Shown here: positions 1 through 64,000 of the stretch, in pieces
Layout of the letters: the number at the start of each line of letters is the position of its first letter
Numbering within the stretch: position 1 is the first letter of the stretch
NCBI GenBank assembly: GCA_016191085.1
Contig: JACPPJ010000031.1
Coordinates: 261 to 64,260 of the forward strand
Direction: 5' to 3'
Length of the DNA stretch: 64,000 nucleotides
DNA from: Acidobacteriota bacterium
GTDB taxonomy: Bacteria > Acidobacteriota > Terriglobia > 2-12-FULL-54-10
The notes under the pieces: generated by a model
Databases searched by the model: none
What the model was told of the DNA's origin: nothing
Seen by the model: the letters and a program-made list of their open reading frames with translations, nothing else
Made by a program: the position numbers and the translations under genes

Positions 1-141
1 TGGCTGTACAACATCTTGGAGAGTCGCATCTGGGAAAAAGAACAGAACCGTGTAGGAGCCCGGTTTGACGAGTCCAAGACATGGGTCATCGTACCCGTTC
101 GGTTCAATATGCCACTGCTCGAAAACCAATACAGCGGGTAG
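1..141 (+). CDS. 3' end of an unidentified CDS entering from upstream of the window
   Basis: The frame is open from base 1 to the TAG at 139-141 (…WVIVPVRFNMPLLENQYSG*). I do not recognise a family. Confidence 0.25.
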   Translation, partial: WLYNILESRIWEKEQNRVGARFDESKTWVIVPVRFNMPLLENQYSG

Positions 142-191
142 CCACGACGAAAGCTTTTGCCGCTGTTGTTTTGTCCGCCGGTCCAGCCTGT

Positions 192-438
192 TCAGGCGGC
201 GGGGACCTTCTCCTCATTCCGTATCGTAATGCTTGGATTCGAATTCTGCGGCGGCACGGGCAGCCCTTGAGCGAGCAGGAGCGACACATGTTCTTTCATG
301 CCCCATCTCGCCTGGTACAGGCAATCCTCCACGGAATGGCCCGATTCCGGTGAAGCCTTCGAGGTCAGGTGAGTAGAAGCCGAAATAATCCAGCTCTTCG
401 GTCGCCTCGATAACCAGGGAGTACGGTAAGTCGATCAT
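192..438 (-). pseudogene. hicB: HicB-family antitoxin, apparently frameshifted
   Basis: The N-terminus MIDLPYSLVIEATEELDYFGFYSPDLEGFTGIG is HicB-like. The expected continuation HSVEDCLYQARWGMKEHVSLLLAQGLPVPPQNSNPSITIRNEEKVPAA* lies in another frame, switching near the GGCCC run at 338-343. The ATG sits 12 nt downstream of the hicA stop. Confidence 0.6.
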
Positions 439-450
439 ATGGTCCTCTCA

Positions 451-640
451 TCAGGGCTTCTGGATGCCGGCGGCCTTCAGGATGGCATGACACGTCCCTG
501 TGGGGACTTCTTTGGAGCCGTGATAGTCCACCCGAAGCAGCTTCGCCGATCCCGGGTTCCCATAGTATCTGACTGATCTTTTTTTTCACGAGACTGAAGC
601 CGTTCTCTTCCAGCAATCGAATCAACTCGTCGAATCTCAC
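451..640 (-). pseudogene. hicA: HicA-family mRNA interferase toxin, apparently frameshifted in a homopolymer
   Basis: MRFDELIRLLEENGFSLVKKK is followed in a second frame by RSVRYYGNPGSAKLLRVDYHGSKEVPTGTCHAILKAAGIQKP*. The switch is at the 8-nt A run (T run 579-586 on the + strand); 7 A would restore the frame. Confidence 0.65.
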
Positions 641-891
641 GTGTTGCTCTCTTGCGCAAGAATATCACAGGCGTACTCCTTACCCTCAATCCGCCTCCGG
701 CTTAGCTCCTACTCTGGCCACTGAACAGTCACTTGAATATATTGCTGGTTCACTGGTCGATTTCATCTAATCGTTGTGGATAAATGGCGGTGGAATTTCA
801 GTTGACCCCGTGCACGTCGATAGGGCACTATTTTCTCAGAGTCGTTCTGTTTCATTGGCCTACTCAGTTAAGTGGCGGAGTGAATAACCGT

Positions 892-2082
892 ATGCCGAAA
901 CCCTCTCCGAAACGGCTCCGTTGTGCGGCTTCCCGCACCAAAATCCTACTGTGGACCGCGGTACTGCTGGCTTCGGCGGCGCCTGCAATCAGCGTCGGCG
1001 AGGCGCAATCCAGCGCGCCGATTCTCCAAAATGCACCACAACGCCGGCCAGCCATCTCTCGGGCCGAGTTCTCTGAGATGGTGCGACTGTTCGCCGAGGA
1101 AGAGGGAAGCTTTTTCTCCGACAATTTTGTATCCAACGAGACGGGCTATCTCCACGTCATAGGTAAGCTGAAGCGATTGGGGGTAAGCGGCGGCGCTTAC
1201 GTCGGCGTGGGTCCGGAGCAGAACTTCACGTATATTTCGAAAATCCGTCCCGAGATTGCTTTCATTGTGGACATTCGGCGCGGGGCCATCATCCAGCACC
1301 TGATGTACAAGGCGATTTTCGAGTTGGCCCCCGATCGCTCGCGATTCCTATCGCTCTTGTTCAGCAAACCGCTGGAAGGGAAGTTTGTTCCGGGGCGCGA
1401 CGCTTCTGCCGGAGAATTGGTGCAGTATTTCACGACTACTCCTTCGCAAGACGACCTCTTCAATCAGAATCTCGCTACGATCCGCAAGACCATTGAAAAA
1501 GGTTTCGACATTTCCCTTTCGCCGCACGACGAGCAGTTGCTGAACCGCGTCTATAACGCCTTTCGCGAGGCGAACCTGCGCATCTCCACGCGCTGGTCGA
1601 GCGGAGCCTGGTATGGAGGATTCCCCACCTTGAAGGATCTGTTTCTGGCCACGGATCTAAGCGGCAAGAACGGCAACTTCATAGCCACGCATGCAGACTA
1701 TCAATTCTTGCGCAATATGCACAAAAACAACCGCATCGTCCCAGTCGTCGGCGATTTCGCCGGCAAGAAGGCCCTGGCGGTCGTCGGCCACTATTTGAAG
1801 GAGAACGGCTATACGGTCTCGGCATTTTATACCTCGAACGTAGAGCAATACCTTTTTGGAGATCAGGTCTTCGATAATTTCGCCGAGAACGTCCGCAGAC
1901 TTCCCATCAATGAGAAGAGCGTGTTCATCCGTGCAGCGCGCGGCGGGCGGCGGTACCGCAATTTCCGAATGACCACCGTGTTGCAGAAAATCTCCGTCTT
2001 CCTCAAGGATTTCGATGAGGGCGCTTACACCGATTACGGCGCCTTGGTCACCACGCATCACATCTTCGGAGACGAACCATGA
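892..2082 (+). CDS. Secreted hypothetical protein, tandem paralog 1 (Rossmann/methyltransferase-like G-x-G and acidic beta-2 motifs)
   Basis: The long ORF is 784..2082. The internal ATG at 892 gives a signal-peptide-like N-terminus (MPKPSPKRLRCAASRTKILLWTAVLLASAAPAISVGEA). It is strongly similar to the next ORF (…EEEGSFFSDNFVSNETxYLHxxxKLKxLGVxGGAYxGVGPEQNFTYIxKxRPxIAFIVDIRRGA…). I cannot name the family. Confidence 0.7.
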   Translation: MPKPSPKRLRCAASRTKILLWTAVLLASAAPAISVGEAQSSAPILQNAPQRRPAISRAEFSEMVRLFAEEEGSFFSDNFVSNETGYLHVIGKLKRLGVSGGAYVGVGPEQNFTYISKIRPEIAFIVDIRRGAIIQHLMYKAIFELAPDRSRFLSLLFSKPLEGKFVPGRDASAGELVQYFTTTPSQDDLFNQNLATIRKTIEKGFDISLSPHDEQLLNRVYNAFREANLRISTRWSSGAWYGGFPTLKDLFLATDLSGKNGNFIATHADYQFLRNMHKNNRIVPVVGDFAGKKALAVVGHYLKENGYTVSAFYTSNVEQYLFGDQVFDNFAENVRRLPINEKSVFIRAARGGRRYRNFRMTTVLQKISVFLKDFDEGAYTDYGALVTTHHIFGDEP

Positions 2083-3263
2083 CATTGAGCTTGCGTTGCG
2101 GACCGCTGTTGCTGGCAGCCTCATTGGTTTTGGTCAACGGCCTGTTCGGAAGCCTGGCGGCGCAGAACACACCTGCTGCGCGTGCCGTCACGAAGCGATC
2201 TGTCACAGCCAACAAAGCCATAACGGCTGCGGAATTCTCGCGCATAGTGCGCTATTTTTCCGAAGAAGAGGGTAGCTTCTTTTCCGACAACTTCGTCTCA
2301 AACGAGACGGCTTATCTGCACATCGTAGACAAGCTGAAGGAACTGGGAGTAGCCGGCGGAGCCTACATCGGAGTCGGCCCGGAGCAGAACTTCACTTATA
2401 TCGCCAAGGTCCGGCCCAAGATCGCGTTTATCGTTGATATCCGCCGCGGTGCCATGATTCAGCACCTCATGTACAAGGCCCTATTCCACATGGCGTCGGA
2501 TCGTGTGCACTTTCTGTCTCTCTTGTTCAGTAAGCCGCTGCAAGGGGAGGCGCCGGGCCGCGATGCCTCGGCGACGGAGTTGGTGGACTACTTTAACAAT
2601 GTAGCCACGGAGGACAAGGCGTACGAGGAGACCTTGGCCGCTCTCCGCAACATGCTCGAGCAAGATTTCGAGTTCCCCCTTTCCGCGCGTGACGGCCAGA
2701 TATTAGAGCACGTCTACAGCGCTTTTCAGCGTGGCAATTTAGATATCTCGTTCCGGTTTGCGGGAGCAATGGGCGCTTGGTACGGCGGGTTTCCAACTCT
2801 GCGTGATCTGATGCTGGAGAAAGACCTCCGCGGCAAACAAGGGAATTTTTTGGCCAGCGAGAATGATTTTGGGTTCATCCGCGACCTGCACCGCAAGAAC
2901 CGCATCATCCCCGTGGTGGGCGACTTCGCCGGCTCGAAAGCTTTTGCAGTGCTGGGTGATTATCTGAAAGAGAACGGCTACACCGTTTCGGCATTCTATG
3001 TTTCCAACGTGGAGCAGTTTCTGTTCGGCGATCGCGTATTCGGCGCGTTTGCAGAAAACGTGCGCAGGCTGCCGATTAACGAGCGCAGCGTGATCATTCG
3101 CTCGCTGCGGGTCGGAGCGGGTCACCCCGCCCATGTTCCAGGCCATCGCATGGCCACCGTCTTGCAGAAGATGCAAGTCTTCCTCGACGATTTCGACGCA
3201 GGCCGCTTCCCAGATTATTGGAGCCTCGCCGTCACCGATTTCATCACCGGCAACGAACCATGA
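2079..3263 (+). CDS. Secreted hypothetical protein, tandem paralog 2
   Basis: A 394-aa ORF with an ATGA start/stop overlap with the upstream paralog. It has a hydrophobic N-terminal signal and is collinear with paralog 1 along its whole length. Confidence 0.75.
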   Translation: MTLSLRCGPLLLAASLVLVNGLFGSLAAQNTPAARAVTKRSVTANKAITAAEFSRIVRYFSEEEGSFFSDNFVSNETAYLHIVDKLKELGVAGGAYIGVGPEQNFTYIAKVRPKIAFIVDIRRGAMIQHLMYKALFHMASDRVHFLSLLFSKPLQGEAPGRDASATELVDYFNNVATEDKAYEETLAALRNMLEQDFEFPLSARDGQILEHVYSAFQRGNLDISFRFAGAMGAWYGGFPTLRDLMLEKDLRGKQGNFLASENDFGFIRDLHRKNRIIPVVGDFAGSKAFAVLGDYLKENGYTVSAFYVSNVEQFLFGDRVFGAFAENVRRLPINERSVIIRSLRVGAGHPAHVPGHRMATVLQKMQVFLDDFDAGRFPDYWSLAVTDFITGNEP

Positions 3264-3380
3264 GGGCAGCGGAACCCGCGGCCCCGAGGTAATGGGGCTC
3301 GTGCCTCTACCCTGTGAGCTACGGCGGCGTGTCTGCGCGCTCCGAGCTGGATTCAAACCAGCGCGCACGAGATTCACATA

Positions 3381-3791
3381 ATGCGATCTGGGTTTGCTAA
3401 ATTTGTCGTCCGGGTACAGGCGACAATATTTGCGGCGCACGCTGTGGTGTATTGGACCTGGACAAGCTTTTCATCCTCGGCCGACCCTCCAGGAATTTCC
3501 AGCGTCCAACTCATATTTGTACTGCTGTCGGTCAGCTTCGTCAGCGGATCGTTTCTGGCTTGGCGGTATTCTCACGTGATCGCAAGAGTGTTCTACAAGA
3601 TTGCGGCCGTGTGGCTGGGTGCGCTGAATTTTTGCTTTATAGCGGCCTGCTGCTGGCTGATCTATGGCGCGGCACTGGTCTTTGGATACCGCCCCAGCCA
3701 GCCTGTTGTTGCGCAGGTACTCTTTGGCTTGGCAATCGCTGTCAGCATCTATGGCGTCGTGAACGCCGCCTGGACGCGCGTCCGCATGTGA
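3381..3791 (+). CDS. Multi-pass membrane protein; corresponds to the N-terminal membrane module of membrane-anchored metallophosphoesterases
   Basis: A 136-aa ORF with about 4 hydrophobic segments. It ends in ATGTGA, which overlaps a GTG at 3788 that opens the phosphoesterase frame. Confidence 0.55.
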   Translation: MRSGFAKFVVRVQATIFAAHAVVYWTWTSFSSSADPPGISSVQLIFVLLSVSFVSGSFLAWRYSHVIARVFYKIAAVWLGALNFCFIAACCWLIYGAALVFGYRPSQPVVAQVLFGLAIAVSIYGVVNAAWTRVRM

Positions 3792-4516
3792 GCGTGCAAT
3801 TGCCGAACCTGCCCGAACCTTGGCGCGGCCGCGTGGCGGCTCTGGTGAGCGATACACATCTGGGCCACGTGAGGGGCCGTCGCTTCCTGCATCGGATCGT
3901 CAAGCTGTTGCGACGCACGCAGCCGGACGTCGTGTTCCTCGCCGGTGATATTTACGATGGCACCGCGGCTGATTGTGATCGTCTCGCCGAACCGTTGCGG
4001 GAGTTGAAGCCGCCCTTGGGCGTATATTACGTTACCGGAAATCATGAGGAGTTCACTGACCGCAGCAAATACATGAGAGCTATTGCACGAACCGGGGTGC
4101 GATTGTTGAACAATGAGAAGCTGGAACTCGATGGCCTGCAAATCGTGGGTATGCACTACTCCGAGTCGGTGAACCGGGATATGTTCCGGGCTGTGCTAAA
4201 TCGGGTTGCCCTGGACCGCAGCCGTCCCGTCGTGTTGCTGAAGCATTCGCCCGATCGTTTGAAAATGTCCGAACAGGCAGCCATATCGCTGGTGCTTTGC
4301 GGCCATACGCATGGCGGCCAGTTCTTTCCGTTTACCAGAATCACCAAGCACATCTATGGGCAATTCGTGCACGGCCTAAATCGCATTGGAAACCTGGTAG
4401 TGTTTACTTCGGTTGGCGCAGGCACATGGGGTCCGCCATTGCGCATCGGACCCAATCCGGAAATTGTGCTGATCCGTTTCGAGAATAGCTACGCGCAACA
4501 GCCCGGAACGTTGTAA
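3788..4516 (+). CDS. Calcineurin-like metallophosphoesterase (catalytic module)
   Basis: Motifs seen: LVSDTHLGH, FLAGDIYDG, VTGNHE, LLKHSP and CGHTHGGQ. The ORF-track frame opens further upstream (3452), but that stretch overlaps the membrane ORF. A GTG at 3788 is the plausible start if the gene is genuinely separate. Confidence 0.75.
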   Translation: MSVQLPNLPEPWRGRVAALVSDTHLGHVRGRRFLHRIVKLLRRTQPDVVFLAGDIYDGTAADCDRLAEPLRELKPPLGVYYVTGNHEEFTDRSKYMRAIARTGVRLLNNEKLELDGLQIVGMHYSESVNRDMFRAVLNRVALDRSRPVVLLKHSPDRLKMSEQAAISLVLCGHTHGGQFFPFTRITKHIYGQFVHGLNRIGNLVVFTSVGAGTWGPPLRIGPNPEIVLIRFENSYAQQPGTL

Positions 4517-4565
4517 ACTGTTTTGATTAGCGGAAAAGCAATTCCACATCCAACAGGGGTGAACG

Positions 4566-5522
4566 ATGCGAACACAAACTCCGAAGCCTGTGCAAGTGTG
4601 CGGAAAACACGAATCCAGGGATCTGAGACGCGGCGTACTGTTTGTCGCGGCGGCGATGATTCTGATGGCGGGCCAATCTCTGGTGGCGCAGCAATTGACC
4701 ATACCGCCTCGCGCCAACAACACCAATTACAGGAAGGAGCCATTCCGCATCATCGGGGATATTTATTGGGTGGGACATACTGAAATCGGCGCGTATCTGA
4801 TCAAGACGCCTGCCGGTTCGATTTTGATGGACACCACTTCGCTTGAGCAGTCGGAGTGGGTGCGGGAAAACCTCGATAAGCTGGGCGTGAAGATGAAGGA
4901 CATCAAAATCCTCATTAACTCTCACGAGCATGCCGAGCACATGGCTGGACTCGCCAAGTTCAAACAACTGAGCGGAGCGAAGCTGATCGCGTCGAAGCCG
5001 ACTGCCGACCAACTCGCCGTTGGCGGGCGCACCGATTTCCGCGAGAACGGGAGCGAACAGTATCCGCCTGTCAAAGCCGATCAGATCATTGAAGACGGCG
5101 GCAAGGTACAGCTGGGCGGCACGGTCCTGACTGCACACCTCACGCCAGGACATAGCAAAGGCTGCACCACCTGGACGACTACGGTTGAAGAAGACGGCAG
5201 GAAATACAATGTGGTGTGGGTTTGCGTCATGACCCCTTCCGGGCCCGATCGCGCGCCGCTCATTAATAACGCAAAGTATCCCAATATCGTAGAAGACTAC
5301 CAGCGTTCGTTCGCTTTTTTGACATCGATCCCATGCGATGTATGCCTGTACACTCGCGCAACCAACATGAAGCTGGCCGAAAAGCAGGCGCGCTTGGAGA
5401 AAGGCGAGAAACCCAATCCATTCATTGATCCCGCCGGTTGCAAACCCATCATAAAAGAAGCCGAAGACCTGTTCAACAAACTCCTCGCAGAGCAGCGCAC
5501 AGCCGCAAAGATCCAGGAATGA
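4566..5522 (+). CDS. Metallo-beta-lactamase-fold protein, subclass-B3-like, with non-canonical metal-ligand motif
   Basis: B3-like layout: YWVGHTEIGAYLIKTPAGSILMD, INSHEHAEHMAG, LTPGHSKGCTTW. There is an N-terminal signal-like segment. The motif is H-E-H-A-E-H instead of H-x-H-x-D-H. Confidence 0.7.
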   Translation: MRTQTPKPVQVCGKHESRDLRRGVLFVAAAMILMAGQSLVAQQLTIPPRANNTNYRKEPFRIIGDIYWVGHTEIGAYLIKTPAGSILMDTTSLEQSEWVRENLDKLGVKMKDIKILINSHEHAEHMAGLAKFKQLSGAKLIASKPTADQLAVGGRTDFRENGSEQYPPVKADQIIEDGGKVQLGGTVLTAHLTPGHSKGCTTWTTTVEEDGRKYNVVWVCVMTPSGPDRAPLINNAKYPNIVEDYQRSFAFLTSIPCDVCLYTRATNMKLAEKQARLEKGEKPNPFIDPAGCKPIIKEAEDLFNKLLAEQRTAAKIQE

Positions 5523-5858
5523 CGGGGATTCACTCCAGAAGGAGATTCTCTGTTGAAAAAGTGGGAAAGAAAGTAGAGGGTACTCCGAGAAGAACCGGGA
5601 TAGCACTGGGGTAAGTAGTGGAGCAAGGATGGGATCAGTTGCGTGAGCAAATCCTGGAGCAGTTGATCGAGGCTTTACTGATAGCGGAACGGGATCGGCG
5701 GTTGCGGGAGCGGAAACAGGCCGCGAGAAGGTATAGATACGGTGCGCAAAGGCTGGCAGACCCTGTGGGGCGAACTGCGGCAGGTAAGAGTACCGCTCCT
5801 GCGAGGCAGCATCCAGCTTTCAACAGAATTGCTGGACAATGCCAGAACACCCGGCCAG

Positions 5859-5888
5859 TTGGCGAAACCCTGCCGTTTCTGTTACAAT
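5859..5888 (+). promoter_or_regulatory. Candidate sigma-70-type promoter of rpmB
   Basis: TTGGCG (5859-5864), a 17-18 nt spacer, then TGTTACAAT with TACAAT at 5883-5888. It lies about 25 nt upstream of the rpmB ATG. Confidence 0.35.
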
Positions 5889-5911
5889 TTTGCTTCACTC
5901 GGGAGATTGAT

Positions 5912-6100
5912 ATGGCAAAGGTTTGTGAAGTCTGCGGCAAAGGACCGCGGTTCGGGAACAAGATCAGCCACGCTCACAACGTCAGCAAGCGGCGCTGGAA
6001 TGTGAACCTGCATCTCGTGCGCGCTATCGTCAATCGTGGTCATGCCTGGATACGCGTGTGTACCTCCTGTATCCGCTCGGGCAAGATTGTCAAAGCTTAA
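5912..6100 (+). CDS. rpmB: 50S ribosomal protein L28
   Basis: MAKVCEVCGKGPRFGNKISHAHNVSKRRWNVNLHLVRAIVNRGHAWIRVCTSCIRSGKIVKA is a typical L28. The ORF-track extension back to 5618 is not supported. Confidence 0.9.
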   Translation: MAKVCEVCGKGPRFGNKISHAHNVSKRRWNVNLHLVRAIVNRGHAWIRVCTSCIRSGKIVKA

Positions 6101-6222
6101 GCGTTTTTTCGCCCAACTATCAGAACTACCTTTTTTTACGCCCACGAGAAACCGGCGCGGACGGCGCACCGTCCAACTTCAATAGTTACTTGAATTAACC
6201 GCCGCTTCGGCCAAGAGGTCCT

Positions 6223-7620
6223 ATGCTCCGACTGTTACGCTTCTCTTCCGCGAGTGCACTCGTGTTGGTACTCAGCTCACTCCTTGGCGTGGGCACGTGG
6301 GTATCGCTGACCGGCAACACCCTACCCGCTGTCATGTACCGCGCGCCTTTGCCGCCTACAGGGTCTCCGCAACTGGTTTCTGTTGGGCTGCTGCCGCAGG
6401 CCCAAACCGAGGGCGAGATGTGCGAGTGGGTTCCGGCCAGCAGCCAGGAGCGGCTCGTGGCTATACCGCAGGAGAGGATGGCACGGACATCCACCGCAGC
6501 GGCCGAAGAAACCGGCCGAACCGCCGTATTGATAGAGCGCGCGCCACAACGAGTCATCAAGGATCCGTATCCGACCTACAGCGCGGTAGCGCTGGACCCC
6601 ATTTCGCGTGAAGTCGTTTTGCAAGACGAGAATCTGTTCCAGATCGTGACGTTCGATCAGAACGCCAACACTCCTCCAACGGCAAACTTCACCGAGCCCA
6701 AGCGCATCATCGGCGGCCACAACACGAAAATCGAATTCAACTGCGCGCTCTACGTTGATCCAAAGAACGGAGACATTTACTCCGTCAACAATGACACGCT
6801 GGACACGCTGGTCATCTTTGACCGCTCTGTCAGAGGAGACCAACCGCCCACACGCGAGCTCCGCACGCCCCATCGCACCTACGGAATTGCCGTCGATGAA
6901 GGGCAGAATGAGATGTACCTTACCGTGCAGGACCCGCCCATGGTGGTGATCTACGACAAGAACGCGATAGGCAACGACAAGCCGAAGAGAGTGATTCGCG
7001 GCAACAAAACCCGCCTGCAAGATGCGCACGGAATCGCGCTTAACAAGAAGGGCGGCTTGATATACGTGGCCAATTATGGAAACTACGCCCAGTACAGAGA
7101 CGGCGGCGGCAACAACCTGCCTGGGCGCAGCGATGACGACATGATCCGGGGCAGCGGCAAGTTTGCACCGCCGTCGATTGCCGTTTTCAAAATCGATGCC
7201 ATGGGCGACACGGCTCCCATCGGCCTGATCCAAGGGCCAAAGACAATGCTCAATTGGCCCGCTCACCTGTTCTATGATGAACAGCACCAGGAGCTTTTCG
7301 TGGCCAATGACGGAGACCATTCGGTGTTGGTCTTCCGGTCCATGGATACCGGGGACGTCGCTCCTACTCGTTTCATCAAAGGACCAAAGAGTCAGATAAA
7401 GAATCCGACGGGCGTGGCGGTGGATTCGAAAACGGACGAGCTGTTCGTCTCTAATATGGGCAACCATTCAGCCACCGTTTACAAGCGCACCGCGTCGGGC
7501 GATGTGCCGCCGATCCGAACCATCCGCAGCGCGCCCTCAGGTGCACCCGCTCTCCAGATCGGCAATCCCGGTGCGGTAGCATACGACACCAAACGCGACC
7601 AAATACTGGTTCCCAACTGA
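6223..7620 (+). CDS. Secreted beta-propeller repeat protein (NHL/YncE/lactonase-like blades), N-terminal part; ends at an in-frame TGA (locus A)
   Basis: It has a signal/anchor N-terminus and repeated blades of the form PxRxIxGxxTxLxxPxGxAxDxxxxELxVxNxxxxSxxVF. It is paralogous to 30424..31875 and 32049..33416. Confidence 0.8.
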   Translation: MLRLLRFSSASALVLVLSSLLGVGTWVSLTGNTLPAVMYRAPLPPTGSPQLVSVGLLPQAQTEGEMCEWVPASSQERLVAIPQERMARTSTAAAEETGRTAVLIERAPQRVIKDPYPTYSAVALDPISREVVLQDENLFQIVTFDQNANTPPTANFTEPKRIIGGHNTKIEFNCALYVDPKNGDIYSVNNDTLDTLVIFDRSVRGDQPPTRELRTPHRTYGIAVDEGQNEMYLTVQDPPMVVIYDKNAIGNDKPKRVIRGNKTRLQDAHGIALNKKGGLIYVANYGNYAQYRDGGGNNLPGRSDDDMIRGSGKFAPPSIAVFKIDAMGDTAPIGLIQGPKTMLNWPAHLFYDEQHQELFVANDGDHSVLVFRSMDTGDVAPTRFIKGPKSQIKNPTGVAVDSKTDELFVSNMGNHSATVYKRTASGDVPPIRTIRSAPSGAPALQIGNPGAVAYDTKRDQILVPN

Positions 7621-7641
7621 GTAGCTCACCCGCAGATTGCG

Positions 7642-7665
7642 GCCTTCGCCAGGATGGCGAAAGGC
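7642..7665 (+). promoter_or_regulatory. Candidate recoding (SECIS-like) hairpin 3' of the TGA at 7618-7620
   Basis: Sequence gcc-ttcgcca-GGA-tggcgaa-a-ggc: 10 bp with a 1-nt bulge and apical GGA, with the loop 31 nt after the TGA. Equivalent hairpins sit at the same offset in the two paralogs. Confidence 0.4.
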
Positions 7666-8475
7666 GGAGATGCTCCCCAGCGCGTGATATTCGGCCAGGC
7701 TACCAACCTCAGCCGAACCATGCATGACATCCGCTACAGCGCCAAGCGCGATGAGATCTATGTGACCAATCCGTTCGGACAAGCGGTCTTAGCGTTCCGC
7801 GGCACCGCAAGCGCCAACGAGGCGCCGATCCGCGTCATCCAAGGACCCAAAACGCAGCTCGGCAGCGAGGATACCCTGGAGATCGATGATATACACGATG
7901 AGATCCTGATTCCCACCGAGGATCGGATCCTGGTTTATCCAATTGATGCGAACGGCGACATCGCGCCGCTGCGCGTCATCAAGCCGGAGAACAATTACTG
8001 GAGAACTGGCGGCGGCATCGCTGTGGATCCTATCCACAACGTATTAGTGACCGACGGAACACTGCCCGGAGAGGAAACCATTGCCAGCGGACGCGCTGCG
8101 CGCGCCAATCGCCGCGATAGTATTCTGATCTTCGACCGCACCGCAAACGGCGAGGTCAAGCCGCTGCGTGTCATCCGAGGGCCTCGGACCGGCATCAAAG
8201 CGATACGCCAGATGCAGATCTATCCGAAGAACGGGTATATCGTGATCGCGCAGATAACCGATGGCGCTATCGCGGAGCCGGAGGGGACGTTTGTCGGTGT
8301 CTGGAGCATTAACGACAGCGGAGATGTCCCGCCGCGCTGGAAGATTGAAGGCAAGCCTGGCAATGGTATGAAGAAACCGCGTGGCGTCGCATTGAACCCA
8401 AAGCACAAGGAATTAATCGTCTCCGATATGCGACTCAACTCCGTCCTGACGTACTATTTCCCGGAGATGTTCTAA
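7654..8475 (+). CDS. Beta-propeller repeat protein, C-terminal part (locus A); conserved coding sequence actually begins at 7621, right after the TGA
   Basis: The ORF-track ATG is at 7654. The 33 nt upstream (VAHPQIAAFAR) are in frame and conserved in the paralogs. The blades continue through to the C-terminal YYFPEMF. Confidence 0.8.
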   Translation: MAKGGDAPQRVIFGQATNLSRTMHDIRYSAKRDEIYVTNPFGQAVLAFRGTASANEAPIRVIQGPKTQLGSEDTLEIDDIHDEILIPTEDRILVYPIDANGDIAPLRVIKPENNYWRTGGGIAVDPIHNVLVTDGTLPGEETIASGRAARANRRDSILIFDRTANGEVKPLRVIRGPRTGIKAIRQMQIYPKNGYIVIAQITDGAIAEPEGTFVGVWSINDSGDVPPRWKIEGKPGNGMKKPRGVALNPKHKELIVSDMRLNSVLTYYFPEMF

Positions 8476-8488
8476 CGCCGCCGCGACC

Positions 8489-8516
8489 CGGAAGTAAATT
8501 AAGCTCAGTTCCGGGC
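8489..8516. terminator. Hairpin between convergent genes (possible bidirectional terminator)
   Basis: A 7-bp stem cccggaa…ttccggg lies between the stop at 8475 (+) and the relA/spoT stop at 8527 (-). Only a weak T tract is present. Confidence 0.3.
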
Positions 8517-8526
8517 GAGCAAAAAT

Positions 8527-10758
8527 TTAGAGGGACGGCGCCGATTTCGATGGCGGGGCTTTGTGGATGCGTTCCACGTCGCGCACTCCTTGGATCTTCC
8601 GCATAGCGGTTATGAGGCGCTCCAGGTGCTTTTTATCCTCGATATCTAATGTCAACGCAATGGTGGCATCGCCGCCGCTCCCTACTTTGGTTTCAATCTT
8701 TCGAATGTTCGTCTTCTCGGAGATGGCCGCCGTCAATTCTTTTAGCAAACCGGGACGGTCTTTGGTGCGTATAGCAAGCTGCACCGCGTAAGCCTCTTCG
8801 CCGGAGGCCCACTCGACCTCGATCCTCCGCTCCACCTCGTAAAGCAGGCTCTGTACGTTTGGGCAGGTCTTGGAATGCACGGCCACGCCTTTGCCGCGCG
8901 TGATGTATCCAACAATTTCCTCGCCGCGGATCGGCTCGCAACATCTTGCGCGATACACCAGCATGTTGCCGTAACCCTTCACCTGAATGGCACCATCTTT
9001 CGATATGCCCAGCGCCTCGCTAAAGGTTTTGGCCAGCGACCTTTTCTCTGGAACATCTTCATGAACGTTTTCGGGGAAGATTTTCGCCAGTACCTGCCGG
9101 GGAGAGATCTTGCCGAAGCCCACGGCGCAGTAAAGCTCGTCAGCTTTTGGCCACCCTAAAGAGTGCGCCGCCTTGAGCAGATCATCCGCAGGAACCTTCT
9201 TCCAAGCGACGTGGAAACGGCGGCTCTCCTTTTCGAGCAGCTTCTTTCCGAGCTCGATGGCATTGGCCTTTTCGTTAGTTGTAATCCAATGTTTGATCTT
9301 GTTTCGCGCGCGCGACGATTTGACAAACGCCAGCCAATCGCGGCTGGGGTGAGAGCCTTTCTGCGTGACGATCTCGGCGATGTCGCCGCTGCGTAGGCGA
9401 TGACGCAAGGGCACCAGCTTCCCATTCACGCGAGCGCCCGTGCAGGTGTTTCCCACTTCAGTGTGGATGGCGTATGCGAAATCCACGGTAGTGCCGTCGC
9501 GAGGTAATACGATGACTTTCCCCTTGGGTGTGAAGGTGTAAACCTCGTCCGGATACAGATCAATCTTCAGCGCAGAAAGGAATTCGGCCGGATCGGACAA
9601 CTCCTGCTGCCATTCGATCAACTGCCGCAACCAGGCCATGCTCTTTTCGTCGGCGGGCGATGAAGGGCCGCCCTCCTTGTATTTCCAATGCGCCGCGATG
9701 CCTTCCTCAGCGGTGCGGTGCATCTCTTTGGTCCGGATCTGGACCTCGAACGGCTGGCCGTTGCTGCCGATGACGGTTGTGTGCAGCGATTGATACAGGT
9801 TGGGCCGCGGCATGGCGATGAAGTCCTTGATGCGACCCGGTATGGGAGGCCACAAATGATGAATGACACCAAGCGCCGCATAGCAGTCATTCACGCTCTC
9901 CGTGATGATGCGCACGGCGAGCAGATCGTAGACCTGGTTCATCTCCGACCTTTGTCGCTTCATCTTTTGATAAATGCTATACAGCCGCTTGATGCGCCAA
10001 TCCACCGCGGCTTGAATGGCGTTTTCTTTTAACTTCTCGTCAATGGTGGAAGAGACTTCCTTCAGGAAATCCTCACTGGCCCGGCGCTTGGCTTCCACTT
10101 CGCCCTCGATCTCCTGATACGCGATGGGGTCAATGTAAGCGAAGGCGAGGTCCTCGAGCTCACCGCGGATCTTCCCCATTCCCATGCGGTGCGCCAGAGG
10201 CGCGTACAACTCGAGCGTTTCCTGCGCGATCAGCTTTTGCTTCTCCGGAGGCAAATACTGTAACGTGCGCATGTTGTGGAGCCGGTCGGCCAGCTTGACC
10301 AGGATCACCCGCAAGTCGTCAACCATGGCAAGCAGCATCTTGCGAACGTTGTCGGCCTGGCGCTGCTCTCTGGTAGTGAAATTCAGGCGGCTGATCTTGG
10401 TGACGCCTTCTACCAGGTGCGCGATTTCCTCACCGAATTTCTCGCGCAGTTCATCAACCGTTACGCTGGTATCTTCGACAACATCGTGCAGCAATGCAGT
10501 GGCGATGGTGGATACGTCCATGCGCAGGTCGGCAAGGATATGTGCCACTTCCAGGGGATGTGTCAGATACAGCTCGCCAGAGAGACGGACCTGCGACATG
10601 TGGTAATGTGCCGAGAATTGGTAGGCATGACGGAGCAGGTCGAGGTTCTCGTTCGGCCGGTTCCGCTTAATTTTTTTCAGCAGGTCGCGAAACTTCGTCA
10701 ATGTAAGAAGATTCGTTGAGAAGGCCTGCCGAAACGATGTTGGTAACGAGGTGGACAT
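8527..10758 (-). CDS. relA: Bifunctional (p)ppGpp synthetase/hydrolase, RelA/SpoT family
   Basis: 743 aa. It has an HD domain (HPLEVAHILADL…LLHDVVEDT), a RelA_SpoT synthetase core, a TGS domain and a C-terminal ACT-like region. Confidence 0.95.
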   Translation of the reverse strand: MSTSLPTSFRQAFSTNLLTLTKFRDLLKKIKRNRPNENLDLLRHAYQFSAHYHMSQVRLSGELYLTHPLEVAHILADLRMDVSTIATALLHDVVEDTSVTVDELREKFGEEIAHLVEGVTKISRLNFTTREQRQADNVRKMLLAMVDDLRVILVKLADRLHNMRTLQYLPPEKQKLIAQETLELYAPLAHRMGMGKIRGELEDLAFAYIDPIAYQEIEGEVEAKRRASEDFLKEVSSTIDEKLKENAIQAAVDWRIKRLYSIYQKMKRQRSEMNQVYDLLAVRIITESVNDCYAALGVIHHLWPPIPGRIKDFIAMPRPNLYQSLHTTVIGSNGQPFEVQIRTKEMHRTAEEGIAAHWKYKEGGPSSPADEKSMAWLRQLIEWQQELSDPAEFLSALKIDLYPDEVYTFTPKGKVIVLPRDGTTVDFAYAIHTEVGNTCTGARVNGKLVPLRHRLRSGDIAEIVTQKGSHPSRDWLAFVKSSRARNKIKHWITTNEKANAIELGKKLLEKESRRFHVAWKKVPADDLLKAAHSLGWPKADELYCAVGFGKISPRQVLAKIFPENVHEDVPEKRSLAKTFSEALGISKDGAIQVKGYGNMLVYRARCCEPIRGEEIVGYITRGKGVAVHSKTCPNVQSLLYEVERRIEVEWASGEEAYAVQLAIRTKDRPGLLKELTAAISEKTNIRKIETKVGSGGDATIALTLDIEDKKHLERLITAMRKIQGVRDVERIHKAPPSKSAPSL

Positions 10759-10788
10759 AAATTAGAAGCGGCTACGGCCCCGCCCGCC

Positions 10789-10830
10789 CGGAAAAGAAAA
10801 AACCCTGAGAGGCACCAGCCCCTCAGGGTT
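10789..10830 (-). terminator. Rho-independent terminator after the tonB-exb-TPR operon
   Basis: On the minus strand, the aaccctgag…ctcagggtt 9-bp stem is followed by TTTTTTCTTTTCC. It lies directly downstream of the TPR gene stop at 10865. Confidence 0.55.
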
Positions 10831-10864
10831 CATTATAAGCCAGTAGCTACCGAGGAGAAGAGAC

Positions 10865-11662
10865 TTACCCCTGGAGAGTACCAGGTGCCTTGGCGGCCTT
10901 CTGCTTCTTGATCTCCAGTGTCTTGTCCATCCACGAATCAGCAGTCTTGAGGTCCGCGTCCCGCATTTCGGGCGAGTCCGCCAAGTCTGCCTTCTCGCGA
11001 TAGAGCAGGTTGAGATAAGCCATGGCATCGTCGTAATCGGGCCGCAGCTCAATGGCCTTGTTCAGCGAGTTCATGCCTTCTTCGATAAGAGGTAGGTTCC
11101 TCTCGGCGAGCGCCTGCCGCTCTTTAGCATCTTTGATGGCCTGGTCGGGTGGTATCTTCAACCGTGTCTTCAGCTCGATACGCGGTTGGTACGCCAGCGT
11201 CCAGTCGATCACTCCCACCGAGTACCAGGCTTCGGGATTGTTCGGATCCACCGCCAGCTGCCGCTTGTAATACTCTTTAGCCTCGTCCATCCGTTTCATC
11301 TGGAAGTACAGGTTCGCAATGCCGGTGATGCTGCCGACATTGTTGGGATCGTCCCGCAGGACCTCGTGAAATTCGGAGATGGCCTGCTCCGCGATCTTAA
11401 CGTTCTCTTCCTGCTCCGAACCAGGCACGTACTGATTGGCGTAAGCGGTGGCGAGATATAGCTTGGCATTCAGTAGCGTTGGATCGAGGTTTACCGCGCT
11501 TTTAAAGTGCTCAATGGCAAGCTGATATTTTCCCTCTTTATAAAACGCCACACCCTTATTCAGTTGATCTCTGGCTTGCAGTTTTGCACACCCGGAGGCG
11601 GACAGTAGCAGGCCAGCTACAATAGCGCATGCTAGCCACACGTTCTTTTTTAGTAAGTTCAT
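10865..11662 (-). CDS. TPR-repeat lipoprotein
   Basis: Lipobox signal (MNLLKKNVWLACAIVAGLLLSASGC) followed by multiple TPR-like repeats. It is the last gene of the tonB/exb operon. Confidence 0.8.
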   Translation of the reverse strand: MNLLKKNVWLACAIVAGLLLSASGCAKLQARDQLNKGVAFYKEGKYQLAIEHFKSAVNLDPTLLNAKLYLATAYANQYVPGSEQEENVKIAEQAISEFHEVLRDDPNNVGSITGIANLYFQMKRMDEAKEYYKRQLAVDPNNPEAWYSVGVIDWTLAYQPRIELKTRLKIPPDQAIKDAKERQALAERNLPLIEEGMNSLNKAIELRPDYDDAMAYLNLLYREKADLADSPEMRDADLKTADSWMDKTLEIKKQKAAKAPGTLQG

Positions 11663-11777
11663 CCTGAGACTCTCCGACTGAGAATTGCCCGTTGCGGCTG
11701 ACGGGCCTCCACAACTCAGCCGCCAGTCAGCCGTCGCTCGGCGGCTTTCGAGTGGCCACGTTCAATGGATTCCCCGC

Positions 11778-12203
11778 TTAGTTACCCTCTTCAAGTCTTT
11801 GAGTGATCAACCCGACCTTGTCTATGCCGGCGCCCTTGGCGATATCAATGACAGTGGCGACGGACGAGAACATGACGTCGGGATCACCCTTGACGAAGAT
11901 CACACGCTCGGCACGGGTTTTGAAAATATCAATCAACCTGGAGCCGAGTTGGTCAATCGTGACATCATCCTGGTTAATTTTCAGCCGGTTGTCTTTATCT
12001 ACCGAAACCACGACGGTACGGATATCCGGCTCATTTGCCTTATCTGCATTCGGATTGGGCTGGGGCACCAGCGCATCCAAACCTTTCGGGACCAAAGGGG
12101 TAATCACCATGAAGATGATCAGCAGAACCAACAAGACGTCGATGAGCGGCGTCATGTTGATATCTGAATTAACTCCCTTGTGCCCTCCGACTGCCATTGA
12201 CAT
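11778..12203 (-). CDS. exbD: Biopolymer transport protein ExbD/TolR
   Basis: 141 aa, with INMTPLIDVLLVLLIIFMV and a periplasmic domain typical of ExbD/TolR. Confidence 0.85.
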   Translation of the reverse strand: MSMAVGGHKGVNSDINMTPLIDVLLVLLIIFMVITPLVPKGLDALVPQPNPNADKANEPDIRTVVVSVDKDNRLKINQDDVTIDQLGSRLIDIFKTRAERVIFVKGDPDVMFSSVATVIDIAKGAGIDKVGLITQRLEEGN

Positions 12204-12309
12204 AACGATTCCTCCCTAATCTGGCCGCGCCTGGTGTGGTGAGCGGCGCCCACCCTGTAACCGGATAGGCGCGCGTTTAGCCAGGAGCGGAGCGGCAGCA
12301 CCCTGGCTC

Positions 12310-12747
12310 TTAAAGAGCCAGCCGTCTGGCCCTCTCTTCCACTTTCTCGGTGAGAAGCCCGAGTTGGTCTACGCCGGCGGACCGCACCTCGTCAACAGCT
12401 TTGACCACCGTTTCGAACTTAGCGCGCGCATCGCTCTTGATGTAGACGGTCTTGTCTATACGCTGCGAGATCATGTCGCGCACCTGGTTCGTCAGGTCTT
12501 CAAGTTTGATCTGGTCGCTGCCCAGGTAGATTCGGCCGTCGCGTGTAACAGCGACCACGACGGCGTCCTCTTTATCAGCGTCTGGCATAGAGCGCGGATT
12601 GGCGGATCTTGCCAAATCCACGCTAACGCCCTTTTGCAACATCGGAGTGACCACCATGAAGATGATCAGGAGCACCAGCATGACATCAACCATCGGCGTG
12701 ACGTTAATGTCAGAGGTCACATCCTTTAATTGTCTTCCGATTGCCAT
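12310..12747 (-). CDS. exbD: Biopolymer transport protein ExbD/TolR (second copy)
   Basis: 145 aa, with INVTPMVDVMLVLLIIFMV. It is a paralog of the downstream exbD. Confidence 0.85.
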   Translation of the reverse strand: MAIGRQLKDVTSDINVTPMVDVMLVLLIIFMVVTPMLQKGVSVDLARSANPRSMPDADKEDAVVVAVTRDGRIYLGSDQIKLEDLTNQVRDMISQRIDKTVYIKSDARAKFETVVKAVDEVRSAGVDQLGLLTEKVEERARRLAL

Positions 12748-12758
12748 GAAATACTCCC

Positions 12759-13499
12759 TTATCTCTTCACAGCGTTGGCGGTGCGCCGCTTAATGAAGTA
12801 GTCCACCAACTCCGACGATGAGTTGTCCATCTCCACGTCGAAAGCTTCCATCTTGGACGTGAAGTAGTTGAACAGCCACACGGCCGGAATAGCAACGAAC
12901 AATCCGATAGCCGTCGCCACCAGAGCTTCGGAAATTCCGCCGGCGACCGCCGCCAGACCTGTAGATTTCTCACTCGAGATGCCTTTAAACGCGTTGATAA
13001 TGCCAACCACCGTTCCGAATAGTCCCACGAAAGGGGCAGTAGCACCGATGGTAGCCAGACCGCTGAGTCCGCGCTTCAACTCCGCGTGAACAATTGCTTC
13101 GGCGCGATCCAGTGCCCGTTTGGAAGCTTCTATCTCTTCACCCGAAAGCTCTGCGCTCGCCTGGTGTGCCTGAAATTCCTGCAGCCCTGCCGTAATGACT
13201 TTGGCAAGATGTGATTTCTTGTGCCGCTCGGCAACATGAATGGCCTCTTCGATCTTGCCATCGCGCAACGCGCCCGCTACAAGTGGAGCAAACGTGCGCG
13301 ATTGATTGCGGGCGGCGGAGAACGCCAGCCAGCGATCAATCATGACACCGATCGACCACGCGGACATGATGAACAGTGAGATCACGACGAGACGTGCCGG
13401 CCAGCCCATCTGACGCCACAACGCGAGCGGATCCCATCCTACCGCCGCGGCTTCCTGCAATAACCACATAGCTGCCAAATTTAACTTCGCTCCTAACAT
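12759..13499 (-). CDS. exbB: MotA/TolQ/ExbB proton-channel protein
   Basis: 246 aa, with a conserved C-terminal TM pair (ATIGATAPFVGLFGTVVGIINAF…AGGISEALVATAIGLFVAIPA). Confidence 0.85.
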   Translation of the reverse strand: MLGAKLNLAAMWLLQEAAAVGWDPLALWRQMGWPARLVVISLFIMSAWSIGVMIDRWLAFSAARNQSRTFAPLVAGALRDGKIEEAIHVAERHKKSHLAKVITAGLQEFQAHQASAELSGEEIEASKRALDRAEAIVHAELKRGLSGLATIGATAPFVGLFGTVVGIINAFKGISSEKSTGLAAVAGGISEALVATAIGLFVAIPAVWLFNYFTSKMEAFDVEMDNSSSELVDYFIKRRTANAVKR

Positions 13500-13636
13500 T
13501 TTCGGTTCTCCTCCTCAAGAGCCATTGGCTCCGTTGATTCTTGGCTCCGGCTCGCTGCTGGAATGGCGAGGACCGGTTTATTTTCGGATCGTGACCTAAA
13601 TACAACTGCCGCCCGGGGCCGCACTGCGCGTGACAA

Positions 13637-14368
13637 TTACCCGCCCAGGGTGAAATTCACATCGACCGTAGTGACGACTTCGACAGGAACGCCGTTCAGC
13701 AAGGTAGGCTGATAGCGCCATTGCTTCACAGCCTCCAGGGCCGCCTGAATTAGCAGTGGGTGGCCGCTCACTACAGTCAAATTCTCGATTCTGCCGTCCT
13801 TGCTGATTACCGCCTCTAGCTTGACCGTGCCCTGAATTCGGGCCTGCCTCGCCAGGGGAGGATAGACCGGTTTGGGTTGTGCTACGAGCTTCGCTCCTTG
13901 CACGGCGCCACCCACGCGGATACGTTCCGCTTGCGGCGGCGGAGGCGGCGGAGGCGGCGGCGCGGCAGCGATCAAGCCGCCCAGAACACCGCCGGTAGCT
14001 CCTCCAATCGGTCCGGTTCCCCCGACTACGCCGGATGCCAGCGTTGATGGCGGGGGCGCTTCTTCCTTAATAATGGCTACCTGTTTGGGGATAACCTTTG
14101 GCTGCACCATCTCCTGCGGGGCGGGTGCTACCTTGGGTTTAATCACTACCTTGGGTGCCGCAGCCGGCGGTGGCGGCGGCGGAGGCGGAGGCGGGGGGGC
14201 CATCAGGAACGTGAGCAACTCGCGCTTCGGGAGGGCCTCCGTGTAAATCAGGGGAATCAAAATCATGATTCCCGTTATAACGCATTGGAGCACGAACGAG
14301 GCGAAGACCGTGAATTTCTTCTTGGTCTTCACTCTACCCGCTGATTCGAAAAGACTGTCTTCAAACAT
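13637..14368 (-). CDS. tonB: Energy transducer TonB
   Basis: It has an N-terminal TM anchor, two poly-proline tracts, and a C-terminal TonB domain (YPPLARQARIQGTVKLEAVISKDGRIENLTVVSG…). Confidence 0.85.
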   Translation of the reverse strand: MFEDSLFESAGRVKTKKKFTVFASFVLQCVITGIMILIPLIYTEALPKRELLTFLMAPPPPPPPPPPPAAAPKVVIKPKVAPAPQEMVQPKVIPKQVAIIKEEAPPPSTLASGVVGGTGPIGGATGGVLGGLIAAAPPPPPPPPPQAERIRVGGAVQGAKLVAQPKPVYPPLARQARIQGTVKLEAVISKDGRIENLTVVSGHPLLIQAALEAVKQWRYQPTLLNGVPVEVVTTVDVNFTLGG

Positions 14369-14614
14369 CTCGAGCTACCCTCTGCACCCTCCGAACGGGT
14401 GCCAGTGATTCAGACTCCAACTCTGCAGCGCCGCATTGCGGCATATCACTATTGCAACTCTAATTCACATTCGTCGATCTGTAAGAACCACTCTCCCGGG
14501 CAGGCCCAGCCGGAACCAACGACGCCACGGCTGAAAACTCGTATGGCACTGAACGGTCCCACAGAGTAATCCAAATTCCCGCGAATGGCAACAGGTCTTT
14601 TGCCCCGAGCGCAC

Positions 14615-15913
14615 TCACGCCTTTACTTTCGCGCCAGCTTGTGCGCGTCTGGCCCTGGCCTGATCGCGCTCCATAGCAACGACCCTGCCGCCGCGCCTGT
14701 CCCGATTATTGTACTCCTGCCAACTCGCAACCAGGGTGCTGGCCACCGCAATCGACGAATAAGTTCCCACCAGGATCCCGACCACAAGCGTAAACGCGAA
14801 GCCGCGCAGAACCTCCCCACCGAATAACAACAAAGCTAGCACCGAAAGAAAAGTCAAACCGCTGGTCAAGGCCGTCCGGCTGAGCGTCTGGTTAACGCTC
14901 AGATTCACAATGTCCGAAATGCTGTCCCTCCGCATCAACCTTACGTTCTCGCGGACACGGTCGAAAACCACGATTGTATCATTCACGGAGAAGCCGACCA
15001 GCGTAAGTAACGCAGCGATGACCGTGAGCGTAATCTCCTGATTGAACAGCGAGAGGAAACCCACGGCGACGATCACGTCATGAAGCGTCGCTATAACCGC
15101 GGCAAAGCCATAGATCCACTCGAACCGAAACGCGATGTAAATCAGCATGCTCGCCAGAGCCAGGAGCGTCGCGTTCAGCGCCTGCTTGCGCAGCGCCGCG
15201 CCCACCTTGGGGCCGACGATCTCTACGTTGCGCACGGCGAAATCGGAGAGCGTAAAACTATTCTGCAGGGCTGCGACAACTTGCGGCGTTACGCCCAGTA
15301 CTTGGCGCACTTCGTCAAAACTGCCCAGCAACCCGCTCCGCGGCGGCGTATCGCGATACTCGAGGATGCTTTGCGCCAACTGCCGGATCTGGTCGCCGGA
15401 AAGCGCATTGCGCACGGCCTCATCGGCCGATAACTGTTCCACAACGGAGGCAGCGCTGGCCTCATTCAAACTGGGTTTGGCACCCCCGCCAAATTCCTTC
15501 CTCAAAGCGTTTACGATCGACTGCTTGCCTGCCTCAAGATCCGTCTCGCTGGTGGATGACAGATCCAAGCCCACCAGAATCTCAGTTGAGTTCTCCGCAC
15601 CATATCTTTGCAATGTGCTATTGCGTAGGCCCTGCGTATCTAACGCGGCGCGCAGGCGGTCGAGTTGCGGCGCCTGGCGGAACTTCACGTGCACCATGGT
15701 CCCGCCTCTAAAATCAATTCCATAGCGCGGGCCGCCCTTGACAAGCAAGGAAGCCACGCCCAACCCGCTCAACAGGAGAGACAGGCCGACAAAATACCAC
15801 TTATTACGGATCCAATCTATCTTCGGATTGCGAAAAAACTCCATCTTTCCACTGCTCGATCCGGAGTGCCGCGGTTCCAGCCCACAGAACCTGTCTATGA
15901 ACTCTTTAGACAC
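14615..15913 (-). CDS. secF: Protein translocase subunit SecF
   Basis: GIDFRGGTMVHVKF plus the SecD/SecF C-terminal membrane domain. It lies immediately downstream of secD. Confidence 0.9.
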   Translation of the reverse strand: MSKEFIDRFCGLEPRHSGSSSGKMEFFRNPKIDWIRNKWYFVGLSLLLSGLGVASLLVKGGPRYGIDFRGGTMVHVKFRQAPQLDRLRAALDTQGLRNSTLQRYGAENSTEILVGLDLSSTSETDLEAGKQSIVNALRKEFGGGAKPSLNEASAASVVEQLSADEAVRNALSGDQIRQLAQSILEYRDTPPRSGLLGSFDEVRQVLGVTPQVVAALQNSFTLSDFAVRNVEIVGPKVGAALRKQALNATLLALASMLIYIAFRFEWIYGFAAVIATLHDVIVAVGFLSLFNQEITLTVIAALLTLVGFSVNDTIVVFDRVRENVRLMRRDSISDIVNLSVNQTLSRTALTSGLTFLSVLALLLFGGEVLRGFAFTLVVGILVGTYSSIAVASTLVASWQEYNNRDRRGGRVVAMERDQARARRAQAGAKVKA

Positions 15914-15959
15914 TCCATAAAATAAAAAGTTCCCAGCGGGAAACGGTCGCCCCGGCCGC

Positions 15960-17579
15960 TTAGATACTGAGCTCCGCCGCGCGGGGCTTCCGTCGCAGGA
16001 GATAGTCGAAAATCACTCGGGAAACAAAGATCGCGGTGAAGACGTTCGCTACCAGGCCGATGCTCAACGTGACCGCAAACCCTTTGACCGGTCCCGTTCC
16101 GAACAGGAACAGGAAGAATGCCGCGATCAGGGTCGTCGCGTTCGTATCGATGATGGTGAGAAATGCTTTGCTGAAGCCCGCATCCACACTGGAGACCACA
16201 GTCTTCCCATTGCGCAATTCTTCGCGAATGCGCTCAAAGACAAGGACATTGGCGTCCACCGCCATACCGATGGTCAGAATCACGCCAGCGATGCCGGGCA
16301 GAGTCAGCGTAGCCCGAATATACGCCAGCGCCGCCAGGAGGATTATCAGGTTCAGGAACAGAGCTACGACGGCATTGATTCCGGATACACGGTAATACAG
16401 CACCATGAAGAAAATGACTGCTGCCAGCCCGACCAAAGAAGCCACTATTCCCGCGCGAATCGAATCTGCGCCCAGTGAAGGGCCCACGGTCCGTTCTTCG
16501 AGATATCGCATGGAGGCCGGCAGAGCACCTGCGCGCAATACCAGTGACAGATCGCTGGCGCGCTGCTGGCTGAAACGGCCGGTGATTCGGCCGGAATCGT
16601 CAATGCGGCTGCGAATCGTGGCAACGGACTGGATTTTGTTGTCCAATACGATAGCCAAGCGGTTCCCGATGTTGTTCTGTGTGAAAGTGCCGAAACGGCG
16701 GGCGCCATCCGCTGTCAGTTTGAAGTCTACTTCGGGGCGGTTGTTTTCATCGCGCCCCGGGCTGGCTGTCCGCAGATCACGGCCGGAGACGGCAGGCATG
16801 CGGTTGACAAGGTACCATTCGTTGGCAACTGAGCCACTAGCGCCTTCAGGCCTTTCTACCGATTCCAGCAACTCCGTTCCCGGCGGGAGGACGCCACCCA
16901 ACTGCGAAAGAGCCTGCTCGCGAGAGGGGTACGGGCCGTCCTTGACCTCGGTGATCTCCAGCATCGCCGTCGTCTGCATGATCTCTTTGACGCGGGCAGG
17001 ATCGTCAACGCCCGGCAATTGCACCAGGATCTCGTACTCTCCCTGGCCACGCTCCTGGATCGTCGGTTCACTCACGCCCAGGCTATCAATACGGTTTCGG
17101 ATAGTCTCCAGAGCCTGTTGCAGGGTGCGTTCGCGGAGCTCAGCGGAAGCCGGTTTGCGCAATGTTAATTGATAGGCGCCACCTTGCGTTTGACTGTAGG
17201 TCCAGGTCGGCTCAGTTTGATCAATCGCCTCTCGGAAGGCACTGGTCTGCTCGACAGGGATCCCTTGCACCAGGATTCCACCATCATCGTGGATATCGAC
17301 GGCATCAATTCGCGTTATGTCGCCGTAGGTTATTTGCTTCTGCTTGAAGGTTGCTTTCAGCCGTTCGATGGTCTGATCGGCCTCCGCATTGATGGCGTCG
17401 TTGACCATTACCTGAAGGACCAGGTGGGTGCCGCCGCGGAGGTCCAGGCCAAGGCGAATGCGCTGCTGCAAATTCTCGCGCAACTCACGCCCATTCTTGG
17501 GAATCCCGAAGATTCCCCACAGGCATACTAGAATGATGACGACTATAAAGACGGTTCTCTTGAGAAGATTCTGAGCCAT
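15960..17579 (-). CDS. secD: Protein translocase subunit SecD
   Basis: 539 aa, with LGLDLRGGTHLVLQV, a large periplasmic domain and a C-terminal 6-TM module. Confidence 0.9.
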   Translation of the reverse strand: MAQNLLKRTVFIVVIILVCLWGIFGIPKNGRELRENLQQRIRLGLDLRGGTHLVLQVMVNDAINAEADQTIERLKATFKQKQITYGDITRIDAVDIHDDGGILVQGIPVEQTSAFREAIDQTEPTWTYSQTQGGAYQLTLRKPASAELRERTLQQALETIRNRIDSLGVSEPTIQERGQGEYEILVQLPGVDDPARVKEIMQTTAMLEITEVKDGPYPSREQALSQLGGVLPPGTELLESVERPEGASGSVANEWYLVNRMPAVSGRDLRTASPGRDENNRPEVDFKLTADGARRFGTFTQNNIGNRLAIVLDNKIQSVATIRSRIDDSGRITGRFSQQRASDLSLVLRAGALPASMRYLEERTVGPSLGADSIRAGIVASLVGLAAVIFFMVLYYRVSGINAVVALFLNLIILLAALAYIRATLTLPGIAGVILTIGMAVDANVLVFERIREELRNGKTVVSSVDAGFSKAFLTIIDTNATTLIAAFFLFLFGTGPVKGFAVTLSIGLVANVFTAIFVSRVIFDYLLRRKPRAAELSI

Positions 17580-17600
17580 TCCTTACCTAACTACGTAATT

Positions 17601-18035
17601 TTACTGCTCCCCGCTCTCGACGGTTCCGATTGCACTGCGCAAGACTTCCAGCTTCACTTGGTCTGGGGGCACACGCAGGACTATGTACTGATCCTTAATA
17701 CCGACAATCGTACCGTGAATTCCGCCGTTGGTAACTACCCGATCACCATTCTTCAAACCAGCCAGCATCTGTTGCAACTTCTTTTGTCGTCTTTGATTTG
17801 GCAGGATCAGGAGAAAGTAGAATACCAGGAAGATCGCAACTATAGGCAGCAGACTCAGAAATTGACTGCCAGTGCCATCAGTTTGCCACAGAACTTGGCC
17901 CCAAAGCAACTCTTGCTCAGCCCCCTGTTTGTCGATGCTCGAATTCTTGCCGGCTCGCTCTGCGGAACCCACTGGGGTACCCAAAACCCAGCGAGATTTC
18001 TCTGTCGATACAAGCCGCAGCGTTTTTAGCACCAC
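17601..18035 (-). CDS. yajC: Preprotein translocase subunit YajC (true start probably internal, e.g. TTG at 17909)
   Basis: The C-terminal ~100 aa (LLPIVAIFLVFYFLLILPNQRRQKKLQQMLAGLKNGDRVVTNGGIHGTIVGI…) is typical YajC. The tgt-yajC-secD-secF synteny supports the call. Confidence 0.8.
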   Translation of the reverse strand: MVLKTLRLVSTEKSRWVLGTPVGSAERAGKNSSIDKQGAEQELLWGQVLWQTDGTGSQFLSLLPIVAIFLVFYFLLILPNQRRQKKLQQMLAGLKNGDRVVTNGGIHGTIVGIKDQYIVLRVPPDQVKLEVLRSAIGTVESGEQ

Positions 18036-18043
18036 GTGCGGCC

Positions 18044-19207
18044 CTACGAAACTTCCCCTTGCACCCGATCGCTGAAACCTTTAAGGAAGCAGGAAAAGTT
18101 ACCAGCCGCGATAGTCTGACGTATATTGCGCATAGTGTCAAGGTAGAAAAAGAGATTATGGCAGCTATTCAGTATCGCGCCAAGCATCTCACCCGAGACA
18201 AACAGGTGCCGCAGGTAGGCCCGGGTGTAACGGCGGCACGTCGGGCAGCCGCAGGACTCATCGGGTGGCCGCGTGTCCCGGGCGAACCGGGCCTGCCTGA
18301 TGTGCAGCCTTCCGTGAGACGTAAATAGCATTCCGTTGCGGCCGTTGCGCGTCGGCAGCACGCAATCCATCATGTCTATGCCTTGCGCAACATAGTGAGG
18401 TAGCTCCTCGGGCAGCCCAACACCCATGACGTAGCGCGGCTGATCCTTGGGCAAGCATTCGGTCGTGGCTCCGACAAGCTCGTATGTTAACGTACGGGGC
18501 TCCCCGAGCGACAACCCGCCCAGCGCGTAGCCGGGGAAGCCAATCTCAGTCAGCCTTTGGGCGCATTCACGCCGCAACTCAGGAGAGACGCCACCTTGCC
18601 CGATCCCGAACAGCGATCCCGTCGCCGGGTCTTTGTCGTTGATGCAAAGTTGCTCCCAGGCCTCCTTGGACCGCACTGCCCAGGTGAGCGTGCGCTCCAT
18701 CGCCCTTTGTGAAATCGCATGACTCACCGGGTATTCGGTGCACTCGTCGAGTACCATCATTATGTCGGGACGAAGCGCAGACTGGATCTCCACTGCCCTC
18801 TCCGGCGAGAGCAGATGACGAGAGCCATCCAGATGCGACCGGAATTCCACACCCTCGTCGGTGACCTTCCGCAGATCCCGCAAGCTGAACACCTGGTACC
18901 CGCCGCTGTCGGTCAGGATTGCTCCCTTCCACGACATCAGCCGGTGCAAGCCGCCGACTTCGCGGATTACCGCCTCGCCTGGGCGGAGATAAAGGTGGTA
19001 CGTGTTCGCCAGAAGAATGCGAACACCTAATTGCTCCAGAATGTCTTGAGTGAGCCCCTTGACTGTACCCTGAGTGCCAACCGGCATGAATACAGGCGTC
19101 TCAATCAGGCCGTGAGCGGTTTGGAGAACACCGGTGCGAGCCTTGGTTTCAGCATCGTGGTGGGTGACGGTGAACTGGAGAGTAGGCATGGACGGGAGAG
19201 CGCTCAA
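18044..19207 (-). CDS. tgt: tRNA-guanine transglycosylase (queuine tRNA-ribosyltransferase)
   Basis: 387 aa, with ETPVFMPVGTQGTVKG, DCVLPTRNGRNG and the zinc motif CGCPTC…H. Confidence 0.95.
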   Translation of the reverse strand: MSALPSMPTLQFTVTHHDAETKARTGVLQTAHGLIETPVFMPVGTQGTVKGLTQDILEQLGVRILLANTYHLYLRPGEAVIREVGGLHRLMSWKGAILTDSGGYQVFSLRDLRKVTDEGVEFRSHLDGSRHLLSPERAVEIQSALRPDIMMVLDECTEYPVSHAISQRAMERTLTWAVRSKEAWEQLCINDKDPATGSLFGIGQGGVSPELRRECAQRLTEIGFPGYALGGLSLGEPRTLTYELVGATTECLPKDQPRYVMGVGLPEELPHYVAQGIDMMDCVLPTRNGRNGMLFTSHGRLHIRQARFARDTRPPDESCGCPTCRRYTRAYLRHLFVSGEMLGAILNSCHNLFFYLDTMRNIRQTIAAGNFSCFLKGFSDRVQGEVS

Positions 19208-20370
19208 TCAACGGTGGTCATCGGCGAGGCCATATCCGCAGCGCTGGCATGGCCGGCAGCTTCCGCATAGATATCCAGCACCTTGCTTACTGAGCGGTCC
19301 CAACTGAAGCGTTCGACCTGCCGGCGGCCCTTGGCACATAATTTGGCACGCAGATCAGGATCCAGGAGAACCTGCTCGATAGCACGCGCAATCTCGAAGA
19401 CGTTTTCCGGATTGACCAAAACGGCGGCGTCCCCTACGACTTCGGGTAGCGAGGAAACGTTGGAAGTCACCACGGGCGTTCCCTGCGCCATTGCTTCCAA
19501 AGGCGGTAATCCGAAGCCTTCGTGCAGCGAGGGAAATACGAACACCTCGGCGGATTGGTAAAAGACACGCAATATATCCACAGGCACGAACCCCAAGAAC
19601 CTGACCTCGTGCTGCATGCGAGTGCGCAGAACGGCGCGGCGCAAATCGGAATGTTCGCTGATCTCGTCACCGATAATCAGCAGCCGCAGGTTCCTGTATA
19701 CGGGATGCTCGCGCAAGCGGCTCTTGACCGCTGCGAACGCCTCGATCAACCTCGGCACGTTCTTCTGGGGCTTGGCACTGCCCACGTATAACAGAAACGG
19801 ATCGTCCACGCTGTAGCGCTCCAGAGCCCGCAGCTTGTCTTCTTCCGGGCAAGGGTGAATAAAACGCTCGTCGATAGCGTTCTCTACCACTGTGATACGG
19901 CTGGACGGCACCTGCAAAAGATCTTCCAGATCACGCTTGGTCGCATTAGAAACGGCTAGTATGCGATGCGCTTGGCGCACCGCGCGCTGCACCAGCCGCC
20001 ACCGTATATTCTGCTTAAAACCGCGCTTGGAGTCGTACACAAAATCGGCAACATCGTGGACCGTCATTACGTACTTACAAGGCACCAGAGGCGCCAGGTG
20101 GAGATGAGGAATGTGAAGAACGTCAACGGCGTGATTCTGCAGTAACCTATAGAGTTCCAGATGCATCCGCAAACCGTCGTGGCCGCCCCAGTGAATCAGA
20201 CGAAAGTTCTCATTACCGGGGATGGCTCCCGCCGCGGCTGCCTTCTCCAGTTCGCCAAATAGAATGTATTCGTTTTCGAAGTCGCGGGCCGCAAGCGTCT
20301 TGACGAGGTTGCGGATGTAGGTGCCGATACCAAAATCCTGAATCCGCCGGATATCAATCGCGATTTTCAT
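19204..20370 (-). CDS. Glycosyltransferase, GT4 (GT1-fold) family
   Basis: 388 aa with the C-terminal EGFGLPPLEAMAQGTPVV motif. It has a 4-nt overlap with tgt. Confidence 0.85.
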   Translation of the reverse strand: MKIAIDIRRIQDFGIGTYIRNLVKTLAARDFENEYILFGELEKAAAAGAIPGNENFRLIHWGGHDGLRMHLELYRLLQNHAVDVLHIPHLHLAPLVPCKYVMTVHDVADFVYDSKRGFKQNIRWRLVQRAVRQAHRILAVSNATKRDLEDLLQVPSSRITVVENAIDERFIHPCPEEDKLRALERYSVDDPFLLYVGSAKPQKNVPRLIEAFAAVKSRLREHPVYRNLRLLIIGDEISEHSDLRRAVLRTRMQHEVRFLGFVPVDILRVFYQSAEVFVFPSLHEGFGLPPLEAMAQGTPVVTSNVSSLPEVVGDAAVLVNPENVFEIARAIEQVLLDPDLRAKLCAKGRRQVERFSWDRSVSKVLDIYAEAAGHASAADMASPMTTVD

Positions 20371-20445
20371 TTTCGATTAGATCCGCCGGCATGGACCGGC
20401 AGCCAGGTTCGGCGCGGCAGCAATCGGCGGCTCATAGCTGCGCCG

Positions 20446-21735
20446 TTACACTGCCGATCGCGCCATATGCCAGCGGTAGAGCGGGAATTCCTCCGCAAGC
20501 TGCAACACCTGCCTGCGCACTCCCGCAATGCGCGCTTCGTCCTTGGGATCGCGCAGCACTTCTGCGACCCACCGGCCGATTCGGCGCATCTCCGGCTCTT
20601 TCATGCCGCGCGTGGTCACCGCGGGGGTGCCGACTCGGATACCGCTGGGGTTCATCGGCTTGTTGGTATCAAAAGGAATGGTGTTCTTGTTAACCGTCAT
20701 GTTCGCGGCATGCAGCGCCGTCTCGGCCTCTTTGCCTTTCACGCCCTTGGAGAAAACATCCACCAGCATCAGGTGCGTATCCGTGCCATTCGAGACCACG
20801 TGGAAGCCTTCCTGCATGAGTGTTTCCGCCAAGGCTTTCGCGTTAGCAGCGATCTGCCGCTGGTACTGCTGGAATTCCGGCTGCATTGCTTCGCGGAAGC
20901 AGACCGCTTTGGCCGCGATCATGTGCACCAGAGGTCCGCCCTGCAGCCCCGGGAATACTGCCTTGTCCACCTGCTGCGCGTATGCCGCTTTGCACAGAAT
21001 CAAACCGGCGCGCGGCCCTCGCAACGTCTTATGCGTAGTGGTCGTGACGATATCCGCGTAGGGAACGGGGCTGGGGTGAACTTTCGCGGCAACCAGTCCG
21101 GCGATATGCGCCATGTCTACCATGAGCAGAGCGCCGGCTTTGTCGCAGATCTGCCGCAGGCGTGGGAAATCGATGATGCGTGCGTACGCCGTCGCCCCGG
21201 CCTGGATAAGCCTAGGCTTTTTCTCAATGGCCAATTGCTCCAGCGCGTCGTAATCAATGGTCTCCGTGTCACGCCGCACGCCATAGGGAACAACCGCGTA
21301 GGTCTTGCCGGAGAAATTCACCGGGCTGCCGTGCGTCAAATGGCCGCCGTGCGAGAGGTCCATCCCCAGGATGACATCGCCGGGTTGCAGCACCGCCGCG
21401 TACGCCGCCATATTTGCCTGGCTGCCGGCGTGAGGCTGCACGTTGGCGTGCTCGGCCCCGAACAGCTCTTTGGCGCGCTCGATTGCCAGAGTCTCGGCGC
21501 GGTCCGCCCACTCGCAGCCGCCGTAATACCGCTTAGCGGGATAGCCTTCGGCGTACTTGTTCGTCAAGACGGAACCCATCGCCTCCAGCACCGCCTGGGA
21601 TACGAAATTCTCGCTGGCGATTAGCTCCAGATGTGAGTGCTGCCGTTCCGTTTCACGCTCGATTACCTCGGCGATCTCCGGGTCAACTTCGGCCAGCGGC
21701 CGCGACATTCGCTGCTCAATCTCGTTTAGCGACAC
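20446..21735 (-). CDS. glyA: Serine hydroxymethyltransferase
   Basis: 429 aa, with the [12 protein letters not shown] pyridoxal-phosphate lysine motif and full-length SHMT similarity. Confidence 0.95.
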
Positions 21736-21913
21736 ATTTCCCCCTTACCAGTTTTCCTGCTGATGATGCATTTTAACATTGAAACCAGACCCGAGCCTCA
21801 TGGCATGCCGGCCCGCCGATATTCAAACCCCCGGGCTCACGAATAACACTTTGTTTGCCGTGACATATGAATGCCATTACACTAATCACTGCGGAAACGA
21901 TTCCTGACTACAT

Positions 21914-22753
21914 TTGCGGGAGATCATCATGATCGCCCTTTCGGCGCCCTGGCAGATTGCTTCGACATTCGCGCGGAACTTAGGCCGTCGGCGAGGGCTG
22001 ATTTTTAATCTCGTGGTACGCGACTTCAAGCAGCGGTACATCGGCTCGTCGATGGGATGGTTGTGGGCGGCGGTGCATCCAGTCGTGCTGCTCGCCAGCT
22101 ATACGTTTGTGTTTGCGGTGATATTCAAGGTCAAGTTGGGACCCGAGGCGGGCACCTCGAATTTCGCCATTTTCCTTTTCGCAGGTATGCTACCGTGGCT
22201 GCTGTTCCAGGAAACCGTGCAGCGCTCGGCCAACTCGATCGTGGATTACGCCAACTTGATTACGAAATCCGTGTTTCCGGCGGAGTTGATTCCTATCGCC
22301 ATTTTTCTATCCAATCTGCTGAACCATCTCGCGGGCCTGCTGATTTTATTCGTTGTGGTTCTGATCGCCACGCACCAGCTTAGTCCGGTCGTAGTAATAT
22401 TGCCGCTCTATATCCTCCTGCTCGGCCTGTTTACGTTGGGCGTGAGCTGGCTTGTTTCCAGCTTGAACGTCTTTTTGCGCGACACCGCGCAAGCGCTGCT
22501 GATTGTGCTTACGTTCTGGTTCTGGTTCACGCCGATTTTTTTCACTGCGGACCGCCTGCCGCCGCAGGTTAGGTTCTTGGCGGTATGGAACCCTTTGGCA
22601 GCGGTGGTCAGTGCCTACAGGGACTGCATTTTGCTGGCACGATGGCCGTCCATGGCGGAACTCGGTCAATTGGCGGTGCTCTCGATTGGAACGTTTATAT
22701 TGGGCGGCTTGTTCTTCCGCCACAGCAAGGGCGCCTTTGGAGACGTATTGTGA
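21914..22753 (+). CDS. wzm: ABC-2 type polysaccharide/O-antigen export permease (Wzm-like)
   Basis: 279 aa with 6 predicted TM segments and an ABC-2 family N-terminus (FNLVVRDFKQRYIGSSMGWLWA). It is followed by the cognate ATPase. Confidence 0.85.
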   Translation: MREIIMIALSAPWQIASTFARNLGRRRGLIFNLVVRDFKQRYIGSSMGWLWAAVHPVVLLASYTFVFAVIFKVKLGPEAGTSNFAIFLFAGMLPWLLFQETVQRSANSIVDYANLITKSVFPAELIPIAIFLSNLLNHLAGLLILFVVVLIATHQLSPVVVILPLYILLLGLFTLGVSWLVSSLNVFLRDTAQALLIVLTFWFWFTPIFFTADRLPPQVRFLAVWNPLAAVVSAYRDCILLARWPSMAELGQLAVLSIGTFILGGLFFRHSKGAFGDVL

Positions 22754-22760
22754 AAGGATC

Positions 22761-22901
<141 letters not shown>

Positions 22902-22915
22902 AGGCATTTGACCCA

Positions 22916-24232
22916 ATGGGTGCTGTTCACATTCGCGGCGTGTCGAAGAGTTACCCGATCTACGCGCGTCCTGCGGACCGCTTGAAGGAACTGCTCACCT
23001 GGAACCGGCGCTCATACCATCAAGACTTCTGGGCACTGCGTGATGTGTCATTAGAAATTGCCAAAGGGTCCACGTTCGGACTTGTCGGCGAGAACGGGTC
23101 GGGCAAGAGCACGTTGCTGCAATTAATCGCCGGGATTTTGAAGCCCACCCGCGGCTCGCTGCAAGTTGAAGGGCGCGTGTCGGCGTTGCTCGAGCTTGGT
23201 TCGGGGTTCAACGGCGAATTTTCCGGCCGCGAGAACGTGTTCTTGAACGGCGCGATCCTGGGACTCAGTAACAAGGAGATCGAGCGGCTTTACCCCGCGA
23301 TCGAGTCATTCGCCGAAATAGGCGACTTCATCCGCCAGCCTGTAAAGACGTATTCGAGCGGCATGATGGTGCGTCTTGCTTTCGCCGTGGCAATTAATCT
23401 CGATCCTGACATTTTGCTCGTCGATGAAGCGCTCGCCGTCGGCGACATCTACTTTCGCCAGCGCTGCATGCGCAAGATCCATGAGCTGCACCGCCGTGGA
23501 GTCACCATCATCTTCGTGTCGCACAGCGCGGTCGATATCAAGAGCCTGGCTCAAGAGGTCGTGTGGCTGGAGCACGGGCGCATGGTTGAGCAGGGCGATC
23601 CTGATCGGGTTGTCACAAAATATCTAGCCGCGATGGTCAGCAAGGACGACCGCTACCGCAAACAGCAGGCGGCCGATGCCGAGGTCAAGCAACAGAGCCC
23701 GACCGCCGCGGTCGTTGCGCCGGAAATTGTCGAGCGCATCCCCAACATTGATTTCCGGTACGGTAACCGTGCCGCCGAGGTGATCGGCATCGCGGTCCTG
23801 AATGAGCAGGGAGAAGAGCTGGCGCTGTTGCCGCAAGCTGCGACCATCGTCGTGCGCATCAGCCTTCGCGCTAACGCGGAGGTCGCCATGCCGATTGTGG
23901 GATTCCTGATACGCAACCATCTTGGCATCGAGCTCGCCGGAACGAACACGGCTCTCGAAGAGGTGGAACTGCCCGCCTTCAGCCCGGGCGATGTCTACAC
24001 CATAGACTTCCACCTGAAACTGCCGGAGCTATATCCGGCGCACTTCTCCTTCACGCCCGCCATTGCAACCGGAACTCTGGAGGCGTTTGACATGTGCGAT
24101 TGGGTGGACAACGCCATCAGCCTGCAAGCGGAGAAGGGCCGAGCCGTCTACGGCTATCTCCACTTTCCTTGCCATGTCTATGTGAACGCGATCACTCCGG
24201 CGCGGGTCCGCGCAGGAGGCGGGCAGCCGTGA
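22916..24232 (+). CDS. wzt: Polysaccharide/O-antigen ABC exporter ATP-binding protein (Wzt/TagH-like) with C-terminal extension
   Basis: Walker A GENGSGKST, signature YSSGMMVRLAFA and Walker B ILLVDEALAVGD are present. About 190 aa of extra C-terminal domain follow the NBD. Confidence 0.9.
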   Translation: MGAVHIRGVSKSYPIYARPADRLKELLTWNRRSYHQDFWALRDVSLEIAKGSTFGLVGENGSGKSTLLQLIAGILKPTRGSLQVEGRVSALLELGSGFNGEFSGRENVFLNGAILGLSNKEIERLYPAIESFAEIGDFIRQPVKTYSSGMMVRLAFAVAINLDPDILLVDEALAVGDIYFRQRCMRKIHELHRRGVTIIFVSHSAVDIKSLAQEVVWLEHGRMVEQGDPDRVVTKYLAAMVSKDDRYRKQQAADAEVKQQSPTAAVVAPEIVERIPNIDFRYGNRAAEVIGIAVLNEQGEELALLPQAATIVVRISLRANAEVAMPIVGFLIRNHLGIELAGTNTALEEVELPAFSPGDVYTIDFHLKLPELYPAHFSFTPAIATGTLEAFDMCDWVDNAISLQAEKGRAVYGYLHFPCHVYVNAITPARVRAGGGQP

Positions 24233-25524
24233 ACTTCACCGGTGAACGTGTCATTTTGGGTCAGGGCGACCAGGACCTGATCAATGAGCATTTGGCGCGA
24301 TATTATTTTGCGCAGCGATTCTCTTCAGGAAAGATCGTGCTGGATGCCGCCTGCGGTTCCGGGTATGGCTCCGCCATGCTCGCGGAAAACGCGAAGGCCG
24401 TTGTCGGTGTGGACATCTCACAAGAAGCGGTGGACTATTCCCGCGCGCACTACACCGCGCCGAATCTGCGTTTCAGCACCGCCGATTGCATGGTGCTTCC
24501 CTTCCCCGGCGCTCACTTTGATTTAGTAGTCGCGTTCGAAATCATCGAGCATCTGCACGATCCCACGGCGTTCCTCAAAGAGCTCGAGCGCGTACTGAAC
24601 CCCTCCGGGCTGCTGATTATTTCGACTCCCAACCGCCTCTACTACACCGAGGAACGCGGCGAGATCAACCCGTTCCACGAGCGTGAGTTCACATATTCGG
24701 AATTCGATGAAATTCTCGCGCGATTCAGTCATTGGTGCATACTCTGCGAAGACCACGTGCCGGGGTTGCTGATTGCGCCTCCAGGCGAACGACCTGTGTT
24801 CTCTTCGGCATCGGATGTGGTCGCCGGGCGCCCCGAGATTCGGGAATCGGGAATCGGGATTCAACAGTCTCAATTCTCCGACTTCCGAACCCCAATTTCC
24901 GATTCCCGTTCGAGGGAAGAGGCGCAACGCGGGGCTTACTTCTTCGTAGCTGTGTGCTCGCACGAGCCGCTGGATGCCGTCGCACCGCTGCTGTATCTAC
25001 CTTCTACCGGAAACGTCCTTCGAGAACGGGAGAAACATATTCGGGACCTAACAAAGCTTCTCGCCGAAGCGGACGCCGAGGCCGAGCGCGCCAGGACCGA
25101 AGCTCAGCTCGCGATGGCCGCCGAGCAACGCGTCCGGGCCGAGGCACAACAGAAACTCGACGCCAAAGAGGCGGAGGTCGCGGAGCTACGCCCGCGTTAC
25201 GAGGCCCAGGTCGCCGAACGGACCGAGTGGGCTCGCAGCCTGGATGCCGAGTTGAAGCAGAAAAGTGAGTATCTGGCACAGCTACAGGCCGACTATGACA
25301 GCAAAGTGCAATGGGCGGTCTCGGTCAACAAGGACTTGGAACAGGCTCGGGCCGCGCTGCAGGCGCTGCGAGCTGAATTCGAAGAGCGCACCGCCTGGGC
25401 GCTGCAGTTGGATTCCGAAGTAAAAAAGCTAAGGACGGAACTCGGGCTCTTAGTCGATTCGCGTTGGTATCGCCTGGGAAAGAGCCTGCGCGTCAGTCCT
25501 GTTCCGCCCTCTGACCAGCGGTGA
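24229..25524 (+). CDS. Class I SAM-dependent methyltransferase with long C-terminal coiled coil (WbdD-like architecture)
   Basis: The GTG start overlaps the wzt stop (GTGA). SAM motif I is VLDAACGSGYGS. The C-terminal ~170 aa is heptad-rich (…AEAERARTEAQLAMAAEQRVRAEAQQKLDAKEAEVAELR…). Confidence 0.8.
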   Translation: MNFTGERVILGQGDQDLINEHLARYYFAQRFSSGKIVLDAACGSGYGSAMLAENAKAVVGVDISQEAVDYSRAHYTAPNLRFSTADCMVLPFPGAHFDLVVAFEIIEHLHDPTAFLKELERVLNPSGLLIISTPNRLYYTEERGEINPFHEREFTYSEFDEILARFSHWCILCEDHVPGLLIAPPGERPVFSSASDVVAGRPEIRESGIGIQQSQFSDFRTPISDSRSREEAQRGAYFFVAVCSHEPLDAVAPLLYLPSTGNVLREREKHIRDLTKLLAEADAEAERARTEAQLAMAAEQRVRAEAQQKLDAKEAEVAELRPRYEAQVAERTEWARSLDAELKQKSEYLAQLQADYDSKVQWAVSVNKDLEQARAALQALRAEFEERTAWALQLDSEVKKLRTELGLLVDSRWYRLGKSLRVSPVPPSDQR

Positions 25525-25539
25525 CGGAATCGTTGGATT

Positions 25540-27966
25540 ATGGGCAGGACCTTACATATCCTGAAGCAAATCGCGAAGCTGCTCTTTCTGTGCGCGGCCC
25601 CGCTATTGCTCCTGGGCATGTTCGTCGGTTTTCTCGCAACCGATCTACTGTGCCGTCTCACGCGTCTTTTCTCCGTACACCGTCCTGCCGAACTTGACTC
25701 CGACGGTACTCTGGACTCTCCTCCACGAAGCGCCAGCATCGTCATTCCCAACTGGAACGGGAAGGAACTGCTGGCAAAGTTCCTTCCCAGCATAGTAGAA
25801 GCGACTTCGGAGCAAGACGAAATTATTGTTGTGGACAATGCCAGCACGGACGGCAGCGCCGAATTCCTGCGGCAGCGTTTCCCGCGTGTGCGCGTGATCC
25901 AGACGGAGCGCAACCTGGGTTTCGGCGGCGGGTCCAACTTGGGAATTCAAGCCGCGCGAAACCGCATCGCGGTCCTTCTGAACAATGATATGCGCGTGAC
26001 GCCTGATTTCCTGCGTCCGCTGCTTGACGGATTCACCGACCCCGCCGTGTTCGCGGTCAGCTCGCAAATCTTTTTCAGCGACCCGAGCCGCCGGCGTGAG
26101 GAGACGGGCCTCATCTCCGGCCGGTTTGAAAAAGGCTTTGTCAGGGTACGTCATGAGGTGGACCCGGACATCCCGACACTCTACCCCACGTTTTACGCGG
26201 GCGGCGGGTCAACGGCATACGATCGCGAAAAGTTTCTGGAACTGGGCGGCTTCGATTCGCTCTTTGAGCCGTTTTATCTAGAGGACACCGACCTTTCCTA
26301 TGGCGCGTGGCGGCGCGGGTGGAAAGTGTTTTACCAGCCTGCAAGCCACGTGTTTCACGAGCATCGCGCCACCATCGGGAAACACTACTCGCGCGCGGCG
26401 ATCCTGGCCTACTTGCAAAAAAACTACGCGCTGATGGTGTGGAAGAACATCCATCGCTGGCGCTGGCTCGCGTCACACCTTGTTTACCTCTACGGTCACA
26501 TGGCGCTGTGCTGGGCAGGCAAAGAGACCGATACGCGCACCACTATTGGTTCATTTATTCTGGCCCTGAAGCATTTTCCACGAGCGCTGCGCCAGCGTTT
26601 TCATGCGCTGGAGCGCGCCACAATCAACGATCCCGCCGTATTCGCCCGCACCCGGCCTTCGATCTTCCGCGACGTATTTCAGAGCCGTGAGGGAGCGCGC
26701 GCGGGAACGAATGGCAAGACGGAAATCCGAGCCCCTTTGACACCGCTTGCCTCCAACGGGCCAACCAACCGCCCGCTTAACATCCTTTTCGTCTCCCCGT
26801 ATTCAATGTACCCGCCCATACATGGCGGCGCCGTATTTATGCTGGAGGCGATCCGCGAACTCGCCAAGCGCCACAATATTTTCGTGCTCATGTTTGTGGA
26901 CCGCGCCGAAGAGGTTGAGCCGAACCGCTCGCTGGAGAGCTTCGTGCGGAAGGTGGACGTACACGTGCGCCGCTGGAAGCAGCGCCGCAATTTCGGCCTG
27001 CGCTCCAATGCCGAAGAAACTTTCCGCGATCCTCAGTTCGCGGCGCTTCTCGACAAGGCGGTTTACCTCTACGATATTGACGTCATCCAATTCGAGTACG
27101 CGCAGCTCGCGCAGTACCACCTGCCGCTGGAGCACACGCCGCAATGCCTGTTCGAGCACGACGTTTACTTCCACTCGGTCTCTCGCCAGTTGGCTTCGGG
27201 CCCAGGAGGAGTGTTTGTAAAGGCCCGGGAATTTGTCGAGTGGTTGCGGGCGTTGCGCTTCGAGGTCTCTGCCGCCGAGAAGTTCGACGCGCTCTTCACC
27301 TGCAACGAACATGAAAAGCGCCTGCTGGAATCATTTCTGAACGGGCGCCAGCCGCCGGTGTATTCCGGAGTCCACGTCGCGATTGACGTCCACAGCTATT
27401 CCTACCACGGCGGTCCGCGCCGTCCCGACTCGCTGCTGTTTGTGGGAAACTTTCAACATCAGCCGAACGTGGACGGACTGCTCTATTTCTGCCGCGAGGT
27501 GCTGCCGCTGATCCGCGCGGCGCGGCCAACGGTGACGTTCAGCGTGGCGGGAGCGCATCCCCGCGCTGAAATACAACGCCTGCTGCCCACCGTCGGTGTA
27601 GAGTTTCTAGGCCAAGTGCCTGATATCCGCGACCCGCTCTCCGAATATGCCGTGTTCGTTTGCCCCATCCTCACCGGCGCGGGTGTCCGGGTGAAGATAT
27701 TGGAAGCATTCGCCGCCGGCATCCCGGTGGTCTCCACGCCTCTGGGCGCCGAAGGCATCGCGGGCGAAGATGGCACTCATTTTCTGCTGGCCAACTCCCC
27801 ACGCCAGTTCGCTGACCAAACGCTCCGCCTGCTGCAACACCCCGAAACGGCCGCCGCTATGGCAGCACAATCCCGCGAACTTGTGGAAGAACTCTACGAT
27901 TGGCCCGCCGCCGCCATGCGACTAGAAGGAATTTACCGGGAGCTGGTAGCCACCCGGAATGGCTGA
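25540..27966 (+). CDS. Two-domain glycosyltransferase (N-terminal GT2, C-terminal GT4)
   Basis: 808 aa. The GT2 part shows SIVIPNWNG…VVDNASTDGS…NLGFGGGSN…LLNNDM. The GT4 part shows a C-terminal …GAGVRVKILEAFAAGIPVVST… region. Confidence 0.85.
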   Translation: MGRTLHILKQIAKLLFLCAAPLLLLGMFVGFLATDLLCRLTRLFSVHRPAELDSDGTLDSPPRSASIVIPNWNGKELLAKFLPSIVEATSEQDEIIVVDNASTDGSAEFLRQRFPRVRVIQTERNLGFGGGSNLGIQAARNRIAVLLNNDMRVTPDFLRPLLDGFTDPAVFAVSSQIFFSDPSRRREETGLISGRFEKGFVRVRHEVDPDIPTLYPTFYAGGGSTAYDREKFLELGGFDSLFEPFYLEDTDLSYGAWRRGWKVFYQPASHVFHEHRATIGKHYSRAAILAYLQKNYALMVWKNIHRWRWLASHLVYLYGHMALCWAGKETDTRTTIGSFILALKHFPRALRQRFHALERATINDPAVFARTRPSIFRDVFQSREGARAGTNGKTEIRAPLTPLASNGPTNRPLNILFVSPYSMYPPIHGGAVFMLEAIRELAKRHNIFVLMFVDRAEEVEPNRSLESFVRKVDVHVRRWKQRRNFGLRSNAEETFRDPQFAALLDKAVYLYDIDVIQFEYAQLAQYHLPLEHTPQCLFEHDVYFHSVSRQLASGPGGVFVKAREFVEWLRALRFEVSAAEKFDALFTCNEHEKRLLESFLNGRQPPVYSGVHVAIDVHSYSYHGGPRRPDSLLFVGNFQHQPNVDGLLYFCREVLPLIRAARPTVTFSVAGAHPRAEIQRLLPTVGVEFLGQVPDIRDPLSEYAVFVCPILTGAGVRVKILEAFAAGIPVVSTPLGAEGIAGEDGTHFLLANSPRQFADQTLRLLQHPETAAAMAAQSRELVEELYDWPAAAMRLEGIYRELVATRNG

Positions 27967-28006
27967 TACGCGGGCGCGGGCCGGACACTCTCCCGCACCC
28001 GCGAGC

Positions 28007-28648
28007 TTAGCGGCCTAGCACTACCCCGCCTAGCACTGCGACCCGGTGCCACAGTCCTGCCGGAGCGTAGATGCTGCTGGGGATGGGCGTCAGATAATCG
28101 CGCACCTCGAACTTGGTCGATATGAAAGGCAGCACTCGTTTCTCTATCCCGCCGCCGAAGGTGCCCACTGGCGCTGTGAGTGTTTCGGGAACTCCCCTCG
28201 GGAACGGGACTTCCACCTGACTTTTTACGTCCACCGAGAATCGGCTGAGGCCAACTCCACCAAAACCGTAGGCTCGAAACCCGAAGAATCGCGGCGTGTT
28301 CAGACGGGCGTCGAATGTAACGGTGTGCGACTCGAGGTCCACCAGCGCTCTCGATCCGAACGCATCGCCGCGGCGCAGATCCAGCTCCGGCGTAGAGTGG
28401 CTGTAGTGAACACCGATCCCGATGAACGGAAGAAAACCGACGCCGCCATCAACTGCGACGATGGACGCGTTTGAGAATCCGGCGCGGGTAATTCCGCCGA
28501 TTATTCCGGCGGGCGCGCTCGCGCTCAGGTCTTGCGGCAGCAGCCCGCCTCCGGAGACTGCTACAAATTGCGCGCTTGCGGCGCTAGCAAACAGCACCGA
28601 CGTAAGAATCAGGTACTGAGGTTTGAACAGGTTCGATAACAGCTTCAT
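28007..28648 (-). CDS. Outer-membrane beta-barrel protein (OmpA-barrel/OmpW-like)
   Basis: Signal peptide (…LFASAASAQF) and alternating amphipathic beta strands rich in G and aromatic residues. 213 aa. Confidence 0.6.
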   Translation of the reverse strand: MKLLSNLFKPQYLILTSVLFASAASAQFVAVSGGGLLPQDLSASAPAGIIGGITRAGFSNASIVAVDGGVGFLPFIGIGVHYSHSTPELDLRRGDAFGSRALVDLESHTVTFDARLNTPRFFGFRAYGFGGVGLSRFSVDVKSQVEVPFPRGVPETLTAPVGTFGGGIEKRVLPFISTKFEVRDYLTPIPSSIYAPAGLWHRVAVLGGVVLGR

Positions 28649-28744
28649 GAGTCCTCCAGTGGTGACCTGTATCTGATTCGATTATGACATTGGTTGGGCA
28701 TCGATTCAGTTGCCGCTGCGGGACTCGCACGTGTGACATTACAG

Positions 28745-29587
28745 TTACGAGTGACGCTCTCGGTGGCGGACCGCTCCCTTGCGGTCGCGGCTCGGATTCA
28801 AGCGGAGCAGGTCAACGCCGTCCTGAAACTCCCGGCGCATCTCTTTGGTCCAATGATCGGTTTCGCGCAGCGGCTTGGGAATGCGATAGCCGTCGCAGCA
28901 GGCGAGTGTTAGGCGCACCCCGGTGCGCAGCGAAACGCGGTGCCCGCAGGAAACAAAGATTGGCCGCACGCCGTCGCGGGTGCGGAGCGCCGTGCCGATG
29001 ACTTCACCGCGATGTCGCAGCGGCGACGTGGAGCCTCGCGCGAAACCGGGCATTTCGTAATCGCCGATCAGGACAGATTTGGCGCAGCCGATCGCGGGAT
29101 TATCCAGCACCAAACCCAAATGGCAGGCCAGTCCGGCGCGGCGAGGATGCGCGTACCCGTGGGCGTCGGCAAGAATCAGGTCAGGACGCCGCGAGAGCTT
29201 CGCGAATGCGTGGAGCAGCAAAGGAATCTCCCGGAACGACAGCAGGCCCGGAATGTACGGGAAGCTCAGATCAGCGCAATACGAGGCGCGCTCCAACTCC
29301 TCCAGCTTCGGGAACGAGTAGACGATGACGGCGGCGAACCCGGTGTTTTCACTCAGGGCGACGTCGGCTGCCGCAACAGTGCGGACGCGCCCCAGGCGAT
29401 CGCTTCGGTTGACCATCGGCGCGATGCGCTCCTGCAACGACCGCGCCTCAGATGGAGTCACGTTGAGCTTGGCGAGTTCGTTGCGATCAACCAGCAGTGC
29501 GGATGTGATGGATTGAGTCAGATTGAAAGTCGATTTGCTGTCGGAGAGCTCCAGCCCAGGCGGGAGAGCCCTGGGCTGGAGCCACAT
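28745..29587 (-). CDS. nfi: Endonuclease V
   Basis: AADVAL…FPYIPGLLSFREIPLLL…DLILADAHGYAHPRRAGLACHLGLVLD…IGCAKS. The start lies 2 nt downstream of the locus-B propeller stop. Confidence 0.85.
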   Translation of the reverse strand: MWLQPRALPPGLELSDSKSTFNLTQSITSALLVDRNELAKLNVTPSEARSLQERIAPMVNRSDRLGRVRTVAAADVALSENTGFAAVIVYSFPKLEELERASYCADLSFPYIPGLLSFREIPLLLHAFAKLSRRPDLILADAHGYAHPRRAGLACHLGLVLDNPAIGCAKSVLIGDYEMPGFARGSTSPLRHRGEVIGTALRTRDGVRPIFVSCGHRVSLRTGVRLTLACCDGYRIPKPLRETDHWTKEMRREFQDGVDLLRLNPSRDRKGAVRHRERHS

Positions 29588-29589
29588 GG

Positions 29590-30423
29590 TCAGAATATCT
29601 CCGGGAAGTGATACGTCATTACGGCATTGACGTATTTATCCGAGACAATTACTTCCTTAGTCTTTGGCACCACCGTGATGCCGCGCACCTGCCGCAGCAT
29701 CTGGTTCGGGCCTCCTATCATCCACCGCGGTGGAACGTCGCCGTTGTCGGTTTCACTCCACACGCCAACCCAGTTGTTGGGAGACGATTTCTCCCGGCTG
29801 GGCATTCCGGCCAGAATCATCTTTGTCGGCGGGTAGACGGTGATCAGGGCTGTGAGCAGGATCTTGCTTTTGGGACCGAAGATCTGCGCCTTGGGCTTGA
29901 CGTTGCCGTTGTCCGTCCGGTTGAAGATGAGAATGTGGCCGTTTCTGCCGCTCTCTACGGCGCGCTCGTCTCCCTTCCGGGGTCGCTGGCCCGAAGCAAT
30001 GAGCAGATTGTTGACCGGATCGACAGTCAGAGCAGTGGCGCCCAACATTGTGTCAGGCCCCTTGATGGTGCGGATCGGTTTCACATTGCCCTCAGCGTCA
30101 CTGGGAAAAACCAGGATGGTGTCCTCCAGCGGAATGAAGACCTCTTTGTGAATCGGATCGAGGGCGAGCCTCGCCGGAGTGGTCATCTGCGTATCGGGAC
30201 CCATGATGATGCGGATCGGCTTCTCGTCTCCGTTCGCACCGCCGCGGTAGGTCATGATCGCCTGGGCATAGAACTGCGGGATGACGATCTCATCCGTGAT
30301 GGGGTTGTAGGCCATGTCGTGGATCGTGCGGGTGATCGCCGAATTCTGACCTGCGATTGAACGGGTGGGCTTGGCATTTCCGTTCGCCAACCTGGCGAAT
30401 GCCGCGATCTGCGGATGAGCCAC
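29590..30423 (-). CDS. Beta-propeller repeat protein, C-terminal part (locus B); begins at the GTG directly abutting the upstream TGA
   Basis: It starts (V)AHPQIAAFARLANGNAKPTRSI…, is collinear with 7621..8475 and 33417..34223, and ends …YHFPEIF. Confidence 0.8.
   Translation of the reverse strand: MAHPQIAAFARLANGNAKPTRSIAGQNSAITRTIHDMAYNPITDEIVIPQFYAQAIMTYRGGANGDEKPIRIIMGPDTQMTTPARLALDPIHKEVFIPLEDTILVFPSDAEGNVKPIRTIKGPDTMLGATALTVDPVNNLLIASGQRPRKGDERAVESGRNGHILIFNRTDNGNVKPKAQIFGPKSKILLTALITVYPPTKMILAGMPSREKSSPNNWVGVWSETDNGDVPPRWMIGGPNQMLRQVRGITVVPKTKEVIVSDKYVNAVMTYHFPEIF
30373..30403 (-). promoter_or_regulatory. Candidate recoding (SECIS-like) hairpin 3' of the TGA at 30424-30426 (minus strand)
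   Basis: The minus-sense RNA reads ggcat-ttcgcca-GGU-tggcgaa-cggaa-atgcc: a 7-bp upper stem, a 5-bp lower stem and an apical GGU. Confidence 0.4.
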
Positions 30424-31875
30424 TCAGTTGGCGACGAGCAACTCGTCGCGCTTGCTGTCCCAGGTCAGCGTGTGCGGATTGCCCATCATGGGAGCCGGAG
30501 CCTCGATGGGCCCGCTGCGGATGACGCGCAGCGGCGGTGCATCGCCGGAAGCGCCCAGCTTGTACACGGTTGCCGTGTGGTTGCCGAAGTTGGCCACCCA
30601 GAGCTCCTGATTCTTCAGGTCAGCGAAAACGCTGGTCGGATTCTTGATCAACGTCTTGGGTCCCTTCAGGACACGGATCGGAGCCACATCGCCGTTCGCA
30701 TCAGCCTTGAACACCAGCACCGAATCCACCGGATCGTTCGCCACATACAACTCGCCGCGTTCATGATCAATGCTGAGCGCGGTGGGCCAGTTGAGCTGTG
30801 TGCGCGGTCCCTGGATGACCCGGATCGGCGGGGTATCCCAGCTAGCGTCGCGTGGATACACCGTAATGGAAGGCGGCATGAACTTGCCGGAGCCTGGCAC
30901 TGCATCGTTGCGGCCAACCGGCCAGTTGTCTCTGCCGATGCCGCGATTCAGCGTACCGCTGTACTTGCCGGATGCGGGCCGTTTGTGGACGTTTACCGAA
31001 CCCCAGTTGCTGACGTAAATCTGGTCCGTCTTGGGATTATATGCAATGCCATGGGGATCAGCCATGAGAGTACGCGGACCTTGCAGCGTACGAATGGGCG
31101 AGTCCTTACCCGTCGCCGTCTTTTTGAACGTCACCACGGCGGCATCGTCCTGGACGGTCAGCATCAACTCCTGCGTCCTCTCGTCCACCGCGACTCCAAA
31201 CGTGGCCATCGGCGTATTGAGATAGCGCGCCGGCTTAGCGTTGCCGTTTGCGCCGTGGGGAAACACAGCCATCTTGCCGAGCGTATCGTTATTCACGGCG
31301 TAGATGTCGCCGTTGGCGGGGTCGATATAGAGAGAGCATTGGAACTCGATCTCGGTATCCTCGCCGTGGATCATGCGCTTGGGCTCGCTCAGCTTGGCAT
31401 TGGGCGGAGTGTTCTCGAGGCGGTCATAAGCGACGATGCGAAACTTGTTCTCATCCGTCATGAGCACTTCATTGTGGATGGGGTCAACCGCAACGGCGCT
31501 GAAGGCACCCCAGGGGTCATTGATGACTCGGATCGGTTTCCGTCGTGACGCGGCGAGCTTTTCTGCTTCGGTCACATCCGCGGCGGGCGGCGCAAATTGC
31601 TGCTGGAATGAAGCGAACAATGACGAGTTGGCGGCGCTGGCCGGTTCCCACTCGCACCTTTCACCATCGGCTTGCGGCAGCGGCTCAACCGAAACTAATT
31701 GTGGCTGTCCTGTGGCCTTTTGTGCTGGTCTCAATTGACCGCCCGCGCCCCAGAGTACAACCGTAGCAATGAGCGCGAGGAGAGCTAATATGCCGAGTCC
31801 GCCCGCCCTGTTTCGAAACAAACGTACACGCGCCATTCGTATTCCTCCTTTAATCCCAGCCGCTCCGCTATTCAA
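30424..31875 (-). CDS. Secreted beta-propeller repeat protein, N-terminal part; ends at an in-frame TGA (locus B)
   Basis: 483 aa with a signal/anchor, the conserved QPQLVSVEPLPQADGERCEWEPAS segment and seven blade-like repeats. It ends …DSKRDELLVAN-TGA. Confidence 0.8.
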   Translation of the reverse strand: MNSGAAGIKGGIRMARVRLFRNRAGGLGILALLALIATVVLWGAGGQLRPAQKATGQPQLVSVEPLPQADGERCEWEPASAANSSLFASFQQQFAPPAADVTEAEKLAASRRKPIRVINDPWGAFSAVAVDPIHNEVLMTDENKFRIVAYDRLENTPPNAKLSEPKRMIHGEDTEIEFQCSLYIDPANGDIYAVNNDTLGKMAVFPHGANGNAKPARYLNTPMATFGVAVDERTQELMLTVQDDAAVVTFKKTATGKDSPIRTLQGPRTLMADPHGIAYNPKTDQIYVSNWGSVNVHKRPASGKYSGTLNRGIGRDNWPVGRNDAVPGSGKFMPPSITVYPRDASWDTPPIRVIQGPRTQLNWPTALSIDHERGELYVANDPVDSVLVFKADANGDVAPIRVLKGPKTLIKNPTSVFADLKNQELWVANFGNHTATVYKLGASGDAPPLRVIRSGPIEAPAPMMGNPHTLTWDSKRDELLVAN

Positions 31876-32048
31876 TGCTCCGTAAAAGACCTTCCCCGTT
31901 GGCCGCCATTATACATCAGGGCTGCGGCCGGTTCCGGAATTTGACGCTTGAACTCCATAAACTCGTAACAGTTCGCAGGGACAGATCGTCTATCGTATAG
32001 TAGCTGAGTTAAGCGTGTGCTCATTGCGGCGCTACGGAGGTTTGTTAT

Positions 32049-33416
32049 ATGCATTGCAATTCGTCTGGAAAGGCTCTTCTGACCATCGTCGCGGTTCTAA
32101 TCGCAACGGGCGGCTTGTGTCTGGTATCCGGAACTCAATTTCAATTCGGCAAAGACCGCCCCAACGGCCAGCCGCGATTGATTGCGATTGATCCGCTGCC
32201 GCAAGCCGACGGTGAGGTTTGTGAGTGGCAACCGGCGAGCTTCAGCGCGCCGCAGGGGCAGGCCGGCACATCCTCTCCCTCATCTGCAGCAGACGAGGCG
32301 AAGAAGTCGGAGGTGGAGAAGCGCAAACCAATCAGGACCATTCGCGACCCTTACGCGGCATACAGTTCCGTGGCAGTGGATCCCGTCCACAATGAGGTGG
32401 TGCTGACGGATGAGAACCTTTTCAACATTCTAGTTTACGACCGCCTGGCGAATACTCCTCCTAACGCCAAAATGACCGAGCCCAAACGCATGATCGGAGG
32501 GCTGAATACCAAAATTGAGTTTCAGTGCGGGCTCTACATCGACCCGACGAACGGCGATATTTTCGCAGTGAACAACGACACGGTGGACACGTTGGTCATC
32601 TTCAACCGGCAGGCCAAGGGCAATGTGCCGCCTACGCGCGAGCTGTACACTCCACATGGAACGTTCGGTATCGCCGTTGACGAGCAGGCTCAGGAAATGT
32701 ACTTGACGGTGCAGCACGACAGCGCGGTGGTGGTATACAAGAAGTACGCTACGAAAAATGACTCGCCTCTGCGCCTGTTGCAGGGCGACAATACCATGCT
32801 GGCAGACCCGCACGGCATCGCCGTTGATCCGAGGACCAATGTGATCTTCGTGGCCAATCACGGCGCGACTCACTCGGTGGATGGGAAACTGAGCGAACAC
32901 ACAAGGCGGCCGAATTTCCCCTTGGAGCGAGCGTTTGCCGTGCCCGGATCGGGCCGCAGCCTGCCTCCTTCCATCACCGTGTACGAAAAGAACGCGTCGG
33001 GCGACACCGCTCCGATACGCGTGATCTCCGGTCCGAACACACGAATGAATTGGCCCTCCGGCCTGGCCGTGGATTCTGATCGCGGCGAGCTTTACGTTGC
33101 AAACGATATGGATGATTCGATCCTGGTCTTCGACATCACTGCCGAAGGCGACGCGGCGCCGAAGCGCGTACTGAAGGGGCCGGCAACCATGCTCAAGAAT
33201 CCTACTGGCGTGTTCCTCGATACGAAGAACGACGAGCTGTGGTCCGCGAATTTCGGGAATCACACCGCGACAGTGTTCAAGCGGACGGCATCCGGCAACA
33301 CACCGCCGTTGCGCGTGATCCGCAGCGGACCTACCAACGAGCCATCGCTCGGCATCGGCAACCCGCACCCGATTGCGTACGACAGCAAGCGCGAGGAGAT
33401 TCTGGTTCCCAACTGA
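32049..33416 (+). CDS. Secreted beta-propeller repeat protein, N-terminal part; ends at an in-frame TGA (locus C)
   Basis: 455 aa with a signal/anchor, the QPRLIAIDPLPQADGEVCEWQPAS segment and blade repeats. It ends …DSKREEILVPN-TGA. It is transcribed divergently from locus B. Confidence 0.8.
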   Translation: MHCNSSGKALLTIVAVLIATGGLCLVSGTQFQFGKDRPNGQPRLIAIDPLPQADGEVCEWQPASFSAPQGQAGTSSPSSAADEAKKSEVEKRKPIRTIRDPYAAYSSVAVDPVHNEVVLTDENLFNILVYDRLANTPPNAKMTEPKRMIGGLNTKIEFQCGLYIDPTNGDIFAVNNDTVDTLVIFNRQAKGNVPPTRELYTPHGTFGIAVDEQAQEMYLTVQHDSAVVVYKKYATKNDSPLRLLQGDNTMLADPHGIAVDPRTNVIFVANHGATHSVDGKLSEHTRRPNFPLERAFAVPGSGRSLPPSITVYEKNASGDTAPIRVISGPNTRMNWPSGLAVDSDRGELYVANDMDDSILVFDITAEGDAAPKRVLKGPATMLKNPTGVFLDTKNDELWSANFGNHTATVFKRTASGNTPPLRVIRSGPTNEPSLGIGNPHPIAYDSKREEILVPN

Positions 33417-34223
33417 GTGGCGCACCCGCAGATCGCGGTCTTCGCCAGGATGGCGGATGGAAACGCGGCGCCCACTCGAAAGATTGAAGGACAGAAAACT
33501 CTCCTCGGACGCACCATGCACGCGATCGCCTACGATGAGGTTCACGATGAGTTCATGGTCCCGCAACAGTTCGCCCAGGCAATTCTGACTTTCCGCGGCG
33601 CGGCAAGGGGCGAAGAGGCTCCGGTGCGCGTCATTCAAGGCTCTAAAACCCAGCTTGTCTCCCTGGACCGGCTGGCCTACGACCCCGTGCATGGAGAAAT
33701 CTTCGTGCCCGAAGGTGAAAAGGTACTGGTGTTTCCGCGCGCCGCCAACGGCAACGTTGCTCCCGTGCGCGTGCTGGGCGGCAAGGGCTCCTCATTACGC
33801 GCCAGCGCTGCTGCCGTGGACACAGTGCGTAATCTGCTGGTCGTGATGGGAGGCGAGCGAAACGATCCGCGGTTTGAGATTTACAACCGCACCGATGAAG
33901 GCAACGCTAAGCCCCTGCGTGTGATTGGCGGCCCCAAGAGCGGGTTCCGCCAACTGGGCGGCCCATTTGCCGTGTATCCGCCGAAGGGCTGGATCATCGC
34001 TTCGGATCGCGGACACGGAGAGCTGGTTTCCGACATAGCGTACGTGGGCGTCTGGAGTGTGGAAGACAACGGCGATGTGCCGCCCCGCTGGAGGTTCGGC
34101 GGACCGAACGGAGTGTTGAAGATGCCCCGCGGTATAACCCTTGATCCCAAGAACAAGAACGTCCTTGTCAGCGATAAGCGTCTGAATGCGGTGATGACTT
34201 TCGCCTTCCCAGAGCTGTTTTAG
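33417..34223 (+). CDS. Beta-propeller repeat protein, C-terminal part (locus C)
   Basis: It starts at the GTG immediately after the TGA, reading (V)AHPQIAVFARMADGNAAPTRKI…, and ends …FAFPELF. Confidence 0.8.
   Translation: MAHPQIAVFARMADGNAAPTRKIEGQKTLLGRTMHAIAYDEVHDEFMVPQQFAQAILTFRGAARGEEAPVRVIQGSKTQLVSLDRLAYDPVHGEIFVPEGEKVLVFPRAANGNVAPVRVLGGKGSSLRASAAAVDTVRNLLVVMGGERNDPRFEIYNRTDEGNAKPLRVIGGPKSGFRQLGGPFAVYPPKGWIIASDRGHGELVSDIAYVGVWSVEDNGDVPPRWRFGGPNGVLKMPRGITLDPKNKNVLVSDKRLNAVMTFAFPELF
33435..33466 (+). promoter_or_regulatory. Candidate recoding (SECIS-like) hairpin 3' of the TGA at 33414-33416
   Basis: Sequence gcg-gtc-ttcgcca-GGA-tggcgga-tggaaa-cgc: a 7-bp upper stem including one G-U pair, an apical GGA and a short lower stem. 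Confidence 0.35.
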
Positions 34224-34553
34224 CGAACTTCGGTAATAGGTCGCACAGACGGCCCGCCTGTACCCACGACGACAGCCCCCATTATCCTGGGAGCCGGGCG
34301 TTTCGCCCGCACATGGACAGCGGGCAAGATGCCGGCGCTCCCGAGAGCTGGCTCTGGCGCGCGGTGCTCTGGGCCGCATAACCCTCACATTTTCAGGTTT
34401 TTCACTCAACACCAGGGGTATTTGGCCCAATCTCCGCTCGTGAGAGCCCCACCCAAAAGGTAAAGCTATTGAGGGCACGCTGTTTCATTGGAAAAGCTCC
34501 TTTGGTAACGCAGTTGCTACTCTTTAATATGGAAGCATCCCGCCACGGAAGGC

Positions 34554-35009
34554 GTGCATATGAACATTCTTTTGGCCATTGACGATTCAAAGTACTCTGA
34601 GGCGGCTGTCCAAGCGCTCATCAACCAATTCCGGCTCCAGGACACCACAATTCGCGTCGTGCATGTTACCGAGCCGATTACGTTCGCCTTCCCACCGGAA
34701 ATAGCCGCTGAATATGCCGCAACACCTCACTTAACCTTGCTGCGACAGGACCAGTTGAAGAAAGCCGAGGCTTTGGTTCAAGCTGCGGCCGCCAAGCTGC
34801 GCTCGGCGAACTTTAATGTCGAAACAGCGGTGTATGAGGGGGACGTCAGGTCGGAGATCGTCGACTTGGCATCCCAATGGCCTGCCGACCTGATCGTTGT
34901 GGGTTCGCACGGGCGTAAGGGCCTAAACCGCTTTCTCATGGGCAGCGTTTCGGAGTTCGTAGCGCGTCATGCGCCTTGTTCCGTAGAGGTGGTCCGCGCA
35001 GCGGCGTGA
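34554..35009 (+). CDS. Universal stress protein (single Usp domain)
   Basis: ILLAIDDSKYSEAAV…LIVVGSHGRKGLNRFLMGSVSEFVARHAPCSVEVVR. Confidence 0.85.
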   Translation: MHMNILLAIDDSKYSEAAVQALINQFRLQDTTIRVVHVTEPITFAFPPEIAAEYAATPHLTLLRQDQLKKAEALVQAAAAKLRSANFNVETAVYEGDVRSEIVDLASQWPADLIVVGSHGRKGLNRFLMGSVSEFVARHAPCSVEVVRAAA

Positions 35010-35095
35010 CGGCAGTCAACGAGCGGCGATTTGCGAGTGAGCGTCTGGCCGGGACCCTCTTCCGGCAACACTGTCCTGGCAGTACGGTTCGGTGA

Positions 35096-36559
35096 TTGGA
35101 GGCTCGTTTCGTGTTAACCTTTCTGCCATCCCGCTCCCACCTGGATTCCTTCTATCATTTGGATGCGGATCCTGTCCCGACAGCCTGTCGCGGTCTGGCT
35201 TGCTTTGTCGCGCGACACCTGAATGCGCCGGCATGGCGGGAAGCGACGGCCCACAGCGAGCGCGTATACTGCCTGGGCAAGTGTTATGCGGCCCCGGCAT
35301 GCACGGACGAGGATCAGCGCCCCCGCGTCGAGGTGCACGCATCCACACCGGTGCTTCTAGGCCGCGTGCTTGGCGGAGGCGCTCCCGGTATTGACCGCTA
35401 TATAAAACGCCAGGGTTATCGAGCGCTCGAGCTGGCGTTGCGGCAGTCTCCTGAGCACTTAATTCAGACTATTTCCGAATCGGGTCTGCGAGGGCGCGGC
35501 GGCGCCGGGGTCCCCACCGGTCGCAAGTGGGATGCCGTTTTTCGCGAGCGATCAAACGAGAAGTTCGTGATCGCCAATGCCGATGAAGGCGATCCAGGCG
35601 CGTTCATGGAGCGCGTTCTGCTGGAAGAGGACCCGCACTCGTTGATCGAAGCGATGGTGATTGCCGGATTCGCGGTAAACGCCGCCCGGGGAATCATTTA
35701 TCTCCGCAAAGAATATCCGCGAGCGGCAGTCATGCTGCGCGAAGCCATCCAGGATGCACGGAGAAAAGGGATTCTCGGCTCGAACATCCTGGGCAGGCGG
35801 TTTTGCTTCGACGTGGAACTCGCAATCGGGCGCGGCAGCTATGTCTGCGGAGAAGAATCGGCTCTGCTGAACGCGCTGGAAGGAAAGCGCCCCGAACCCA
35901 GGCAGCGCCCGCCTTATGCCAGCGAAAGCGGCCTCTATGGCAAGCCGACACTCATCAACAACGTGGAGACATTCGCGAACGTCCCCTGGATTATTCTCAA
36001 CGGGGCCGACGCGTACAGCAGGCTGGGGTGTTCGACCAGCAAAGGGACCAAGTTGATCTCGCTGAACTCGCTGTTCCGGCGGCCCGGGCTGTACGAAGTG
36101 GAATTCGGCGTGACCGTCCGGCACGTAGTAGAACAGATCGGCGGCGGCCTCGCGGGCGAGTTGAAAGGTGTGATTATCGGAGGGCCGCTGGCGGGAATTG
36201 TTCCGCCGCACCTGCTCGACACTCCATTCGCGTTCGAGGAGTTGCGCTTGATCGGCGCCAGCGTGGGCCACGGCGGCATCGTAGCTTTCGACGAACACAC
36301 CAGCATTCGCGAGCTGATCCATCATATGTTCGAGTTTGGCGCTTATGAATCATGCGGCAAATGCACGCCGTGCCGCGTAGGCACGCGCCGCATAGAAAAG
36401 CTGTTCGCTCGCGCCTGGTTCAACGAAGCAGAAGACGCCGAGTGGCGCGAGATCGTTCGCGCGATGTCCCTAACCAGTTTCTGCGGAATGGGGACGGGGC
36501 TCGCCGAATTCGCGCAGAGCGCGATTCGTTATTATGCCGAGGAGCTTGCATTATGCTGA
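35096..36559 (+). CDS. NuoF-like NAD(H)-binding flavoprotein subunit (formate dehydrogenase beta / NuoE-F fusion type)
   Basis: GLRGRGGAGVPTGRKW, ANADEGDPGAFMER and a C-terminal 4Fe-4S motif ESCGKCTPCR. The N-terminus carries C-x4-C … C-x3-C, resembling a NuoE-type 2Fe-2S motif. Confidence 0.85.
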   Translation: MEARFVLTFLPSRSHLDSFYHLDADPVPTACRGLACFVARHLNAPAWREATAHSERVYCLGKCYAAPACTDEDQRPRVEVHASTPVLLGRVLGGGAPGIDRYIKRQGYRALELALRQSPEHLIQTISESGLRGRGGAGVPTGRKWDAVFRERSNEKFVIANADEGDPGAFMERVLLEEDPHSLIEAMVIAGFAVNAARGIIYLRKEYPRAAVMLREAIQDARRKGILGSNILGRRFCFDVELAIGRGSYVCGEESALLNALEGKRPEPRQRPPYASESGLYGKPTLINNVETFANVPWIILNGADAYSRLGCSTSKGTKLISLNSLFRRPGLYEVEFGVTVRHVVEQIGGGLAGELKGVIIGGPLAGIVPPHLLDTPFAFEELRLIGASVGHGGIVAFDEHTSIRELIHHMFEFGAYESCGKCTPCRVGTRRIEKLFARAWFNEAEDAEWREIVRAMSLTSFCGMGTGLAEFAQSAIRYYAEELALC

Positions 36560-39228
36560 GCGTGACAATCAACGGCATACAATGCAGGTGTCCCGAGGGC
36601 GTCAGCATTCTGGACGCTCTGAACTTGCTGAATATTAAGATGCCGTCGCTCTGCCATGATGACCGGCTGGAACCGTACGGCGGCTGCCGGTTATGTATAG
36701 TGCAGGTGAAGGGACACGATCGCCCCGTGCCTGCGTGCAGCACGCCGCTTGCCGAGGAGATGGAGATCGAAACGCATAGCGCGGAGATCAAAGAGCTCCG
36801 CCGGACGCTGCTGAAGCTGTTGGCGCATTCGTACCCCGCCGAGGCTGTGAAGGCGTTCCCCGATAAACCGTTCCATCGGTATCTGAAGAGCTATGGTGTG
36901 GAGGACGCTTGTGTTCACGGCTATTACCCCACGCTTGCGGACGAATCGCATCCATACATTCGTGTGGATATGTCGCGGTGCATGTATTGCCAGCGCTGCG
37001 TACGCATATGCCGGGAAGTACAAGGACAGTTTGTGTGGCAGGTGTGGGATCGAGCAGACGCCACCAGGATATTGCCCGACTCGGGCACCAATCTCGCCGA
37101 AAGCTCCTGCGTGGCCTGTGGCGCTTGCGCCGATACTTGTCCAACGGGTGCCCTGGAAGACAAGACACTTCTCTTGAGCGGCTCGGCATTGGCGGGCACG
37201 AGCACGACGTGCCCCTATTGCGGCGTGGGATGCGAGATGGAAGTGCGCACGCGCGGCAGCCGCATCGTAGCAATCAAGCCAGTGGTCAGCGCCCCGGTGA
37301 ATCGCGGGCACTTGTGCGTGAAGGGAAGGTACGCCTTTGAATTTGTGCACTCGCCAGACCGGATCACCGAACCGATGATCCGGCGCAACGGCGAATGGAA
37401 GCCTGTATCGTGGGAGTACGCCATTCATACTGTGGCCGAGGCGCTCCGCGAAAGCATCCAGCGCGAAGGTCCTCAAAGTACCGCGATTCTGGCTTCGGCG
37501 CGGGCAACGAATGAGGAGAACTACCTGACTCAGAAATTTGCGCGCGTGGTGCTGGGCACCAACAACGTGGATTGCTGTGCGCGGGTCTGTCACGCTCCAA
37601 CGGCTACCGCGATGAAGGCGATGCTTGGGACAGGCGCGGCTACCAACTCGTTTAATGATATCGAGCGGGCGCGGACGATTCTTGTATGCGGCGCAAACCC
37701 GACCAGCAACCATCCCGTGATCGGCGCGCGCATCAAGCAGGCGGTGCTGAAGGGCACCAGCCTGATCGTCATTGATCCGCGGCGGATCGAACTGGCCGAC
37801 TACGCCGACCATCACCTGCAAGTTCGGCCGGGCACCAACGTTCCGCTCCTGAACGCCATCGCTCACACCATTGTTGAAGAGAGCCTCTTCGACAGAGAAT
37901 TCATGCGGGAGCGTGTCTCGGATTGGGAGAGCTTCGCGCGGTTTATCCAGAACTTCGCGCCGGAAAAAGTGGCGACCGTTTGCGGTGTGAACGCTCAGTG
38001 CATCCGTGAGGCGGCACGCCTATATGCCACGGAAAAGCCCAGCATGATCATCCACGGGCTGGGCGTCACGGAACACACTCAGGGTAGCGAAGGCGTGATG
38101 CTGCTCGTCAATCTCGCTCTGCTTACCGGGAACGTCGGTAAGCGCGGCGGGGGTGTGATGCCGCTGCGCGGCCAGAACAACGTCCAGGGCGCTGCTCACA
38201 TGGGCTGCGATCCCGGGAGCCTTACGGGCGCAGTCGCTTTTGACGACGGCAAAGCCTTGTTTGAAGACGCATGGAGCACGTCGCTTCCTTCAACACCCGG
38301 TCTGAATTTGCTGCAAATGATGGATGCGGCTGCTGAAGGCAAGCTGAAGACGCTGTGGGCCATTGGATTTGACGTATTTCTCACGAACCCGCAGGCGCAC
38401 GCGACGTCCAGGGCGCTCTGGGAAATGGACTGCGTAGTCGTTCAGGATATGTTCCTGAACGAAACGGCGCGCGAATTCGGTTCGGTGTTCCTGCCGGCGG
38501 TATCATCGTTCGAAAAGGACGGTACATTCATGAACGCCGAACGCCGCGTCCAGAGGGTGCGGCAGGTGATTGAACCCCTTGGGCAAGCGAAAGCAGATTG
38601 GGAAATCTTATGCCTGGTGGCGCGCGCTATGGGTAAAGCCAACTTGTTTCCGTATACCAGCGCCGAGCAGATCTGGAATGAGATTCGGACAGTATGGAAG
38701 GCGGGCGCGGGTATCTCCTATGGCCGGCTGGAACAGGGCGGTTTGCAGTGGCCCTGCCCCGATGAAACGCATCCCGGCACAGAGATCCTGCACACCCAAT
38801 GCAGCTCTCCAAAAACGATAGCGCTCCGCGAAGTGCAATATCGTCCCACTCCTGAGAGAGTGGCGAAGGACTTTCCATTTCTGCTGATAACGGGTAGAGC
38901 GGCGTATCAGTTCAATGCCGGGACCATGTCGTCGCGCACACCCAACGTGGAACTCTGGCCAACGGATGTTCTGGAGATGGCGGCAGCCGATGCGCAACGG
39001 CTAGGCGTACGCAGCGGCGAACGGGTTCGCATCCGAAGCCGCTTCGGAGAGGCCGAACTGCCGCTGCAGATCAGCCCTGCCCTTCGCCCTGGCGAGTTGT
39101 TCACCACCTTTCACTCTCCGCAGGTCTTCTTGAACCACGTTACCAGCCCCTACCGCGACACGTTCTCCGACACTCCCGAGTACAAAGTCACTGCCGTCAC
39201 GGTCGAAAAAGTCAGCGATTCCGCATAA
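36553..39228 (+). CDS. fdhA: Formate dehydrogenase alpha subunit (molybdopterin, NuoG-like N-terminus), cysteine type
   Basis: The ATG at 36553 overlaps the upstream stop (ATGCTGA). The N-terminal 2Fe-2S/4Fe-4S cysteine clusters and a molybdopterin oxidoreductase core are present. The active-site segment is CCARVCHAPTA, with TGT at 37588-37590. Confidence 0.9.
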   Translation: MLSVTINGIQCRCPEGVSILDALNLLNIKMPSLCHDDRLEPYGGCRLCIVQVKGHDRPVPACSTPLAEEMEIETHSAEIKELRRTLLKLLAHSYPAEAVKAFPDKPFHRYLKSYGVEDACVHGYYPTLADESHPYIRVDMSRCMYCQRCVRICREVQGQFVWQVWDRADATRILPDSGTNLAESSCVACGACADTCPTGALEDKTLLLSGSALAGTSTTCPYCGVGCEMEVRTRGSRIVAIKPVVSAPVNRGHLCVKGRYAFEFVHSPDRITEPMIRRNGEWKPVSWEYAIHTVAEALRESIQREGPQSTAILASARATNEENYLTQKFARVVLGTNNVDCCARVCHAPTATAMKAMLGTGAATNSFNDIERARTILVCGANPTSNHPVIGARIKQAVLKGTSLIVIDPRRIELADYADHHLQVRPGTNVPLLNAIAHTIVEESLFDREFMRERVSDWESFARFIQNFAPEKVATVCGVNAQCIREAARLYATEKPSMIIHGLGVTEHTQGSEGVMLLVNLALLTGNVGKRGGGVMPLRGQNNVQGAAHMGCDPGSLTGAVAFDDGKALFEDAWSTSLPSTPGLNLLQMMDAAAEGKLKTLWAIGFDVFLTNPQAHATSRALWEMDCVVVQDMFLNETAREFGSVFLPAVSSFEKDGTFMNAERRVQRVRQVIEPLGQAKADWEILCLVARAMGKANLFPYTSAEQIWNEIRTVWKAGAGISYGRLEQGGLQWPCPDETHPGTEILHTQCSSPKTIALREVQYRPTPERVAKDFPFLLITGRAAYQFNAGTMSSRTPNVELWPTDVLEMAAADAQRLGVRSGERVRIRSRFGEAELPLQISPALRPGELFTTFHSPQVFLNHVTSPYRDTFSDTPEYKVTAVTVEKVSDSA

Positions 39229-39407
39229 GCATCCCTACGGGGCTTGGCTTTCACCTTGGAATATTACCCCAGCACTACCGTGCTGGGCCACCCAACACAA
39301 ACGCACAGTAGTCCCGTGAGGAACGGCTGAATCTTTTCTGTTACGGCCTTCCAACACTCTCGATTCTCTGTCTTATGTGATGAGCATCACCGCGCTGCGC
39401 TGTTATT

Positions 39408-40484
39408 ATGAGTTACTCTCAAGCTGTAAGAGTTTGCATCGAGTCCCGGCGTGAAGAGTGGCGGCCCGGATACACACGGAAAGGAGCGATCTCGATGCCT
39501 GCAAGACAGCTCGTGGGAGCAGCCGAACATCAATTGTTGCGCGATCCCCGTCGGCTCGACATACAAACCATCCTATGTCCGGTGGACTTCTCCGACTTCT
39601 CGTTTCGCGCGCTGACCTATGCCGCGTCAATCGGCCGGCATTTCTGCTCGCGGATTTTCGTTCAGCATACGATTGACCTGCCGCCCAAGTCATACCTCGG
39701 AGAGATTGAGCAGGTGGCAACTCGCGAAGTTCTGGAAGCGGAACTCCAACGCGCCAGCGTTCCTCCCCCACAGAAACGGGGCTCTCGCGCCGCAGATTTC
39801 CCGGAAGTTCATTTGCTCGTGAACGGCGGCGACGTGGTGGCACATATTCTCGAAAGCGCTGACAGGTACCATGCGGATTTGCTGGTGATGGGTACTCACG
39901 GGCACAAGGGTTTCAACCGTTTCATCCTTGGATCGGTAACAGAGCGAGTGGTGCGTCAGGCGCGCTGTCCAGTGCTGGTGGTGTCGCGGCCCGAGCGCGG
40001 ATTTGTAGACGAGGAAGAGCCAGAAAAAATCGACCTGAAGACTATTTTGCTCGCGACCGACTTCTCGCCTCATTCGGACCGGTCGCTGGCGTACGCGTTG
40101 AAGTGGGCCTCAGAGTGGCCGGCGAAGCTAGTGCTGTTTCATGCGGTCGAGCAAACTCCCCCGGAGATCCGCGGCCGAGTGGATCTGTTTCCTGAATACA
40201 ATCCATATTTCGAACAGGAGCTTGCGCAAGCCTGGCAGACCATCCAAACGCAGGTTCCGGCGGACCTAGCTGGTAGATGCGAGGTGTACTGCGAGGTGCG
40301 GCACGGCGACGCGCGGCAGCAGATACTGCAAGTGGCGGCGCAGCTACGAGCTAATTTGATTGTTATGGGGTGCCGCGGGGGACGCTACTCAGGCCCCGTT
40401 GCGACGTGGGGATCGACCGTCTCTGCCGTGGTCAGGGACGGCCGGTTTCCGGTGCTCACGGTCAAGCACCTGCGCGAGCGTTAA
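39408..40484 (+). CDS. Tandem universal stress protein (two Usp domains); start possibly the internal ATG at 39495
   Basis: Two Usp-type repeats are present (…LLVMGTHGHKGFNRFILGSVTERVVRQARCPVLVV… and …LIVMGCRGG…VVRDGRFPVLTV). Confidence 0.8.
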   Translation: MSYSQAVRVCIESRREEWRPGYTRKGAISMPARQLVGAAEHQLLRDPRRLDIQTILCPVDFSDFSFRALTYAASIGRHFCSRIFVQHTIDLPPKSYLGEIEQVATREVLEAELQRASVPPPQKRGSRAADFPEVHLLVNGGDVVAHILESADRYHADLLVMGTHGHKGFNRFILGSVTERVVRQARCPVLVVSRPERGFVDEEEPEKIDLKTILLATDFSPHSDRSLAYALKWASEWPAKLVLFHAVEQTPPEIRGRVDLFPEYNPYFEQELAQAWQTIQTQVPADLAGRCEVYCEVRHGDARQQILQVAAQLRANLIVMGCRGGRYSGPVATWGSTVSAVVRDGRFPVLTVKHLRER

Positions 40485-40535
40485 TACTTATGGGTCTGGC
40501 TGGCAGTCGCGCGCGAAACGCCATAGAATTGGCCA

Positions 40536-41531
40536 ATGAAGGCTTGCCTGCTCTCTGCAGTATCGAGGATCGAAATGAATCCTCTGCAGTTTACCGACGT
40601 ACCGAATCCTCAGCCGGCTCAGGATCAGGTGTTAGTGAAAGTGAAAGCGTGCGGTGTCTGCCGTAGCGATCTGCACGTGATCGAGGGCGAATTGCCACAG
40701 AGAAAGATGCCTGTGATTCCCGGCCATCAAGTCGTGGGTATAGTGGAACGCTCGGGGTCACGGGCCAGCCGCTTCCAACCCGGTGCGCGCGTCGGCATTC
40801 CCTGGCTGCACCGCACCTGCGGAACGTGCCAGTATTGCCGCGCTGGCAAAGAAAATCTGTGCGATAATCCCGAGTTTACCGGTTATGTCGTGGACGGCGG
40901 GTACGCTGAATACACCGTCGCGCCAGAGGCGTTTGTTTATCCTCTTCCTGACAGCTTCCCCGACGAGCAAACCGCCCCTCTTCTTTGCGCCGGCATCATC
41001 GGCTTCCGCTCACTGCGCCTGTCGGGAATCGAGCGCGGCGGGAAGTTGGGCATTTACGGCTTCGGTGCGGCGGCGCACGTCGTCATTCAGATTGCGCGCT
41101 ATTGGGATATCGAAGTCTACGCTTGCACACGGGACGAGCGGCATCAGCGCCTCGCTATGGAACTGGGAGCGGCGTGGGCCGGCGGCGCGCTGGACCAGCC
41201 GCCGGTGAAGCTCGATAGCGCTATAATCTTCGCACCCGCCGGGGAGATCGTACCAGCAGCGCTGAGCGCTTTGAAGAAGGGTGGCACGCTTGCGCTCGGC
41301 GGCATCCATATGAGTCCCACACCTCCACTCGCATATGATCTGTTGTATTACGAGCGCGTGGTTCGCAGCGTCGCTAACAACACGCGGCAGGACGGCGATG
41401 ATTTGTTGCGGTTGGCCGCACAGATCCCCATCAAGACGCAAATCGAGCTTTTCCCGCTGGCAGAAGCAAACCGCGCGCTGAATTCGCTGAAGAACGACGC
41501 AATTCGTGGGGCGGCGGTACTGCAGGTTTAA
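40536..41531 (+). CDS. Zinc-dependent alcohol dehydrogenase
   Basis: [12 protein letters not shown]…PGHQVVG, the structural zinc cysteines [15 protein letters not shown] and a GxGxxG fold. Confidence 0.9.
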
Positions 41532-41554
41532 TCCACCTTACCCCTATTCAGGAG

Positions 41555-42433
41555 GTGAACATGCTACCGATTTCCCGAATACTGGCGCCGGTGGACTTCT
41601 CCGACCGCTGTCTGCGGATGATGCCCTACGTCCGCTCCTTGGCTCAGACCTACAATGCGGAACTGATCCTCCTGCACGTCGTGAATCCTTTCTATGGAAT
41701 TCCGCCGACCGGAATCTCCGGACCTGCCATGATCCCGATTTCCCCAACGATCTTACAGGACAAGGCCAAGGAACTGGATGCATTTGCAGTGTCGGAGCTT
41801 CAGGGGCTTCCAGTGCGCCGGTTCGTTTACGAGGGCGATACGACCGCTCAGATCGTGGAGTTTGCTCGCGCCGAACGGGTGGGCTTGCTCGCCATGCCCA
41901 CGCATGGCTACGGCGTGCTGCGCCGCTTCCTGATTGATTCGGTGACTGCCAAGGTATTACACGATGTCTCTTGCCCTGTTTTGACGGGAGTACATCTCGA
42001 GAATCATTCGCCCGGCAGAGAAGGGATCTTCAAAAATATCCTATGCGCGGTAGACCTGGGACCGCAGAGCCAGGAAGCGTTGTCCTGGGCTGCACAACTC
42101 GCCTCCGACTTCGGCGCCAAGCTGGGTATTGTTCATGCTATGAGCGCGCTAAATCCCGGAGTAACGCTTCTGCTCTCGCCCGAATTTGAGTTGCAGATGG
42201 CAAAGCCTGTGCGCGCCGAGCTGCAGAAATTGCAAGTCGCCGCAGGAGCGGAGAAAGCGCCAATCTATATAGAAGAAGGCGATGCGCCCAAAACCGTTGC
42301 GACCGTAGCCAAAGGGATCGGCGCAGACCTGCTGGTTATCGGGCGCGGCACCAGGGAGGATGACACCGGACGTTTGCGTACGAACGCATATGCTATCATC
42401 CGGCAGTCGCCCTGTCCGGTGATCAGTATCTGA
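41555..42433 (+). CDS. Tandem universal stress protein
   Basis: ILAPVDFSDRC… and ILCAVDLGPQS… are two Usp halves. A …LLVIGRG… segment is present, and the protein ends …QSPCPVISI. Confidence 0.8.
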   Translation: MNMLPISRILAPVDFSDRCLRMMPYVRSLAQTYNAELILLHVVNPFYGIPPTGISGPAMIPISPTILQDKAKELDAFAVSELQGLPVRRFVYEGDTTAQIVEFARAERVGLLAMPTHGYGVLRRFLIDSVTAKVLHDVSCPVLTGVHLENHSPGREGIFKNILCAVDLGPQSQEALSWAAQLASDFGAKLGIVHAMSALNPGVTLLLSPEFELQMAKPVRAELQKLQVAAGAEKAPIYIEEGDAPKTVATVAKGIGADLLVIGRGTREDDTGRLRTNAYAIIRQSPCPVISI

Positions 42434-42514
42434 AGGCAGCATTCAGCGGTCAGCTATCAGCCAACTGCTGATGCAGCTCCACAAAGACGCGCCGGAGGCA
42501 CGGCACCACATGTC

Positions 42515-42955
42515 ATGAACCTGCCCGAGCGTAATCGGCCCGACTGCAAATTCTGCAAGATTCTCTCCGGTGAGCTTGCGGCCGCGATTGTGTTCGAAGA
42601 CAGCCAGTCCGTCGCTTTCCTGGACCATCGGCCTTTATTTCCGGGACACTGTCTGCTGATTCCGAAGAAACATTATGAGACGTTGTTCGACCTGCCATCC
42701 GATCAGGTGCGCGAGTTCTTCACAGAGGTGCAGAAGATTGCGATTGCTGTGGAGCAGGCGTTAAATGCCGAAGGGACATTTGTGGCCATCAACAATCGGG
42801 TGAGCCAGAGCGTGCCCCACCTGCACGTGCACATCGTGCCCCGGCGCAAGGGCGACGGTCTGAAAGGATTCTTCTGGCCGCGGCGTCAGTACCACGATGC
42901 CGCCGAAATGGCTCGCGTTCAAGCGGCGATCCGGACAGCGTTGGGGCAGGCGTAG
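42515..42955 (+). CDS. HIT-family (histidine triad) nucleotide hydrolase/transferase
   Basis: CKFCKI…, the HLHVHIVPR histidine triad, 146 aa. Confidence 0.9.
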   Translation: MNLPERNRPDCKFCKILSGELAAAIVFEDSQSVAFLDHRPLFPGHCLLIPKKHYETLFDLPSDQVREFFTEVQKIAIAVEQALNAEGTFVAINNRVSQSVPHLHVHIVPRRKGDGLKGFFWPRRQYHDAAEMARVQAAIRTALGQA

Positions 42956-42995
42956 CCACGGCGCGAGCGTTCGTGCCGTGGCTACGCAATTGCGT

Positions 42996-43862
42996 CTACC
43001 CCAGGTGCTTCTTCAGGAACGCAAGGGAGCGAGCCCAGGCGTCTTTAGCTGCGGCTTCGTTGTAGCGCTCCTTGTTGGTGTCGTTGAAGAAGGCATGCTG
43101 CGCTCCGTCGTAAATCTTCGCATCGTAGCTCTTCCCCAAGCTCTTCATTTTCTCGGTTGTGGCGGGGACGGTCGAAGTGACGCGCGCATCCTCACTGCCG
43201 TAGTTGCCTAGCACGGGAGCCTTTATGTTGGCCAGCTTTTCTTCAGACGGCGGCGAGCCGTAGAAGACCACAGCGGCCTTCAGCTTCGGGTTTGCCGTGG
43301 CGTAAAGGAAGCTGCGCTGGCCTCCCCAGCAGAAGCCCCATACCGCGCAGTCGTCTTTCTTCACCGCGGAATTGGACTGCAGGTACTTATATGCTGCATC
43401 GAGGTCTTTGATTACGACCTCGTCTGTCACCTTGCTGAAGGCCTTCGTGGCGTCTTCAGAAGTGGCGAAGGAAGCCGTGCCGCCCTCCCGCGAGAGAAAA
43501 TCGGGTACCAGGGTGGCGTAACCTTGCGCCGCGAGGCGGCGAGCCACGTCGCGGATGTGGTCGTTCAAGCCCCTGTTCTCGTGGATCAAAATCACGGACG
43601 GGAATGGCCCATTTCCCTTTGGCTTGCTGAAATACCCCTCGATAGTTGCGCCGTCGGATGGAAATTTGACCGTGGAAGAATCCACGTCCGCTTGGTCCGA
43701 TTCGGCAGGCGACAACAACGTCATCGCCAGCCCGGTCTGCTCCAGGAAATGATGGGCCAGCGGGTATGTTCCCAACACCGCGATCAAGCGTTCGAAGAAG
43801 ACGCGGCGATTGATCTTTCCGGTGCGGTATTCACTCACAATAGGTCCAATGCGCGAGTCCAT
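42996..43862 (-). CDS. Dienelactone hydrolase family protein (Tat-signal-like N-terminus)
   Basis: ILIHENRGLNDHIRDVARRLAAQGYATLVPD and WGFCWGG (nucleophile elbow) motifs. The N-terminus carries an RRVFFERL motif. Confidence 0.85.
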   Translation of the reverse strand: MDSRIGPIVSEYRTGKINRRVFFERLIAVLGTYPLAHHFLEQTGLAMTLLSPAESDQADVDSSTVKFPSDGATIEGYFSKPKGNGPFPSVILIHENRGLNDHIRDVARRLAAQGYATLVPDFLSREGGTASFATSEDATKAFSKVTDEVVIKDLDAAYKYLQSNSAVKKDDCAVWGFCWGGQRSFLYATANPKLKAAVVFYGSPPSEEKLANIKAPVLGNYGSEDARVTSTVPATTEKMKSLGKSYDAKIYDGAQHAFFNDTNKERYNEAAAKDAWARSLAFLKKHLG

Positions 43863-43943
43863 AGGTATCAGCTCCTCTGTCTTCCAATAGTGAGTAGCCC
43901 CGGGTAGGCCGGGGGAAGGTTGACGCTGTGCGTCAGATCAACA

Positions 43944-44501
43944 CTACTTCGCCGGTTGTGCCGCGGGCTGCGCCGCTCGGGCAGCCGTTCTGGGCGGCAC
44001 CATACCATTAAGGCGCACGTACACCACTAGATTTCCGTAGTGGTCCATATTGTCGGTCAGGTTGTAGAGCGCCGCGGTCCAACGGGGCACTTGCTGGCCG
44101 CGAATGGTGATCATCTCGGTGGCCTTCTGGTCCGTGAGCGCAGAGAGCGCTTTAGCACCGTAGTCGTAGCTGTCCTTAAGCGTCTTGATGATCTCATCCC
44201 TGTTCGTTAGAGCTTCCAGCTTCGCACGGTCGGGCGCCTTGTCGTCGGCCACCATGCTCATGTAGTAGAAATTCTCGCTGATCAGGTGCGTAAATTGCTC
44301 GCGAAACGACCGGACCTCAGGTGTGGGTTTATAGCCCCATTTGGATTCCGGAACGGCTTCCACCATGCCTACCACTAGCCCACGGGTGATCTCCCACTGC
44401 GCTTTTAAAGGTCCTGCGATGATATCCGCAGCGCGAAGTTGGCTGACCGCCAGCGCCATGCCTACGGCTAAGAACAACGAATACAGCACGACCCGTTTCA
44501 T
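43944..44501 (-). CDS. DinB-family protein (secreted)
   Basis: The internal ATG at 44501 gives the signal peptide MKRVVLYSLFLAVGMALAVSQLRA. The protein has a DinB_2-like four-helix pattern ending …NMDHYGNLVVYVRLNGMVPP. Confidence 0.75.
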   Translation of the reverse strand: MKRVVLYSLFLAVGMALAVSQLRAADIIAGPLKAQWEITRGLVVGMVEAVPESKWGYKPTPEVRSFREQFTHLISENFYYMSMVADDKAPDRAKLEALTNRDEIIKTLKDSYDYGAKALSALTDQKATEMITIRGQQVPRWTAALYNLTDNMDHYGNLVVYVRLNGMVPPRTAARAAQPAAQPAK

Positions 44502-44638
44502 TAGTGGTCCTCCTCTAGACTTCCGCCAAACGTCCCCGGACCAATCGATTTTGCCACGAATCCGCTCCCGCCAGGAGCATAATGCGCGCGCACTCAAGTC
44601 GCGGTACAGATTGCGTAGCCGCCCAGCCGAGGCTATCG

Positions 44639-44980
44639 TTACAAATTCTTCATCCGGTTTTGGATCTTCTTGGCGAGCTTCTCGATCTCCTCCGCCTTTT
44701 TCACTCCAGAGAGCGAGAGAACATCTTCATCATCGGTGATGGTAACCTGCTCCTCCAGCTCCGAGGCCAAATCGGAAAGGCGCTGCACGTCTTTTTGTAA
44801 CTGCTCGTAGCTTGCCTTGAGCATTTTCCGGTTGAGGCTGCGGCTGGGAGAAGGCGTGATATCGTCCGTGACGCTAGGCGGCCGGATCCCTCCCATGCGC
44901 CTCTGCTGTGGCCATGCCACAGTTGCCGTCAGTACCGCAATCAAAACAATAGCGGGCCGCAAAACGCTTTTGCCGTTCAT
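44639..44980 (-). CDS. Small secreted hypothetical protein
   Basis: The internal ATG at 44980 gives a signal-like N-terminus, MNGKSVLRPAIVLIAVLTATVAWP. The C-terminal half is helical and charged. No family recognised. Confidence 0.4.
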   Translation of the reverse strand: MNGKSVLRPAIVLIAVLTATVAWPQQRRMGGIRPPSVTDDITPSPSRSLNRKMLKASYEQLQKDVQRLSDLASELEEQVTITDDEDVLSLSGVKKAEEIEKLAKKIQNRMKNL

Positions 44981-45058
44981 GCATCCCCCTGGCTGACTAG
45001 ATTCGCTGCCTGAAGTTCCTTCTATCATACCTAAGGATGCATGCGGAGTCACGATGAA

Positions 45059-45274
45059 GTAGCGCCGAGTGCTGGGTCAGTTTGAATTTCGGCGCTTCTG
45101 ATCCGTGAAATCCGGAAGGGCAAGGCTTCAGCCATGCCGAAACGGAATGCACCGACGCGGCTTTAGCCGCTGAGGTTTGCACCTCAGGCGCTCAAGCGCC
45201 TCGCTTTGCTAATTGTACCGGCACGACTGAAGTCGTGCCCTTCCGTTTTCAAACTGACCCACTACCTAGCGCCG
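45059..45274. repeat. Multi-hairpin REP/MITE-like element, full copy
   Basis: The termini are inverted (GGGTCAGTTTGAA at 45075-45087 vs TTCAAACTGACCC at 45248-45260). The interior is made of short hairpins (gcggct-tt-agccgc, acctcag…, gcgct-ca-agcgc, ggcacgact-gaa-agtcgtgcc). The right half recurs, inverted, at 58215-58335. Confidence 0.6.
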
Positions 45275-45466
45275 CCGCCCTGGCGGCTTGTAGCGGCAGC
45301 AAAACTGGCTCGTTGGAACGGCGGACTGGCGAAAGGGAACGACTTCGGTCGGCCCGTAAATCACGCAATAACAATTCCGACTCTAGCCGCTTCGTTCAGC
45401 CATAGCAGGTTCTCACACATACTCTGAAGCCATGCCCTTACGGTTCCAGCTCCAGAAATCCTGTCG

Positions 45467-46201
45467 CTACTCGCGGAAGAAGAATTGCATCTTAATGCCG
45501 GACACTTCGATGGTATCTCCCTCGTGCAGGTCGTGCGGTGCGGTCAAGGTCTGCGCGTTGATTTTGGCTGCTCCTGCCTTGTCCGAAGGCGAGATGGTGT
45601 ACTTGCCTTCATGGCGGTTGATAATTGCGGCGACTTTCGGCGCGAACCAACCCTTCAGCTTTACGGTCGCCATATCCGACTTTCCTATGACGCAGAGCTT
45701 GCCTGTGAGGATGTATTCGTTCTGATCCGTTTTCCCATCCAGGACGGTCAGCGTGCCGATCTTCTCCTGCACCGACTGTGATACGCCCTCGGTTGCAATG
45801 CTGGTTGCCTTCGCAAGAAATTCCCGGCGCTTCTTAGTATCCAGCACGACTGTTGCATCCATTTGTTTGATCGGCTGGGTGCGATCCATCGTGGAGTCGG
45901 CCTTCGGAATGGCGCCCTCGCCACGAAAGATGAGCGTGTGCTTACCGATTAGAATTTCGTCGCCGTCGGAGAGCTGGCTTTTGCGGATGCGTTGGCCATT
46001 CAGGAACGTGCCGTTGAGGCTGTTCATATCCTCCACCAGGAAATGATCTTCCTCGAGCACCAGACGCGCATGCAGCCCGGATACGGCGAGGTTATCAATG
46101 ACGAGATCGTTTCCGGGCGTCCGCCCGATGGTCATAGTCGCTTTCTGCAGAGGGATTTCTTTCAAAACTGCAGCCTCATACTTGAGAATCACTTTGGCCA
46201 T
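45467..46201 (-). CDS. FHA-domain protein
   Basis: The ATG at 46201 sits just after the PP2C stop. The FHA core is TIGRTPGNDLVIDNLAVSGLHARLVLEEDHFLVEDMNSLNGTFLNGQRI. A second, degenerate FHA-like half is at the C-terminus. Confidence 0.85.
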   Translation of the reverse strand: MAKVILKYEAAVLKEIPLQKATMTIGRTPGNDLVIDNLAVSGLHARLVLEEDHFLVEDMNSLNGTFLNGQRIRKSQLSDGDEILIGKHTLIFRGEGAIPKADSTMDRTQPIKQMDATVVLDTKKRREFLAKATSIATEGVSQSVQEKIGTLTVLDGKTDQNEYILTGKLCVIGKSDMATVKLKGWFAPKVAAIINRHEGKYTISPSDKAGAAKINAQTLTAPHDLHEGDTIEVSGIKMQFFFRE

Positions 46202-46203
46202 GC

Positions 46204-47034
46204 CTAGTCTCCTCCAAACAGCGATCTTATACGATTCATCCATTCTGTCCAGCGGGAAGAAGGCTTGAGCCGGCCGACCACTGCCGTAACATTATCTTCT
46301 CCTCCGTTGTCGTTCGCAATTTCCACCAACCGCTCACAGGCGTGTTGCGCCGTGTTAGCCTCCGCCAACACCTGTGCGATGCCTGCATCGGAAACCATGC
46401 GGGTCAGGCCGTCGGAACACAACAAAACCTGGTCACCGCTCTGCACCCACAATTCGTCCACGTCAACCTGAACAGTGGGCTCGGCGCCCAGTGCGCGCAG
46501 AATGACGTTAGACATTTCCGAGTGCTCCGCCTCCTCAACGGTCATCAATCCCTTGCGCACCTGCTCCATCACCAGCGAATGATCACGGGTGAGCTGCCGC
46601 AGTGGTCCGTCACGGAGCAGATAAATGCGGCTGTCGCCGACATGCGCGATGCTAAGAACGTTTCCGGTGAGCTGCGCAGCTACCACAGTAGAACCCATGC
46701 CGCTGGTTCCGGGACGGCTCTGCGCAGCTTCACGAATGGCTTGGTTTGAAAGACGGATACCGCTGGCCAGCCGGTTCGTCGCGGCGGAGAATTCCTTTTT
46801 GTATTCGCCAACATACTCCAACTTCGGATTCTTCGTCGCGTGCCGGCAATGTTCGCTAATCACGTCCACGGCAAGCTTGCTGGCCACTTCCCCGGCCGCT
46901 TGCCCGCCCATGCCGTCACAGAGTACGAACAACTTCAGTTCAGGATCGACGGCGAAGCAGTCTTCGTTGTTGTGGCGCACCATCCCTACGTCGGATCTTG
47001 CGCCAACCTCGACGCGCAAACCAGCCTTCGCCAT
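46204..47034 (-). CDS. PP2C-family Ser/Thr protein phosphatase
   Basis: RHNNEDCF…DGMGGQAAGEVAS…GSTVV…HVGDSRIYL…CSDGL…GGEDNVTAVV. Confidence 0.9.
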   Translation of the reverse strand: MAKAGLRVEVGARSDVGMVRHNNEDCFAVDPELKLFVLCDGMGGQAAGEVASKLAVDVISEHCRHATKNPKLEYVGEYKKEFSAATNRLASGIRLSNQAIREAAQSRPGTSGMGSTVVAAQLTGNVLSIAHVGDSRIYLLRDGPLRQLTRDHSLVMEQVRKGLMTVEEAEHSEMSNVILRALGAEPTVQVDVDELWVQSGDQVLLCSDGLTRMVSDAGIAQVLAEANTAQHACERLVEIANDNGGEDNVTAVVGRLKPSSRWTEWMNRIRSLFGGD

Positions 47035-47079
47035 TTACTCGGGACCGTTCCTCTCCTTGTGCGTTACCCTATGCTGTGG

Positions 47080-49713
47080 TTAGTTTGTCGCGGCGGTTCC
47101 CTTCGCGAATGCTGGGACGGCCTGGCGCAGCGCTGCAGCTAGTTCCGAGCCGCGCTGGAACCGGTTGTTCGCGTCCTTCTCCATGCCCTTCTCAATGATC
47201 TGAATCACCTCGGCGGGGATTGTCTCATTGTACAGAGTGGGAGTAGGGGCGGGTTCGTTGGCAATCTTAAACATCAGCGTGGCCACGCTCTCCGCCTCGA
47301 ACGGCTTCTGCCCAGTCAGCATTTCATACAGGAGCACCGATAGCGAGAACAGATCCGAGCGCCCGTCCACTTTCTTCCCGGCGAGCTGCTCGGGCGACAT
47401 GTAGCTCGGAGTTCCCATGACAGTACCTGTCGCCGTCTTAGACGAACTGGTAATGCGCGCGATGCCGAAGTCAGTGACCTTCACCACGCCATTTTTGAGA
47501 ATCATGATGTTGGCGGGTTTGATGTCGCGGTGCACGATTCCTTGCTGGTGAGCGTAATCGAGCGCGTCGGCCACCTTGGCCACCAGTTCCATGACGTCAG
47601 CCGCAGGAAGCAGCATATTCTTCTGACAGTGATCTTTCAGATCCCCGCCATCCAGCAGCTCCATGGCGATGTAGGCTATATCGTGCTCTTCTCCCGCATC
47701 ATAGATGGTGACAATGTTCGGATGCGACAGGCGGCCGGCAGATTCCGCTTCGCGGAAGAATCGCTCCCGCACCGCTTTTCTCTCGTCCGGTTCGAGCGCG
47801 TCTTCATCCAGGCGTAGGGTTTTGATGGCGACCTCGCGGTTGATCTTAGGATCTTTGCCAAGGTAGACAATTCCCATCGCGCCACGGCCCAACTCTTTAA
47901 CCACTTCGTAGCGGCCGAGCGTCGCAGCCGTCGAGCTGCCTTCCATCATGATGGTGGAGTCGGCACCCCGCTTCATGCCGCCTGCTGCGCCGAAGATGAC
48001 CGTCTCGCCCGCTGTGCGCACTTTCTCCATTCGGGTTGTCAAGTCTTTGAACTTGGGATCGACCTTGGCGATGTGCTCGTACACCGCGACAGCCTTGTTG
48101 AACATGCGCTTGCGTTCGAAATCGAGTCCCAGGTTGTACAGCAGGTCCTTCATGGCATCGTCCACCGGGCATTTGCGGAACTTCTCGAACGCCAGGTCCA
48201 GCATGCCCTGCCCCTGGAAGGAAAGACCCAGCATCTTATTCGTCTCGATGCTGTCCACTTCGAGCACTTCTTTTTCCTGCTCCGTGATCAGGTAGCGTTT
48301 GGAAATGATCGCGGTGTAACCAAGCGCCAGTGTCAGGCCCGGATACAGCATTTTGATCCAGATGCCGTCCACGACAAACAGGTACGTGGCCAGTCCGACA
48401 ACGACTACAAACAGCAACACGGTTACGGCAGCGCTCTTTCCGGCCCCAAGCCGCGGCACCGCAAGAGCAATGAATGCCCCGAAAATCAGCATCAGCAAGA
48501 GTTCGAATTTGCTCGCCCAAGAGGGCCGGCGGATGAAATTCTGATCCAGGATGTTTTCAATCACGTTGGCGATCACTTCCACGCCCGGCAGACGCGGCGC
48601 GCGAGGCGTGACGTTCTGCTCGCCCAAGCCAATCAACGTGACTCCAACCAGCACGATCTTGTCCTTGAAGGCTTGCTCCTGAATCTTGTTGTTCAGCACG
48701 TCTCCGAATGAGTAATAGGTAAACGTCGGGTTGTGCTCCGCCGTCCAGCTCGGAGGACTGTAGCTCACCAGCATCTTGGATTGCGCATCAGTCGGGATGG
48801 CCACTTGACCCATTTGAATCTCCTGCCCCGGCCTCACCTTGATGTCGGATGGCCTCAGGTTCAGGTACGACGCGGCAATCTGTGTTGCGAATGACGGAAA
48901 GTATTTCCCGTTGTAGTCCACCAGCAGGACGTGGGATCGCAGCACACCGTCGGGATCGGGTTGGATATTAATATGCCCGAGCGATTGCGCCGCTTCAATA
49001 AACGGCAAAATCGGAGGCTTGATCTCGATACCTTGCAGCGCCAGGATCGAACTGCCGCTCGTCTCGACTTGCGATGCGAAGTTCTGCTGCAACTTCTCAG
49101 GCAGTTCGCCGTCAGGCCGGCCCAGCGGTGTTCCAATCGTGAAGTACACCGGCAACACTGCGTTTTGCGCTAGAGCGAGCGAGTCGGCGAGGCGCGTGTC
49201 AGAATCCAACTTTTGCGCCGATTCGTTGATCGCGCCCAAAATGTTTTCAAGCGCCTGCACGCGCTTGTCAGAGGATTGCGGCTTCGCCTCCGCTTCATCG
49301 TCTCCTGGCGGGCTCAACTTCACTTCGCGCCCGGCGAGAGTGACGCTGTTCTGGGAAACCAGGCTCTCGATGTTCTTCAGCGCGGCTAGTCCCTGGTTCT
49401 GCTCCGGATCGGGATAAAGGATGTCGAGGCCGATGACTTTGGGGCCGGCTTCTGAGATGACGTCCAGGCCCTCCGCAATGCGCGAACGTGGCCACGGATA
49501 ACGGCCTAGCTGCGCCACGCTGGACTCGTCAATTGCCACGATTGCAATCTTGTCGCCGGCGTTCTGCACATTACGCAGCCGCGCGCGCAGATCGTAGAGT
49601 TTTGCTTCGATGGTTTCCAGGGGTCCGAACTGCAGCAGGAAAAGCGCCAGCAGAATTACAGTGATGCCGCCACCCACCGCCCAGTCGGGAACCACCACAC
49701 GGGGTTTTTTCAT
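47080..49713 (-). CDS. CHASE2-sensor Ser/Thr protein kinase
   Basis: The N-terminal CHASE2-type extracytoplasmic domain (YPWPRSRIAEGLDVISEAGPKVIGLDILYPDPE) is followed by TM helices, TPR-like helices and a C-terminal Hanks kinase (GAMGIVYLG…VAIK…HRDIKPANIM…DFG). Confidence 0.9.
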   Translation of the reverse strand: MKKPRVVVPDWAVGGGITVILLALFLLQFGPLETIEAKLYDLRARLRNVQNAGDKIAIVAIDESSVAQLGRYPWPRSRIAEGLDVISEAGPKVIGLDILYPDPEQNQGLAALKNIESLVSQNSVTLAGREVKLSPPGDDEAEAKPQSSDKRVQALENILGAINESAQKLDSDTRLADSLALAQNAVLPVYFTIGTPLGRPDGELPEKLQQNFASQVETSGSSILALQGIEIKPPILPFIEAAQSLGHINIQPDPDGVLRSHVLLVDYNGKYFPSFATQIAASYLNLRPSDIKVRPGQEIQMGQVAIPTDAQSKMLVSYSPPSWTAEHNPTFTYYSFGDVLNNKIQEQAFKDKIVLVGVTLIGLGEQNVTPRAPRLPGVEVIANVIENILDQNFIRRPSWASKFELLLMLIFGAFIALAVPRLGAGKSAAVTVLLFVVVVGLATYLFVVDGIWIKMLYPGLTLALGYTAIISKRYLITEQEKEVLEVDSIETNKMLGLSFQGQGMLDLAFEKFRKCPVDDAMKDLLYNLGLDFERKRMFNKAVAVYEHIAKVDPKFKDLTTRMEKVRTAGETVIFGAAGGMKRGADSTIMMEGSSTAATLGRYEVVKELGRGAMGIVYLGKDPKINREVAIKTLRLDEDALEPDERKAVRERFFREAESAGRLSHPNIVTIYDAGEEHDIAYIAMELLDGGDLKDHCQKNMLLPAADVMELVAKVADALDYAHQQGIVHRDIKPANIMILKNGVVKVTDFGIARITSSSKTATGTVMGTPSYMSPEQLAGKKVDGRSDLFSLSVLLYEMLTGQKPFEAESVATLMFKIANEPAPTPTLYNETIPAEVIQIIEKGMEKDANNRFQRGSELAAALRQAVPAFAKGTAATN

Positions 49714-50382
49714 CCTCGCCTCCTGAACCAGAGCCCTTGGGGAGAGAGCAGCGCACGTAAGGGCAGGCGCTCAGAAGATTAACTCACTGCTATCAGGCAG
49801 TCAACAGAAGTTCGTGCTGTGGATGATGTTCACGGGGAGTAACTCGTATTGTAATCGCTGATAATTTTTGCGAATTCAGTGAACTTACCTTGACTTGCTT
49901 ACAGTGCTATGTCAGCATACGGCTTCTCTGAGGGCTGTTTCGTTGCGAGGGTGCAGAGTCGCAGCGAAACGACGATCCTGAGGGGATGCTGTGCGTGCAG
50001 CGCCCGAGTTGACCAGGTGGCCCAGAAGTTCTAGTCCTCAGATGAATCATTATGCCTCGTCTGGAGCAGTCCGGAGAGGCGTCGGATCTCGGGGCTCCCG
50101 ATTCCGTTCCTGTTGCCACTGCTCCTGTTCCGCTCCGTTCCATTTGAGTTCAGTTCCCGTTGACTTCACTTCAACCACTCTTATTGAGTTGCGCTGTGTT
50201 CATGTTCAGTTCTAGTTCCAGTTGCGCCGGGGAGCCCCGATCACTGTCTAATGCGCCCCTGACCGTGTAGCCACGGTGAGCGTCTTTCTCGCCGTGGGTT
50301 TGTTCTGTTGATGCCGCAGCAAAAGCCCACGACGAAAAGACCTTCGTCGTGGCTACCCATTCGTGAACTGAAACCCACAAAG

Positions 50383-50391
50383 TGTTACAAT
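50383..50391 (+). promoter_or_regulatory. Candidate extended -10 promoter element (TGtTACAAT) for the 50439 gene
   Basis: TGTTACAAT lies 48 nt upstream of the ATG at 50439. The same 9-mer precedes rpmB. There is no good -35 element. Confidence 0.3.
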
Positions 50392-50438
50392 CCATCTCGG
50401 TGATGAATCTCTAATCATTCTGGGCGGAGCTTCGCCTT

Positions 50439-51029
50439 ATGATGCAGAACTCTTCCAAACTCTCGTTCTATCTTGCCGTCCTGCTCGCTCTGGCCGCACC
50501 GTCGGCTTCTGCACAGGAACAATCCGGTGAAGAGCAGGTTAAAGCTACACGCATAGCGCTTGGAGGCGTCTCGGGTGGTGCGAAGAGCCAAGTCATGGTG
50601 CCGGTGTTTCTCACGCCCTACCCTGCCGGGACTGCTATTGGCAGCGTCACAGTGACCATTGAGTACCCCAACAAAGGCATCACGTTTTTGAAAGCTGAAA
50701 AGAGCTTTTTGCTCGATGGTGTGAATGCCGACTTCCAGGTCCAAAACGATAAAGACGCAAAGGACCCTTCCAAATCGGTGATCCAACTCGAGGTCTCGAC
50801 AAAAGGAGAGCCCCGCAAGCCGCTGCGCGAAGGGTTGATCCTGACGCTGATCTTCCGCATCGAACCCGACGCTCCTGCCGGAAACACCGTCAATCTATCG
50901 ATCCTGAAAGCTGGCGCAGTAAACCTGGAATCGAAACCGATCGAGCCGCTCGTTTCAAAGAACGGCAGCATCGAGATCCTGGCGCCGGAGGCGGTTCCCT
51001 ACGTCAGCTGCTTCTTCTTCACTCATTGA
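50439..51029 (+). CDS. Secreted cohesin-domain-like protein
   Basis: Signal peptide (…LALAAPSASAQE). A beta-sandwich-like pattern follows (GGAKSQVMVPVFLTPYPAGTAIGSVTVTIEYPNKGITFLKAEK…), as in cohesin/Ig-like modules. The C-terminus …VPYVSCFFFTH is unusual. Confidence 0.5.
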   Translation: MMQNSSKLSFYLAVLLALAAPSASAQEQSGEEQVKATRIALGGVSGGAKSQVMVPVFLTPYPAGTAIGSVTVTIEYPNKGITFLKAEKSFLLDGVNADFQVQNDKDAKDPSKSVIQLEVSTKGEPRKPLREGLILTLIFRIEPDAPAGNTVNLSILKAGAVNLESKPIEPLVSKNGSIEILAPEAVPYVSCFFFTH

Positions 51030-51167
51030 TCAGGTTTTTGCATTCCGAACCCGGCAGGTCGCGCGACCAACATCACACCCCGTCATGCGGTCGCCTAGTG
51101 CCTCGCGCCTGCTGCAATGTTATTCTGATCTTGAACTCACGCTCTATCTCATGCAGGCAGGAATTTC

Positions 51168-52430
51168 ATGGCAGTGCCGCTCGCTGAAGAGTTGAACCCC
51201 TGGGAATCCCAAGAACACCTTTTCGATGAAGCCGCCCGGCATCTGAAGCTCGCATCGGGCTTGGTCAAAGTGCTGCGCGAGCCGAACAAGGAAATCATCC
51301 TCCACATCCCCGTCCAGATGGATAACGGCGAACTGGAACTTTTCACCGGCTACCGTGTGCAGCACAGTATCGCGCGTGGACCCTGCAAGGGAGGCCTCCG
51401 CTATCACCCCGATGTTACGCTGGACGAGGTCCGCGCTCTGGCCTCGTGGATGACCTGGAAGTGCGCCGTGGTGAACATCCCCTTCGGCGGCGCCAAGGGC
51501 GGAGTCGTCTGCGATCCCAAGAAGCTCTCGAAAGCTGAACTGGAACGTATCACCCGGCGCTATACCGCTGAACTGCTCGACTACCTTGGACCGGAGCGCG
51601 ACGTCCCCGCTCCCGACGTGAATACGGACGAGCAGACAATGGCTTGGATCATGGACACGTATTCCATGCACGTGCGCCACACCTCCACGGCTTCGGTCAC
51701 GGGCAAGCCGCTCGATCTGGGCGGCTCACGAGGCCGCCAAGAAGCCACAGGCCGAGGTTGCATGATCGTCTGCGACGAAGCGCTGAAAAAGTTCCGCATG
51801 TCCCGCGACCGCACGCGCGTCATCATCCAGGGATTCGGCAACGTCGGCTCGGAGGCGGCGCGCAGCCTGCACTCGGAAGACTATCGCGTCATTGGCATCG
51901 CGGAACTCAGCGGCGGTATCTACAACTCGCGCGGCCTGGATATCCCGGCGCTGTTTGACTACAAGGCAAGAAACGGAACCATCCTGGGATTTCCCGAAAG
52001 CGAGCCCTACGATCCCTACGAACTGCTCTGTGCCGACTGCGATATTCTTCTCCCGGCCGCCACCGAGAACCAAATCACCAGCGCGAACGCCGACCGCCTG
52101 CGGGCGAAGATCGTCTGCGAGGGCGCCAACGGCCCCACCACGTTTGCCGCCGATGAGATTCTGCAGCAGAAGGGATTGTTCGTTATCCCCGACATCCTTG
52201 CCAACGCTGGGGGAGTCACCGTCTCCTATTTTGAATGGGTGCAGGACCGGCAAGGATATTTCTGGACACTGCCGCAGGTACGAGAGCGCCTGGAGCGCGT
52301 GATGCGCGCGACGTTTTACGACGTGATGAACTATGCAGCCAAGCACGACGTGCGCCCCCGGATCGCCGCCTACATGCTCGCCATAGACCGCGTAGCCTTT
52401 GCCATCCAGTTACGCGGAATCTACGCCTAA
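51168..52430 (+). CDS. gdhA: Glutamate dehydrogenase (Glu/Leu/Phe/Val dehydrogenase family)
   Basis: 420 aa, with [15 protein letters not shown], and the GFGNVG dinucleotide fold. Confidence 0.95.
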
Positions 52431-52532
52431 GGAACCAAAGTTGTGCCACAGCCAGCAATCGTGCGCATATTTCTGCTTTGTGTGTGATGTTCAAATCGTG
52501 CATAATTAAGCGGATTCAAGTGACGACTCTTA

Positions 52533-53969
52533 ATGGATACAACCGCCCTCGTGGAGATGTCAATGTCGAATCGAACATTGTGCGTAGTTTGCACGGCATC
52601 ACTGTTCCTCATTCTAAGCTGCGCATGGCCCGGAGCCGCACAGGACCCAACTGCGCCGTCTGATCTATCCGCCGCAGCGCCGGCCGGCGAGCAAGTTCCC
52701 GCAGCGGCCGCGAGCAAGATCGACAAAGGCGACACTGCATGGATGCTGACTTCGGCAGCACTCGTGATGCTAATGACTCCAGGCTTGGCGTTGTTCTACG
52801 GCGGCATGGTACGGCGGAAGAACGTCCTCGGCACCATGATGCACAGCTTCATTATGGTGGGGCTAGTCAGCGTGATGTGGGCTCTTTACGGTTACAGCCT
52901 GGCGTTTCACCAGGGATCGTTCTGGGGCGGGTTTGACTGGAGTTTCCTTCGCGGAGTCGGCGTCGACCCCGATCCGTACGGCTATGCCGGCACCATCCCT
53001 CACCAAGTCTACATGGTCTATCAACTCATGTTCGCGATCATCACGCCGGCATTGATCACCGGCGCCTTCGCCGAACGAATGAAGTTCAGCGCCATGATGT
53101 TGTTCATGCTGCTTTGGTCCACGCTGGTTTATTGCCCTCTGGCGCACTGGGTTTGGGGAAGCGGCGGATGGCTGCGCTACGGGGATCCCAACGCCATCTT
53201 CGGCGCGCTGGATTTTGCCGGCGGCACAGTCGTGCACGCCAGCTCGGGCATTTCGGCGTTGGTTGTGGCAATCATGATCGGCAGGCGATTGGGGTATGGA
53301 AGGGAACACATCATGCCCCACAATCTCACGTTGACGCTGATCGGGACTGGCTTGCTGTGGTTCGGCTGGTTCGGATTCAACGCGGGCAGCGCCGTCGGGT
53401 CGGGAGGACTTGCCGCCAGCGCCTTCATTGCTACCCATTTCGCCGCCGCATCAGCCACGCTGTCCTGGATGTTTGCCGAGTGGATCGCGAACGGTAAACC
53501 TACCGCGCTGGGCGCAGCCTCGGGCGCAGTGGCTGGATTGGTCGCCATCACGCCGGCGTCCGGTTTCGTCACGCCTATGGCAGGAATCATCATCGGATTG
53601 ATCGCGGGAGTGATCTGCTTCTGGGCCACTTCTTCGCTGAAGCGCAAGTTCAAGTATGATGACTCGCTCGATGTCTTCGGCGTGCACGGTATCGGAGGGG
53701 CTGCCGGCGCTATCCTGACCGGTGTTTTCGCAACCACCCTTGTAAATCCAGCAGCCACGAACGGATTGCTCTATGGCAATCCCCGCCAGGTGCTGATCCA
53801 ATTGTTGGCCGTCGCGACCACCTGGGTATTCGCGGGCGTGATGTCGGTCATCATCATCAAGATCGTTGACGCCGTGGTCGGGCTCCGTGTCACGGAAGAG
53901 GAGGAGCGAACGGGCCTCGATCAGACGCAGCACGGCGAAAGCGGCTATAATTTTGAAGAGGCACTGTAG
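52533..53969 (+). CDS. amt: Ammonium transporter
   Basis: 478 aa with Amt/MEP signatures (DTAWMLTSAALVMLMTPGLALFYGG, DFAGGTVVH, LDVFGVHGIGG). Confidence 0.95.
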   Translation: MDTTALVEMSMSNRTLCVVCTASLFLILSCAWPGAAQDPTAPSDLSAAAPAGEQVPAAAASKIDKGDTAWMLTSAALVMLMTPGLALFYGGMVRRKNVLGTMMHSFIMVGLVSVMWALYGYSLAFHQGSFWGGFDWSFLRGVGVDPDPYGYAGTIPHQVYMVYQLMFAIITPALITGAFAERMKFSAMMLFMLLWSTLVYCPLAHWVWGSGGWLRYGDPNAIFGALDFAGGTVVHASSGISALVVAIMIGRRLGYGREHIMPHNLTLTLIGTGLLWFGWFGFNAGSAVGSGGLAASAFIATHFAAASATLSWMFAEWIANGKPTALGAASGAVAGLVAITPASGFVTPMAGIIIGLIAGVICFWATSSLKRKFKYDDSLDVFGVHGIGGAAGAILTGVFATTLVNPAATNGLLYGNPRQVLIQLLAVATTWVFAGVMSVIIIKIVDAVVGLRVTEEEERTGLDQTQHGESGYNFEEAL

Positions 53970-53993
53970 TGGAAAAACTGTAAATTCTAGGCT

Positions 53994-54095
53994 CTAAATC
54001 CTAAACAAATTCCAAATCCGAGAAGCCAAAGCCTAAATGGAGTCGGTTTTCGAATTTGGACTTTGAATTTGGGTCTTGTTTAGGATTTAGTTTTT
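53994..54095 (+). terminator. Long AT-rich imperfect hairpin followed by a T run (terminator-like / MITE-like) after amt
   Basis: ctaaatcctaaacaa (53994-54008) pairs perfectly with ttgtttaggatttag (54076-54090). An inner tccaaatccga/tcgaatttgga pairing is also present. TTTTT follows at 54091-54095. Confidence 0.45.
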
Positions 54096-54130
54096 AGGAC
54101 TTAGAATTCAAGTTTTTAGGCCTTAGGATT

Positions 54131-55438
54131 ATGTCGTCTGCGTCGCATTCCATGAACGGGAGCTACAATCTGCAAAGCAAGCGCGTCCTGCTGCTGTTTA
54201 CGACGACCGGCTATCAAGCTGGATCGTTTCGTCAGGCGGCCGAGAAACTCGGCGTCACAATCGTAGCAGGAAGCGATCGCTGTAAGAACCTCGATGACCC
54301 GTGGCGCGACGGCGCCATTCCGCTGAAATTTCAGAATCCCGAAGCAGCCGCTGAAAACATCGTCAAAGCTGCGCGGCAGCATCCATACGACGCGATCTTG
54401 GCCATCGGTGACAAACCGACATTGACTGCCGCCCTAGCCAGCGAAGCCCTTGGCCTGCTCGGGAGTCCCGTCTCTTCGGTGCGCGCCTGCCGCGACAAGT
54501 TCCAATTCCGCGAGCGTCTACGCGCTATCGGCCTGCCCGGGCCTGCATACATGCGGCTACCCGCGAGTTCCGATCCCGAAGAAGCTGTCGAAACGGCTGC
54601 TCACATAGGATTCCCTTGCGTATTGAAGCCGCTGTGCCTGTCGGCCAGCCGTGGCGTAATTCGCGCCGATGATGCGCAGCAGTTCACGTCAGCGTTTCGA
54701 CGCGTTCGCGATTTGCTGCAAACGCCCGATATCCGCTTGCTCAAGGACGAAGCGGCGGAATGGATTCAGATTGAGAGTTTCCTAACTGGCTGCGAAGTCG
54801 CAGTCGAAGGCCTGGTGACACGCGGCCAGTTAAAGTTGCTGGCTATATTCGACAAGCCGGACCCGCTCGACGGTCCTTACTTCGAGGAGACGATCTACGT
54901 GACGCCTTCACGGTTGCCAGTCCGCGTGCAAGCCGAGCTCACTTACGCGCTGGAGAACGCCATCCAGGCCGTGGGCCTCCAGCATGGCCCGATTCACGGC
55001 GAGGTAAGGCTGACGCCCGGCGGCCCGGTTGTGTTAGAGATAGCGGCTCGTCCGATCGGCGGGCTTTGCTCCAAGGCGCTACGTTTTGACGGAGGGCTCT
55101 CGCTGGAGGAATTACTCATTCGCCACGCGCTCGGCGCACCAGTGAATTCCATTGAGCGCGAACACGCGGCGGCGGGCGTCATGATGATCCCAGTCCCGGC
55201 CGAGGGTATTCTGGAAGCCATTCGCGGTGAGGAGGAAGCCTCACGCGTTGCCGACGTCCAGGAGATCCGCATTACTGCCAAACTGCATCAGAGGTTAGTC
55301 CCCTGGCCCGAAGGGTCGAGCTATCTCGGTTTCATTTTTGCGCGGAGCGAGAGGCCCGAAGAGGTCGAGTCGAGCTTAAGACTGGCTCACGCGAAACTGC
55401 AGTTTGCAATCTCGCCGGCATTGCCGGTTTTGAGATAA
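54131..55438 (+). CDS. ATP-grasp domain protein (carboxylate-amine ligase type)
   Basis: 435 aa with a pre-ATP-grasp domain and an ATP-grasp core (CRDKFQFRERLRAIGLPGP…IGFPCVLKPLCLSASRGVIR…IESFLTGCEVAVEG…GPIHGEVRL). Confidence 0.8.
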   Translation: MSSASHSMNGSYNLQSKRVLLLFTTTGYQAGSFRQAAEKLGVTIVAGSDRCKNLDDPWRDGAIPLKFQNPEAAAENIVKAARQHPYDAILAIGDKPTLTAALASEALGLLGSPVSSVRACRDKFQFRERLRAIGLPGPAYMRLPASSDPEEAVETAAHIGFPCVLKPLCLSASRGVIRADDAQQFTSAFRRVRDLLQTPDIRLLKDEAAEWIQIESFLTGCEVAVEGLVTRGQLKLLAIFDKPDPLDGPYFEETIYVTPSRLPVRVQAELTYALENAIQAVGLQHGPIHGEVRLTPGGPVVLEIAARPIGGLCSKALRFDGGLSLEELLIRHALGAPVNSIEREHAAAGVMMIPVPAEGILEAIRGEEEASRVADVQEIRITAKLHQRLVPWPEGSSYLGFIFARSERPEEVESSLRLAHAKLQFAISPALPVLR

Positions 55439-55542
55439 TCGTTATCGCAAATTTCGTTTGGTCACGCTCCTGCGCTGCTGGCTCATGGAGTTGATCACTT
55501 CGAACCTGCTCACGTCAGCGACATTCTGAGCTGATGAACGCC

Positions 55543-56670
55543 TCAAAATTCGAGCTGGTACTGTGTACGAATTTCGTCCTTGCGAGTGCCGGTCAGCAGG
55601 TCTTTCAGGTAGTTCACTTGGAGTTTCGATCTATGTTCGTTCAAGAGCAGACTGAACCCGGCTGTTACGAGTCTGAGCTCATTGTCCTTAACTCGGTCGC
55701 TTCGTCCGATTTGCTCATATCGTATCACCGGCTGGATATGTGTGAGCCAAGTTGAACGGACGCGAAATGCCCAGTACGCTGCGGCATAATATGCCGTGCT
55801 CCAGATCTCACCATCTTGGGCGCGGTAGAATTCACTCTGCAAGCCGGACAAAGTGGACCCGATTCTCAATTCTGTGTTATAGCGGTCGCGGTTCCGGCTC
55901 TCCACTCCAGCGCTTCCGCGCAGCGCGGCAACTCCCCACGAGAACCAGGACCGTGGCGCCCAGACTACACGCGCTGTGGCGTCCTTGGAGCGATTGTCGT
56001 CCCGAAGCAGGCGACGGCCGCCATTGGTGACAGCAAACTGAAAAAGCCACCGATCCCAATGGCTCTCCAGATGAATGCCGAGTTCCTCCGCAGCCGCGAA
56101 GCGGTCGCTTACTTCCGATCGGTCTACGAACGGCAACTGTCCCGTCGGAGTTAACTCATCCAAGCCGATGGGGGCTTTTTCCAGTCCGAGCTTCAGGTGA
56201 AGCCTCTCCAAATGGCTCAAACGTAAATAGGTCCGGCGATACGGATCGTTGGGGCGCACTGGGTCAAGCTCCAGTGAAAAATCGACATGGGGGGTAATGT
56301 GACCTTTGAGTCCGACCTCTGCTTTTCGGAGAAAGAAAGTATGGTTGCGTGCGGTATTGGGGAAGAAATCTCCCCGGACCTGCATGAGAACGTCGAATCG
56401 TGGGGGCGTTTTCTGGAAGGCTTCTGGCCTCGACGGAGGCAGCATGGGAGGCGTATTCATAGCGGGCGCTCGTTGAATCGCCGGCGGGCGTGGCGTTTCC
56501 ACCTGAGGCTGTTCAGTTGCGATGCGTGCTAACACCACCTCCAGCTTGGCTATCTGCTGTTTGAGCCGGACAAGCTCACTTCGAAGTTCCTGTACAGCCG
56601 CGCTCTCTTGGGCATTGGCAAACGGCAGCACTGATAGCATCAGAAGCAAAACAACGACAGATAACCACAC
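55543..56670 (-). CDS. Phosphate-selective porin O/P-like outer-membrane porin
   Basis: It has a signal peptide, an N-terminal coiled-coil segment, a beta-barrel-like repeat pattern and a C-terminal aromatic residue (…QYQLEF). Confidence 0.65.
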   Translation of the reverse strand: MWLSVVVLLLMLSVLPFANAQESAAVQELRSELVRLKQQIAKLEVVLARIATEQPQVETPRPPAIQRAPAMNTPPMLPPSRPEAFQKTPPRFDVLMQVRGDFFPNTARNHTFFLRKAEVGLKGHITPHVDFSLELDPVRPNDPYRRTYLRLSHLERLHLKLGLEKAPIGLDELTPTGQLPFVDRSEVSDRFAAAEELGIHLESHWDRWLFQFAVTNGGRRLLRDDNRSKDATARVVWAPRSWFSWGVAALRGSAGVESRNRDRYNTELRIGSTLSGLQSEFYRAQDGEIWSTAYYAAAYWAFRVRSTWLTHIQPVIRYEQIGRSDRVKDNELRLVTAGFSLLLNEHRSKLQVNYLKDLLTGTRKDEIRTQYQLEF

Positions 56671-56739
56671 GTGAACCTCCTAAAAGGAGCATAGGATTTC
56701 CGCCCATCGCTACATCCTCTGAGATGCAGCGGGACCGAT

Positions 56740-57123
56740 TATAGGTCAGATTGAACAGGTGGTATGGCCGCTAACGGTGCAATTCGAACCCAAAGCGAGG
56801 TGGGCAGGACCGCCCGGCGGATCGGGCCGCGGATTGTTGCGGAGAGATTCGATTTTGCGCATCACACGAGCCAGAACATGTCCGATAAGTCTTCGAGCTC
56901 CGCGCGGAAGGCTTTACCTCGATGGCGTAGTTACTCACGAAGCCGCCGCGTTTGATGCCGCGTTTGATGAGGTCTGCCTTGACCCTCTCGAAGGGTATAC
57001 CCTTCTCCTTGCGGCGCTACTCCGAAATGGGCCCGTCCCAGAAATGCTCCAAGATCGCTCCGTACTTCTTCAGGTGGATCTGGACGGCTACGTTCCGAAC
57101 CTTCGCATCTGTAACAAACTGAA
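56740..57123 (-). pseudogene. Decayed antitoxin plus RelE/ParE-type toxin pair
   Basis: The minus strand reads VTGIQFVTDAKVRNVAVQIHLKKYGAILEHFWDGPISE-TAG-RRKEKGIPFERVKADLIKRG…. It then reads (V)SNYAIEVKPSAR / ELEDLSD / HVLARVMRKIESLRNNPRP… spread over three frames. That means one in-frame stop (57017-57019) and at least two frameshifts. Confidence 0.45.
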
Positions 57124-57188
57124 TCCCTGTCACGGCTTATCCTTGCTGGTACAGCGAAACCAAAGCACAGCCCGGAAGTATTCGTTCC

Positions 57189-57485
57189 CTACTGCTTGGT
57201 CTGGGGTGGCACATAACCGGGAGGAAGCGCCGCGCCCTCGCCGAAAAAGTACTCTTCCATCTGCTGAGCCATTATTTTCTGCGACTCGCGTTCGGCTAAG
57301 TTGAGCCGGTACTCATTGAGAATCATCTTCATGTGCTCGAGCCACATCTTCCAGGCGTCCTTCGAGACATTCTCATAGATGCGCCGGCCGAGCTCATTAT
57401 TGAAAGGCGGTTCGTCCAGCCCGGGAAGTTCACGCTGAAACTTCACGCAACGGACCATTCTCTGTGCCATTGATTCCTCCGACAT
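57189..57485 (-). CDS. yggX: Fe(2+)-trafficking / oxidative-damage protection protein YggX
   Basis: [54 protein letters not shown]… matches the YggX family. The start may be the internal ATG (MAQRMVRC…). Confidence 0.85.
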
Positions 57486-57625
57486 TCAGGCTACGTGGGT
57501 TCTCCGCGATTTGTCAACACAGCGTTAGGGACGCAAATCTGACGAACGAACGCCTGCGCGAGGGCAGGGGCGGGGAACGCCCACGTGCTGATTTTCATAT
57601 ATGAAATCTTTGGTGTTTCGATGGA

Positions 57626-58147
57626 TTATCGGGCGGCCGCCGCCACAGGCATACGACGGTGCCGCAACCACTCGTAGGAACCGAACATAAGCGCCGTGTA
57701 GGCCAGGTCACCGAGCACTGAATTCCTGAAGAATGGCAACGCGGCTATGTAGCACGTTGTCAGACCTTGCCACGTATGTGGATACATCCCCTCGGATGCC
57801 CACACACCGAAATTCGTAATCAGGAAAAACAGCAATGATCCCGCCAAGGAGCCGGCAGCTACGCGGGCCAAAGTGATTCGGTCGCGCAGCGCCCATCCGA
57901 TGACCCCGATGATCAGGAAACCGGCCCAGGTGTAAGGGCTAAACCATGCATAGGTGCCCTTGTATAGAAAATGGACTACGGCAAAGTCGCTGAGGAGGAG
58001 AGCCGCAAAGGGAACCAGCAAAGAATCGCGCTTGCTTCGGAACGTGGCGCCGCTGAAAAAGAACATCGCCGCCATCGGAGTTACATTCCAAGGATGAGGA
58101 AGAAGCCTGAGCACAATTGCCACTAGAACGTACAAGTACGGCATCAC
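57626..58147 (-). CDS. Integral membrane protein, DUF6580-like
   Basis: 173 aa with 5-6 TM segments. The N-terminus …VLRLLPHPWNVTPMAAMFFFSGATF resembles that family as I recall it. Confidence 0.5.
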   Translation of the reverse strand: MMPYLYVLVAIVLRLLPHPWNVTPMAAMFFFSGATFRSKRDSLLVPFAALLLSDFAVVHFLYKGTYAWFSPYTWAGFLIIGVIGWALRDRITLARVAAGSLAGSLLFFLITNFGVWASEGMYPHTWQGLTTCYIAALPFFRNSVLGDLAYTALMFGSYEWLRHRRMPVAAAAR

Positions 58148-58214
58148 GAACCCTCCTTAACTCGAGACGATCATATCACAAAAGCTGGACCGGCAGCCCA
58201 TGTCGCCGAATTGC

Positions 58215-58335
58215 TGGTAGTGGCTCAGTGTGAAAAGGGAAGGGCACGACTGCAGTCGTGCCGGTGCAATTAGCAAGCAAGGCGCTTCAGCGCCTGAGGT
58301 GCGGACCTCAGCGGCTGAACAGGCTGCTGAAAAAT
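58215..58335. repeat. Multi-hairpin REP/MITE-like element, half copy (inverted relative to 45150-45274)
   Basis: ggtagtggctcagtgtgaaaagggaagggcacgactgcagtcgtgccggtgcaattagcaagcaaggcgcttcagcgcctgaggtgcggacctcagcggctgaac aligns with the reverse complement of 45150-45274. Most differences are in hairpin loops. Confidence 0.55.
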
Positions 58336-58472
58336 TCGCTTGCGTTGGCGGTAGAATTGTTTCAGCTGTCACTTTTTTCGGGTTTCGCCGCAGCTCTGAT
58401 AGGATTTCCGCCTCTGCACGGGCCTATTGCCTTGGTGCAGAGACACTACTCGCTGCGCTTACTGCGCAGGAA

Positions 58473-58900
58473 TCACTTCACCATGGCTCGCGGAATCTTC
58501 TCGGGCCGCAGACTCATTTCGTCCAGCATCGCCAGGGCCGCCTCCCGCTCCGCCGTTGTACTGCACTGCCTGGCGCGGGCCGCTACCACCAACCCGTTGC
58601 GATTCTCGATGATCACATGTCCCAGGTTGCTGGGTTTGGCTTCTCCCGCCGTGCTCTTCTTATACAAGCGTGCTTGCGGGTCGGTCTTGGACTCATGCGT
58701 GTCCCGCAAACACTTCTTTCCGCGCGCTCCCGCCCCCACCACCGTGGTCGGGTCTTTCGCCACAAAGCTGTTCCGGCTGGCCCAGGCTTCCAGGATCGTT
58801 CCGTCCACCGTGAAATGCTCTTCGCTCAACAAGTCCTTGCTCCGCGCCTGCTCCATCACCGCCTGCAATCACCGCTGGACAAACATGGATACGGCTGCCA
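58473..58900 (-). mobile_element. IS5/IS1182-type DDE transposase fragment (internal piece, truncated both sides)
   Basis: …LLSEEHFTVDGTILEAWASRNSFVAKD…RDTHESKTDPQARLYKKSTAGEAKPSNLGHVIIENRNGLVVAARARQCSTTAEREAALAML… is typical of that transposase family. The N-terminal region and the C-terminal DDE part are missing. Confidence 0.65.
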
Positions 58901-58921
58901 TTCTTGTCCGTCCCACTCGCG

Positions 58922-59128
58922 TCAGTAATTTGCGCCAAGCGCAACTCTTGCCTCGAATCGTATCACTGTAGTATCGTTCGCGCTATGGTAGCCCGGCGGC
59001 GCTGCATACTGCAACATCTTCCGAACGGTCTCACGCGCCAGCCCATACTCCCGCGCTACCTGCCGTTCGCTCTTCCCCTCCACCTGCACTGCTCGTCGAA
59101 CTCGCGCATACAGCTCCACTGTGTACAT
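58922..59128 (-). mobile_element. IS21-family IstA transposase, N-terminal HTH fragment only
   Basis: MYTVELYARVRRAVQVEGKSERQVAREYGLARETVRKMLQYAAPPGY… matches IstA N-termini. The similarity ends after about 50 aa. Confidence 0.6.
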
Positions 59129-59372
59129 CCCTCCGGTATCCCACCAAACGTTTCCTTCCCGAACCGTTTCCTGAGATGGCTCTCCGGCGGTCTGTTTTTA
59201 CTCCGCCAGGCTCCGCCGCTCTCGCGGCGCTTCCTGGTCTAGTTTCTCTCCGGCGCGGACACTCGTCATCTCAATCCTCCTTTCGATCACATTCATCACT
59301 TCGGGTTGATCGAATAGCAACGCCTTTTTTCATCTTTCTTCGCGGGCATCGACGAGCCCGAACATTAGGTGA

Positions 59373-60025
59373 ATGCCCTACACGGACGAGCAATTACAAG
59401 CGCTTCGGAACGCGCTCGCGAACGGTGTGCGCGAGTCTGCTGGCCGATTCCATTAAGGAAGCGTTGGCATTCGTCAAGGAAATGACCGTCAAAGGGAGCA
59501 CAGGAGAAGGCGCGGCAAAAGATCAAGGCGGTTTACGGAGTAGACATCCCCGACAAGGGAATCCTGTCGCAGATCGTCCAGACTGCGAAGCAGGCCTTCA
59601 GCGGGAATCTGGATGTCGCCATCCAGAGCCCGCAGATCCGGGACCTGATTCAACTCTATGCGATGACCACGGGACAGAAGACCACCGGGATGCCGGGCAC
59701 GATGCGCCCGGTGTCCCTCGTCGAATCAAGTGGCTCGCTGTTCCAGCAGGCTGCGCTTTCGAACGGCAGCCCCATGCCTTCGCTCGGCGGTTTGCCGACA
59801 ATTGGTTTGAATCGGATCGGCACGGGCACGCCCCAGAATGCCGGACCGATTGTGATCAAGCTCGATGGACCGGCGACGACGAGCCTGCTGCGCGGAGCGG
59901 CCGTCCACGCCATTGCGGATAACCCGCGCATGGTCCAGTCCGCTACTCTTTCCGCGACAAAAGCCAATGCAGGTCGGCGGGAATTACTTAGCTTACAGTT
60001 GAGCCCGGGAACGCTCACGAGCTGA
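59373..60025 (+). pseudogene. Unidentified gene remnant(s) split over three frames (possibly mobile-element or phage derived)
   Basis: MPYTDEQLQALRNALANGV… stops after 28 codons. Plausible continuations lie in the other two frames: …LADSIKEALAFVKEM… and then …QEKARQKIKAVYGVDIPDKGILSQIVQTAKQAF…LSPGTLTS*. The family assignment is uncertain. Confidence 0.25.
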
Positions 60026-60258
60026 GTGGGGGTTTACAAACATTACTAAACAGAAGGCGACTACTCGTTACCAATGTCGACAGAGAGGTTTGAGCGGCGG
60101 CTTCCAAGGCGTCCTTGGGCGTTCTAATGTCATACAATGCTGGGCGTCTTTCAGCGGGCACTCTCTTTTGAGTGTGGCTCAATTAGACGCTTCGTCATCA
60201 GTACGAGACCGAAAATCTGCGTCCATTCTGAAACAATGTTCCATTTGAGACATAAAGG

Positions 60259-61665
60259 TCAATCGGGCTTGTCGTAGAACACTACGACGGCCACACCTTC
60301 CCAGTAGGTGCCGCTGTTATCCTTGGAGGCCACGGCGCCCATAGGCATCGTGCCCACATAGTTGGGGTCCAATCGAAACTTTTCCACCAGATATTCCCGA
60401 ACCTTTAGCGCGCGGTCTGTAGAAAGCAAAAATTGTTCACTCGTTAATCCTTTGCCACTATAACCCTCAACGATGATGGCACTGTTTCGCAGATAGCGCT
60501 GAAACTCCGCCATGACCGCATCGAGCCGACTCTTCCCGGCTGCCGACAGTTCTTCAGATCCATCCGAGCCGTGAGCGAACAGTTCGGTTTCATAAATCCA
60601 GGCCTGTTGCCTTAATTTGCCAGCGGCAAACTTTCCTTCCCTGTATTCGGCGACCGTTACGTTGTTGATATCGTAAAATCCACGGTTCTTAAAAAACCCG
60701 CGGAAGAAGAAGCTGCGCTTGAGTGCTTCCATGTTTTCCGCCAAACTCGACATGGCTTCACCGGCGCTGGTGATGGTGCGGCTTAGGTTCCCGGTCAAAC
60801 TTTCCCCCTTTCCGCCTTTGGCTTGGAAATCGGTTATCGCATCTTTGGCCTGTCCGGTCAGTTGCCGAACATTTTTCGTAATTTGTTCGATTTCCTGCAG
60901 GATTTTCCGCTCTTGAAATTCTGAAAGGATGTGAGTGAACTGTTGAGAAATCTCGCGAGTGTTGCCGGCCGCTTTCTCGAAGTCGCTGAAAGCCTTACTG
61001 GCACTGTCGGCGACTTTCTCGTCGTTCAATAGCCTGCCCACAGTGCCGCGTCCGGCTCTGATCCCGTCAGTGATCTCTTGTACGTCGTCAGTAACTTTCC
61101 TGCTCGTGGAGATGATGTTTTCCACATCCCCCCGGACGGACTCAATCAAAGCGTTGGCGTTTCCCGATGTTGTGGAGATCGACGCAAACACGTCACCCAT
61201 CTTGCCTTGGACCTCTTCCACGGTGTCTCTGATCTGCTGCAGGAGATCCGCGAAGTCAAAAGGCTCTCGACTGGGAATAGTGCTGCCGGGCGGAGCGGCC
61301 TGCGCCTGCGGAGCGCCTTGATCAATTTTCAAGAACTTATTTCCCAAGACTCCCTCTGTCTGAATGGTAGCGATGGAATCGGTGCGAACCACGGGATGAA
61401 GCTTTTCAATGATTCGCATTTTGACGCGAAATTTCGACTGGGGCTGTGGGGGCACCTCGATGTCGATTACTTCGCCGGCAGCCATTCCACCGACCTTGAC
61501 GTCGGCGCCATTTTGCAACCCACTCAGTTCCTTGAACTCCGCGTAAAGTTCGAAATCTTGGGAAAAGAGCTTTCGCCGATCGCCGATCATGAAAAGTCCA
61601 ACAGCAAACAACAGAATCCCAACTATCAGGAAAAGGCCCACTGCAAAATTTCTTGAAGAAGGCAT
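60259..61665 (-). CDS. mlaD: MlaD/MCE-domain protein with long helical region and C-terminal OmpA-like domain
   Basis: An N-terminal TM segment plus MCE domain (…YAEFKELSGLQNGADVKVGGMAAGEVIDIEV…). The C-terminus …IIVEGYSGKGLTSEQFLLSTDRALKVREYLV… resembles an OmpA_C peptidoglycan-binding fold. Confidence 0.8.
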   Translation of the reverse strand: MPSSRNFAVGLFLIVGILLFAVGLFMIGDRRKLFSQDFELYAEFKELSGLQNGADVKVGGMAAGEVIDIEVPPQPQSKFRVKMRIIEKLHPVVRTDSIATIQTEGVLGNKFLKIDQGAPQAQAAPPGSTIPSREPFDFADLLQQIRDTVEEVQGKMGDVFASISTTSGNANALIESVRGDVENIISTSRKVTDDVQEITDGIRAGRGTVGRLLNDEKVADSASKAFSDFEKAAGNTREISQQFTHILSEFQERKILQEIEQITKNVRQLTGQAKDAITDFQAKGGKGESLTGNLSRTITSAGEAMSSLAENMEALKRSFFFRGFFKNRGFYDINNVTVAEYREGKFAAGKLRQQAWIYETELFAHGSDGSEELSAAGKSRLDAVMAEFQRYLRNSAIIVEGYSGKGLTSEQFLLSTDRALKVREYLVEKFRLDPNYVGTMPMGAVASKDNSGTYWEGVAVVVFYDKPD

Positions 61666-61668
61666 CTC

Positions 61669-62418
61669 TTAACCTCCTCCTTCCGATTTCATGAATTCTC
61701 GTACCACAGGGTGATCACTCTGATCGAGCTCCTTAGCCGTCCCGTGAGCGATGAAATGCCCTTCGTGCATGACCACCAGTTCGTCTCCAATTCGGCGAGC
61801 GCTGGGAATGTTGTGAGTAACAACCACCAGCGTAGTATCCCGCTCCGATTTGAGGTTGAGCAGCAGACTGTCGATCTCGGCCGATGTCATGGGATCCAGG
61901 CCTGCGCTGGGCTCGTCCACAAGCAAGATCGAAGGATTCAAAGCGAGCGCACGAGCCAAGCCGGCGCGTTTTCGCATCCCGCCTGACAAGTCGGCTGGCA
62001 TCATATCGTACTCATGTTCCAAACCTACCTGGGCAAGCTTTTCACGCGCGCGATCCTTAATATCTGCCTCCGGTTTATTGGTGTGGCGCCGCAACGGGAA
62101 AGCCACGTTTTCACCCACGGAAAGAGAATCGAAGAGCGCGGCATTTTGGAAAAGAAAACCCATTGTCTTGCGAACCGGCGGCAATTCTCGGGCATGCAAG
62201 GCAGTAATTTCCTGGTCCTCAACAAAGATCCTTCCTTGCTCTGGTTTTAATAAGCCGATCATCAGTTTGAGCGTTACGCTTTTGCCGGTGCCGCTGCGAC
62301 CAAGAATGCAGAATGCTGAACCACGCGCGATATCGAAAGACACATCCTGCAGGATTCTCTTGCTGCCAAAGGACTTCGAAACCTCTTCAAAGCGTATGAC
62401 TGCTTCGTTTGCGCTCAT
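61669..62418 (-). CDS. mlaF: Phospholipid/lipid ABC transporter ATP-binding protein MlaF
   Basis: Walker A GRSGTGKS, signature LSGGMRKRAGLARAL and Walker B ILLVDEPSAGLD. Confidence 0.9.
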   Translation of the reverse strand: MSANEAVIRFEEVSKSFGSKRILQDVSFDIARGSAFCILGRSGTGKSVTLKLMIGLLKPEQGRIFVEDQEITALHARELPPVRKTMGFLFQNAALFDSLSVGENVAFPLRRHTNKPEADIKDRAREKLAQVGLEHEYDMMPADLSGGMRKRAGLARALALNPSILLVDEPSAGLDPMTSAEIDSLLLNLKSERDTTLVVVTHNIPSARRIGDELVVMHEGHFIAHGTAKELDQSDHPVVREFMKSEGGG

Positions 62419-63200
62419 CCAATCTCTTCCGGGAAAAAAAAGATGATCATTTTTACCAGGACCACATTGGCGAGGATGAGGAGGATCGAGCTATACACGA
62501 CACTCTTAGTGGATGCCTTCCCAACACCTTCAGCGCCCCCTGCGGCGTTATAACCAAGATAAGAAGAAACAGTGCCAATAATGAACCCGAATACTACCGT
62601 CTTGAGGGAAGCCGGAACGTAATCGACAAACTGCATGCTGGAAAAGGCGCGATCGAAATACAACCTGAACGACAAATCGGAGATCACCGTCTCGGCGACA
62701 AAACCCCCGACAATACCGGTAAAGCTCATGAAGGTGGTAAGAATCGGTTGAGCAATCATGCAGGCAAGCACACGTGTAACGACGAGGTACTTAAAGGAAT
62801 CGACCGCCAGCGATTCCAGGGCGTCAATTTGCTCGGTCACCCGCATCCCACCCAACTCGGCGCCGATGCCTGCACCCACCCGCCCGGAAACAAGCAACCC
62901 CGCCACCAGCGGGGCGATCTCTCTCGCCAAGGAAAGAGCCAGCACACTAGGAATCAAGGCCTCCGCTCCAAAACGCTCCAGAGAGGAGCGGGAATGCATG
63001 GACATTACGATCCCAACAGAGAATCCAGCCACGGCTATGAGCGGCGCCGACCGCGAACCGATGTCGTATAATTGGCGAAGCAGCTCTTTCGCCTCAAAAG
63101 GAGGCCTCAAAGCCTCACGGAGAGCGCGTAGTCCAAAAAGGCCTACCTCTCCCGCCCAGGCTAACGCGGCCACCACCAAGGCGCCAATGCGTTCAATCAT
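62415..63200 (-). CDS. mlaE: ABC transporter permease MlaE
   Basis: 261 aa MlaE-family permease (…VGAGIGAELGGMRVTEQIDALESLAVD…). It has a 4-nt overlap with mlaF. Confidence 0.9.
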   Translation of the reverse strand: MIERIGALVVAALAWAGEVGLFGLRALREALRPPFEAKELLRQLYDIGSRSAPLIAVAGFSVGIVMSMHSRSSLERFGAEALIPSVLALSLAREIAPLVAGLLVSGRVGAGIGAELGGMRVTEQIDALESLAVDSFKYLVVTRVLACMIAQPILTTFMSFTGIVGGFVAETVISDLSFRLYFDRAFSSMQFVDYVPASLKTVVFGFIIGTVSSYLGYNAAGGAEGVGKASTKSVVYSSILLILANVVLVKMIIFFFPEEIG

Positions 63201-63404
63201 CCACTAAACTCCCAAGTCTCAAGTCTTGAAGCGCTGAAGATATCGGCCGGAATTCCCATTCTAGCTCGCCGGCCCCACACTATCGAGGGATTCCAGCACA
63301 GCACACCATTTTTTCTTTGGCTGGGCCCAGGGCTCGGTACAGGGTCCCGTCTGCCCCATCGCGAGTCCCGAAACTGCTGCCTGCGGCCTTCCCATCCGCT
63401 TTTG

Positions 63405-63926
63405 TCAGACACCCCTACGTCTGCCGCTTTGCCAATGAGCCACTGTCCTGGGAAATGCTCTCCGACGCCGTGTGCTCGGTGGGCGTGACGCTAATCGAGA
63501 TTCCGTGCGCAGGCGTCGCCAACATATATCCTGAATTCGTCTCTCCTGCGTTTCCCAAGCACCGGTCTCCAAAACGCCCTCTTCGGCCAAGTCCAACAGC
63601 TCGTTCCACTGATCAAAATCCAGCCGAAGGATTACCCGGCCATCTACATCTCGGATCGGCGCTGCTTTATCGCTACGCAGCTCCTCGATCCACCGCCGAG
63701 CACGCAGCTTTACCACGCACGGCTTCTCGACTGGGATGGCATCTCGCAGTCGATAGGTAACGAAGCAGATGAAGCGCGTTTCACGTTCGGCAATGCAGAC
63801 CGTGTGATGCGTGATCTTGCCAACGACGTGGACCTGTTCAGATCCTCGATTGAGTTCAGCCTGTTTCATGTGGCGACAAGGCATCAAGCTCGATTTGTGG
63901 AAAGGCGAGATGATCGATTGGTCCAT
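63405..63926 (-). CDS. Hypothetical ORF of doubtful coding status
   Basis: It is the longest ORF in the region, but it has an Arg-rich tail and I see no recognisable family. Confidence 0.2.
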   Translation of the reverse strand: MDQSIISPFHKSSLMPCRHMKQAELNRGSEQVHVVGKITHHTVCIAERETRFICFVTYRLRDAIPVEKPCVVKLRARRWIEELRSDKAAPIRDVDGRVILRLDFDQWNELLDLAEEGVLETGAWETQERRIQDICWRRLRTESRLASRPPSTRRRRAFPRTVAHWQSGRRRGV

Positions 63927-64000
63927 GGATTCCGGCCCGGGATTTCACGTCACTGCCGCCGACGGCCTGTACGAACTCAACCTGCCGTACCCGACCCGCC

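Follow-up and report, generated by a model that had tools for sequence, protein, structure and literature searches.

In-frame TGA codons that probably specify selenocysteine in tandem beta-propeller genes of soil Acidobacteria

We have analyzed three paralogous genes, loci A, B and C, within a 64-kb stretch of acidobacterial DNA (the window). Each is one reading frame interrupted solely by a single TGA codon. Comparative sequence analysis indicates that each is very probably one gene for a selenoprotein, in which the internal TGA encodes selenocysteine (Sec). A sequence-only reading of the window had proposed that locus A makes a secreted protein of ~750 codons by decoding of UGA, with Sec as the leading candidate. 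Every test that was run agrees with the decoding of UGA and with Sec; secretion is a prediction from the N-terminal hydrophobic helix.

In the mechanism that we propose, the ribosome would meet the in-frame UGA (codon 466 in locus A), and a hairpin beginning 26 nt downstream would recruit SelB-GTP/Sec-tRNA(Sec). The apical GGN loop of this hairpin, closed by an A-U pair, would lie ~30 nt from the UGA, and we infer that SelB binds to this SECIS-like element. Sec would be inserted within the motif N-U-V-A-H-P, and translation would run on to the real stop. The predicted product begins with a helix that would serve as signal or anchor. A flexible linker carrying a single conserved Cys follows, and then two NHL-type beta-propellers of six blades each.

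Three genes with a single in-frame TGA

The features of the three genes are as follows.

6223..8475, + strand: locus A, one 750-codon gene with a single in-frame TGA, in one frame with a TAA stop
6223..6312, + strand: locus A, N-terminal hydrophobic segment MLRLLRFSSASALVLVLSSLLGVGTWVSL, a putative signal peptide or membrane anchor
6421..6423, + strand: locus A, codon of the conserved N-terminal Cys C67 in the motif CEW, candidate partner of the Sec residue
7618..7620, + strand: locus A, in-frame TGA, read as the Sec codon (residue 466) from the TGA/Cys alternation among relatives
29590..31875, − strand: locus B, paralog with the same architecture as A, single frame with one TGA
30424..30426, − strand: locus B, in-frame TGA, read as the Sec codon, with VAHPQIAAFAR next
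32049..34223, + strand: locus C, paralog divergent from B with ~170 nt between them, single frame with one TGA
33414..33416, + strand: locus C, in-frame TGA, read as the Sec codon, with VAHPQIAVFAR next

As had been noted for locus A, the open reading frames 6223..7620 and 7654..8475 share a frame, and the TGA at 7618-7620, which the codon GTA follows, is the sole break. The sequence AAGAGG, read by eye, is found 4 nt ahead of the locus A ATG. The true start of locus B is probably an ATG lying 13 codons inside an ORF started by TTG. The 33 nt from the TGA to the ATG at 7654 encode VAHPQIAAFAR and, as had been pointed out, the same peptide region is kept in paralogs B and C. We also confirm that this ATG is not a conserved candidate start, the aligned codon in paralog B being TTG, and that TGA serves other genes of the window as a normal terminator, ending 15 of 34 that are long or supported by Pfam. 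Toward the N-terminus the column of C67 is almost invariant (alignments A2 and A4), and a C-x-aromatic motif occurs ~405 residues ahead of the Sec column in at least 121 of 167 family genes.

These frames might alternatively be read as two genes, with termination at the TGA and re-initiation at the adjacent GTG or at ATG 7654, perhaps giving a split propeller. Gene callers and GenBank do annotate two ORFs, and the codon directly after the TGA is GTG, a possible initiator, in 88 of 96 copies. However, it is GTA or GTC in the other eight, locus A (GTA) among them, and the Val is equally conserved in Cys-type relatives that are single polypeptides, so that the GTG is simply a Val codon. The junction has no conserved initiator codon or ribosome-binding site, and there is no Shine-Dalgarno-like sequence ahead of the TGA. 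In the structural model of a Cys homolog described below, the break would fall inside a blade. Moreover, neither TAA nor TAG ever replaces the internal TGA, although all three stops are used freely at the true ends of these genes, and two genes would leave unexplained both a covarying hairpin and the adjacency to sel genes. We therefore regard a pair of genes as extremely unlikely, and return to a single gene with an internal Sec codon.

The codon at the TGA column and the selenocysteine machinery

Across 157 related loci the codon aligned with the TGA was TGA 162 times, TGC or TGT nine times, and TAA or TAG not once. The 77 loci from genomes contributed 94 TGA and one TGC, and the 80 metagenome loci 68 TGA and eight TGC or TGT. 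Inclusion of the three window copies brings TGA to 165, with TAA and TAG both at 0, a recurrence well past what chance would give. At the C-terminal true stops of the same genes we count 61 TGA, 60 TAG and 35 TAA.

The sequence-only reading had suggested asking whether orthologs are single polypeptides with Cys at this column, or carry TGA there, and both types were found. Cys occupies the column in 26 of 27 full-length homologs, in the context ILVPN-C-VAHPQIA; the remaining one, P0005, has Trp (TGG). The full-length Cys homologs are 42-58% identical to locus A over the whole length. The possibility that these database proteins are U-to-C conversions was ruled out because their DNA reads TGC or TGT.

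Nothing but the presence of a stop codon speaks for pseudogenes, or for a TGA created by assembly or sequencing error. Against this, the three window copies and 162 further copies from other genomes and metagenomes have the same codon in the same column, both halves are under protein-level conservation, and there are no other stops or frameshifts. The probability of this explanation is close to nil. Assembly error had earlier been called unlikely, and conservation of the TGA across assemblies effectively refutes it.

The window itself holds no tRNA-Sec, selA, selB or selD gene: ARAGORN found no tRNA in the 64 kb, and Pfam scans of 30 further window ORFs gave no SelA, SelB or SelD. In a MAG of a related genome (locus L054), two TGA-type family genes are surrounded, over 18 kb, by tRNA-Sec, SelB, SelD and SelA, and at a second locus (L094) a SelD motif lies beside another family gene. 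The NuoF/NuoG-FdhA-like operon at 35096-39228 was suspected of encoding a further selenoprotein, but no in-frame TGA interrupts the operon or the formate-dehydrogenase-like gene. Among the candidates inspected in the window, no second selenoprotein gene was recognized that might vouch for the trait in this organism.

RNA hairpins downstream of the UGA

Two hairpins can be drawn after the UGA of each window gene.

7630..7642, + strand: locus A, small proximal hairpin CCGC-AGAUU-GCGG, abutting the main hairpin directly
7643..7664, + strand: locus A, SECIS-like hairpin with stem CCUUCGCC(A) / (U)GGCGA(A)AGG and apical loop GGA, closed by A-U
30381..30414, − strand: locus B, proximal hairpin (30414-30402) and SECIS-like hairpin (30401-30381) with loop A-GGU-U
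33426..33459, + strand: locus C, proximal hairpin (33426-33438) and SECIS-like hairpin (33439-33459) with loop A-GGA-U

The RNAalifold consensus of 151 unique TGA-type sequences is a hairpin pairing nt 26-33 with 39-46, with the loop A-GGN-U. The stem of the SECIS-like hairpin has 8-9 bp, and its loop lies 30-31 nt from the UGA. The minimum free energy (MFE) of this main hairpin is −10.4 kcal/mol in A, −8.8 in B and −8.4 in C, and −11.2 ± 2.1 over the 151 copies; both hairpins together give −14.2 kcal/mol in B and −14.3 in C. The published bSECIS model has an apical loop of 3-9 nt with a G in the first two loop positions (Zhang and Gladyshev, summarized in PMC13188914), an upper stem of 4-16 bp, a distance of 16-37 nt from the UGA and MFE ≤ −7.5 kcal/mol (PMC13188914). 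The SECIS-like hairpins of A, B and C lie within these limits for loop, stem, spacing and energy.

The sequence-only reading had taken the third-position differences between copies as the mark of translated sequence. This is not simple drift, and several synonymous sites right after the TGA are frozen. The codons TTC (94/96), GCC (92/96), GCG (93/96) and AGG rather than CGN (89/96) are kept, as in the proximal hairpin are CCG at codon 5 (95/96) and GCG at codon 8 (90/96). Freezing of synonymous sites just after the TGA points to a constraint at the RNA level in addition to that on the peptide. The SECIS-like hairpin sits within the conserved peptide FARLA. Part of the conservation is therefore at the protein level, but covariation at wobble positions is not.

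In the pair 27-45 both nucleotides are wobble positions. The pair is found as AU in 37 copies, GC in 25, UA in 25 and CG in 20. The two positions pair in 110 of 151 sequences, as against 53 ± 5 after shuffling, and 0 of 10,000 shuffles reach 110. On a neighbor-joining tree columns 27 and 45 have undergone at least 47 and at least 39 changes, yet 74% of copies are paired. In the pair count 94.3% of cells were paired, compared with 34-57% using slid partners, and double changes were seen in eight pairs where 1.8 ± 0.6 were expected (0/500). The proximal hairpin (helix 1) is 94.3% paired, with double changes in two pairs. The RNA structure is thus supported by compensatory changes that are independent of the protein code.

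Cys-type genes differ according to their age. In five of six anciently Cys-type cases just 4-6 of the nine hairpin pairs are left; Arg is encoded by CGN or AGA in five of six, and the Ala codon is changed. In a recently converted Cys clade the hairpin still has 8-9 of the nine pairs. A covariance model of the 60 nt following the TGA, whose training set included the three window sites, finds exactly those three in the window at 72-79 bits (B 78.9, C 75.1), the next best window match scoring 12.5 bits. Searches of Rfam found nothing relevant, either across the whole window at gathering thresholds or permissively within 7560-7760. To our knowledge bacterial SECIS elements are generally without Rfam models.

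In other systems a hairpin downstream of a stop codon can promote read-through. The hairpin might therefore aid suppression of the UGA by a near-cognate tRNA (Trp, Cys or Arg) independently of SelB, and the homolog with Trp (TGG) at the column would fit such a process. However, the alternative residue is Cys in 26 of 27 proteins and in all nine non-TGA codons, which is the classical signature of Sec. The hairpin has the loop and spacing of a bSECIS, and two family genes lie inside the cluster of tRNA-Sec, selB, selD and selA. SelB-independent read-through is accordingly very unlikely, and we favor insertion of Sec.

The arrangement resembles that of other bacterial genes with a SECIS in the coding region, for which E. 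coli fdhF is the paradigm. There is an in-frame UGA with a stem-loop 16-37 nt downstream and a small apical loop beginning with G; Cys homologs exist, and in a relative selA, selB, selC and selD are linked. It departs from the paradigm in having a second, small hairpin between the UGA and the main one, and from other bacterial selenoproteins in being a tandem beta-propeller rather than a thioredoxin-like or molybdopterin fold. Furthermore, TGA forms outnumber Cys forms among the close relatives sampled, whereas Cys homologs usually dominate in selenoprotein families (PMC13188914).

The tandem propeller family and its possible activity

The N-terminal parts of all three proteins match the Pfam NHL family (PF01436), with 38.6 bits for A, 34.2 for B and 36.7 for C against a cut-off of 20. 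The AlphaFold model of the Cys homolog P0006 (pLDDT 87.9) predicts two six-bladed NHL propellers with four-stranded blades, preceded by a helix at residues 5-39 and then a low-confidence linker. Its Cys falls between two strands of a single blade (443-448 and 455-459), and a stop there would cut the blade. The Sec position would thus correspond to the loop between the third and fourth strands of blade 7, with which the second propeller begins, and the model bears out the earlier placement of the TGA inside a blade.

A Foldseek search of the PDB returned just generic tandem WD/YWTD double propellers with TM ~0.3, and a sequence-profile search of the PDB gave weak NHL matches only (TRIM3, TRIM2, Brat, SOQ1 and NHLRC2). 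The family shares NHL repeats and six four-stranded blades per propeller with the NHL propellers (PF01436) of Brat/TRIM-NHL, NHLRC2 and the SOQ1 lumenal domain. It differs from these proteins in having two tandem propellers and a bacterial export-type N-terminus, and has no close solved structure. We know of no Sec in any of Brat/TRIM-NHL, NHLRC2 or SOQ1.

Propellers of the YncE/6-phosphogluconolactonase type have the same general fold and give weak profile matches, and JGI gives family members these labels. Yet NCBIfam release 20 yields solely sub-threshold lactonase/YncE matches, which score 20-26 bits against curated equivalog cut-offs of 370-400, and we reject that assignment. Moreover, those propellers are seven-bladed, whereas the P0006 model is six-bladed. 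The JGI label is a generic annotation and not evidence of membership.

Loci A-C belong to a large gene family of soil Acidobacteria, whose members appear as two halves in public annotation. Its center lies in MAGs of Terriglobia, Bryobacterales and Solibacteraceae. GenBank has the N-terminal half of the window gene as a truncated 'hypothetical protein', and in a library of representatives at 50% identity many ORFs stop precisely at the Sec column and others start immediately beyond it. The double-propeller family is not covered by any selenoprotein model of Pfam or NCBIfam, and we found no description of it in the literature on selenoproteins, on NHL and other propellers, or on Acidobacteria and Terriglobia. 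The 119 families of the 2026 catalogue include no NHL, propeller or lactonase entry (Table 1, PMC13188914). Three catalogued types, the TonB-dependent receptor of FCYXU type, the multihaem cytochrome ExtKL and the GSU2204/MtrB-type barrel, carry outer-membrane or cytochrome annotations and are also selenoproteins without a thioredoxin fold that were predicted computationally; judged from their names, they probably function beyond the cytoplasm. Their folds and motifs are unrelated to those described here, and they occur mainly in anaerobic lineages of Deltaproteobacteria type, in contrast to the acidobacterial MAGs of the double-propeller family.

When the flanks of 165 loci were clustered no universal partner gene emerged. 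Several neighbors recurred, each at a minority of the loci: TonB-dependent-receptor-like barrels (30 loci), a dihaem CxxCH protein (19), an Amidohydro_3 protein (17), a methyltransferase (15) and an MBL-fold protein (7). The N-terminal helix suggests that the protein is exported, with the helix serving as a signal or anchor. The protein may be a redox enzyme working outside the cytoplasm, with Sec as its catalytic or metal-binding residue, perhaps acting with the conserved N-terminal Cys. In some lineages an adjacent dihaem c-type cytochrome could also take part.

We think it somewhat more probable than the converse that these genes represent an uncatalogued selenoprotein family of exported tandem NHL beta-propellers, with Sec prevailing in the sampled close relatives and at least 9-11 Sec-encoding paralogs per genome in Terriglobia of soil and groundwater. 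A 2006 survey listed just three selenoprotein families for Acidobacteria, and a recent source gives just three selenoprotein genes for an acidobacterial test genome. If our reading is true, some Acidobacteriota would be among the more selenoprotein-rich bacteria, and with at least nine Sec paralogs of one family per genome, the selenium requirement of bacteria in soil and groundwater would have to be estimated anew. Thousands of the family's database entries would each represent half a gene. A Sec in the loop of an exported beta-propeller, adjoining a conserved His and with a distant conserved Cys, would be a new type of site, and would suggest that a propeller scaffold can support a new selenoenzyme chemistry, possibly a redox reaction in the periplasm linked to cytochrome c. 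The family would also provide a natural experiment in SECIS evolution, with ~150 divergent copies whose compensatory changes are clear, recent conversions of Sec to Cys in which the hairpin persists, and old Cys lineages in which it has decayed.

Reading frames of the window loci

Two ORFs at locus A, the first of three paralogous propeller genes in the window, had been taken in the sequence-only reading as one frame with a single TGA interruption, followed by a peptide conserved in the paralogs and by an ATG that is not. Translation of 6223-8475 confirms this: the 750 codons include no internal stop but that TGA, and the frame closes with TAA. Loci B and C have the same layout.

Propeller loci of the window
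6223..7620, + strand: locus A, ORF upstream of the stop, TGA at 7618-7620
7654..8475, + strand: locus A, ORF downstream of the stop, in the identical frame
31875..29590, - strand: locus B, TGA at 30426-30424
32049..34223, + strand: locus C, TGA at 33414-33416

The 33-nt spacer of locus A (GTA GCT CAC CCG CAG ATT GCG GCC TTC GCC AGG) encodes VAHPQIAAFAR, and the three loci have in common the junction AAC TGA GTN GCN CAY CCG CAG ATY GCG. In locus B, TTG stands at the position of the ATG at 7654. As had also been noted, TGA is an ordinary stop in the window (G+C = 57.5%), ending 15 of 34 well-supported genes, so the code is not reassigned.

Loci B and C lie head to head with ~170 nt between them (29590-34223), and an endonuclease V gene (28745-29587, - strand) starts almost directly after the stop of B (29590-29592). 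Long antisense ORFs of 377-420 codons lie opposite each propeller gene, at 6322-7467 (-), 30415-31548 (+) and 32430-33692 (-), and also opposite homologs (cluster 2 of the ORF clustering). These are probably a by-product of codon composition, not genes.

The putative Sec column and its place in the protein

A protein database was queried with the fused locus A sequence. The homologs form two populations, one of ~465 residues ending at the TGA position and one of ~700-770 residues covering the whole query. At the putative Sec column, i.e. that of the TGA-encoded residue 466 of locus A, cysteine is present in 26 of 27 aligned long homologs, in the context ILVPN-C-VAHPQIA, and tryptophan in one. 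Species-representative genomes supplied 77 loci, with 94 TGA codons and one TGC at the aligned position; a Cys-type query of metagenomes supplied another 80 loci, with 68 TGA, six TGC and two TGT. Apart from the one tryptophan, orthologs have either Cys in a single polypeptide or TGA at this position. Neither TAA nor TAG occurs at the Sec column of these 77 genome and 80 metagenome loci. A real stop codon drifts among all three stop codons, and the terminal stops of these very genes serve as an internal control (TGA 61, TAG 60, TAA 35). A TGA that does not drift, with Cys as the only common alternative, is the classical signature of selenocysteine. An error or a pseudogene might also present as a frame broken by one TGA; with the same codon at the same column in so many loci, we give that explanation a negligible probability.

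The Cys genes nearest to the homolog P0020 are 74-79% identical to TGA-type genes (L084-L088), indicating recent Sec-to-Cys switches within the family. The single tryptophan is in P0005 (725 aa, JGI metagenome; VPN-W-VAHPQIA), one base from TGA, and may reflect either a true TGG variant or a sequencing difference.

Paralogs are numerous in this family, with three copies in the 64-kb window. Counts from the best 80 of 170 confirmed matches, which are lower bounds, give at least nine TGA sites in the complete Terriglobia chromosome OZ240237.1 and at least 11 in MAG B32T1B5. Hosts among these best 80 are Terriglobia, Solibacteraceae, Bryobacteraceae/Bryobacterales and Ca. Sulfopaludibacter; Ca. 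Binatia are represented by three MAGs, Verrucomicrobiia by one, and Vicinamibacterales by a Cys-type gene. Searching 1.84 billion representatives with a profile yielded 2,675 proteins at E <= 1e-30, generic NHL proteins included. Among the best 150 of these about two dozen end near profile position 453 (22 exactly there), five start at position 455 or 456, and around fourteen span the site. The clustering of ends and starts at the Sec site shows that split annotation is systematic. The N-terminal half in the window is deposited in GenBank as a 465-residue 'hypothetical protein' (MBI2816682.1).

With Pfam, NHL repeats in the N-terminal parts exceed the threshold and lactonase/SGL propeller matches are borderline, and no NCBIfam score came near its cut-off. 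P0006, a Cys homolog with 53% identity to A, was modeled with AlphaFold from a 49-sequence alignment (pLDDT 87.9, pTM 0.82). The model has a helix (residues 5-39), then a linker of low confidence and twelve four-stranded blades, interpretable as two six-bladed propellers that span residues 100-404 and 415-711. The Sec equivalent, C449, comes immediately after strand 443-448 (ILVPN) and before strand 455-459, placing the site in the loop between the third and fourth strands of blade 7. Termination at the TGA would thus cut a blade, as had been argued from the sequence, and the downstream ORF by itself would lack three strands of its first blade. A reading as two separate genes matches the way that the halves are annotated; given the divided blade and an internal stop that is never TAA or TAG in the loci above, we consider it extremely unlikely. 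Foldseek against the PDB found only generic tandem propellers (TM ~0.3), and a profile search of PDB sequences only weak NHL matches. From its hydrophobic N-terminal segment, the protein may be exported or anchored in the membrane. A nearly invariant cysteine in the flexible N-terminal linker (C65 in P0006, C67 in A; motif CEW or CQW), encoded in locus A at 6421-6423, ~405 residues before Sec, is a candidate resolving cysteine.

A SECIS-like hairpin downstream of the UGA

The RNA analysis covered 151 unique TGA-type sequences, numbered from the U of UGA (nt 1). RNAalifold pairs nt 26-33 with 39-46, closing a loop A-GGN-U at nt 34-38 whose A and U (nt 34, 38) could pair to leave a GGN triloop. 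Synonymous sites within the hairpin are frozen: Phe is TTC in 94/96, the next Ala GCC in 92/96, Arg is AGG in 89/96 rather than any CGN, and the following Ala GCG in 93/96. Outside the hairpin, Ala codons 3 and 18 take all four synonyms.

The 27-45 pair joins two wobble positions and is therefore free of protein-coding constraint. It occurs as A-U (37), G-C (25), U-A (25) and C-G (20), and is paired in 110/151 sequences compared with 53 ± 5 in column shuffles, none of 10,000 reaching as high. On a neighbor-joining tree of the flanking protein sequence columns 27 and 45 changed at least 47 and 39 times respectively, yet they are paired in 74% of copies, against 20-41% for control column pairs. 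Over 150 sequences 94.3% of cells are paired, versus 34-57% with slid partners, and eight pairs have changes on both sides, versus 1.8 ± 0.6 in shuffles (0/500). Individual compensatory changes are C32A with G40U (L004:9240), C30U with G42A (L033:3947 and L134:4643), and G31C with C41G (L152:1080), the last at the cost of amino-acid changes. The loop begins 30-31 nt after the UGA, and local minimum free energies are -10.4 (A), -8.8 (B) and -8.4 (C) kcal/mol (family -11.2 ± 2.1). Loop, spacing and energy all lie within the constraints of the published bacterial SECIS model, which asks for an apical loop of 3-9 nt with G at the first two loop positions, 16-37 nt from the UGA, and a minimum free energy of -7.5 kcal/mol or lower (PMC13188914).

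Where there is no need for it, the hairpin decays. All TGA-type genes have 7-9 of the 9 pairs, and a recently converted Cys clade retains 8-9. Five of six anciently diverged Cys-type genes (L074, L158, L160, L162, L163 and L164) keep only 4-6, five of the six have the Arg as CGG, CGU or AGA, and in several the Ala has become Ser or Asp.

The UGA and the SECIS-like hairpin are separated by a second, small hairpin, CCGC-AGAUU-GCGG, which abuts the SECIS-like one (alignment A5 columns 13-25).

Small proximal hairpin
7630-7642, + strand: locus A
30402-30414, - strand: locus B
33426-33438, + strand: locus C

Its synonymous sites are also frozen (CCG 95/96, GCG 90/96), and one copy (L152:1080-1139, -) has the double change G15C/C23G. 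With a loop only 13 nt from the UGA, it is too close for the bacterial model.

Selenocysteine genes, neighbors and the nature of the family

The window contains no tRNA genes, and no SelA, SelB or SelD was found among thirty of its other ORFs scanned against Pfam. We scanned 1.4 Mb of fetched flanks using ARAGORN and simple motifs, with Pfam confirmation for the locus that stood out, L054, in the 1.57 Mb contig of Terriglobia MAG MFD03726.bin.1.138.

Features of L054
2129-2224, - strand: tRNA-Sec (ARAGORN/motif scan)
2258-4213, - strand: SelB (Pfam GTP_EFTU, SelB beta-barrel, SelB winged helix)
7563-10136, + strand: TGA-type family gene
12230-10167, - strand: TGA-type family gene
12328-13623, - strand: SelD (Pfam AIRS and AIRS_C)
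13403-14872, + strand: SelA (SelA domain, 528 bits)

One genome at least has the family embedded in its sel cluster, and this gene set shows that hosts of the family can decode Sec. In L094 a SelD motif, identified at motif level only, lies at the contig edge beside another TGA-type gene. Also within the compact L054 cluster (1-18133) are a dihaem CxxCH ORF, a transglutaminase-like gene and a CarboxypepD_reg plus Vgb-lyase-like propeller gene.

Taking together the TGA/Cys column, the hairpin and the sel-gene linkage in L054, the UGA is very probably decoded as selenocysteine, as first proposed. Read-through independent of SelB would also yield one polypeptide; set against the same three lines of evidence we regard it as very unlikely.

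Elsewhere in the window (34554-42433), a NuoF-like gene (35096-36559) is overlapped by ~200 nt in another frame by a NuoG/FdhA-like molybdopterin gene (36352-39228) that has no in-frame TGA; three universal-stress-protein genes and a zinc alcohol dehydrogenase flank the pair. Adjacent paralogous DUF7790 genes (784-2082, 2079-3263) are followed by a calcineurin-like phosphoesterase gene (region 784-3263).

The neighbors of loci A, B and C are unrelated to one another. An MBL-fold gene and rpmB lie upstream of A and a long ORF, RelA/SpoT-like by eye, downstream; endonuclease V is downstream of B and a Usp gene downstream of C. The ORF at 5618-6100 resembles ribosomal protein L28 by eye in its C-terminal third, and its long N-terminal extension from the ORF caller is probably not translated. 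Clustering of all flank ORFs from 165 loci revealed no universal partner gene.

Recurrent neighbors
TonB-dependent-receptor-like barrels: 30/165 loci
Small exported protein with two CxxCH motifs: 19 loci, including L054 and L094, always adjacent on the opposite strand
Amidohydro_3 protein: 17 loci
Methyltransferase with hydrophobic N-terminus, usually just downstream: 15 loci
MBL-fold protein like that at window 4566-5522: 7 loci

The CxxCH ORF (e.g. L054 7323-7835, -; L094 2186-2710, -; L144) has ~150-180 residues, a hydrophobic N-terminus, motifs 62 residues apart and only a marginal Pfam cytochrome c match. It may be an electron-transfer partner. Tentatively, the family might be an extracytoplasmic redox or metal-dependent enzyme with an active site of Sec466 and His469 (U-x-x-H) and with Cys67 as a possible resolving residue. 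Support is good for the decoding mechanism but not for the chemistry.

A 2026 review compiles 119 prokaryotic selenoprotein families and subfamilies, in which NHL, propeller or lactonase appears neither as a listed domain nor as a word (PMC13188914). The main text of the deep-Sep paper mentions no such family, and no model in NCBIfam release 20 represents it. Full-text searches for selenoproteins linked to NHL or propeller domains, or to Acidobacteria, Terriglobia, Solibacter or Bryobacter, reaching a minority of subscription-journal papers, found no description of the family. Members may have been flagged, though not named, in large automated screens. The mechanism is the canonical bacterial one, and the family appears to be new. 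Its propeller fold and apparent export are unusual among selenoproteins. So is the excess of TGA over Cys among the sampled relatives, where sampling favors near relatives of the query; as a rule, Cys homologs greatly outnumber Sec forms (PMC13188914).

Follow-up and report, generated by a model that had tools for sequence, protein, structure and literature searches.

A probable SelB-type SECIS element follows in-frame TGA codons in a beta-propeller gene family of Terriglobia

Results

Three paralogous genes are interrupted by an in-frame TGA

The window, by which we mean the entire 64-kb stretch of DNA that was analysed, contains three paralogous genes, here named A, B and C, each of which is a single long reading frame split by a TGA codon. 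Paralog A is 48-51% identical to B and C. The genes and their TGA codons are located as follows.

6223..8475, plus strand: paralog A gene, encoding a predicted tandem beta-propeller (NHL-repeat) protein of ~750 aa; a single frame whose only break is the TGA
7618..7620, plus strand: in-frame TGA of A, predicted selenocysteine (Sec) codon in the motif ILVPN-U-VAHPQIAAFARMA, aligned with the Cys of TGC homologs
29590..31875, minus strand: paralog B gene with its TGA read through; start codon uncertain
30424..30426, minus strand: in-frame TGA of B, splitting a single long reading frame
32049..34223, plus strand: paralog C gene with its TGA read through; a single long frame
33414..33416, plus strand: in-frame TGA of C, splitting that frame

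Paralog A matches the Pfam families NHL and Lactonase, and SGL is matched as well. A Cys homolog modelled by AlphaFold is all-beta and unbroken across the site that corresponds to the TGA (pLDDT 88), and a fold search of the PDB with this model returned two-propeller proteins as its top matches, which were generic (TM ~0.3). We read the host protein, on the strength of these models, as a probable tandem propeller; the PDB search gave no clue to function beyond generic double propellers.

The TGA is kept in 136 distinct homologs (hereafter Sec genes), and at the same position full-length homologs have a Cys, in the motif ILVPN-C-VAHPQIA.FAR. The TGC (Cys) forms amount to 16 distinct sequences, a small control set from several lineages, and the homolog DNA sample leaves out three Cys forms as well as P0010, a database homolog with Trp at the TGA position. 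Since TGA is an ordinary stop in 13 of the 30 Pfam-supported genes of the window, the genetic code is not reassigned. In public records, ORF callers split the gene and the parts are annotated as truncated 'hypothetical' or 'lactonase' fragments, in line with the idea that the TGA is a real stop, in two genes or a pseudogene, after which a GTG restarts a separate C-terminal protein. A GTG does stand directly 3' of the TGA in 124/135 Sec genes (42% background). However, copy A has GTA instead, no Shine-Dalgarno-like sequence is evident just 5' of the GTG position in the three window copies, and the TGA is conserved together with an open frame 3' of it in 130/130 evaluable genes (median 273 codons). 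Moreover, the Cys homologs are single chains of 720-750 aa in which the site lies within one highly conserved motif and, as described above, the modelled fold is continuous. We regard termination at the TGA as very unlikely.

A hairpin lies at a fixed distance from each TGA

An earlier note on this DNA had described a hairpin after the TGA in all three copies, and its sequence is present as described: UUCGCCA-GGN-UGGCGRA follows the in-frame TGA in paralogs A, B and C. We refer to this structure as hairpin 2, and positions within hairpins (nt) are counted from the T of the TGA.

7643..7663, plus strand: hairpin 2 of A, SECIS candidate; strict 7-bp stem, -8.1 kcal/mol
30381..30401, minus strand: hairpin 2 of B, UUCGCCA-GGU-UGGCGAA, loop 30389-30393; -8.1 kcal/mol
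33439..33459, plus strand: hairpin 2 of C, UUCGCCA-GGA-UGGCGGA, one U-G pair, loop 33447-33451; -7.6 kcal/mol

The pattern TTCGCCAGG(A/T)TGGCG has exactly three sense-strand sites in the window, at 7645-7659 (+), 30385-30399 (-) and 33441-33455 (+), each 25-41 nt 3' of an in-frame TGA; shuffled sequence yields a mean of 1.0 match even when two mismatches are allowed. In copy A, the core stem pairs 7645-7650 with 7656-7661 and encloses the loop A-G-G-A-U (7651-7655), whose invariant G is at 7652. The wobble pair that had been noted for copy C is there, as a U-G.

The three window copies by themselves are weak evidence. The dinucleotide-shuffle z-score of the hairpin region (33-35 nt) is -2.67 for A, -0.90 for B and -1.16 for C, and comparison with synonymous recodings gives p values of 0.03, 0.20 and 0.11, respectively. 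The expected excess stability over shuffles is thus clear for A but not convincing for B and C, which, taken singly, are marginally stable. Because single-copy stability is unconvincing, the case rests on comparative data. Across the family, the mean energy of hairpin 2 is -11.8 kcal/mol in Sec genes, whereas synonymous recodings average -6.1 and Cys homologs -6.9, that is, a fold more stable than the peptide alone would give.

The hairpin is under selection at the RNA level

The relatives, unlike the three window copies alone, settle the question of the hairpin. In the 136 Sec sequences, the RNAalifold consensus contains pairs 14-24, 15-23 and 16-22 as well as 26-46 through 33-39, the latter being the 8-bp family stem of hairpin 2 with its 5-nt loop (9 bp and a 3-nt loop if A34-U38 pairs). 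These consensus pairs are formed in 97.3% of cells, a share that drops to 32-61% once the pairing partners are slid. Covariation scores 0.229, whereas shuffles give 0.132 and none of 500 attains the observed value; double-change cells number 94 against 33. All six core pairs are formed in 132/136 Sec genes and in 3/16 Cys genes. Beyond the core stem, the conserved extension consists of the contiguous pairs 27-45 and 26-46. The lower stems that had been proposed as specific to each copy were all rejected, as they are not conserved in the family: 11/136 sequences can form the A-type and 6/136 the B-type, and the C-type (nt 22-24 with 51-53), which is found in 60/136, is without covariation and in competition with a hairpin that has better support.

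The earlier note had conceded that part of the conservation might be driven by the protein; if all of it were, the hairpin would be a by-product of the peptide F-A-R-[LM]-A-[KNDE] with no RNA function. This caveat holds for part of the stem: pairs 28-44, 29-43, 31-41 and 32-40 are supplied by the peptide F-A-R-x-A-[KNDEG] itself, the same peptide is kept in Cys homologs, and 8% of synonymous recodings have a qualifying hairpin at the same place. It fails for the rest, as the pairs that need synonymous sites are retained only where the codon is TGA. Arg is encoded by AGG in 127/132 Sec genes, against 6.7% elsewhere in the same genes, and equivalent biases affect GCC at codon 11 (130/131 against 41%), GCG at codon 14 (123/133) and codon 8 (132/134, both against 37%), and CCG (136/136 against 49%). 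Among the 16 Cys genes, by contrast, 13 encode this Arg by CGN and 1 by AGG, and the fold is absent from Cys forms that share the peptide. Covariation likewise goes beyond what codon conservation would produce. Pair 27-45 joins two codon third positions that are 18 nt apart and takes all four Watson-Crick forms (AU 36, CG 35, GC 30, UA 8); it is Watson-Crick in 80% of sequences against 28% expected, with a mutual information of 0.92 bit, and each of the two columns has undergone at least 25 independent changes on a tree built from the flanks. The pair is mismatched in all three window copies (C.A, A.C and C.U, with C.A in A). Pair 30-42 has changed from C-G to U-A through two synonymous changes in 9 sequences, and pair 31-41 from G-C to C-G in 3 sequences in which Ala>Pro is accompanied by Ala>Gly. 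Conservation of the protein alone is hardly tenable as an explanation.

A different possibility is that the symmetry matters in DNA, as a palindrome for a dimeric DNA-binding protein or a restriction-modification enzyme, or in the structure of an antisense transcript. TTCGCCA-GGN-TGGCGAA is indeed an inverted repeat, and the opposite strand is also matched when two mismatches are allowed. G-U wobbles are, however, frequent on the sense strand, at pair 29-43 in 88/136 sequences, 26-46 in 40/136 and 28-44 in 11/136; on the opposite strand they would be A.C mismatches, and they disrupt the symmetry of the DNA, which identifies the sense-strand RNA as the folding molecule. The element also keeps a fixed distance from the TGA and is lost in TGC homologs, making a role in DNA or antisense RNA scarcely plausible.

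A second, Sec-specific hairpin occupies the spacer

Another hairpin, missed by the earlier note, lies between the TGA and hairpin 2. We refer to it as hairpin 1.

7630..7642, plus strand: hairpin 1 of A, CCGC-AGAUU-GCGG, nt 13-25 (RNAalifold pairs 14-24, 15-23, 16-22)
30402..30414, minus strand: hairpin 1 of B, CCGC-AGAUC-GCGG (RNAalifold consensus)
33426..33438, plus strand: hairpin 1 of C, CCGC-AGAUC-GCGG (RNAalifold consensus)

Hairpin 1 (nt 13/14-24/25, 3-4 bp) is specific to Sec forms. The synonymous sites that it needs are CCG in 136/136 and GCG in 132/134, and compensation from C-G to A-U is seen. Judged from these sequence patterns, hairpin 1 is a second RNA-level constraint specific to Sec forms. 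As a SelB site it was rejected: at 13 nt from the UGA its loop begins closer than the minimum of 16 nt, the second loop position is G in 112/136 sequences and A in 22, and the stem has just 3-4 bp with an energy of about -5 kcal/mol.

Hairpin 2 conforms to the bacterial SECIS model

In the Zhang and Gladyshev model, a bacterial SECIS (bSECIS) has a 3-9 nt loop on a 4-16 bp stem, a G in the first two loop positions within the pattern N1-G-[G|U]-N-N2, where N1 pairs with N2, a UGA-loop spacing of 16-37 nt, and an MFE of -7.5 kcal/mol or lower (PMC13188914 Fig. 2A). Sec genes combine all four properties in 130/136 cases; the corresponding figures are 2/16 for Cys genes and 16% for synonymous recodings. 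The family stem has 8 bp and the loop 3-5 nt, and A-G-G-N-U fits the loop pattern: AGGCU is found in 71 of the 136 Sec sequences, AGGUU in 44 and AGGAU in 10, the rarer loops being CGUGC, GGUCU, AGUCU, AGGUC, AGUUC, CGGGA, CGUGU and CGGGU, with G35 invariant throughout. Spacing from UGA to loop is 30 or 31 nt in every case (G35 of the window copies is the 32nd nt after the TGA, with 31 nt between); the earlier note had placed the loop 31 nt from the UGA, further than in E. coli fdhF, and this agrees with the fdhF sequence that served as positive control, whose loop starts 18 nt after the UGA, and with the published range. The strict contiguous stems of the window copies reach -8.1, -8.1 and -7.6 kcal/mol for A, B and C, those of B and C being marginal. 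In addition, the hairpin lies in the coding region, directly 3' of an in-frame UGA that matches a Cys (N-U-VAHPQ versus N-C-VAHPQ), and it bears the marks of selection on RNA, namely covariation, synonymous constraint and loss when the UGA becomes a Cys codon. We therefore interpret hairpin 2 (nt 26-46, 8-bp stem, loop A-G-G-N-U) as a probable coding-region bacterial SECIS, with a probability that we put at roughly nine in ten, and very probably one of the ordinary, canonical SelB type. It is the fit to the textbook model that makes this reading safe and the RNA element itself ordinary.

Discussion

Neither the 64-kb window nor 0.86 Mb of related loci, which represent a small part of any genome, yielded a selA, selB, selD or tRNA-Sec gene; E. 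coli SelA and SelB served as tblastn queries for the window and every locus, and a tRNA/tmRNA scan of the window gave no match. Our reading thus takes the Sec trait of this genome as an assumption. An Rfam scan of the whole window found no family at gathering score, the sole gene there that resembles formate dehydrogenase is of the Cys type (CHAP), and when the window and its flanks were scanned for further in-frame TGAs accompanied by a SECIS-like hairpin, only more members of the same family and out-of-frame noise turned up. Acidobacteria include Sec users, with 3-4 selenoprotein genes reported so far for the phylum.

The missing sel genes and tRNA-Sec in the available sequence would also suit a hairpin that stimulates read-through or pausing independently of SelB, by slowing the ribosome or hindering release factor 2, with the UGA read by a near-cognate tRNA (Trp, Cys or Arg). 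The Trp of homolog P0010 and the loop-UGA distance, which exceeds that of fdhF, point in the same direction. Yet the exchange of the TGA is specific to Cys codons and has occurred at least 8 times on the tree, which is the signature of Sec; the loop has the SelB-type pattern N-G-[G/U]-N-N with an invariant G, which a mere roadblock would not need; and the phylum has known Sec users. We consider SelB-independent read-through improbable, if the least remote of the alternatives to a SECIS.

If hairpin 2 is a SECIS, decoding would proceed as follows. On arrival of the ribosome at the UGA, the elongation factor SelB would bind the loop of hairpin 2 through its C-terminal winged-helix domains, the probable contact points being the invariant G35 and the G or U that follows it. 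SelB would then deliver Sec-tRNA(Sec), the UGA would be read as selenocysteine and the 750-aa beta-propeller protein completed. Hairpin 1 may fold the unusually long spacer, which would bring hairpin 2 to the mRNA entrance at about the usual distance. Hairpin 1, being specific to Sec forms, thereby suggests how bacteria cope with long UGA-to-loop distances.

The host family, recognizable by its PN-U-VAHPQ motif and tandem beta-propeller, is not among the 119 families of the 2026 catalogue (PMC13188914 Table 1), no NCBIfam family reaches its cut-off for the host protein, the main texts of deep-Sep and BSepDB do not mention the family, and literature searches came back empty. There are 3 UGA copies in the 64-kb window and at least 17 TGA copies in one MAG, and the Terriglobia chromosome OZ240237.1 is a complete sequence with genes of this kind. 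The beta-propeller family thus appears, from these comparisons, to be an overlooked selenoprotein family that is large in soil Acidobacteria. A more inclusive reading, which we advance tentatively and hold to be somewhat less probable than its converse, is that the element is the SECIS of an uncatalogued family of selenoproteins (tandem beta-propellers with an N-terminal hydrophobic segment and PN-U-VAHPQ) that has multiplied to 7-17 or more UGA paralogs per Terriglobia genome, and that it is bipartite, the hairpin at nt 13/14-24/25 compacting the spacer of 22 nt and thereby letting the SelB-binding hairpin (loop at 30-31 nt) act from the canonical distance. If this were true, some soil Acidobacteria would be well above the number of selenoprotein genes reported for the phylum. 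Given the copy numbers above and the abundance of Terriglobia in soil, their selenium demand and selenoproteome size may be underestimated, and hundreds of genes are being split by gene callers.

Comparison with known systems shows both what is ordinary and what is distinctive in this element. Hairpin 2 resembles the bSECIS model in coding position, stem, loop pattern, spacing range and energy. It differs in that its spacing (30-31 nt) is at the long end of the range, UGA-loop distance being ~20 nt in general (PMC4605307), and in that the space between UGA and hairpin is taken by a second conserved 3-4-bp hairpin rather than by a lower stem. The SECIS of E. coli fdhF (UGCA-GGUC-UGCA) likewise has a short G+C-rich stem downstream of the UGA that is capped by a small G-rich apical loop, and an fdhF-like GGUCU loop occurs in the rare family members L102 and L104. 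The fdhF hairpin has a bulged U in its stem and starts ~11 nt after the UGA. Our element does not match the fdhF type, as its loop lies 30-31 nt from the UGA instead of 18 nt and its consensus has no conserved bulge. A possible resemblance to the Moorella SECIS was dropped, a literature search for the loop sequence GCCGGUCUGGC having returned no match. On the protein side, the NHL-repeat, YncE and lactonase propeller families share Pfam matches with the host protein, and none of them is listed as a selenoprotein family. The host proteins also have a nearly invariant N-terminal Cys in a C-E-W motif. Finally, Cys homologs derived from Sec forms have been described as carrying SECIS-like structures, or 'fossil SECIS' (PMC1794560), and the Cys genes L160 and L164 similarly keep a relic hairpin, L160 having a TGC followed by the complete TTCGCCAGGTTGGCGGAA with all Sec-type codon choices. 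Unlike in those cases, the peptide here provides four stem pairs, so that 2 or 3 synonymous changes suffice to create or destroy the element. Switches are accordingly common: there are at least 8 between Sec and Cys on the tree of the sample, some at 86-89% protein identity. With a peptide that pre-forms half of the stem, these switches and relic hairpins constitute a data set for the gain and loss of SECIS elements.

Results

Three paralogous beta-propeller genes in the window each carry an in-frame TGA, a putative selenocysteine (Sec) codon, followed by a candidate SECIS hairpin.

Paralogs of the propeller family in the window
6223-8475, plus strand: paralog A, a long reading frame broken by a TGA at 7618
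31875-29590, minus strand: paralog B, laid out as A, TGA at 30426-30424
32049-34223, plus strand: paralog C, laid out as A, TGA at 33414-33416

The encoded proteins (~750 aa) share 48-51% pairwise identity, and their best-conserved stretch is ILVPN-[TGA]-VAHPQIA[AV]FAR[ML]A. Pfam matches NHL repeats and lactonase-type propeller blades, and an NCBIfam scan returned no family at cut-off. The hairpin was originally placed at 7618-7665, which begins at the TGA of paralog A. Each of the three TGAs is followed by one copy of the 15-mer TTCGCCAGGNTGGCG at nt 28-42, numbered from the T of the TGA, as the earlier note had observed; copy C's U-G pair and the 31-nt interval from TGA to loop G are also as it described them. 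The proposed fold stands out from dinucleotide shuffles in A (z = -2.67) and not in B (z = -0.90) or C (z = -1.16), and p values against recodings of the same peptide with the genes' own codon usage are 0.03, 0.20 and 0.11, respectively. By themselves, the three copies are weak evidence for the hairpin. The caveat that the stem overlaps a conserved peptide is real, as F-A-R-x-A-[K/N/D/E/G] alone fixes pairs 28-44, 29-43, 31-41 and 32-40, and relatives were therefore collected.

A profile search gave 2915 homologs. The sequence ILVPN-C-VAHPQIAVFARLA is present in most of the full-length ones (~720-770 aa), and shorter entries in the database end at ILVPN. A genome scan yielded 79 loci, 78 of them titled Terriglobia, Acidobacteria, Solibacteraceae or Ca. 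Sulfopaludibacter MAGs, and a first motif search of these found TGA in 87/87 gene copies. A metagenome scan seeded with Cys forms added 61 TGA and 13 TGC copies, and individual look-ups five further Cys genes; after duplicate removal, the set comprised 136 Sec-type and 16 Cys-type sequences. In 130/130 evaluable genes the reading frame continues past the internal TGA, with a median of 273 further codons. General reassignment of TGA as a sense codon is ruled out because it is the normal stop of 13 of the 30 Pfam-supported window genes. On a tree of 147 sequences there are at least eight Sec/Cys switches. For example, two TGA genes (L087 and L089) are nested in a TGC clade (L080-L094). Their proteins are ~86-87% identical to the clade's reference member, their hairpins differ from its sequence by two or three substitutions, and their loop is CGUGC, not AGGNU.

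L099 (TGC) and L102 (TGA) give another example of a switch. A protein homolog from a JGI contig (P0010) reads VPN-W-VAHPQ, and its Trp would reflect either mutation of TGA to TGG or an error in sequencing or gene calling.

The hairpin at nt 26-46 (hairpin 2) is associated with the TGA codon. The full set of six core pairs (28-44 through 33-39) is present in 132/136 Sec genes versus 3/16 Cys genes, and synonymous sites that the stem requires are almost fixed in Sec genes while variable in the remainder of the same genes.

Stem codons in Sec genes, with their frequency elsewhere in these genes as background
Arg-12 AGG: 127/132 (background 6.7%)
Ala-11 GCC: 130/131 (background 41%)
Ala-14 GCG: 123/133 (background 37%)

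Cys genes encode the same peptide with CGN for Arg in 13/16 (CGC in nine) and a mixture of Ala codons. On average the hairpin is more stable in Sec genes (-11.8 kcal/mol) than in Cys genes (-6.9) or synonymous recodings (-6.1). Two Cys genes, L160 and L164, keep a relic hairpin; in L160 the TGC is followed by Sec-type codon choices throughout, suggesting that Sec gave way to Cys very recently. "Fossil" SECIS structures in Cys forms have been described earlier (PMC1794560).

In an ungapped alignment of the 136 Sec sequences, RNAalifold finds two helices, 14-24/15-23/16-22 and 26-46 through 33-39. Pair 27-45 joins the third bases of codons 9 and 15 and is Watson-Crick in 80% of sequences versus 28% if the columns were independent (AU 36, CG 35, GC 30, UA 8; mutual information 0.92 bit), with at least 25 independent changes in each column on a neighbour-joining tree from flanking sequence. 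Pair 30-42 goes from C-G to U-A in nine sequences via two synonymous changes (TTT with GCA), and 31-41 from G-C to C-G in three, with Ala>Pro and Ala>Gly. Over the whole structure, 97.3% of cells are paired versus 32-61% with partners slid, and the covariation score is 0.229 versus 0.132 in shuffles (0/500 as high); slid controls reach no more than 0.136. G-U wobbles on the sense strand are frequent (29-43 in 88/136, 26-46 in 40/136), which excludes a DNA palindrome or antisense structure. The three copy-specific lower stems drawn in the earlier note did not hold up as family features: the A type occurs in 11/136 and the B type in 6/136, and the C type, in 60/136, lacks covariation, its nt 22-24 being better explained by the upstream helix. 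The real stem extension is pairs 27-45 and 26-46, the former mismatched, by coincidence, in all three window copies.

The 64-kb window contains ordinary housekeeping genes; no sel gene, tRNA or other credible in-frame TGA was found in it, and E. coli SelA and SelB queries matched neither the window nor the retrieved loci. Acidobacteria are known to include Sec users. A NuoF-like gene (35096-36559) precedes a formate dehydrogenase alpha-like gene (36352-39228). At the position of Sec in E. coli FdhH (ARV-U-HGPS), the dehydrogenase-like protein has Cys (ARV-C-HAPT); its long ORF shares 208 nt with the neighbouring gene, and its true start is probably the ATG at 36553. Paralog C is followed within 8 kb by three universal stress protein genes (34554-35009, 39408-40484 and 41555-42433) that flank the formate dehydrogenase-like and alcohol dehydrogenase genes, and two adjacent DUF7790 paralogs (784-2082 and 2079-3263) overlap by 4 nt at their ends.

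A confident AlphaFold model of a Cys homolog (pLDDT 88, pTM 0.84) is all-beta from about residue 107 to the C terminus, and its PDB matches are generic two-propeller proteins (TM ~0.3) that give no functional clue. Near the N terminus, Cys-67 of A (6421-6423; motif G-E-x-C-E-W-x-P-A-S) is invariant across A, B and C, and the matching Cys is nearly invariant in 106 homologs (C72 of the protein P0001). This Cys, in a region where the model is low-confidence, may be a redox partner of Sec.

Discussion

The family is strongly expanded. Besides three copies in the window, the best 80 loci include at least 17 TGA copies in MAG JADFGZ01 (L006-L066), at least eight in CBDCTS01 and at least seven on the closed 3.76-Mb Terriglobia chromosome OZ240237.1. 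Several such loci carry two copies within a few kb. Judged from sequence, the element itself appears to be of a known kind, a bacterial SECIS, in an apparently uncatalogued host family: the propeller family is absent from the 119 families of a 2026 review (PMC13188914), the main texts of deep-Sep and BSepDB do not mention it, and literature searches for a propeller selenoprotein found nothing.

In the published bacterial consensus (PMC13188914), a 4-16-bp stem carries a 3-9-nt loop with a G within its first two positions, the usual pattern being N1-G-[G|U]-N-N2 with N1-N2 paired; the UGA-to-loop spacing is 16-37 nt and the free energy is at or below -7.5 kcal/mol. Applied strictly, with contiguous stems only, all four criteria describe 130/136 Sec genes at spacing 30-31, versus 2/16 Cys genes (the relics L160 and L164) and 16% of synonymous recodings (8% at the same place); window copies A, B and C score -8.1, -8.1 and -7.6. 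In 125 sequences the loop reads A-G-G-N-U; there are rare variants (CGUGC, GGUCU, AGUCU and others), and G35 is invariant even in these. The link to TGA, the covariation and this fit support the original SECIS interpretation, and hairpin 2 is very probably a working SelB-type SECIS (probability about 0.88).

The upstream helix (hairpin 1; CCGC-AGAUU-GCGG, nt 13/14-24/25) carries a Sec-specific synonymous constraint of its own. CCG is used in 136/136 Sec genes versus a background of 49% (Cys genes 14/16), and GCG at codon 8 in 132/134 versus 37% (Cys genes 9/16); pair C16-G22 becomes A-U in three sequences, and replacements of Pro-5 by Ala use GCG, which keeps both pairs. Hairpin 1 is not a SelB site, since it falls outside the SECIS consensus, with its loop 13 nt from the UGA, an unconserved loop G and about -5 kcal/mol.

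Other codon biases in this region are explained by neither hairpin. The codon after TGA (alignment columns 4-6; window 7621-7623, 30421-30423 on the minus strand and 33417-33419) is GTG in 124/135 Sec genes, versus 42% of Val codons in the background, whereas 11/16 Cys genes have GTC; in copy A the codon is GTA. Codon context acting on UGA decoding or on release factor 2 might account for this bias. In the spacer and hairpin 1 loop, His-4 is CAT in 92/136 versus 33% (columns 10-12; copy A 7627-7629) and Ile-7 is ATT in 112/135 versus 31% (columns 19-21; copy A 7636-7638).

In E. coli fdhF, our positive control, the loop UGCA-GGUC-UGCA, correctly given in the earlier note, begins 18 nt after the UGA, whereas that of hairpin 2 lies at 30-31 nt. 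By folding away 12-13 nt of the 22-nt spacer, hairpin 1 might return hairpin 2 to about the usual distance from the UGA.

Follow-up and report, generated by a model that had tools for sequence, protein, structure and literature searches.

An in-frame UGA very probably read as selenocysteine in a predicted exported tandem beta-propeller protein of Acidobacteriota

Locus B lies on the minus strand of the window, the 64,000-nucleotide stretch of Acidobacteriota DNA analysed here, and consists of two open reading frames (30424..31875 and 29590..30423) that share one uninterrupted frame and are divided by a TGA at 30424-30426. Does this TGA end a first gene, does it mark a dead one, or is it a codon that is read? 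Re-deriving the layout from the sequence returned the contiguous minus-strand frame described in the initial annotation, with a junction that reads DSKRDELLVAN-TGA-GTG-GCT-CAT-CCG-CAG-ATC-GCG. The evidence assembled below indicates that locus B is very probably one intact gene in which the UGA is read as selenocysteine (Sec), yielding a tandem beta-propeller protein of about 748 residues that is predicted to be exported. Its features, together with the neighbouring gene, are as follows.

29590..31836, minus strand: locus B, predicted complete selenoprotein gene; 748 codons plus stop in one frame, with a sole internal TGA
31844..31848, minus strand: Shine-Dalgarno sequence GGAGG, 7 nt 5' of ATG 31836, in the context AAAGGAGGAATACGAATG
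31738..31800, minus strand: predicted N-terminal hydrophobic signal or membrane anchor, residues ~13-33, GGLGILALLALIATVVLWGAGG
31654..31656, minus strand: Cys61 codon in the N-terminal-arm motif G-x-x-C-E-W-x-P-A-S, at least 90% conserved in alignment A1
30424..30426, minus strand: in-frame TGA, predicted to be read as selenocysteine U471 in the motif N-U-V-A-H-P and aligned with Cys in homologues
28745..29587, minus strand: nfi (endonuclease V; Pfam Endonuclease_5 PF04493, E=1e-66)

The fused frame had been put at 761 codons, a figure that holds when counting from TTG 31875 (483+1+277); translation probably starts at ATG 31836, because GGAGG precedes it, and the likely length is therefore 748 codons. 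Full-length Cys homologues align over 94-100% of locus B. At the other end of the gene, nfi was correctly placed 2 nt after the locus B stop (ATG 29587; stop 29590-29592), and co-transcription of the two genes is plausible, since no terminator-like site lies between them. We rejected a functional link and regard the adjacency as incidental, because nfi adjoins none of the other 134 related loci.

Two paralogues of locus B are present in the window.

6223..8475, plus strand: paralogue A; predicted Sec-TGA 7618-7620, next codon GTA (non-start); SECIS hairpin 7643-7663
32049..34223, plus strand: paralogue C; predicted Sec-TGA 33414-33416; SECIS hairpin 33439-33459

Paralogue C is divergent from locus B, and a 212-bp intergenic region separates them. 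Loci A and C each contain one in-frame TGA in the context N-TGA-V-A-H-P-Q-I-A, and the observation that the single TGA of loci A, B and C occupies the identical alignment column was reproduced. The same metagenome-assembled genome (MAG) carries at least two further Sec-form copies outside the window (HYX72_02205 and HYX72_03945), for a total of at least five. When the paralogues are compared over 40 codons on each side of the TGA, a check proposed by the initial annotation, the dN/dS ranges (0.25-0.38 downstream and 0.25-0.48 upstream) both fall well short of 1; judged from these ratios, both flanking stretches are under purifying selection. A dN/dS of 0.07 for codons 1-8 in the metagenomic set was set aside in favour of the paralogue comparison, as it is circular: the search pattern described below fixed those residues.

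A comparison with orthologues, suggested as a further check, yielded a Sec/Cys pair. The TGA column holds Cys in all 33 full-length homologues inspected, within the motif [NS]-C-V-[AGH]-[HRQ]-P, and the Cys homologues share 43-58% identity over their full length. V472 is invariant in the homologue alignment, by which the Val after the TGA is simply the conserved residue that follows Cys or Sec. A 26-nt degenerate pattern around the TGA matched at least 120 stretches of metagenomic sequence. Chance alone was estimated to yield no more than about one match in a collection taken to hold ~10^12 bases, and the TGA context thus occurs far beyond chance. The pattern fixed codons 1-7 after the TGA, so conservation there is partly circular; the SECIS stem falls outside it. 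Across the 126 related copies listed, which share 40-79% identity, the column holds TGA and never TAA or TAG, and there are stand-alone C-terminal halves, with identity down to ~40%, that begin exactly at this column. Two divergent C-terminal halves found without the DNA pattern likewise have the TGA, followed by hairpins with compensatory changes. Five genome loci came from a protein scan of genome contigs (Terriglobia, Solibacteraceae and Ca. Sulfopaludibacter), and four of them have the TGA. In the database entries examined, the genes are annotated as truncated "hypothetical proteins", each split in two. Taken at the sequence level, this is almost certainly a widespread family of large, exported propeller selenoproteins.

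Two hairpins follow the TGA of locus B.

30402..30414, minus strand: small proximal hairpin CCGC-AGAUC-GCGG, positions 13-25 (T of TGA = 1)
30381..30401, minus strand: predicted SECIS hairpin with an 8-bp stem (30394-30401 with 30381-30388) and apical loop A-GGU-U (30389-30393)

The predicted SECIS hairpin begins 23 nt downstream of the TGA; 30 nt separate the UGA from the apical loop, which starts at position 34 on the same numbering. The consensus bSECIS model by Zhang and Gladyshev, in the summary given in PMC13188914, calls for 4-16 bp in the upper stem, 3-9 nt in the apical loop, a G at loop position 1 or 2 with G or U after it, and a UGA-to-apical-loop spacing of 16-37 nt. The locus B hairpin agrees with it in stem (8 bp), loop (5 nt, AGGUU), G position and spacing (30 nt), and the loop may alternatively be drawn as a 3-nt GGU closed by A-U. 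With a threshold of at most -7.5 kcal/mol, the minimum free energies (MFE) of loci B, A and C are -8.7, -9.1 and -8.4 kcal/mol, and 114 of the 119 copies listed are at or below it (mean -10.6).

The stem is maintained by covariation. Among 118 listed copies, 95.9% of stem cells are paired, versus 91.1+/-0.4% in shuffles (reached by 0 of 500), and shifted stem partners pair in 35-62% versus 95% for the true partners (37-58% in the slid controls). Stem cells altered on both sides number 85 versus 29 in shuffles (0/500), with a covariation score of 0.209 versus 0.123 (0/500). Four of the eight stem pairs vary on both sides; pair 27-45, for instance, is AU, GC, CG or UA in 29, 24, 22 and 11 of the 118 listed copies. 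A UUC-to-UUU substitution is accompanied by GCG-to-GCA, and pair 31-41 is kept even where Ala/Ala becomes Pro/Gly. The loop reads A-G-G-N-U in 111 of 118 distinct metagenomic copies listed, and 113 of 118 use AGG for the Arg. The proximal hairpin has invariant wobble positions 15 and 24 in all 118 listed copies. In the divergent locus L133, the loop is G-G-U-U-C and the proximal C16-G22 pair is replaced by A-U. In three of the eight Cys-form copies the peptide is the same or almost so (F-A/S-R-L/T-A-D) but is written in other codons, and the hairpin is lost (MFE -1.5 to -4.9); some Cys forms (L126 and L129) retain a fossil SECIS. We propose that the ribosome would pause at the UGA, where the hairpin, through its 8-bp stem and A-GGU-U loop, would bind SelB-GTP-Sec-tRNA(Sec); selenocysteine would then be inserted and translation would proceed into the C-terminal half.

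The search for Sec machinery, also proposed at the outset, succeeded in part. Genes for SelA and a Sec-containing SelD flank related loci: selA is divergent from selD(U), which is followed by the propeller gene, in L009; selA is divergent from the propeller gene, itself followed by selD(U), in L028; and in L027 selD precedes a Prx-like W-U-x-x-C selenoprotein gene and then the propeller gene. However, neither SelB nor tRNA-Sec was found in ~650 kb of related-locus neighbourhoods (ARAGORN; E. coli SelB probe), none of selA, selB, selC and selD lies within the window, and Rfam and ARAGORN returned no matches there. The window also contains an FdhA-like gene, with Cys at the Sec position. Elsewhere in the window a TGA also divides pairs of ORFs that share a frame (e.g. 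at 25522 and 36346); we regard these as normal neighbouring or overlapping ORFs.

How else might the TGA be explained? Translation might stop at the UGA and re-initiate at the overlapping GUG (UGAGUG), producing two polypeptides that assemble as a propeller pair. Gene callers and NCBI do annotate two ORFs (e.g. P0001, 470 aa), and GTG follows the TGA in 106 of the 122 listed copies, but the codon is GTC, GTA or GTT, none of them a start, in the remaining 16, which include the GTA of locus A, and a Shine-Dalgarno sequence precedes it in 0 of 122. These counts speak against the independent GTG initiator that the initial annotation had named among the findings that would refute its reading. In homologues, moreover, both halves form one continuous chain with Cys where the TGA stands, and separate genes would leave the covarying hairpin, the selA/selD adjacency and the Sec-containing SelD without a role; we consider such an arrangement highly improbable. 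An in-frame stop that divides a gene intact in many relatives could also indicate nonsense-inactivated pseudogenes, a proposal effectively refuted by the invariable use of TGA among the listed copies at their level of divergence, by dN/dS well below 1 on both sides and by the coexistence of three copies in the window with at least two Sec-form copies elsewhere in the MAG.

The UGA might instead specify a standard amino acid, either because the codon is reassigned to Trp or Gly across the genome or because near-cognate read-through, independent of a SECIS, inserts Cys or Trp. Read-through is indeed needed and the homologous residue is Cys, but 11 of the 32 window genes terminate at TGA, so UGA is not reassigned; no other column is affected; the hairpin downstream agrees with the SelB-dependent model; and the neighbouring selA and Sec-containing SelD point specifically to Sec. 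We accordingly give this possibility very little credence. The view that the TGA is functional and no recent nonsense mutation thus withstands scrutiny, resting on the Cys column, the covarying hairpin, dN/dS below 1 on both sides and the selA/selD neighbours, and selenocysteine insertion is the reading with which we continue.

What kind of protein would result? Pfam profiles NHL (PF01436; 33.5 bits, cut-off 20) and Lactonase (PF10282; 24.0 bits, cut-off 21.7) each match just one short stretch of locus B, and SBP56 (PF05694) is absent among its matches at E up to 1. The AF2 model of the Cys homologue P0004, used as a proxy for locus B, is all-beta with ~12 four-stranded blades, preceded by a single N-terminal helix (residues 10-26) and a disordered arm modelled at low confidence. 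The hydrophobic N-terminus and this model suggest that the product is exported, and by the model Sec471 would lie where the two halves, of about six blades each, meet, in the loop that follows strand 2 of blade 7. Foldseek against the PDB returned generic double propellers (TM 0.23-0.30), none of them a specific structural homologue, and searching PDB profiles gave NHL/YWTD repeats only, with no characterised homologue and no functional lead. No selenoprotein model was matched in NCBIfam (best match 28.9 bits versus a cut-off of 370). Table 1 of PMC13188914, which lists 119 prokaryotic selenoprotein families or subfamilies (2026), has no propeller, NHL or lactonase entry and contains none of PF01436, PF10282, PF08450, COG3391 or the N-U-V-A-H-P motif; the family is also missing from deep-Sep (PMC12013277) and a 2022 review. 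The propeller selenoprotein family is new relative to the 2026 catalogue and NCBIfam.

Our best guess for its function is a thiol/selenol redox role. Tentatively, Sec471 may act as the catalytic nucleophile of an extracytoplasmic redox enzyme; Cys61, which is conserved on the flexible N-terminal arm, would pair with it in a selenylsulfide, and periplasmic thioredoxin-like proteins would recycle the Sec. The arm Cys is found in 58 of 62 complete Sec forms, making Cys61 a candidate resolving partner of Sec. A Thioredoxin_7+TPR gene occurs in 5 of 126 neighbourhoods, and in four of these it lies immediately downstream in the same orientation; clustering of 242 flanking ORFs gave no conserved operon.

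Sec471 could alternatively be a ligand of a metal such as Cu, together with His262, His420 and His506, and no redox nucleophile paired with Cys61. These three His are invariant, most members have U-x-x-H, and Cu-dependent propeller enzymes exist, SELENBP1/methanethiol oxidase being an example (PMC10362175). Genes for cytochrome c, PCuAC and SCO1/SenC precede one Cys-form locus, and HMBD and RND efflux pump genes precede a second. Yet a metal context is seen in only two of seven Cys-form loci and in no Sec-form neighbourhood, the +3 His is replaced by Phe or Gln in some Sec forms, and Pfam gives no match to SBP56 or any metal-site family, which leaves a metal site rather unlikely. The copper-chaperone context (PCuAC, SCO1) was dropped as a main hypothesis, as it occurs at one Cys-form locus only. 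A bolder proposal, to which we attach similarly low odds, is that the family, ancient, multi-copy and extracytoplasmic, represents the first selenoenzyme with a beta-propeller fold, in which Sec, His262, His420 and His506 on one face would form a new catalytic centre, possibly Se-metal (Se-Cu), acting on an external substrate without a thioredoxin-type pair; soil Terriglobia would then be major selenium users.

Selenocysteine recoding itself is well understood; what the propeller family would add to the selenoproteins is a large, exported, non-thioredoxin fold and a soil phylum, Acidobacteriota, with several paralogues per genome. Most characterised prokaryotic selenoproteins have a thioredoxin-like fold, and the large metagenomic surveys behind the 2026 review are marine (PMC13188914), while a 2006 survey credited Acidobacteriota with only three selenoprotein families (PMC1794560). 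Estimates of soil selenium demand would need revision, and a systematic mis-annotation would be corrected, since the genes now appear as pairs of "hypothetical proteins". The natural Sec/Cys series, with its fossil-SECIS Cys forms, would be useful for asking how and why Sec and Cys interconvert, and the invariant Cys/Sec marks the putative active site of an uncharacterised enzyme family.

The archetype of a bacterial selenoprotein gene with an intragenic SECIS is E. coli fdhF. Like fdhF-type genes, the propeller genes have a UGA aligned to Cys and an intra-ORF hairpin with a small G-[G/U] loop, and in some genomes they are linked to selA and selD. Unlike them, they have an extra conserved mini-hairpin between UGA and SECIS stem, and the predicted product is a 12-blade tandem propeller unrelated to FdhA, neither a molybdopterin nor a thioredoxin-fold protein. 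The Cys homologues, annotated as "beta-propeller fold lactonase family protein" or "DNA-binding beta-propeller fold protein YncE" (COG3391; NHL PF01436, Lactonase PF10282), share with the Sec forms the architecture, the invariant C/U-V-x-x-P, the His residues and the N-terminal-arm Cys; they differ in having Cys for Sec and in mostly missing the hairpin, and their names are automatic transfers, no member having been characterised.

SELENBP1/SBP56 methanethiol oxidase and the NHL-thioredoxin fusions NHLRC2 and SOQ1 are likewise beta-propellers tied to selenium, thiol or copper chemistry, but SBP56, the family that locus B does not match in Pfam, binds selenium without containing Sec, and SOQ1 and NHLRC2 show up among the PDB profile matches only through weak similarity of their NHL repeats (E about 1e-3 to 1e-4). 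As in the thioredoxin-fold selenoproteins (Prx-like UxxC, GPx-like and MsrA), one Sec replaces a conserved Cys and a second Cys is possibly resolving, but the fold is a propeller, the partner Cys lies ~410 residues away on a disordered arm, and there is no UxxC or CxxU. Other extracytoplasmic selenoproteins outside the thioredoxin fold have been predicted too, for example the FCYXU type of TonB-dependent receptor (deep-Sep 2025, PMC12013277). Like the propeller protein, it is large, exported and rich in beta structure, and its one Sec was predicted from a Sec/Cys pair and a SECIS; that type has another fold and was found in Desulfobacterota, whereas the propeller family belongs to soil Acidobacteriota (Terriglobia), with several paralogues per genome.

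As the initial annotation described, the minus-strand ORFs 30424..31875 and 29590..30423 of locus B lie in one frame and are split only by the TGA at 30424-30426 (...DSKRDELLVAN-TGA-VAHPQIAAFARLA...). Each of the two other tandem β-propeller genes in the window also carries one in-frame TGA, in the same context:

6223-8475, plus strand: paralogue A, single in-frame TGA at 7618-7620, context N-TGA-V-A-H-P-Q-I-A
32049-34223, plus strand: paralogue C, single in-frame TGA at 33414-33416, context N-TGA-V-A-H-P-Q-I-A

The fused frame of locus B does span 761 codons from 31875, but translation likely starts at the ATG at 31836, since AAAGGAGGAA precedes it, giving 748 codons. In NCBI, the N-terminal half of the window's own protein is entered as 'hypothetical protein HYX72_07170 [Acidobacteria bacterium]' (470 aa), and two more truncated paralogues that share its HYX72 locus-tag prefix lie on other contigs, bringing the source MAG to at least five TGA copies. 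Transcription of loci B and C diverges from a common 212-bp intergenic region (31837-32048), which contains one weak σ70-like site (31972-32001, plus strand).

Only two bases separate the stop codon of locus B (29590-29592) from the downstream gene nfi, which begins at 29587 and matches Pfam Endonuclease_5 (E=1e-66). There is no terminator-like site between the two genes, so the co-transcription proposed earlier is plausible; the pairing itself is incidental, because none of the other 134 related loci has nfi. Elsewhere in the window, the ORF that follows nfi (28007-28648, minus strand; 213 aa) has a signal-like N-terminus and no Pfam match, another ORF without Pfam match occupies 4527-5606 (minus strand), and two tandem DUF7790 genes (784-3263, plus strand; E ~1e-35 each), unrelated to the propellers, precede a metallophosphatase gene.

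A protein search with the fused locus B product, U replaced by C, returned 2720 matches in two classes: proteins of about 470 aa (63% query coverage) that end at the TGA column, and proteins of 720-795 aa with 87-100% coverage. All 33 full-length homologues inspected carry Cys opposite the TGA, within the motif [NS]-C-V-[AGH]-[HRQ]-P. This Cys, V472, P475, H262, H420 and H506 are invariant in the homologue alignment, and H474 and the N-terminal Cys61 are at least 90% conserved. Read from these alignments, the TGA column is a Sec/Cys pair. When metagenome contigs were searched with a 26-nt degenerate DNA pattern for N-TGA-V-A-H-P-Q-I-A, at least 120 stretches matched, mostly from soil and sediment samples, against our estimate of ~1 or fewer chance matches. 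The TGA is also present in four of five genome loci (Terriglobia, Solibacteraceae, Ca. Sulfopaludibacter). An exhaustive search with the exact C-terminal half yielded 184 representative clusters at E<=1e-30, many of them stand-alone proteins of ~270 aa, down to ~40% identity, that start exactly at the TGA column. For two of these proteins the DNA was obtained without use of the pattern, and it too has the TGA: L133 (...ILAPN-TGA-VSQPRIS...) and L134 (...ILAFQ-TGA-VTFPQIA...).

With the T of TGA as position 1, comparison of 118 distinct copies reveals a hairpin in which positions 26-33 pair with 39-46 around an A-G-G-N-U loop, with 95% pairing in register versus 35-62% when partner columns are shifted. 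Pair 27-45, formed by two codon third positions, is AU in 29 copies, GC in 24, CG in 22 and UA in 11; at pair 30-42, 104 copies have C-G and 12 have U-A, the latter arising by synonymous changes in Phe (UUC to UUU) and Ala (GCG to GCA); and two copies have C-G instead of G-C at pair 31-41, converting Ala...Ala to Pro...Gly. No copy varies at wobble positions 15, 24, 33 and 39, while the remaining ones vary freely, and the loop Arg codon is AGG in 113/118 copies. In a formal count, 95.9% of cells are paired versus 91.1±0.4 in shuffles, and 85 versus 29 cells are changed on both sides (0/500 shuffles reach either observed value); slid partners give 37-58% pairing. The hairpin MFE is -8.4 to -9.1 kcal/mol in A, B and C and <=-7.5 kcal/mol in 114/119 copies. 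The bacterial SECIS model specifies a 3-9-nt loop, a 4-16-bp stem, a location 16-37 nt from the UGA, a G within the first two loop positions followed by G or U, and an MFE <=-7.5 (PMC13188914); the propeller hairpin, 30 nt from UGA to loop, agrees with every listed feature. In L133 the loop-closing A-U is replaced by G-C around a GUU triloop, and C16-G22 of a small proximal hairpin (13-16 with 22-25) becomes A-U. One Sec-form copy (L082, match 3595-3620, minus strand) lacks 1 nt of the SECIS loop (CCAGGTGGCAAA) and is thereby frameshifted as well; it represents a pseudogene or an assembly error.

Eight recovered Cys-form copies served as the control. In three of them the peptide is identical or almost so (F-A/S-R-L/T-A-D) but is encoded by GCG/TCG, CGG/CGC, CTT/CTC/ACG and GCT, and the hairpin is lost (-1.5 to -4.9 kcal/mol). 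It is kept in two Cys-form loci:

L126, 10001-12202: Cys-form gene, TGT or TGC at the Sec column, hairpin with 8/8 pairs, -8.1 kcal/mol
L129, 10001-12202: Cys-form gene, TGT or TGC at the Sec column, hairpin with 7/8 pairs, -8.4 kcal/mol

These hairpins look like fossil SECIS elements, suggesting recent Sec-Cys conversion. Both forms coexist in one genome, as a single contig (L131) encodes a Cys-form and a Sec-form paralogue (4676-6919, plus strand, and 9424-11586, minus strand).

Other readings of the TGA fare poorly. Were the following codon an independent initiator, a Shine-Dalgarno-like motif might precede it, but 0/122 copies have one, and the codon is GTC, GTA or GTT in 16/122, locus A among them. 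Decay to a pseudogene is contradicted by dN/dS among A, B and C of 0.25-0.48 over the 40 codons upstream and 0.25-0.38 downstream, which bears out the earlier proposal that the TGA is functional rather than a recent nonsense mutation. Reassignment of UGA throughout the genetic code is at odds with its use as the terminator of 11/32 window genes.

The window contains no tRNA, Rfam match or sel gene. When ~650 kb of related neighbourhoods were probed with E. coli SelA, SelB and SelD, selA and/or selD were found flanking the propeller gene in three loci, listed below, whereas these ~650 kb yielded neither selB nor tRNA-Sec. The propeller proteins of the three loci share 42-61% identity with A, B and C:

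L009: selA divergent from selD; propeller gene begins 54 nt past the selD stop
L009, 3418-~4450, minus strand: selD with in-frame TGA at catalytic Cys17, AAG-U-AAK (UxxK motif)
L028: selA (Pfam SelA, E=2e-155) divergent from the propeller gene; then selD
L028, ~4200-4895, plus strand: selD with in-frame TGA at catalytic Cys17, AAG-U-AAK (UxxK motif)
L027: gene order selD, AhpC/TSA-DsbD_N (minus strand), propeller gene
L027, ~1037-2200, minus strand: the AhpC/TSA + DsbD_N gene, with in-frame TGA, ...ADW-U-PYC...

The TGA at Cys17 of both SelD proteins indicates that the L009 and L028 organisms decode Sec. Candidate SECIS loops in these selD genes lie ~34-39 nt from the UGA, a spacing as in the propeller genes. 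The AhpC/TSA protein of L027 is of the known Prx-like UxxC selenoprotein type, and its gene, selD and the propeller gene form a small selenoprotein island. The window also encodes an NAD-type formate dehydrogenase pair (36352-39228 and 35096-36559, both plus strand), made up of a Nuo51-like subunit and a Fer2/Fer4/molybdopterin alpha subunit. At the site of UHxP in selenoprotein FdhA, the alpha subunit reads VCHAP, with Cys; this genome thus appears to use Sec for the propeller family and not for this enzyme. The two ORFs overlap by ~200 nt, and one start is thus probably mis-set.

Pfam detects only NHL and lactonase-type propeller signals in the protein, and NCBIfam has no model for it. The AF2 model of P0004, the closest full-length Cys homologue (pLDDT 85.9, pTM 0.83), comprises an N-terminal helix, a disordered arm to ~residue 91 and ~12 four-stranded blades, with the Cys/Sec position between blade 7 strands 474-479 and 486-490. 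By blade topology, this position would lie on the face bearing the conserved His residues. Foldseek and PDB profile searches retrieved nothing beyond generic tandem propellers (TM 0.23-0.30) and repeat-level NHL/YWTD matches. The arm Cys motif G-x-M-C-[Q/E]-W-x-P-A-S occurs in 58/62 complete Sec forms, in which other cysteines are few. An exported Thioredoxin_7/DsbH-like (WCALC) + TPR protein recurs in five neighbourhoods; in four of these its gene comes right after the propeller gene on the same strand, and in one (L011) it overlaps the propeller stop by 4 nt. The arm Cys, this neighbour and the Prx-like selenoprotein beside the L027 propeller gene lead us to favour, tentatively, a thiol/selenol redox enzyme that acts outside the cytoplasm and whose Sec may pair with the arm Cys. 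The main alternative, Sec as a metal ligand, is consistent with the invariant His residues and with the genes upstream of two Cys-form propellers, namely cytochrome c, a PCuAC copper chaperone, SCO1/SenC and a 162-aa protein directly upstream in L128 (8130-10004, plus strand) and an HMBD + RND efflux pump in L130, pointing to a possible connection with copper in some Cys forms; it is weakened by replacement of the +3 His with Phe or Gln in some Sec forms.

A 2006 survey credited Acidobacteria with three selenoprotein families (PMC1794560). Among the 119 prokaryotic selenoprotein families/subfamilies catalogued in May 2026, there is no propeller, NHL or lactonase entry or comparable motif (PMC13188914), and neither deep-Sep 2025, a 2022 review nor further full-text literature searches yielded a propeller selenoprotein family; we therefore class this as a new one. 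The recoding mechanism is ordinary; the novelty lies in the protein family and in its fold, habitat and copy number.
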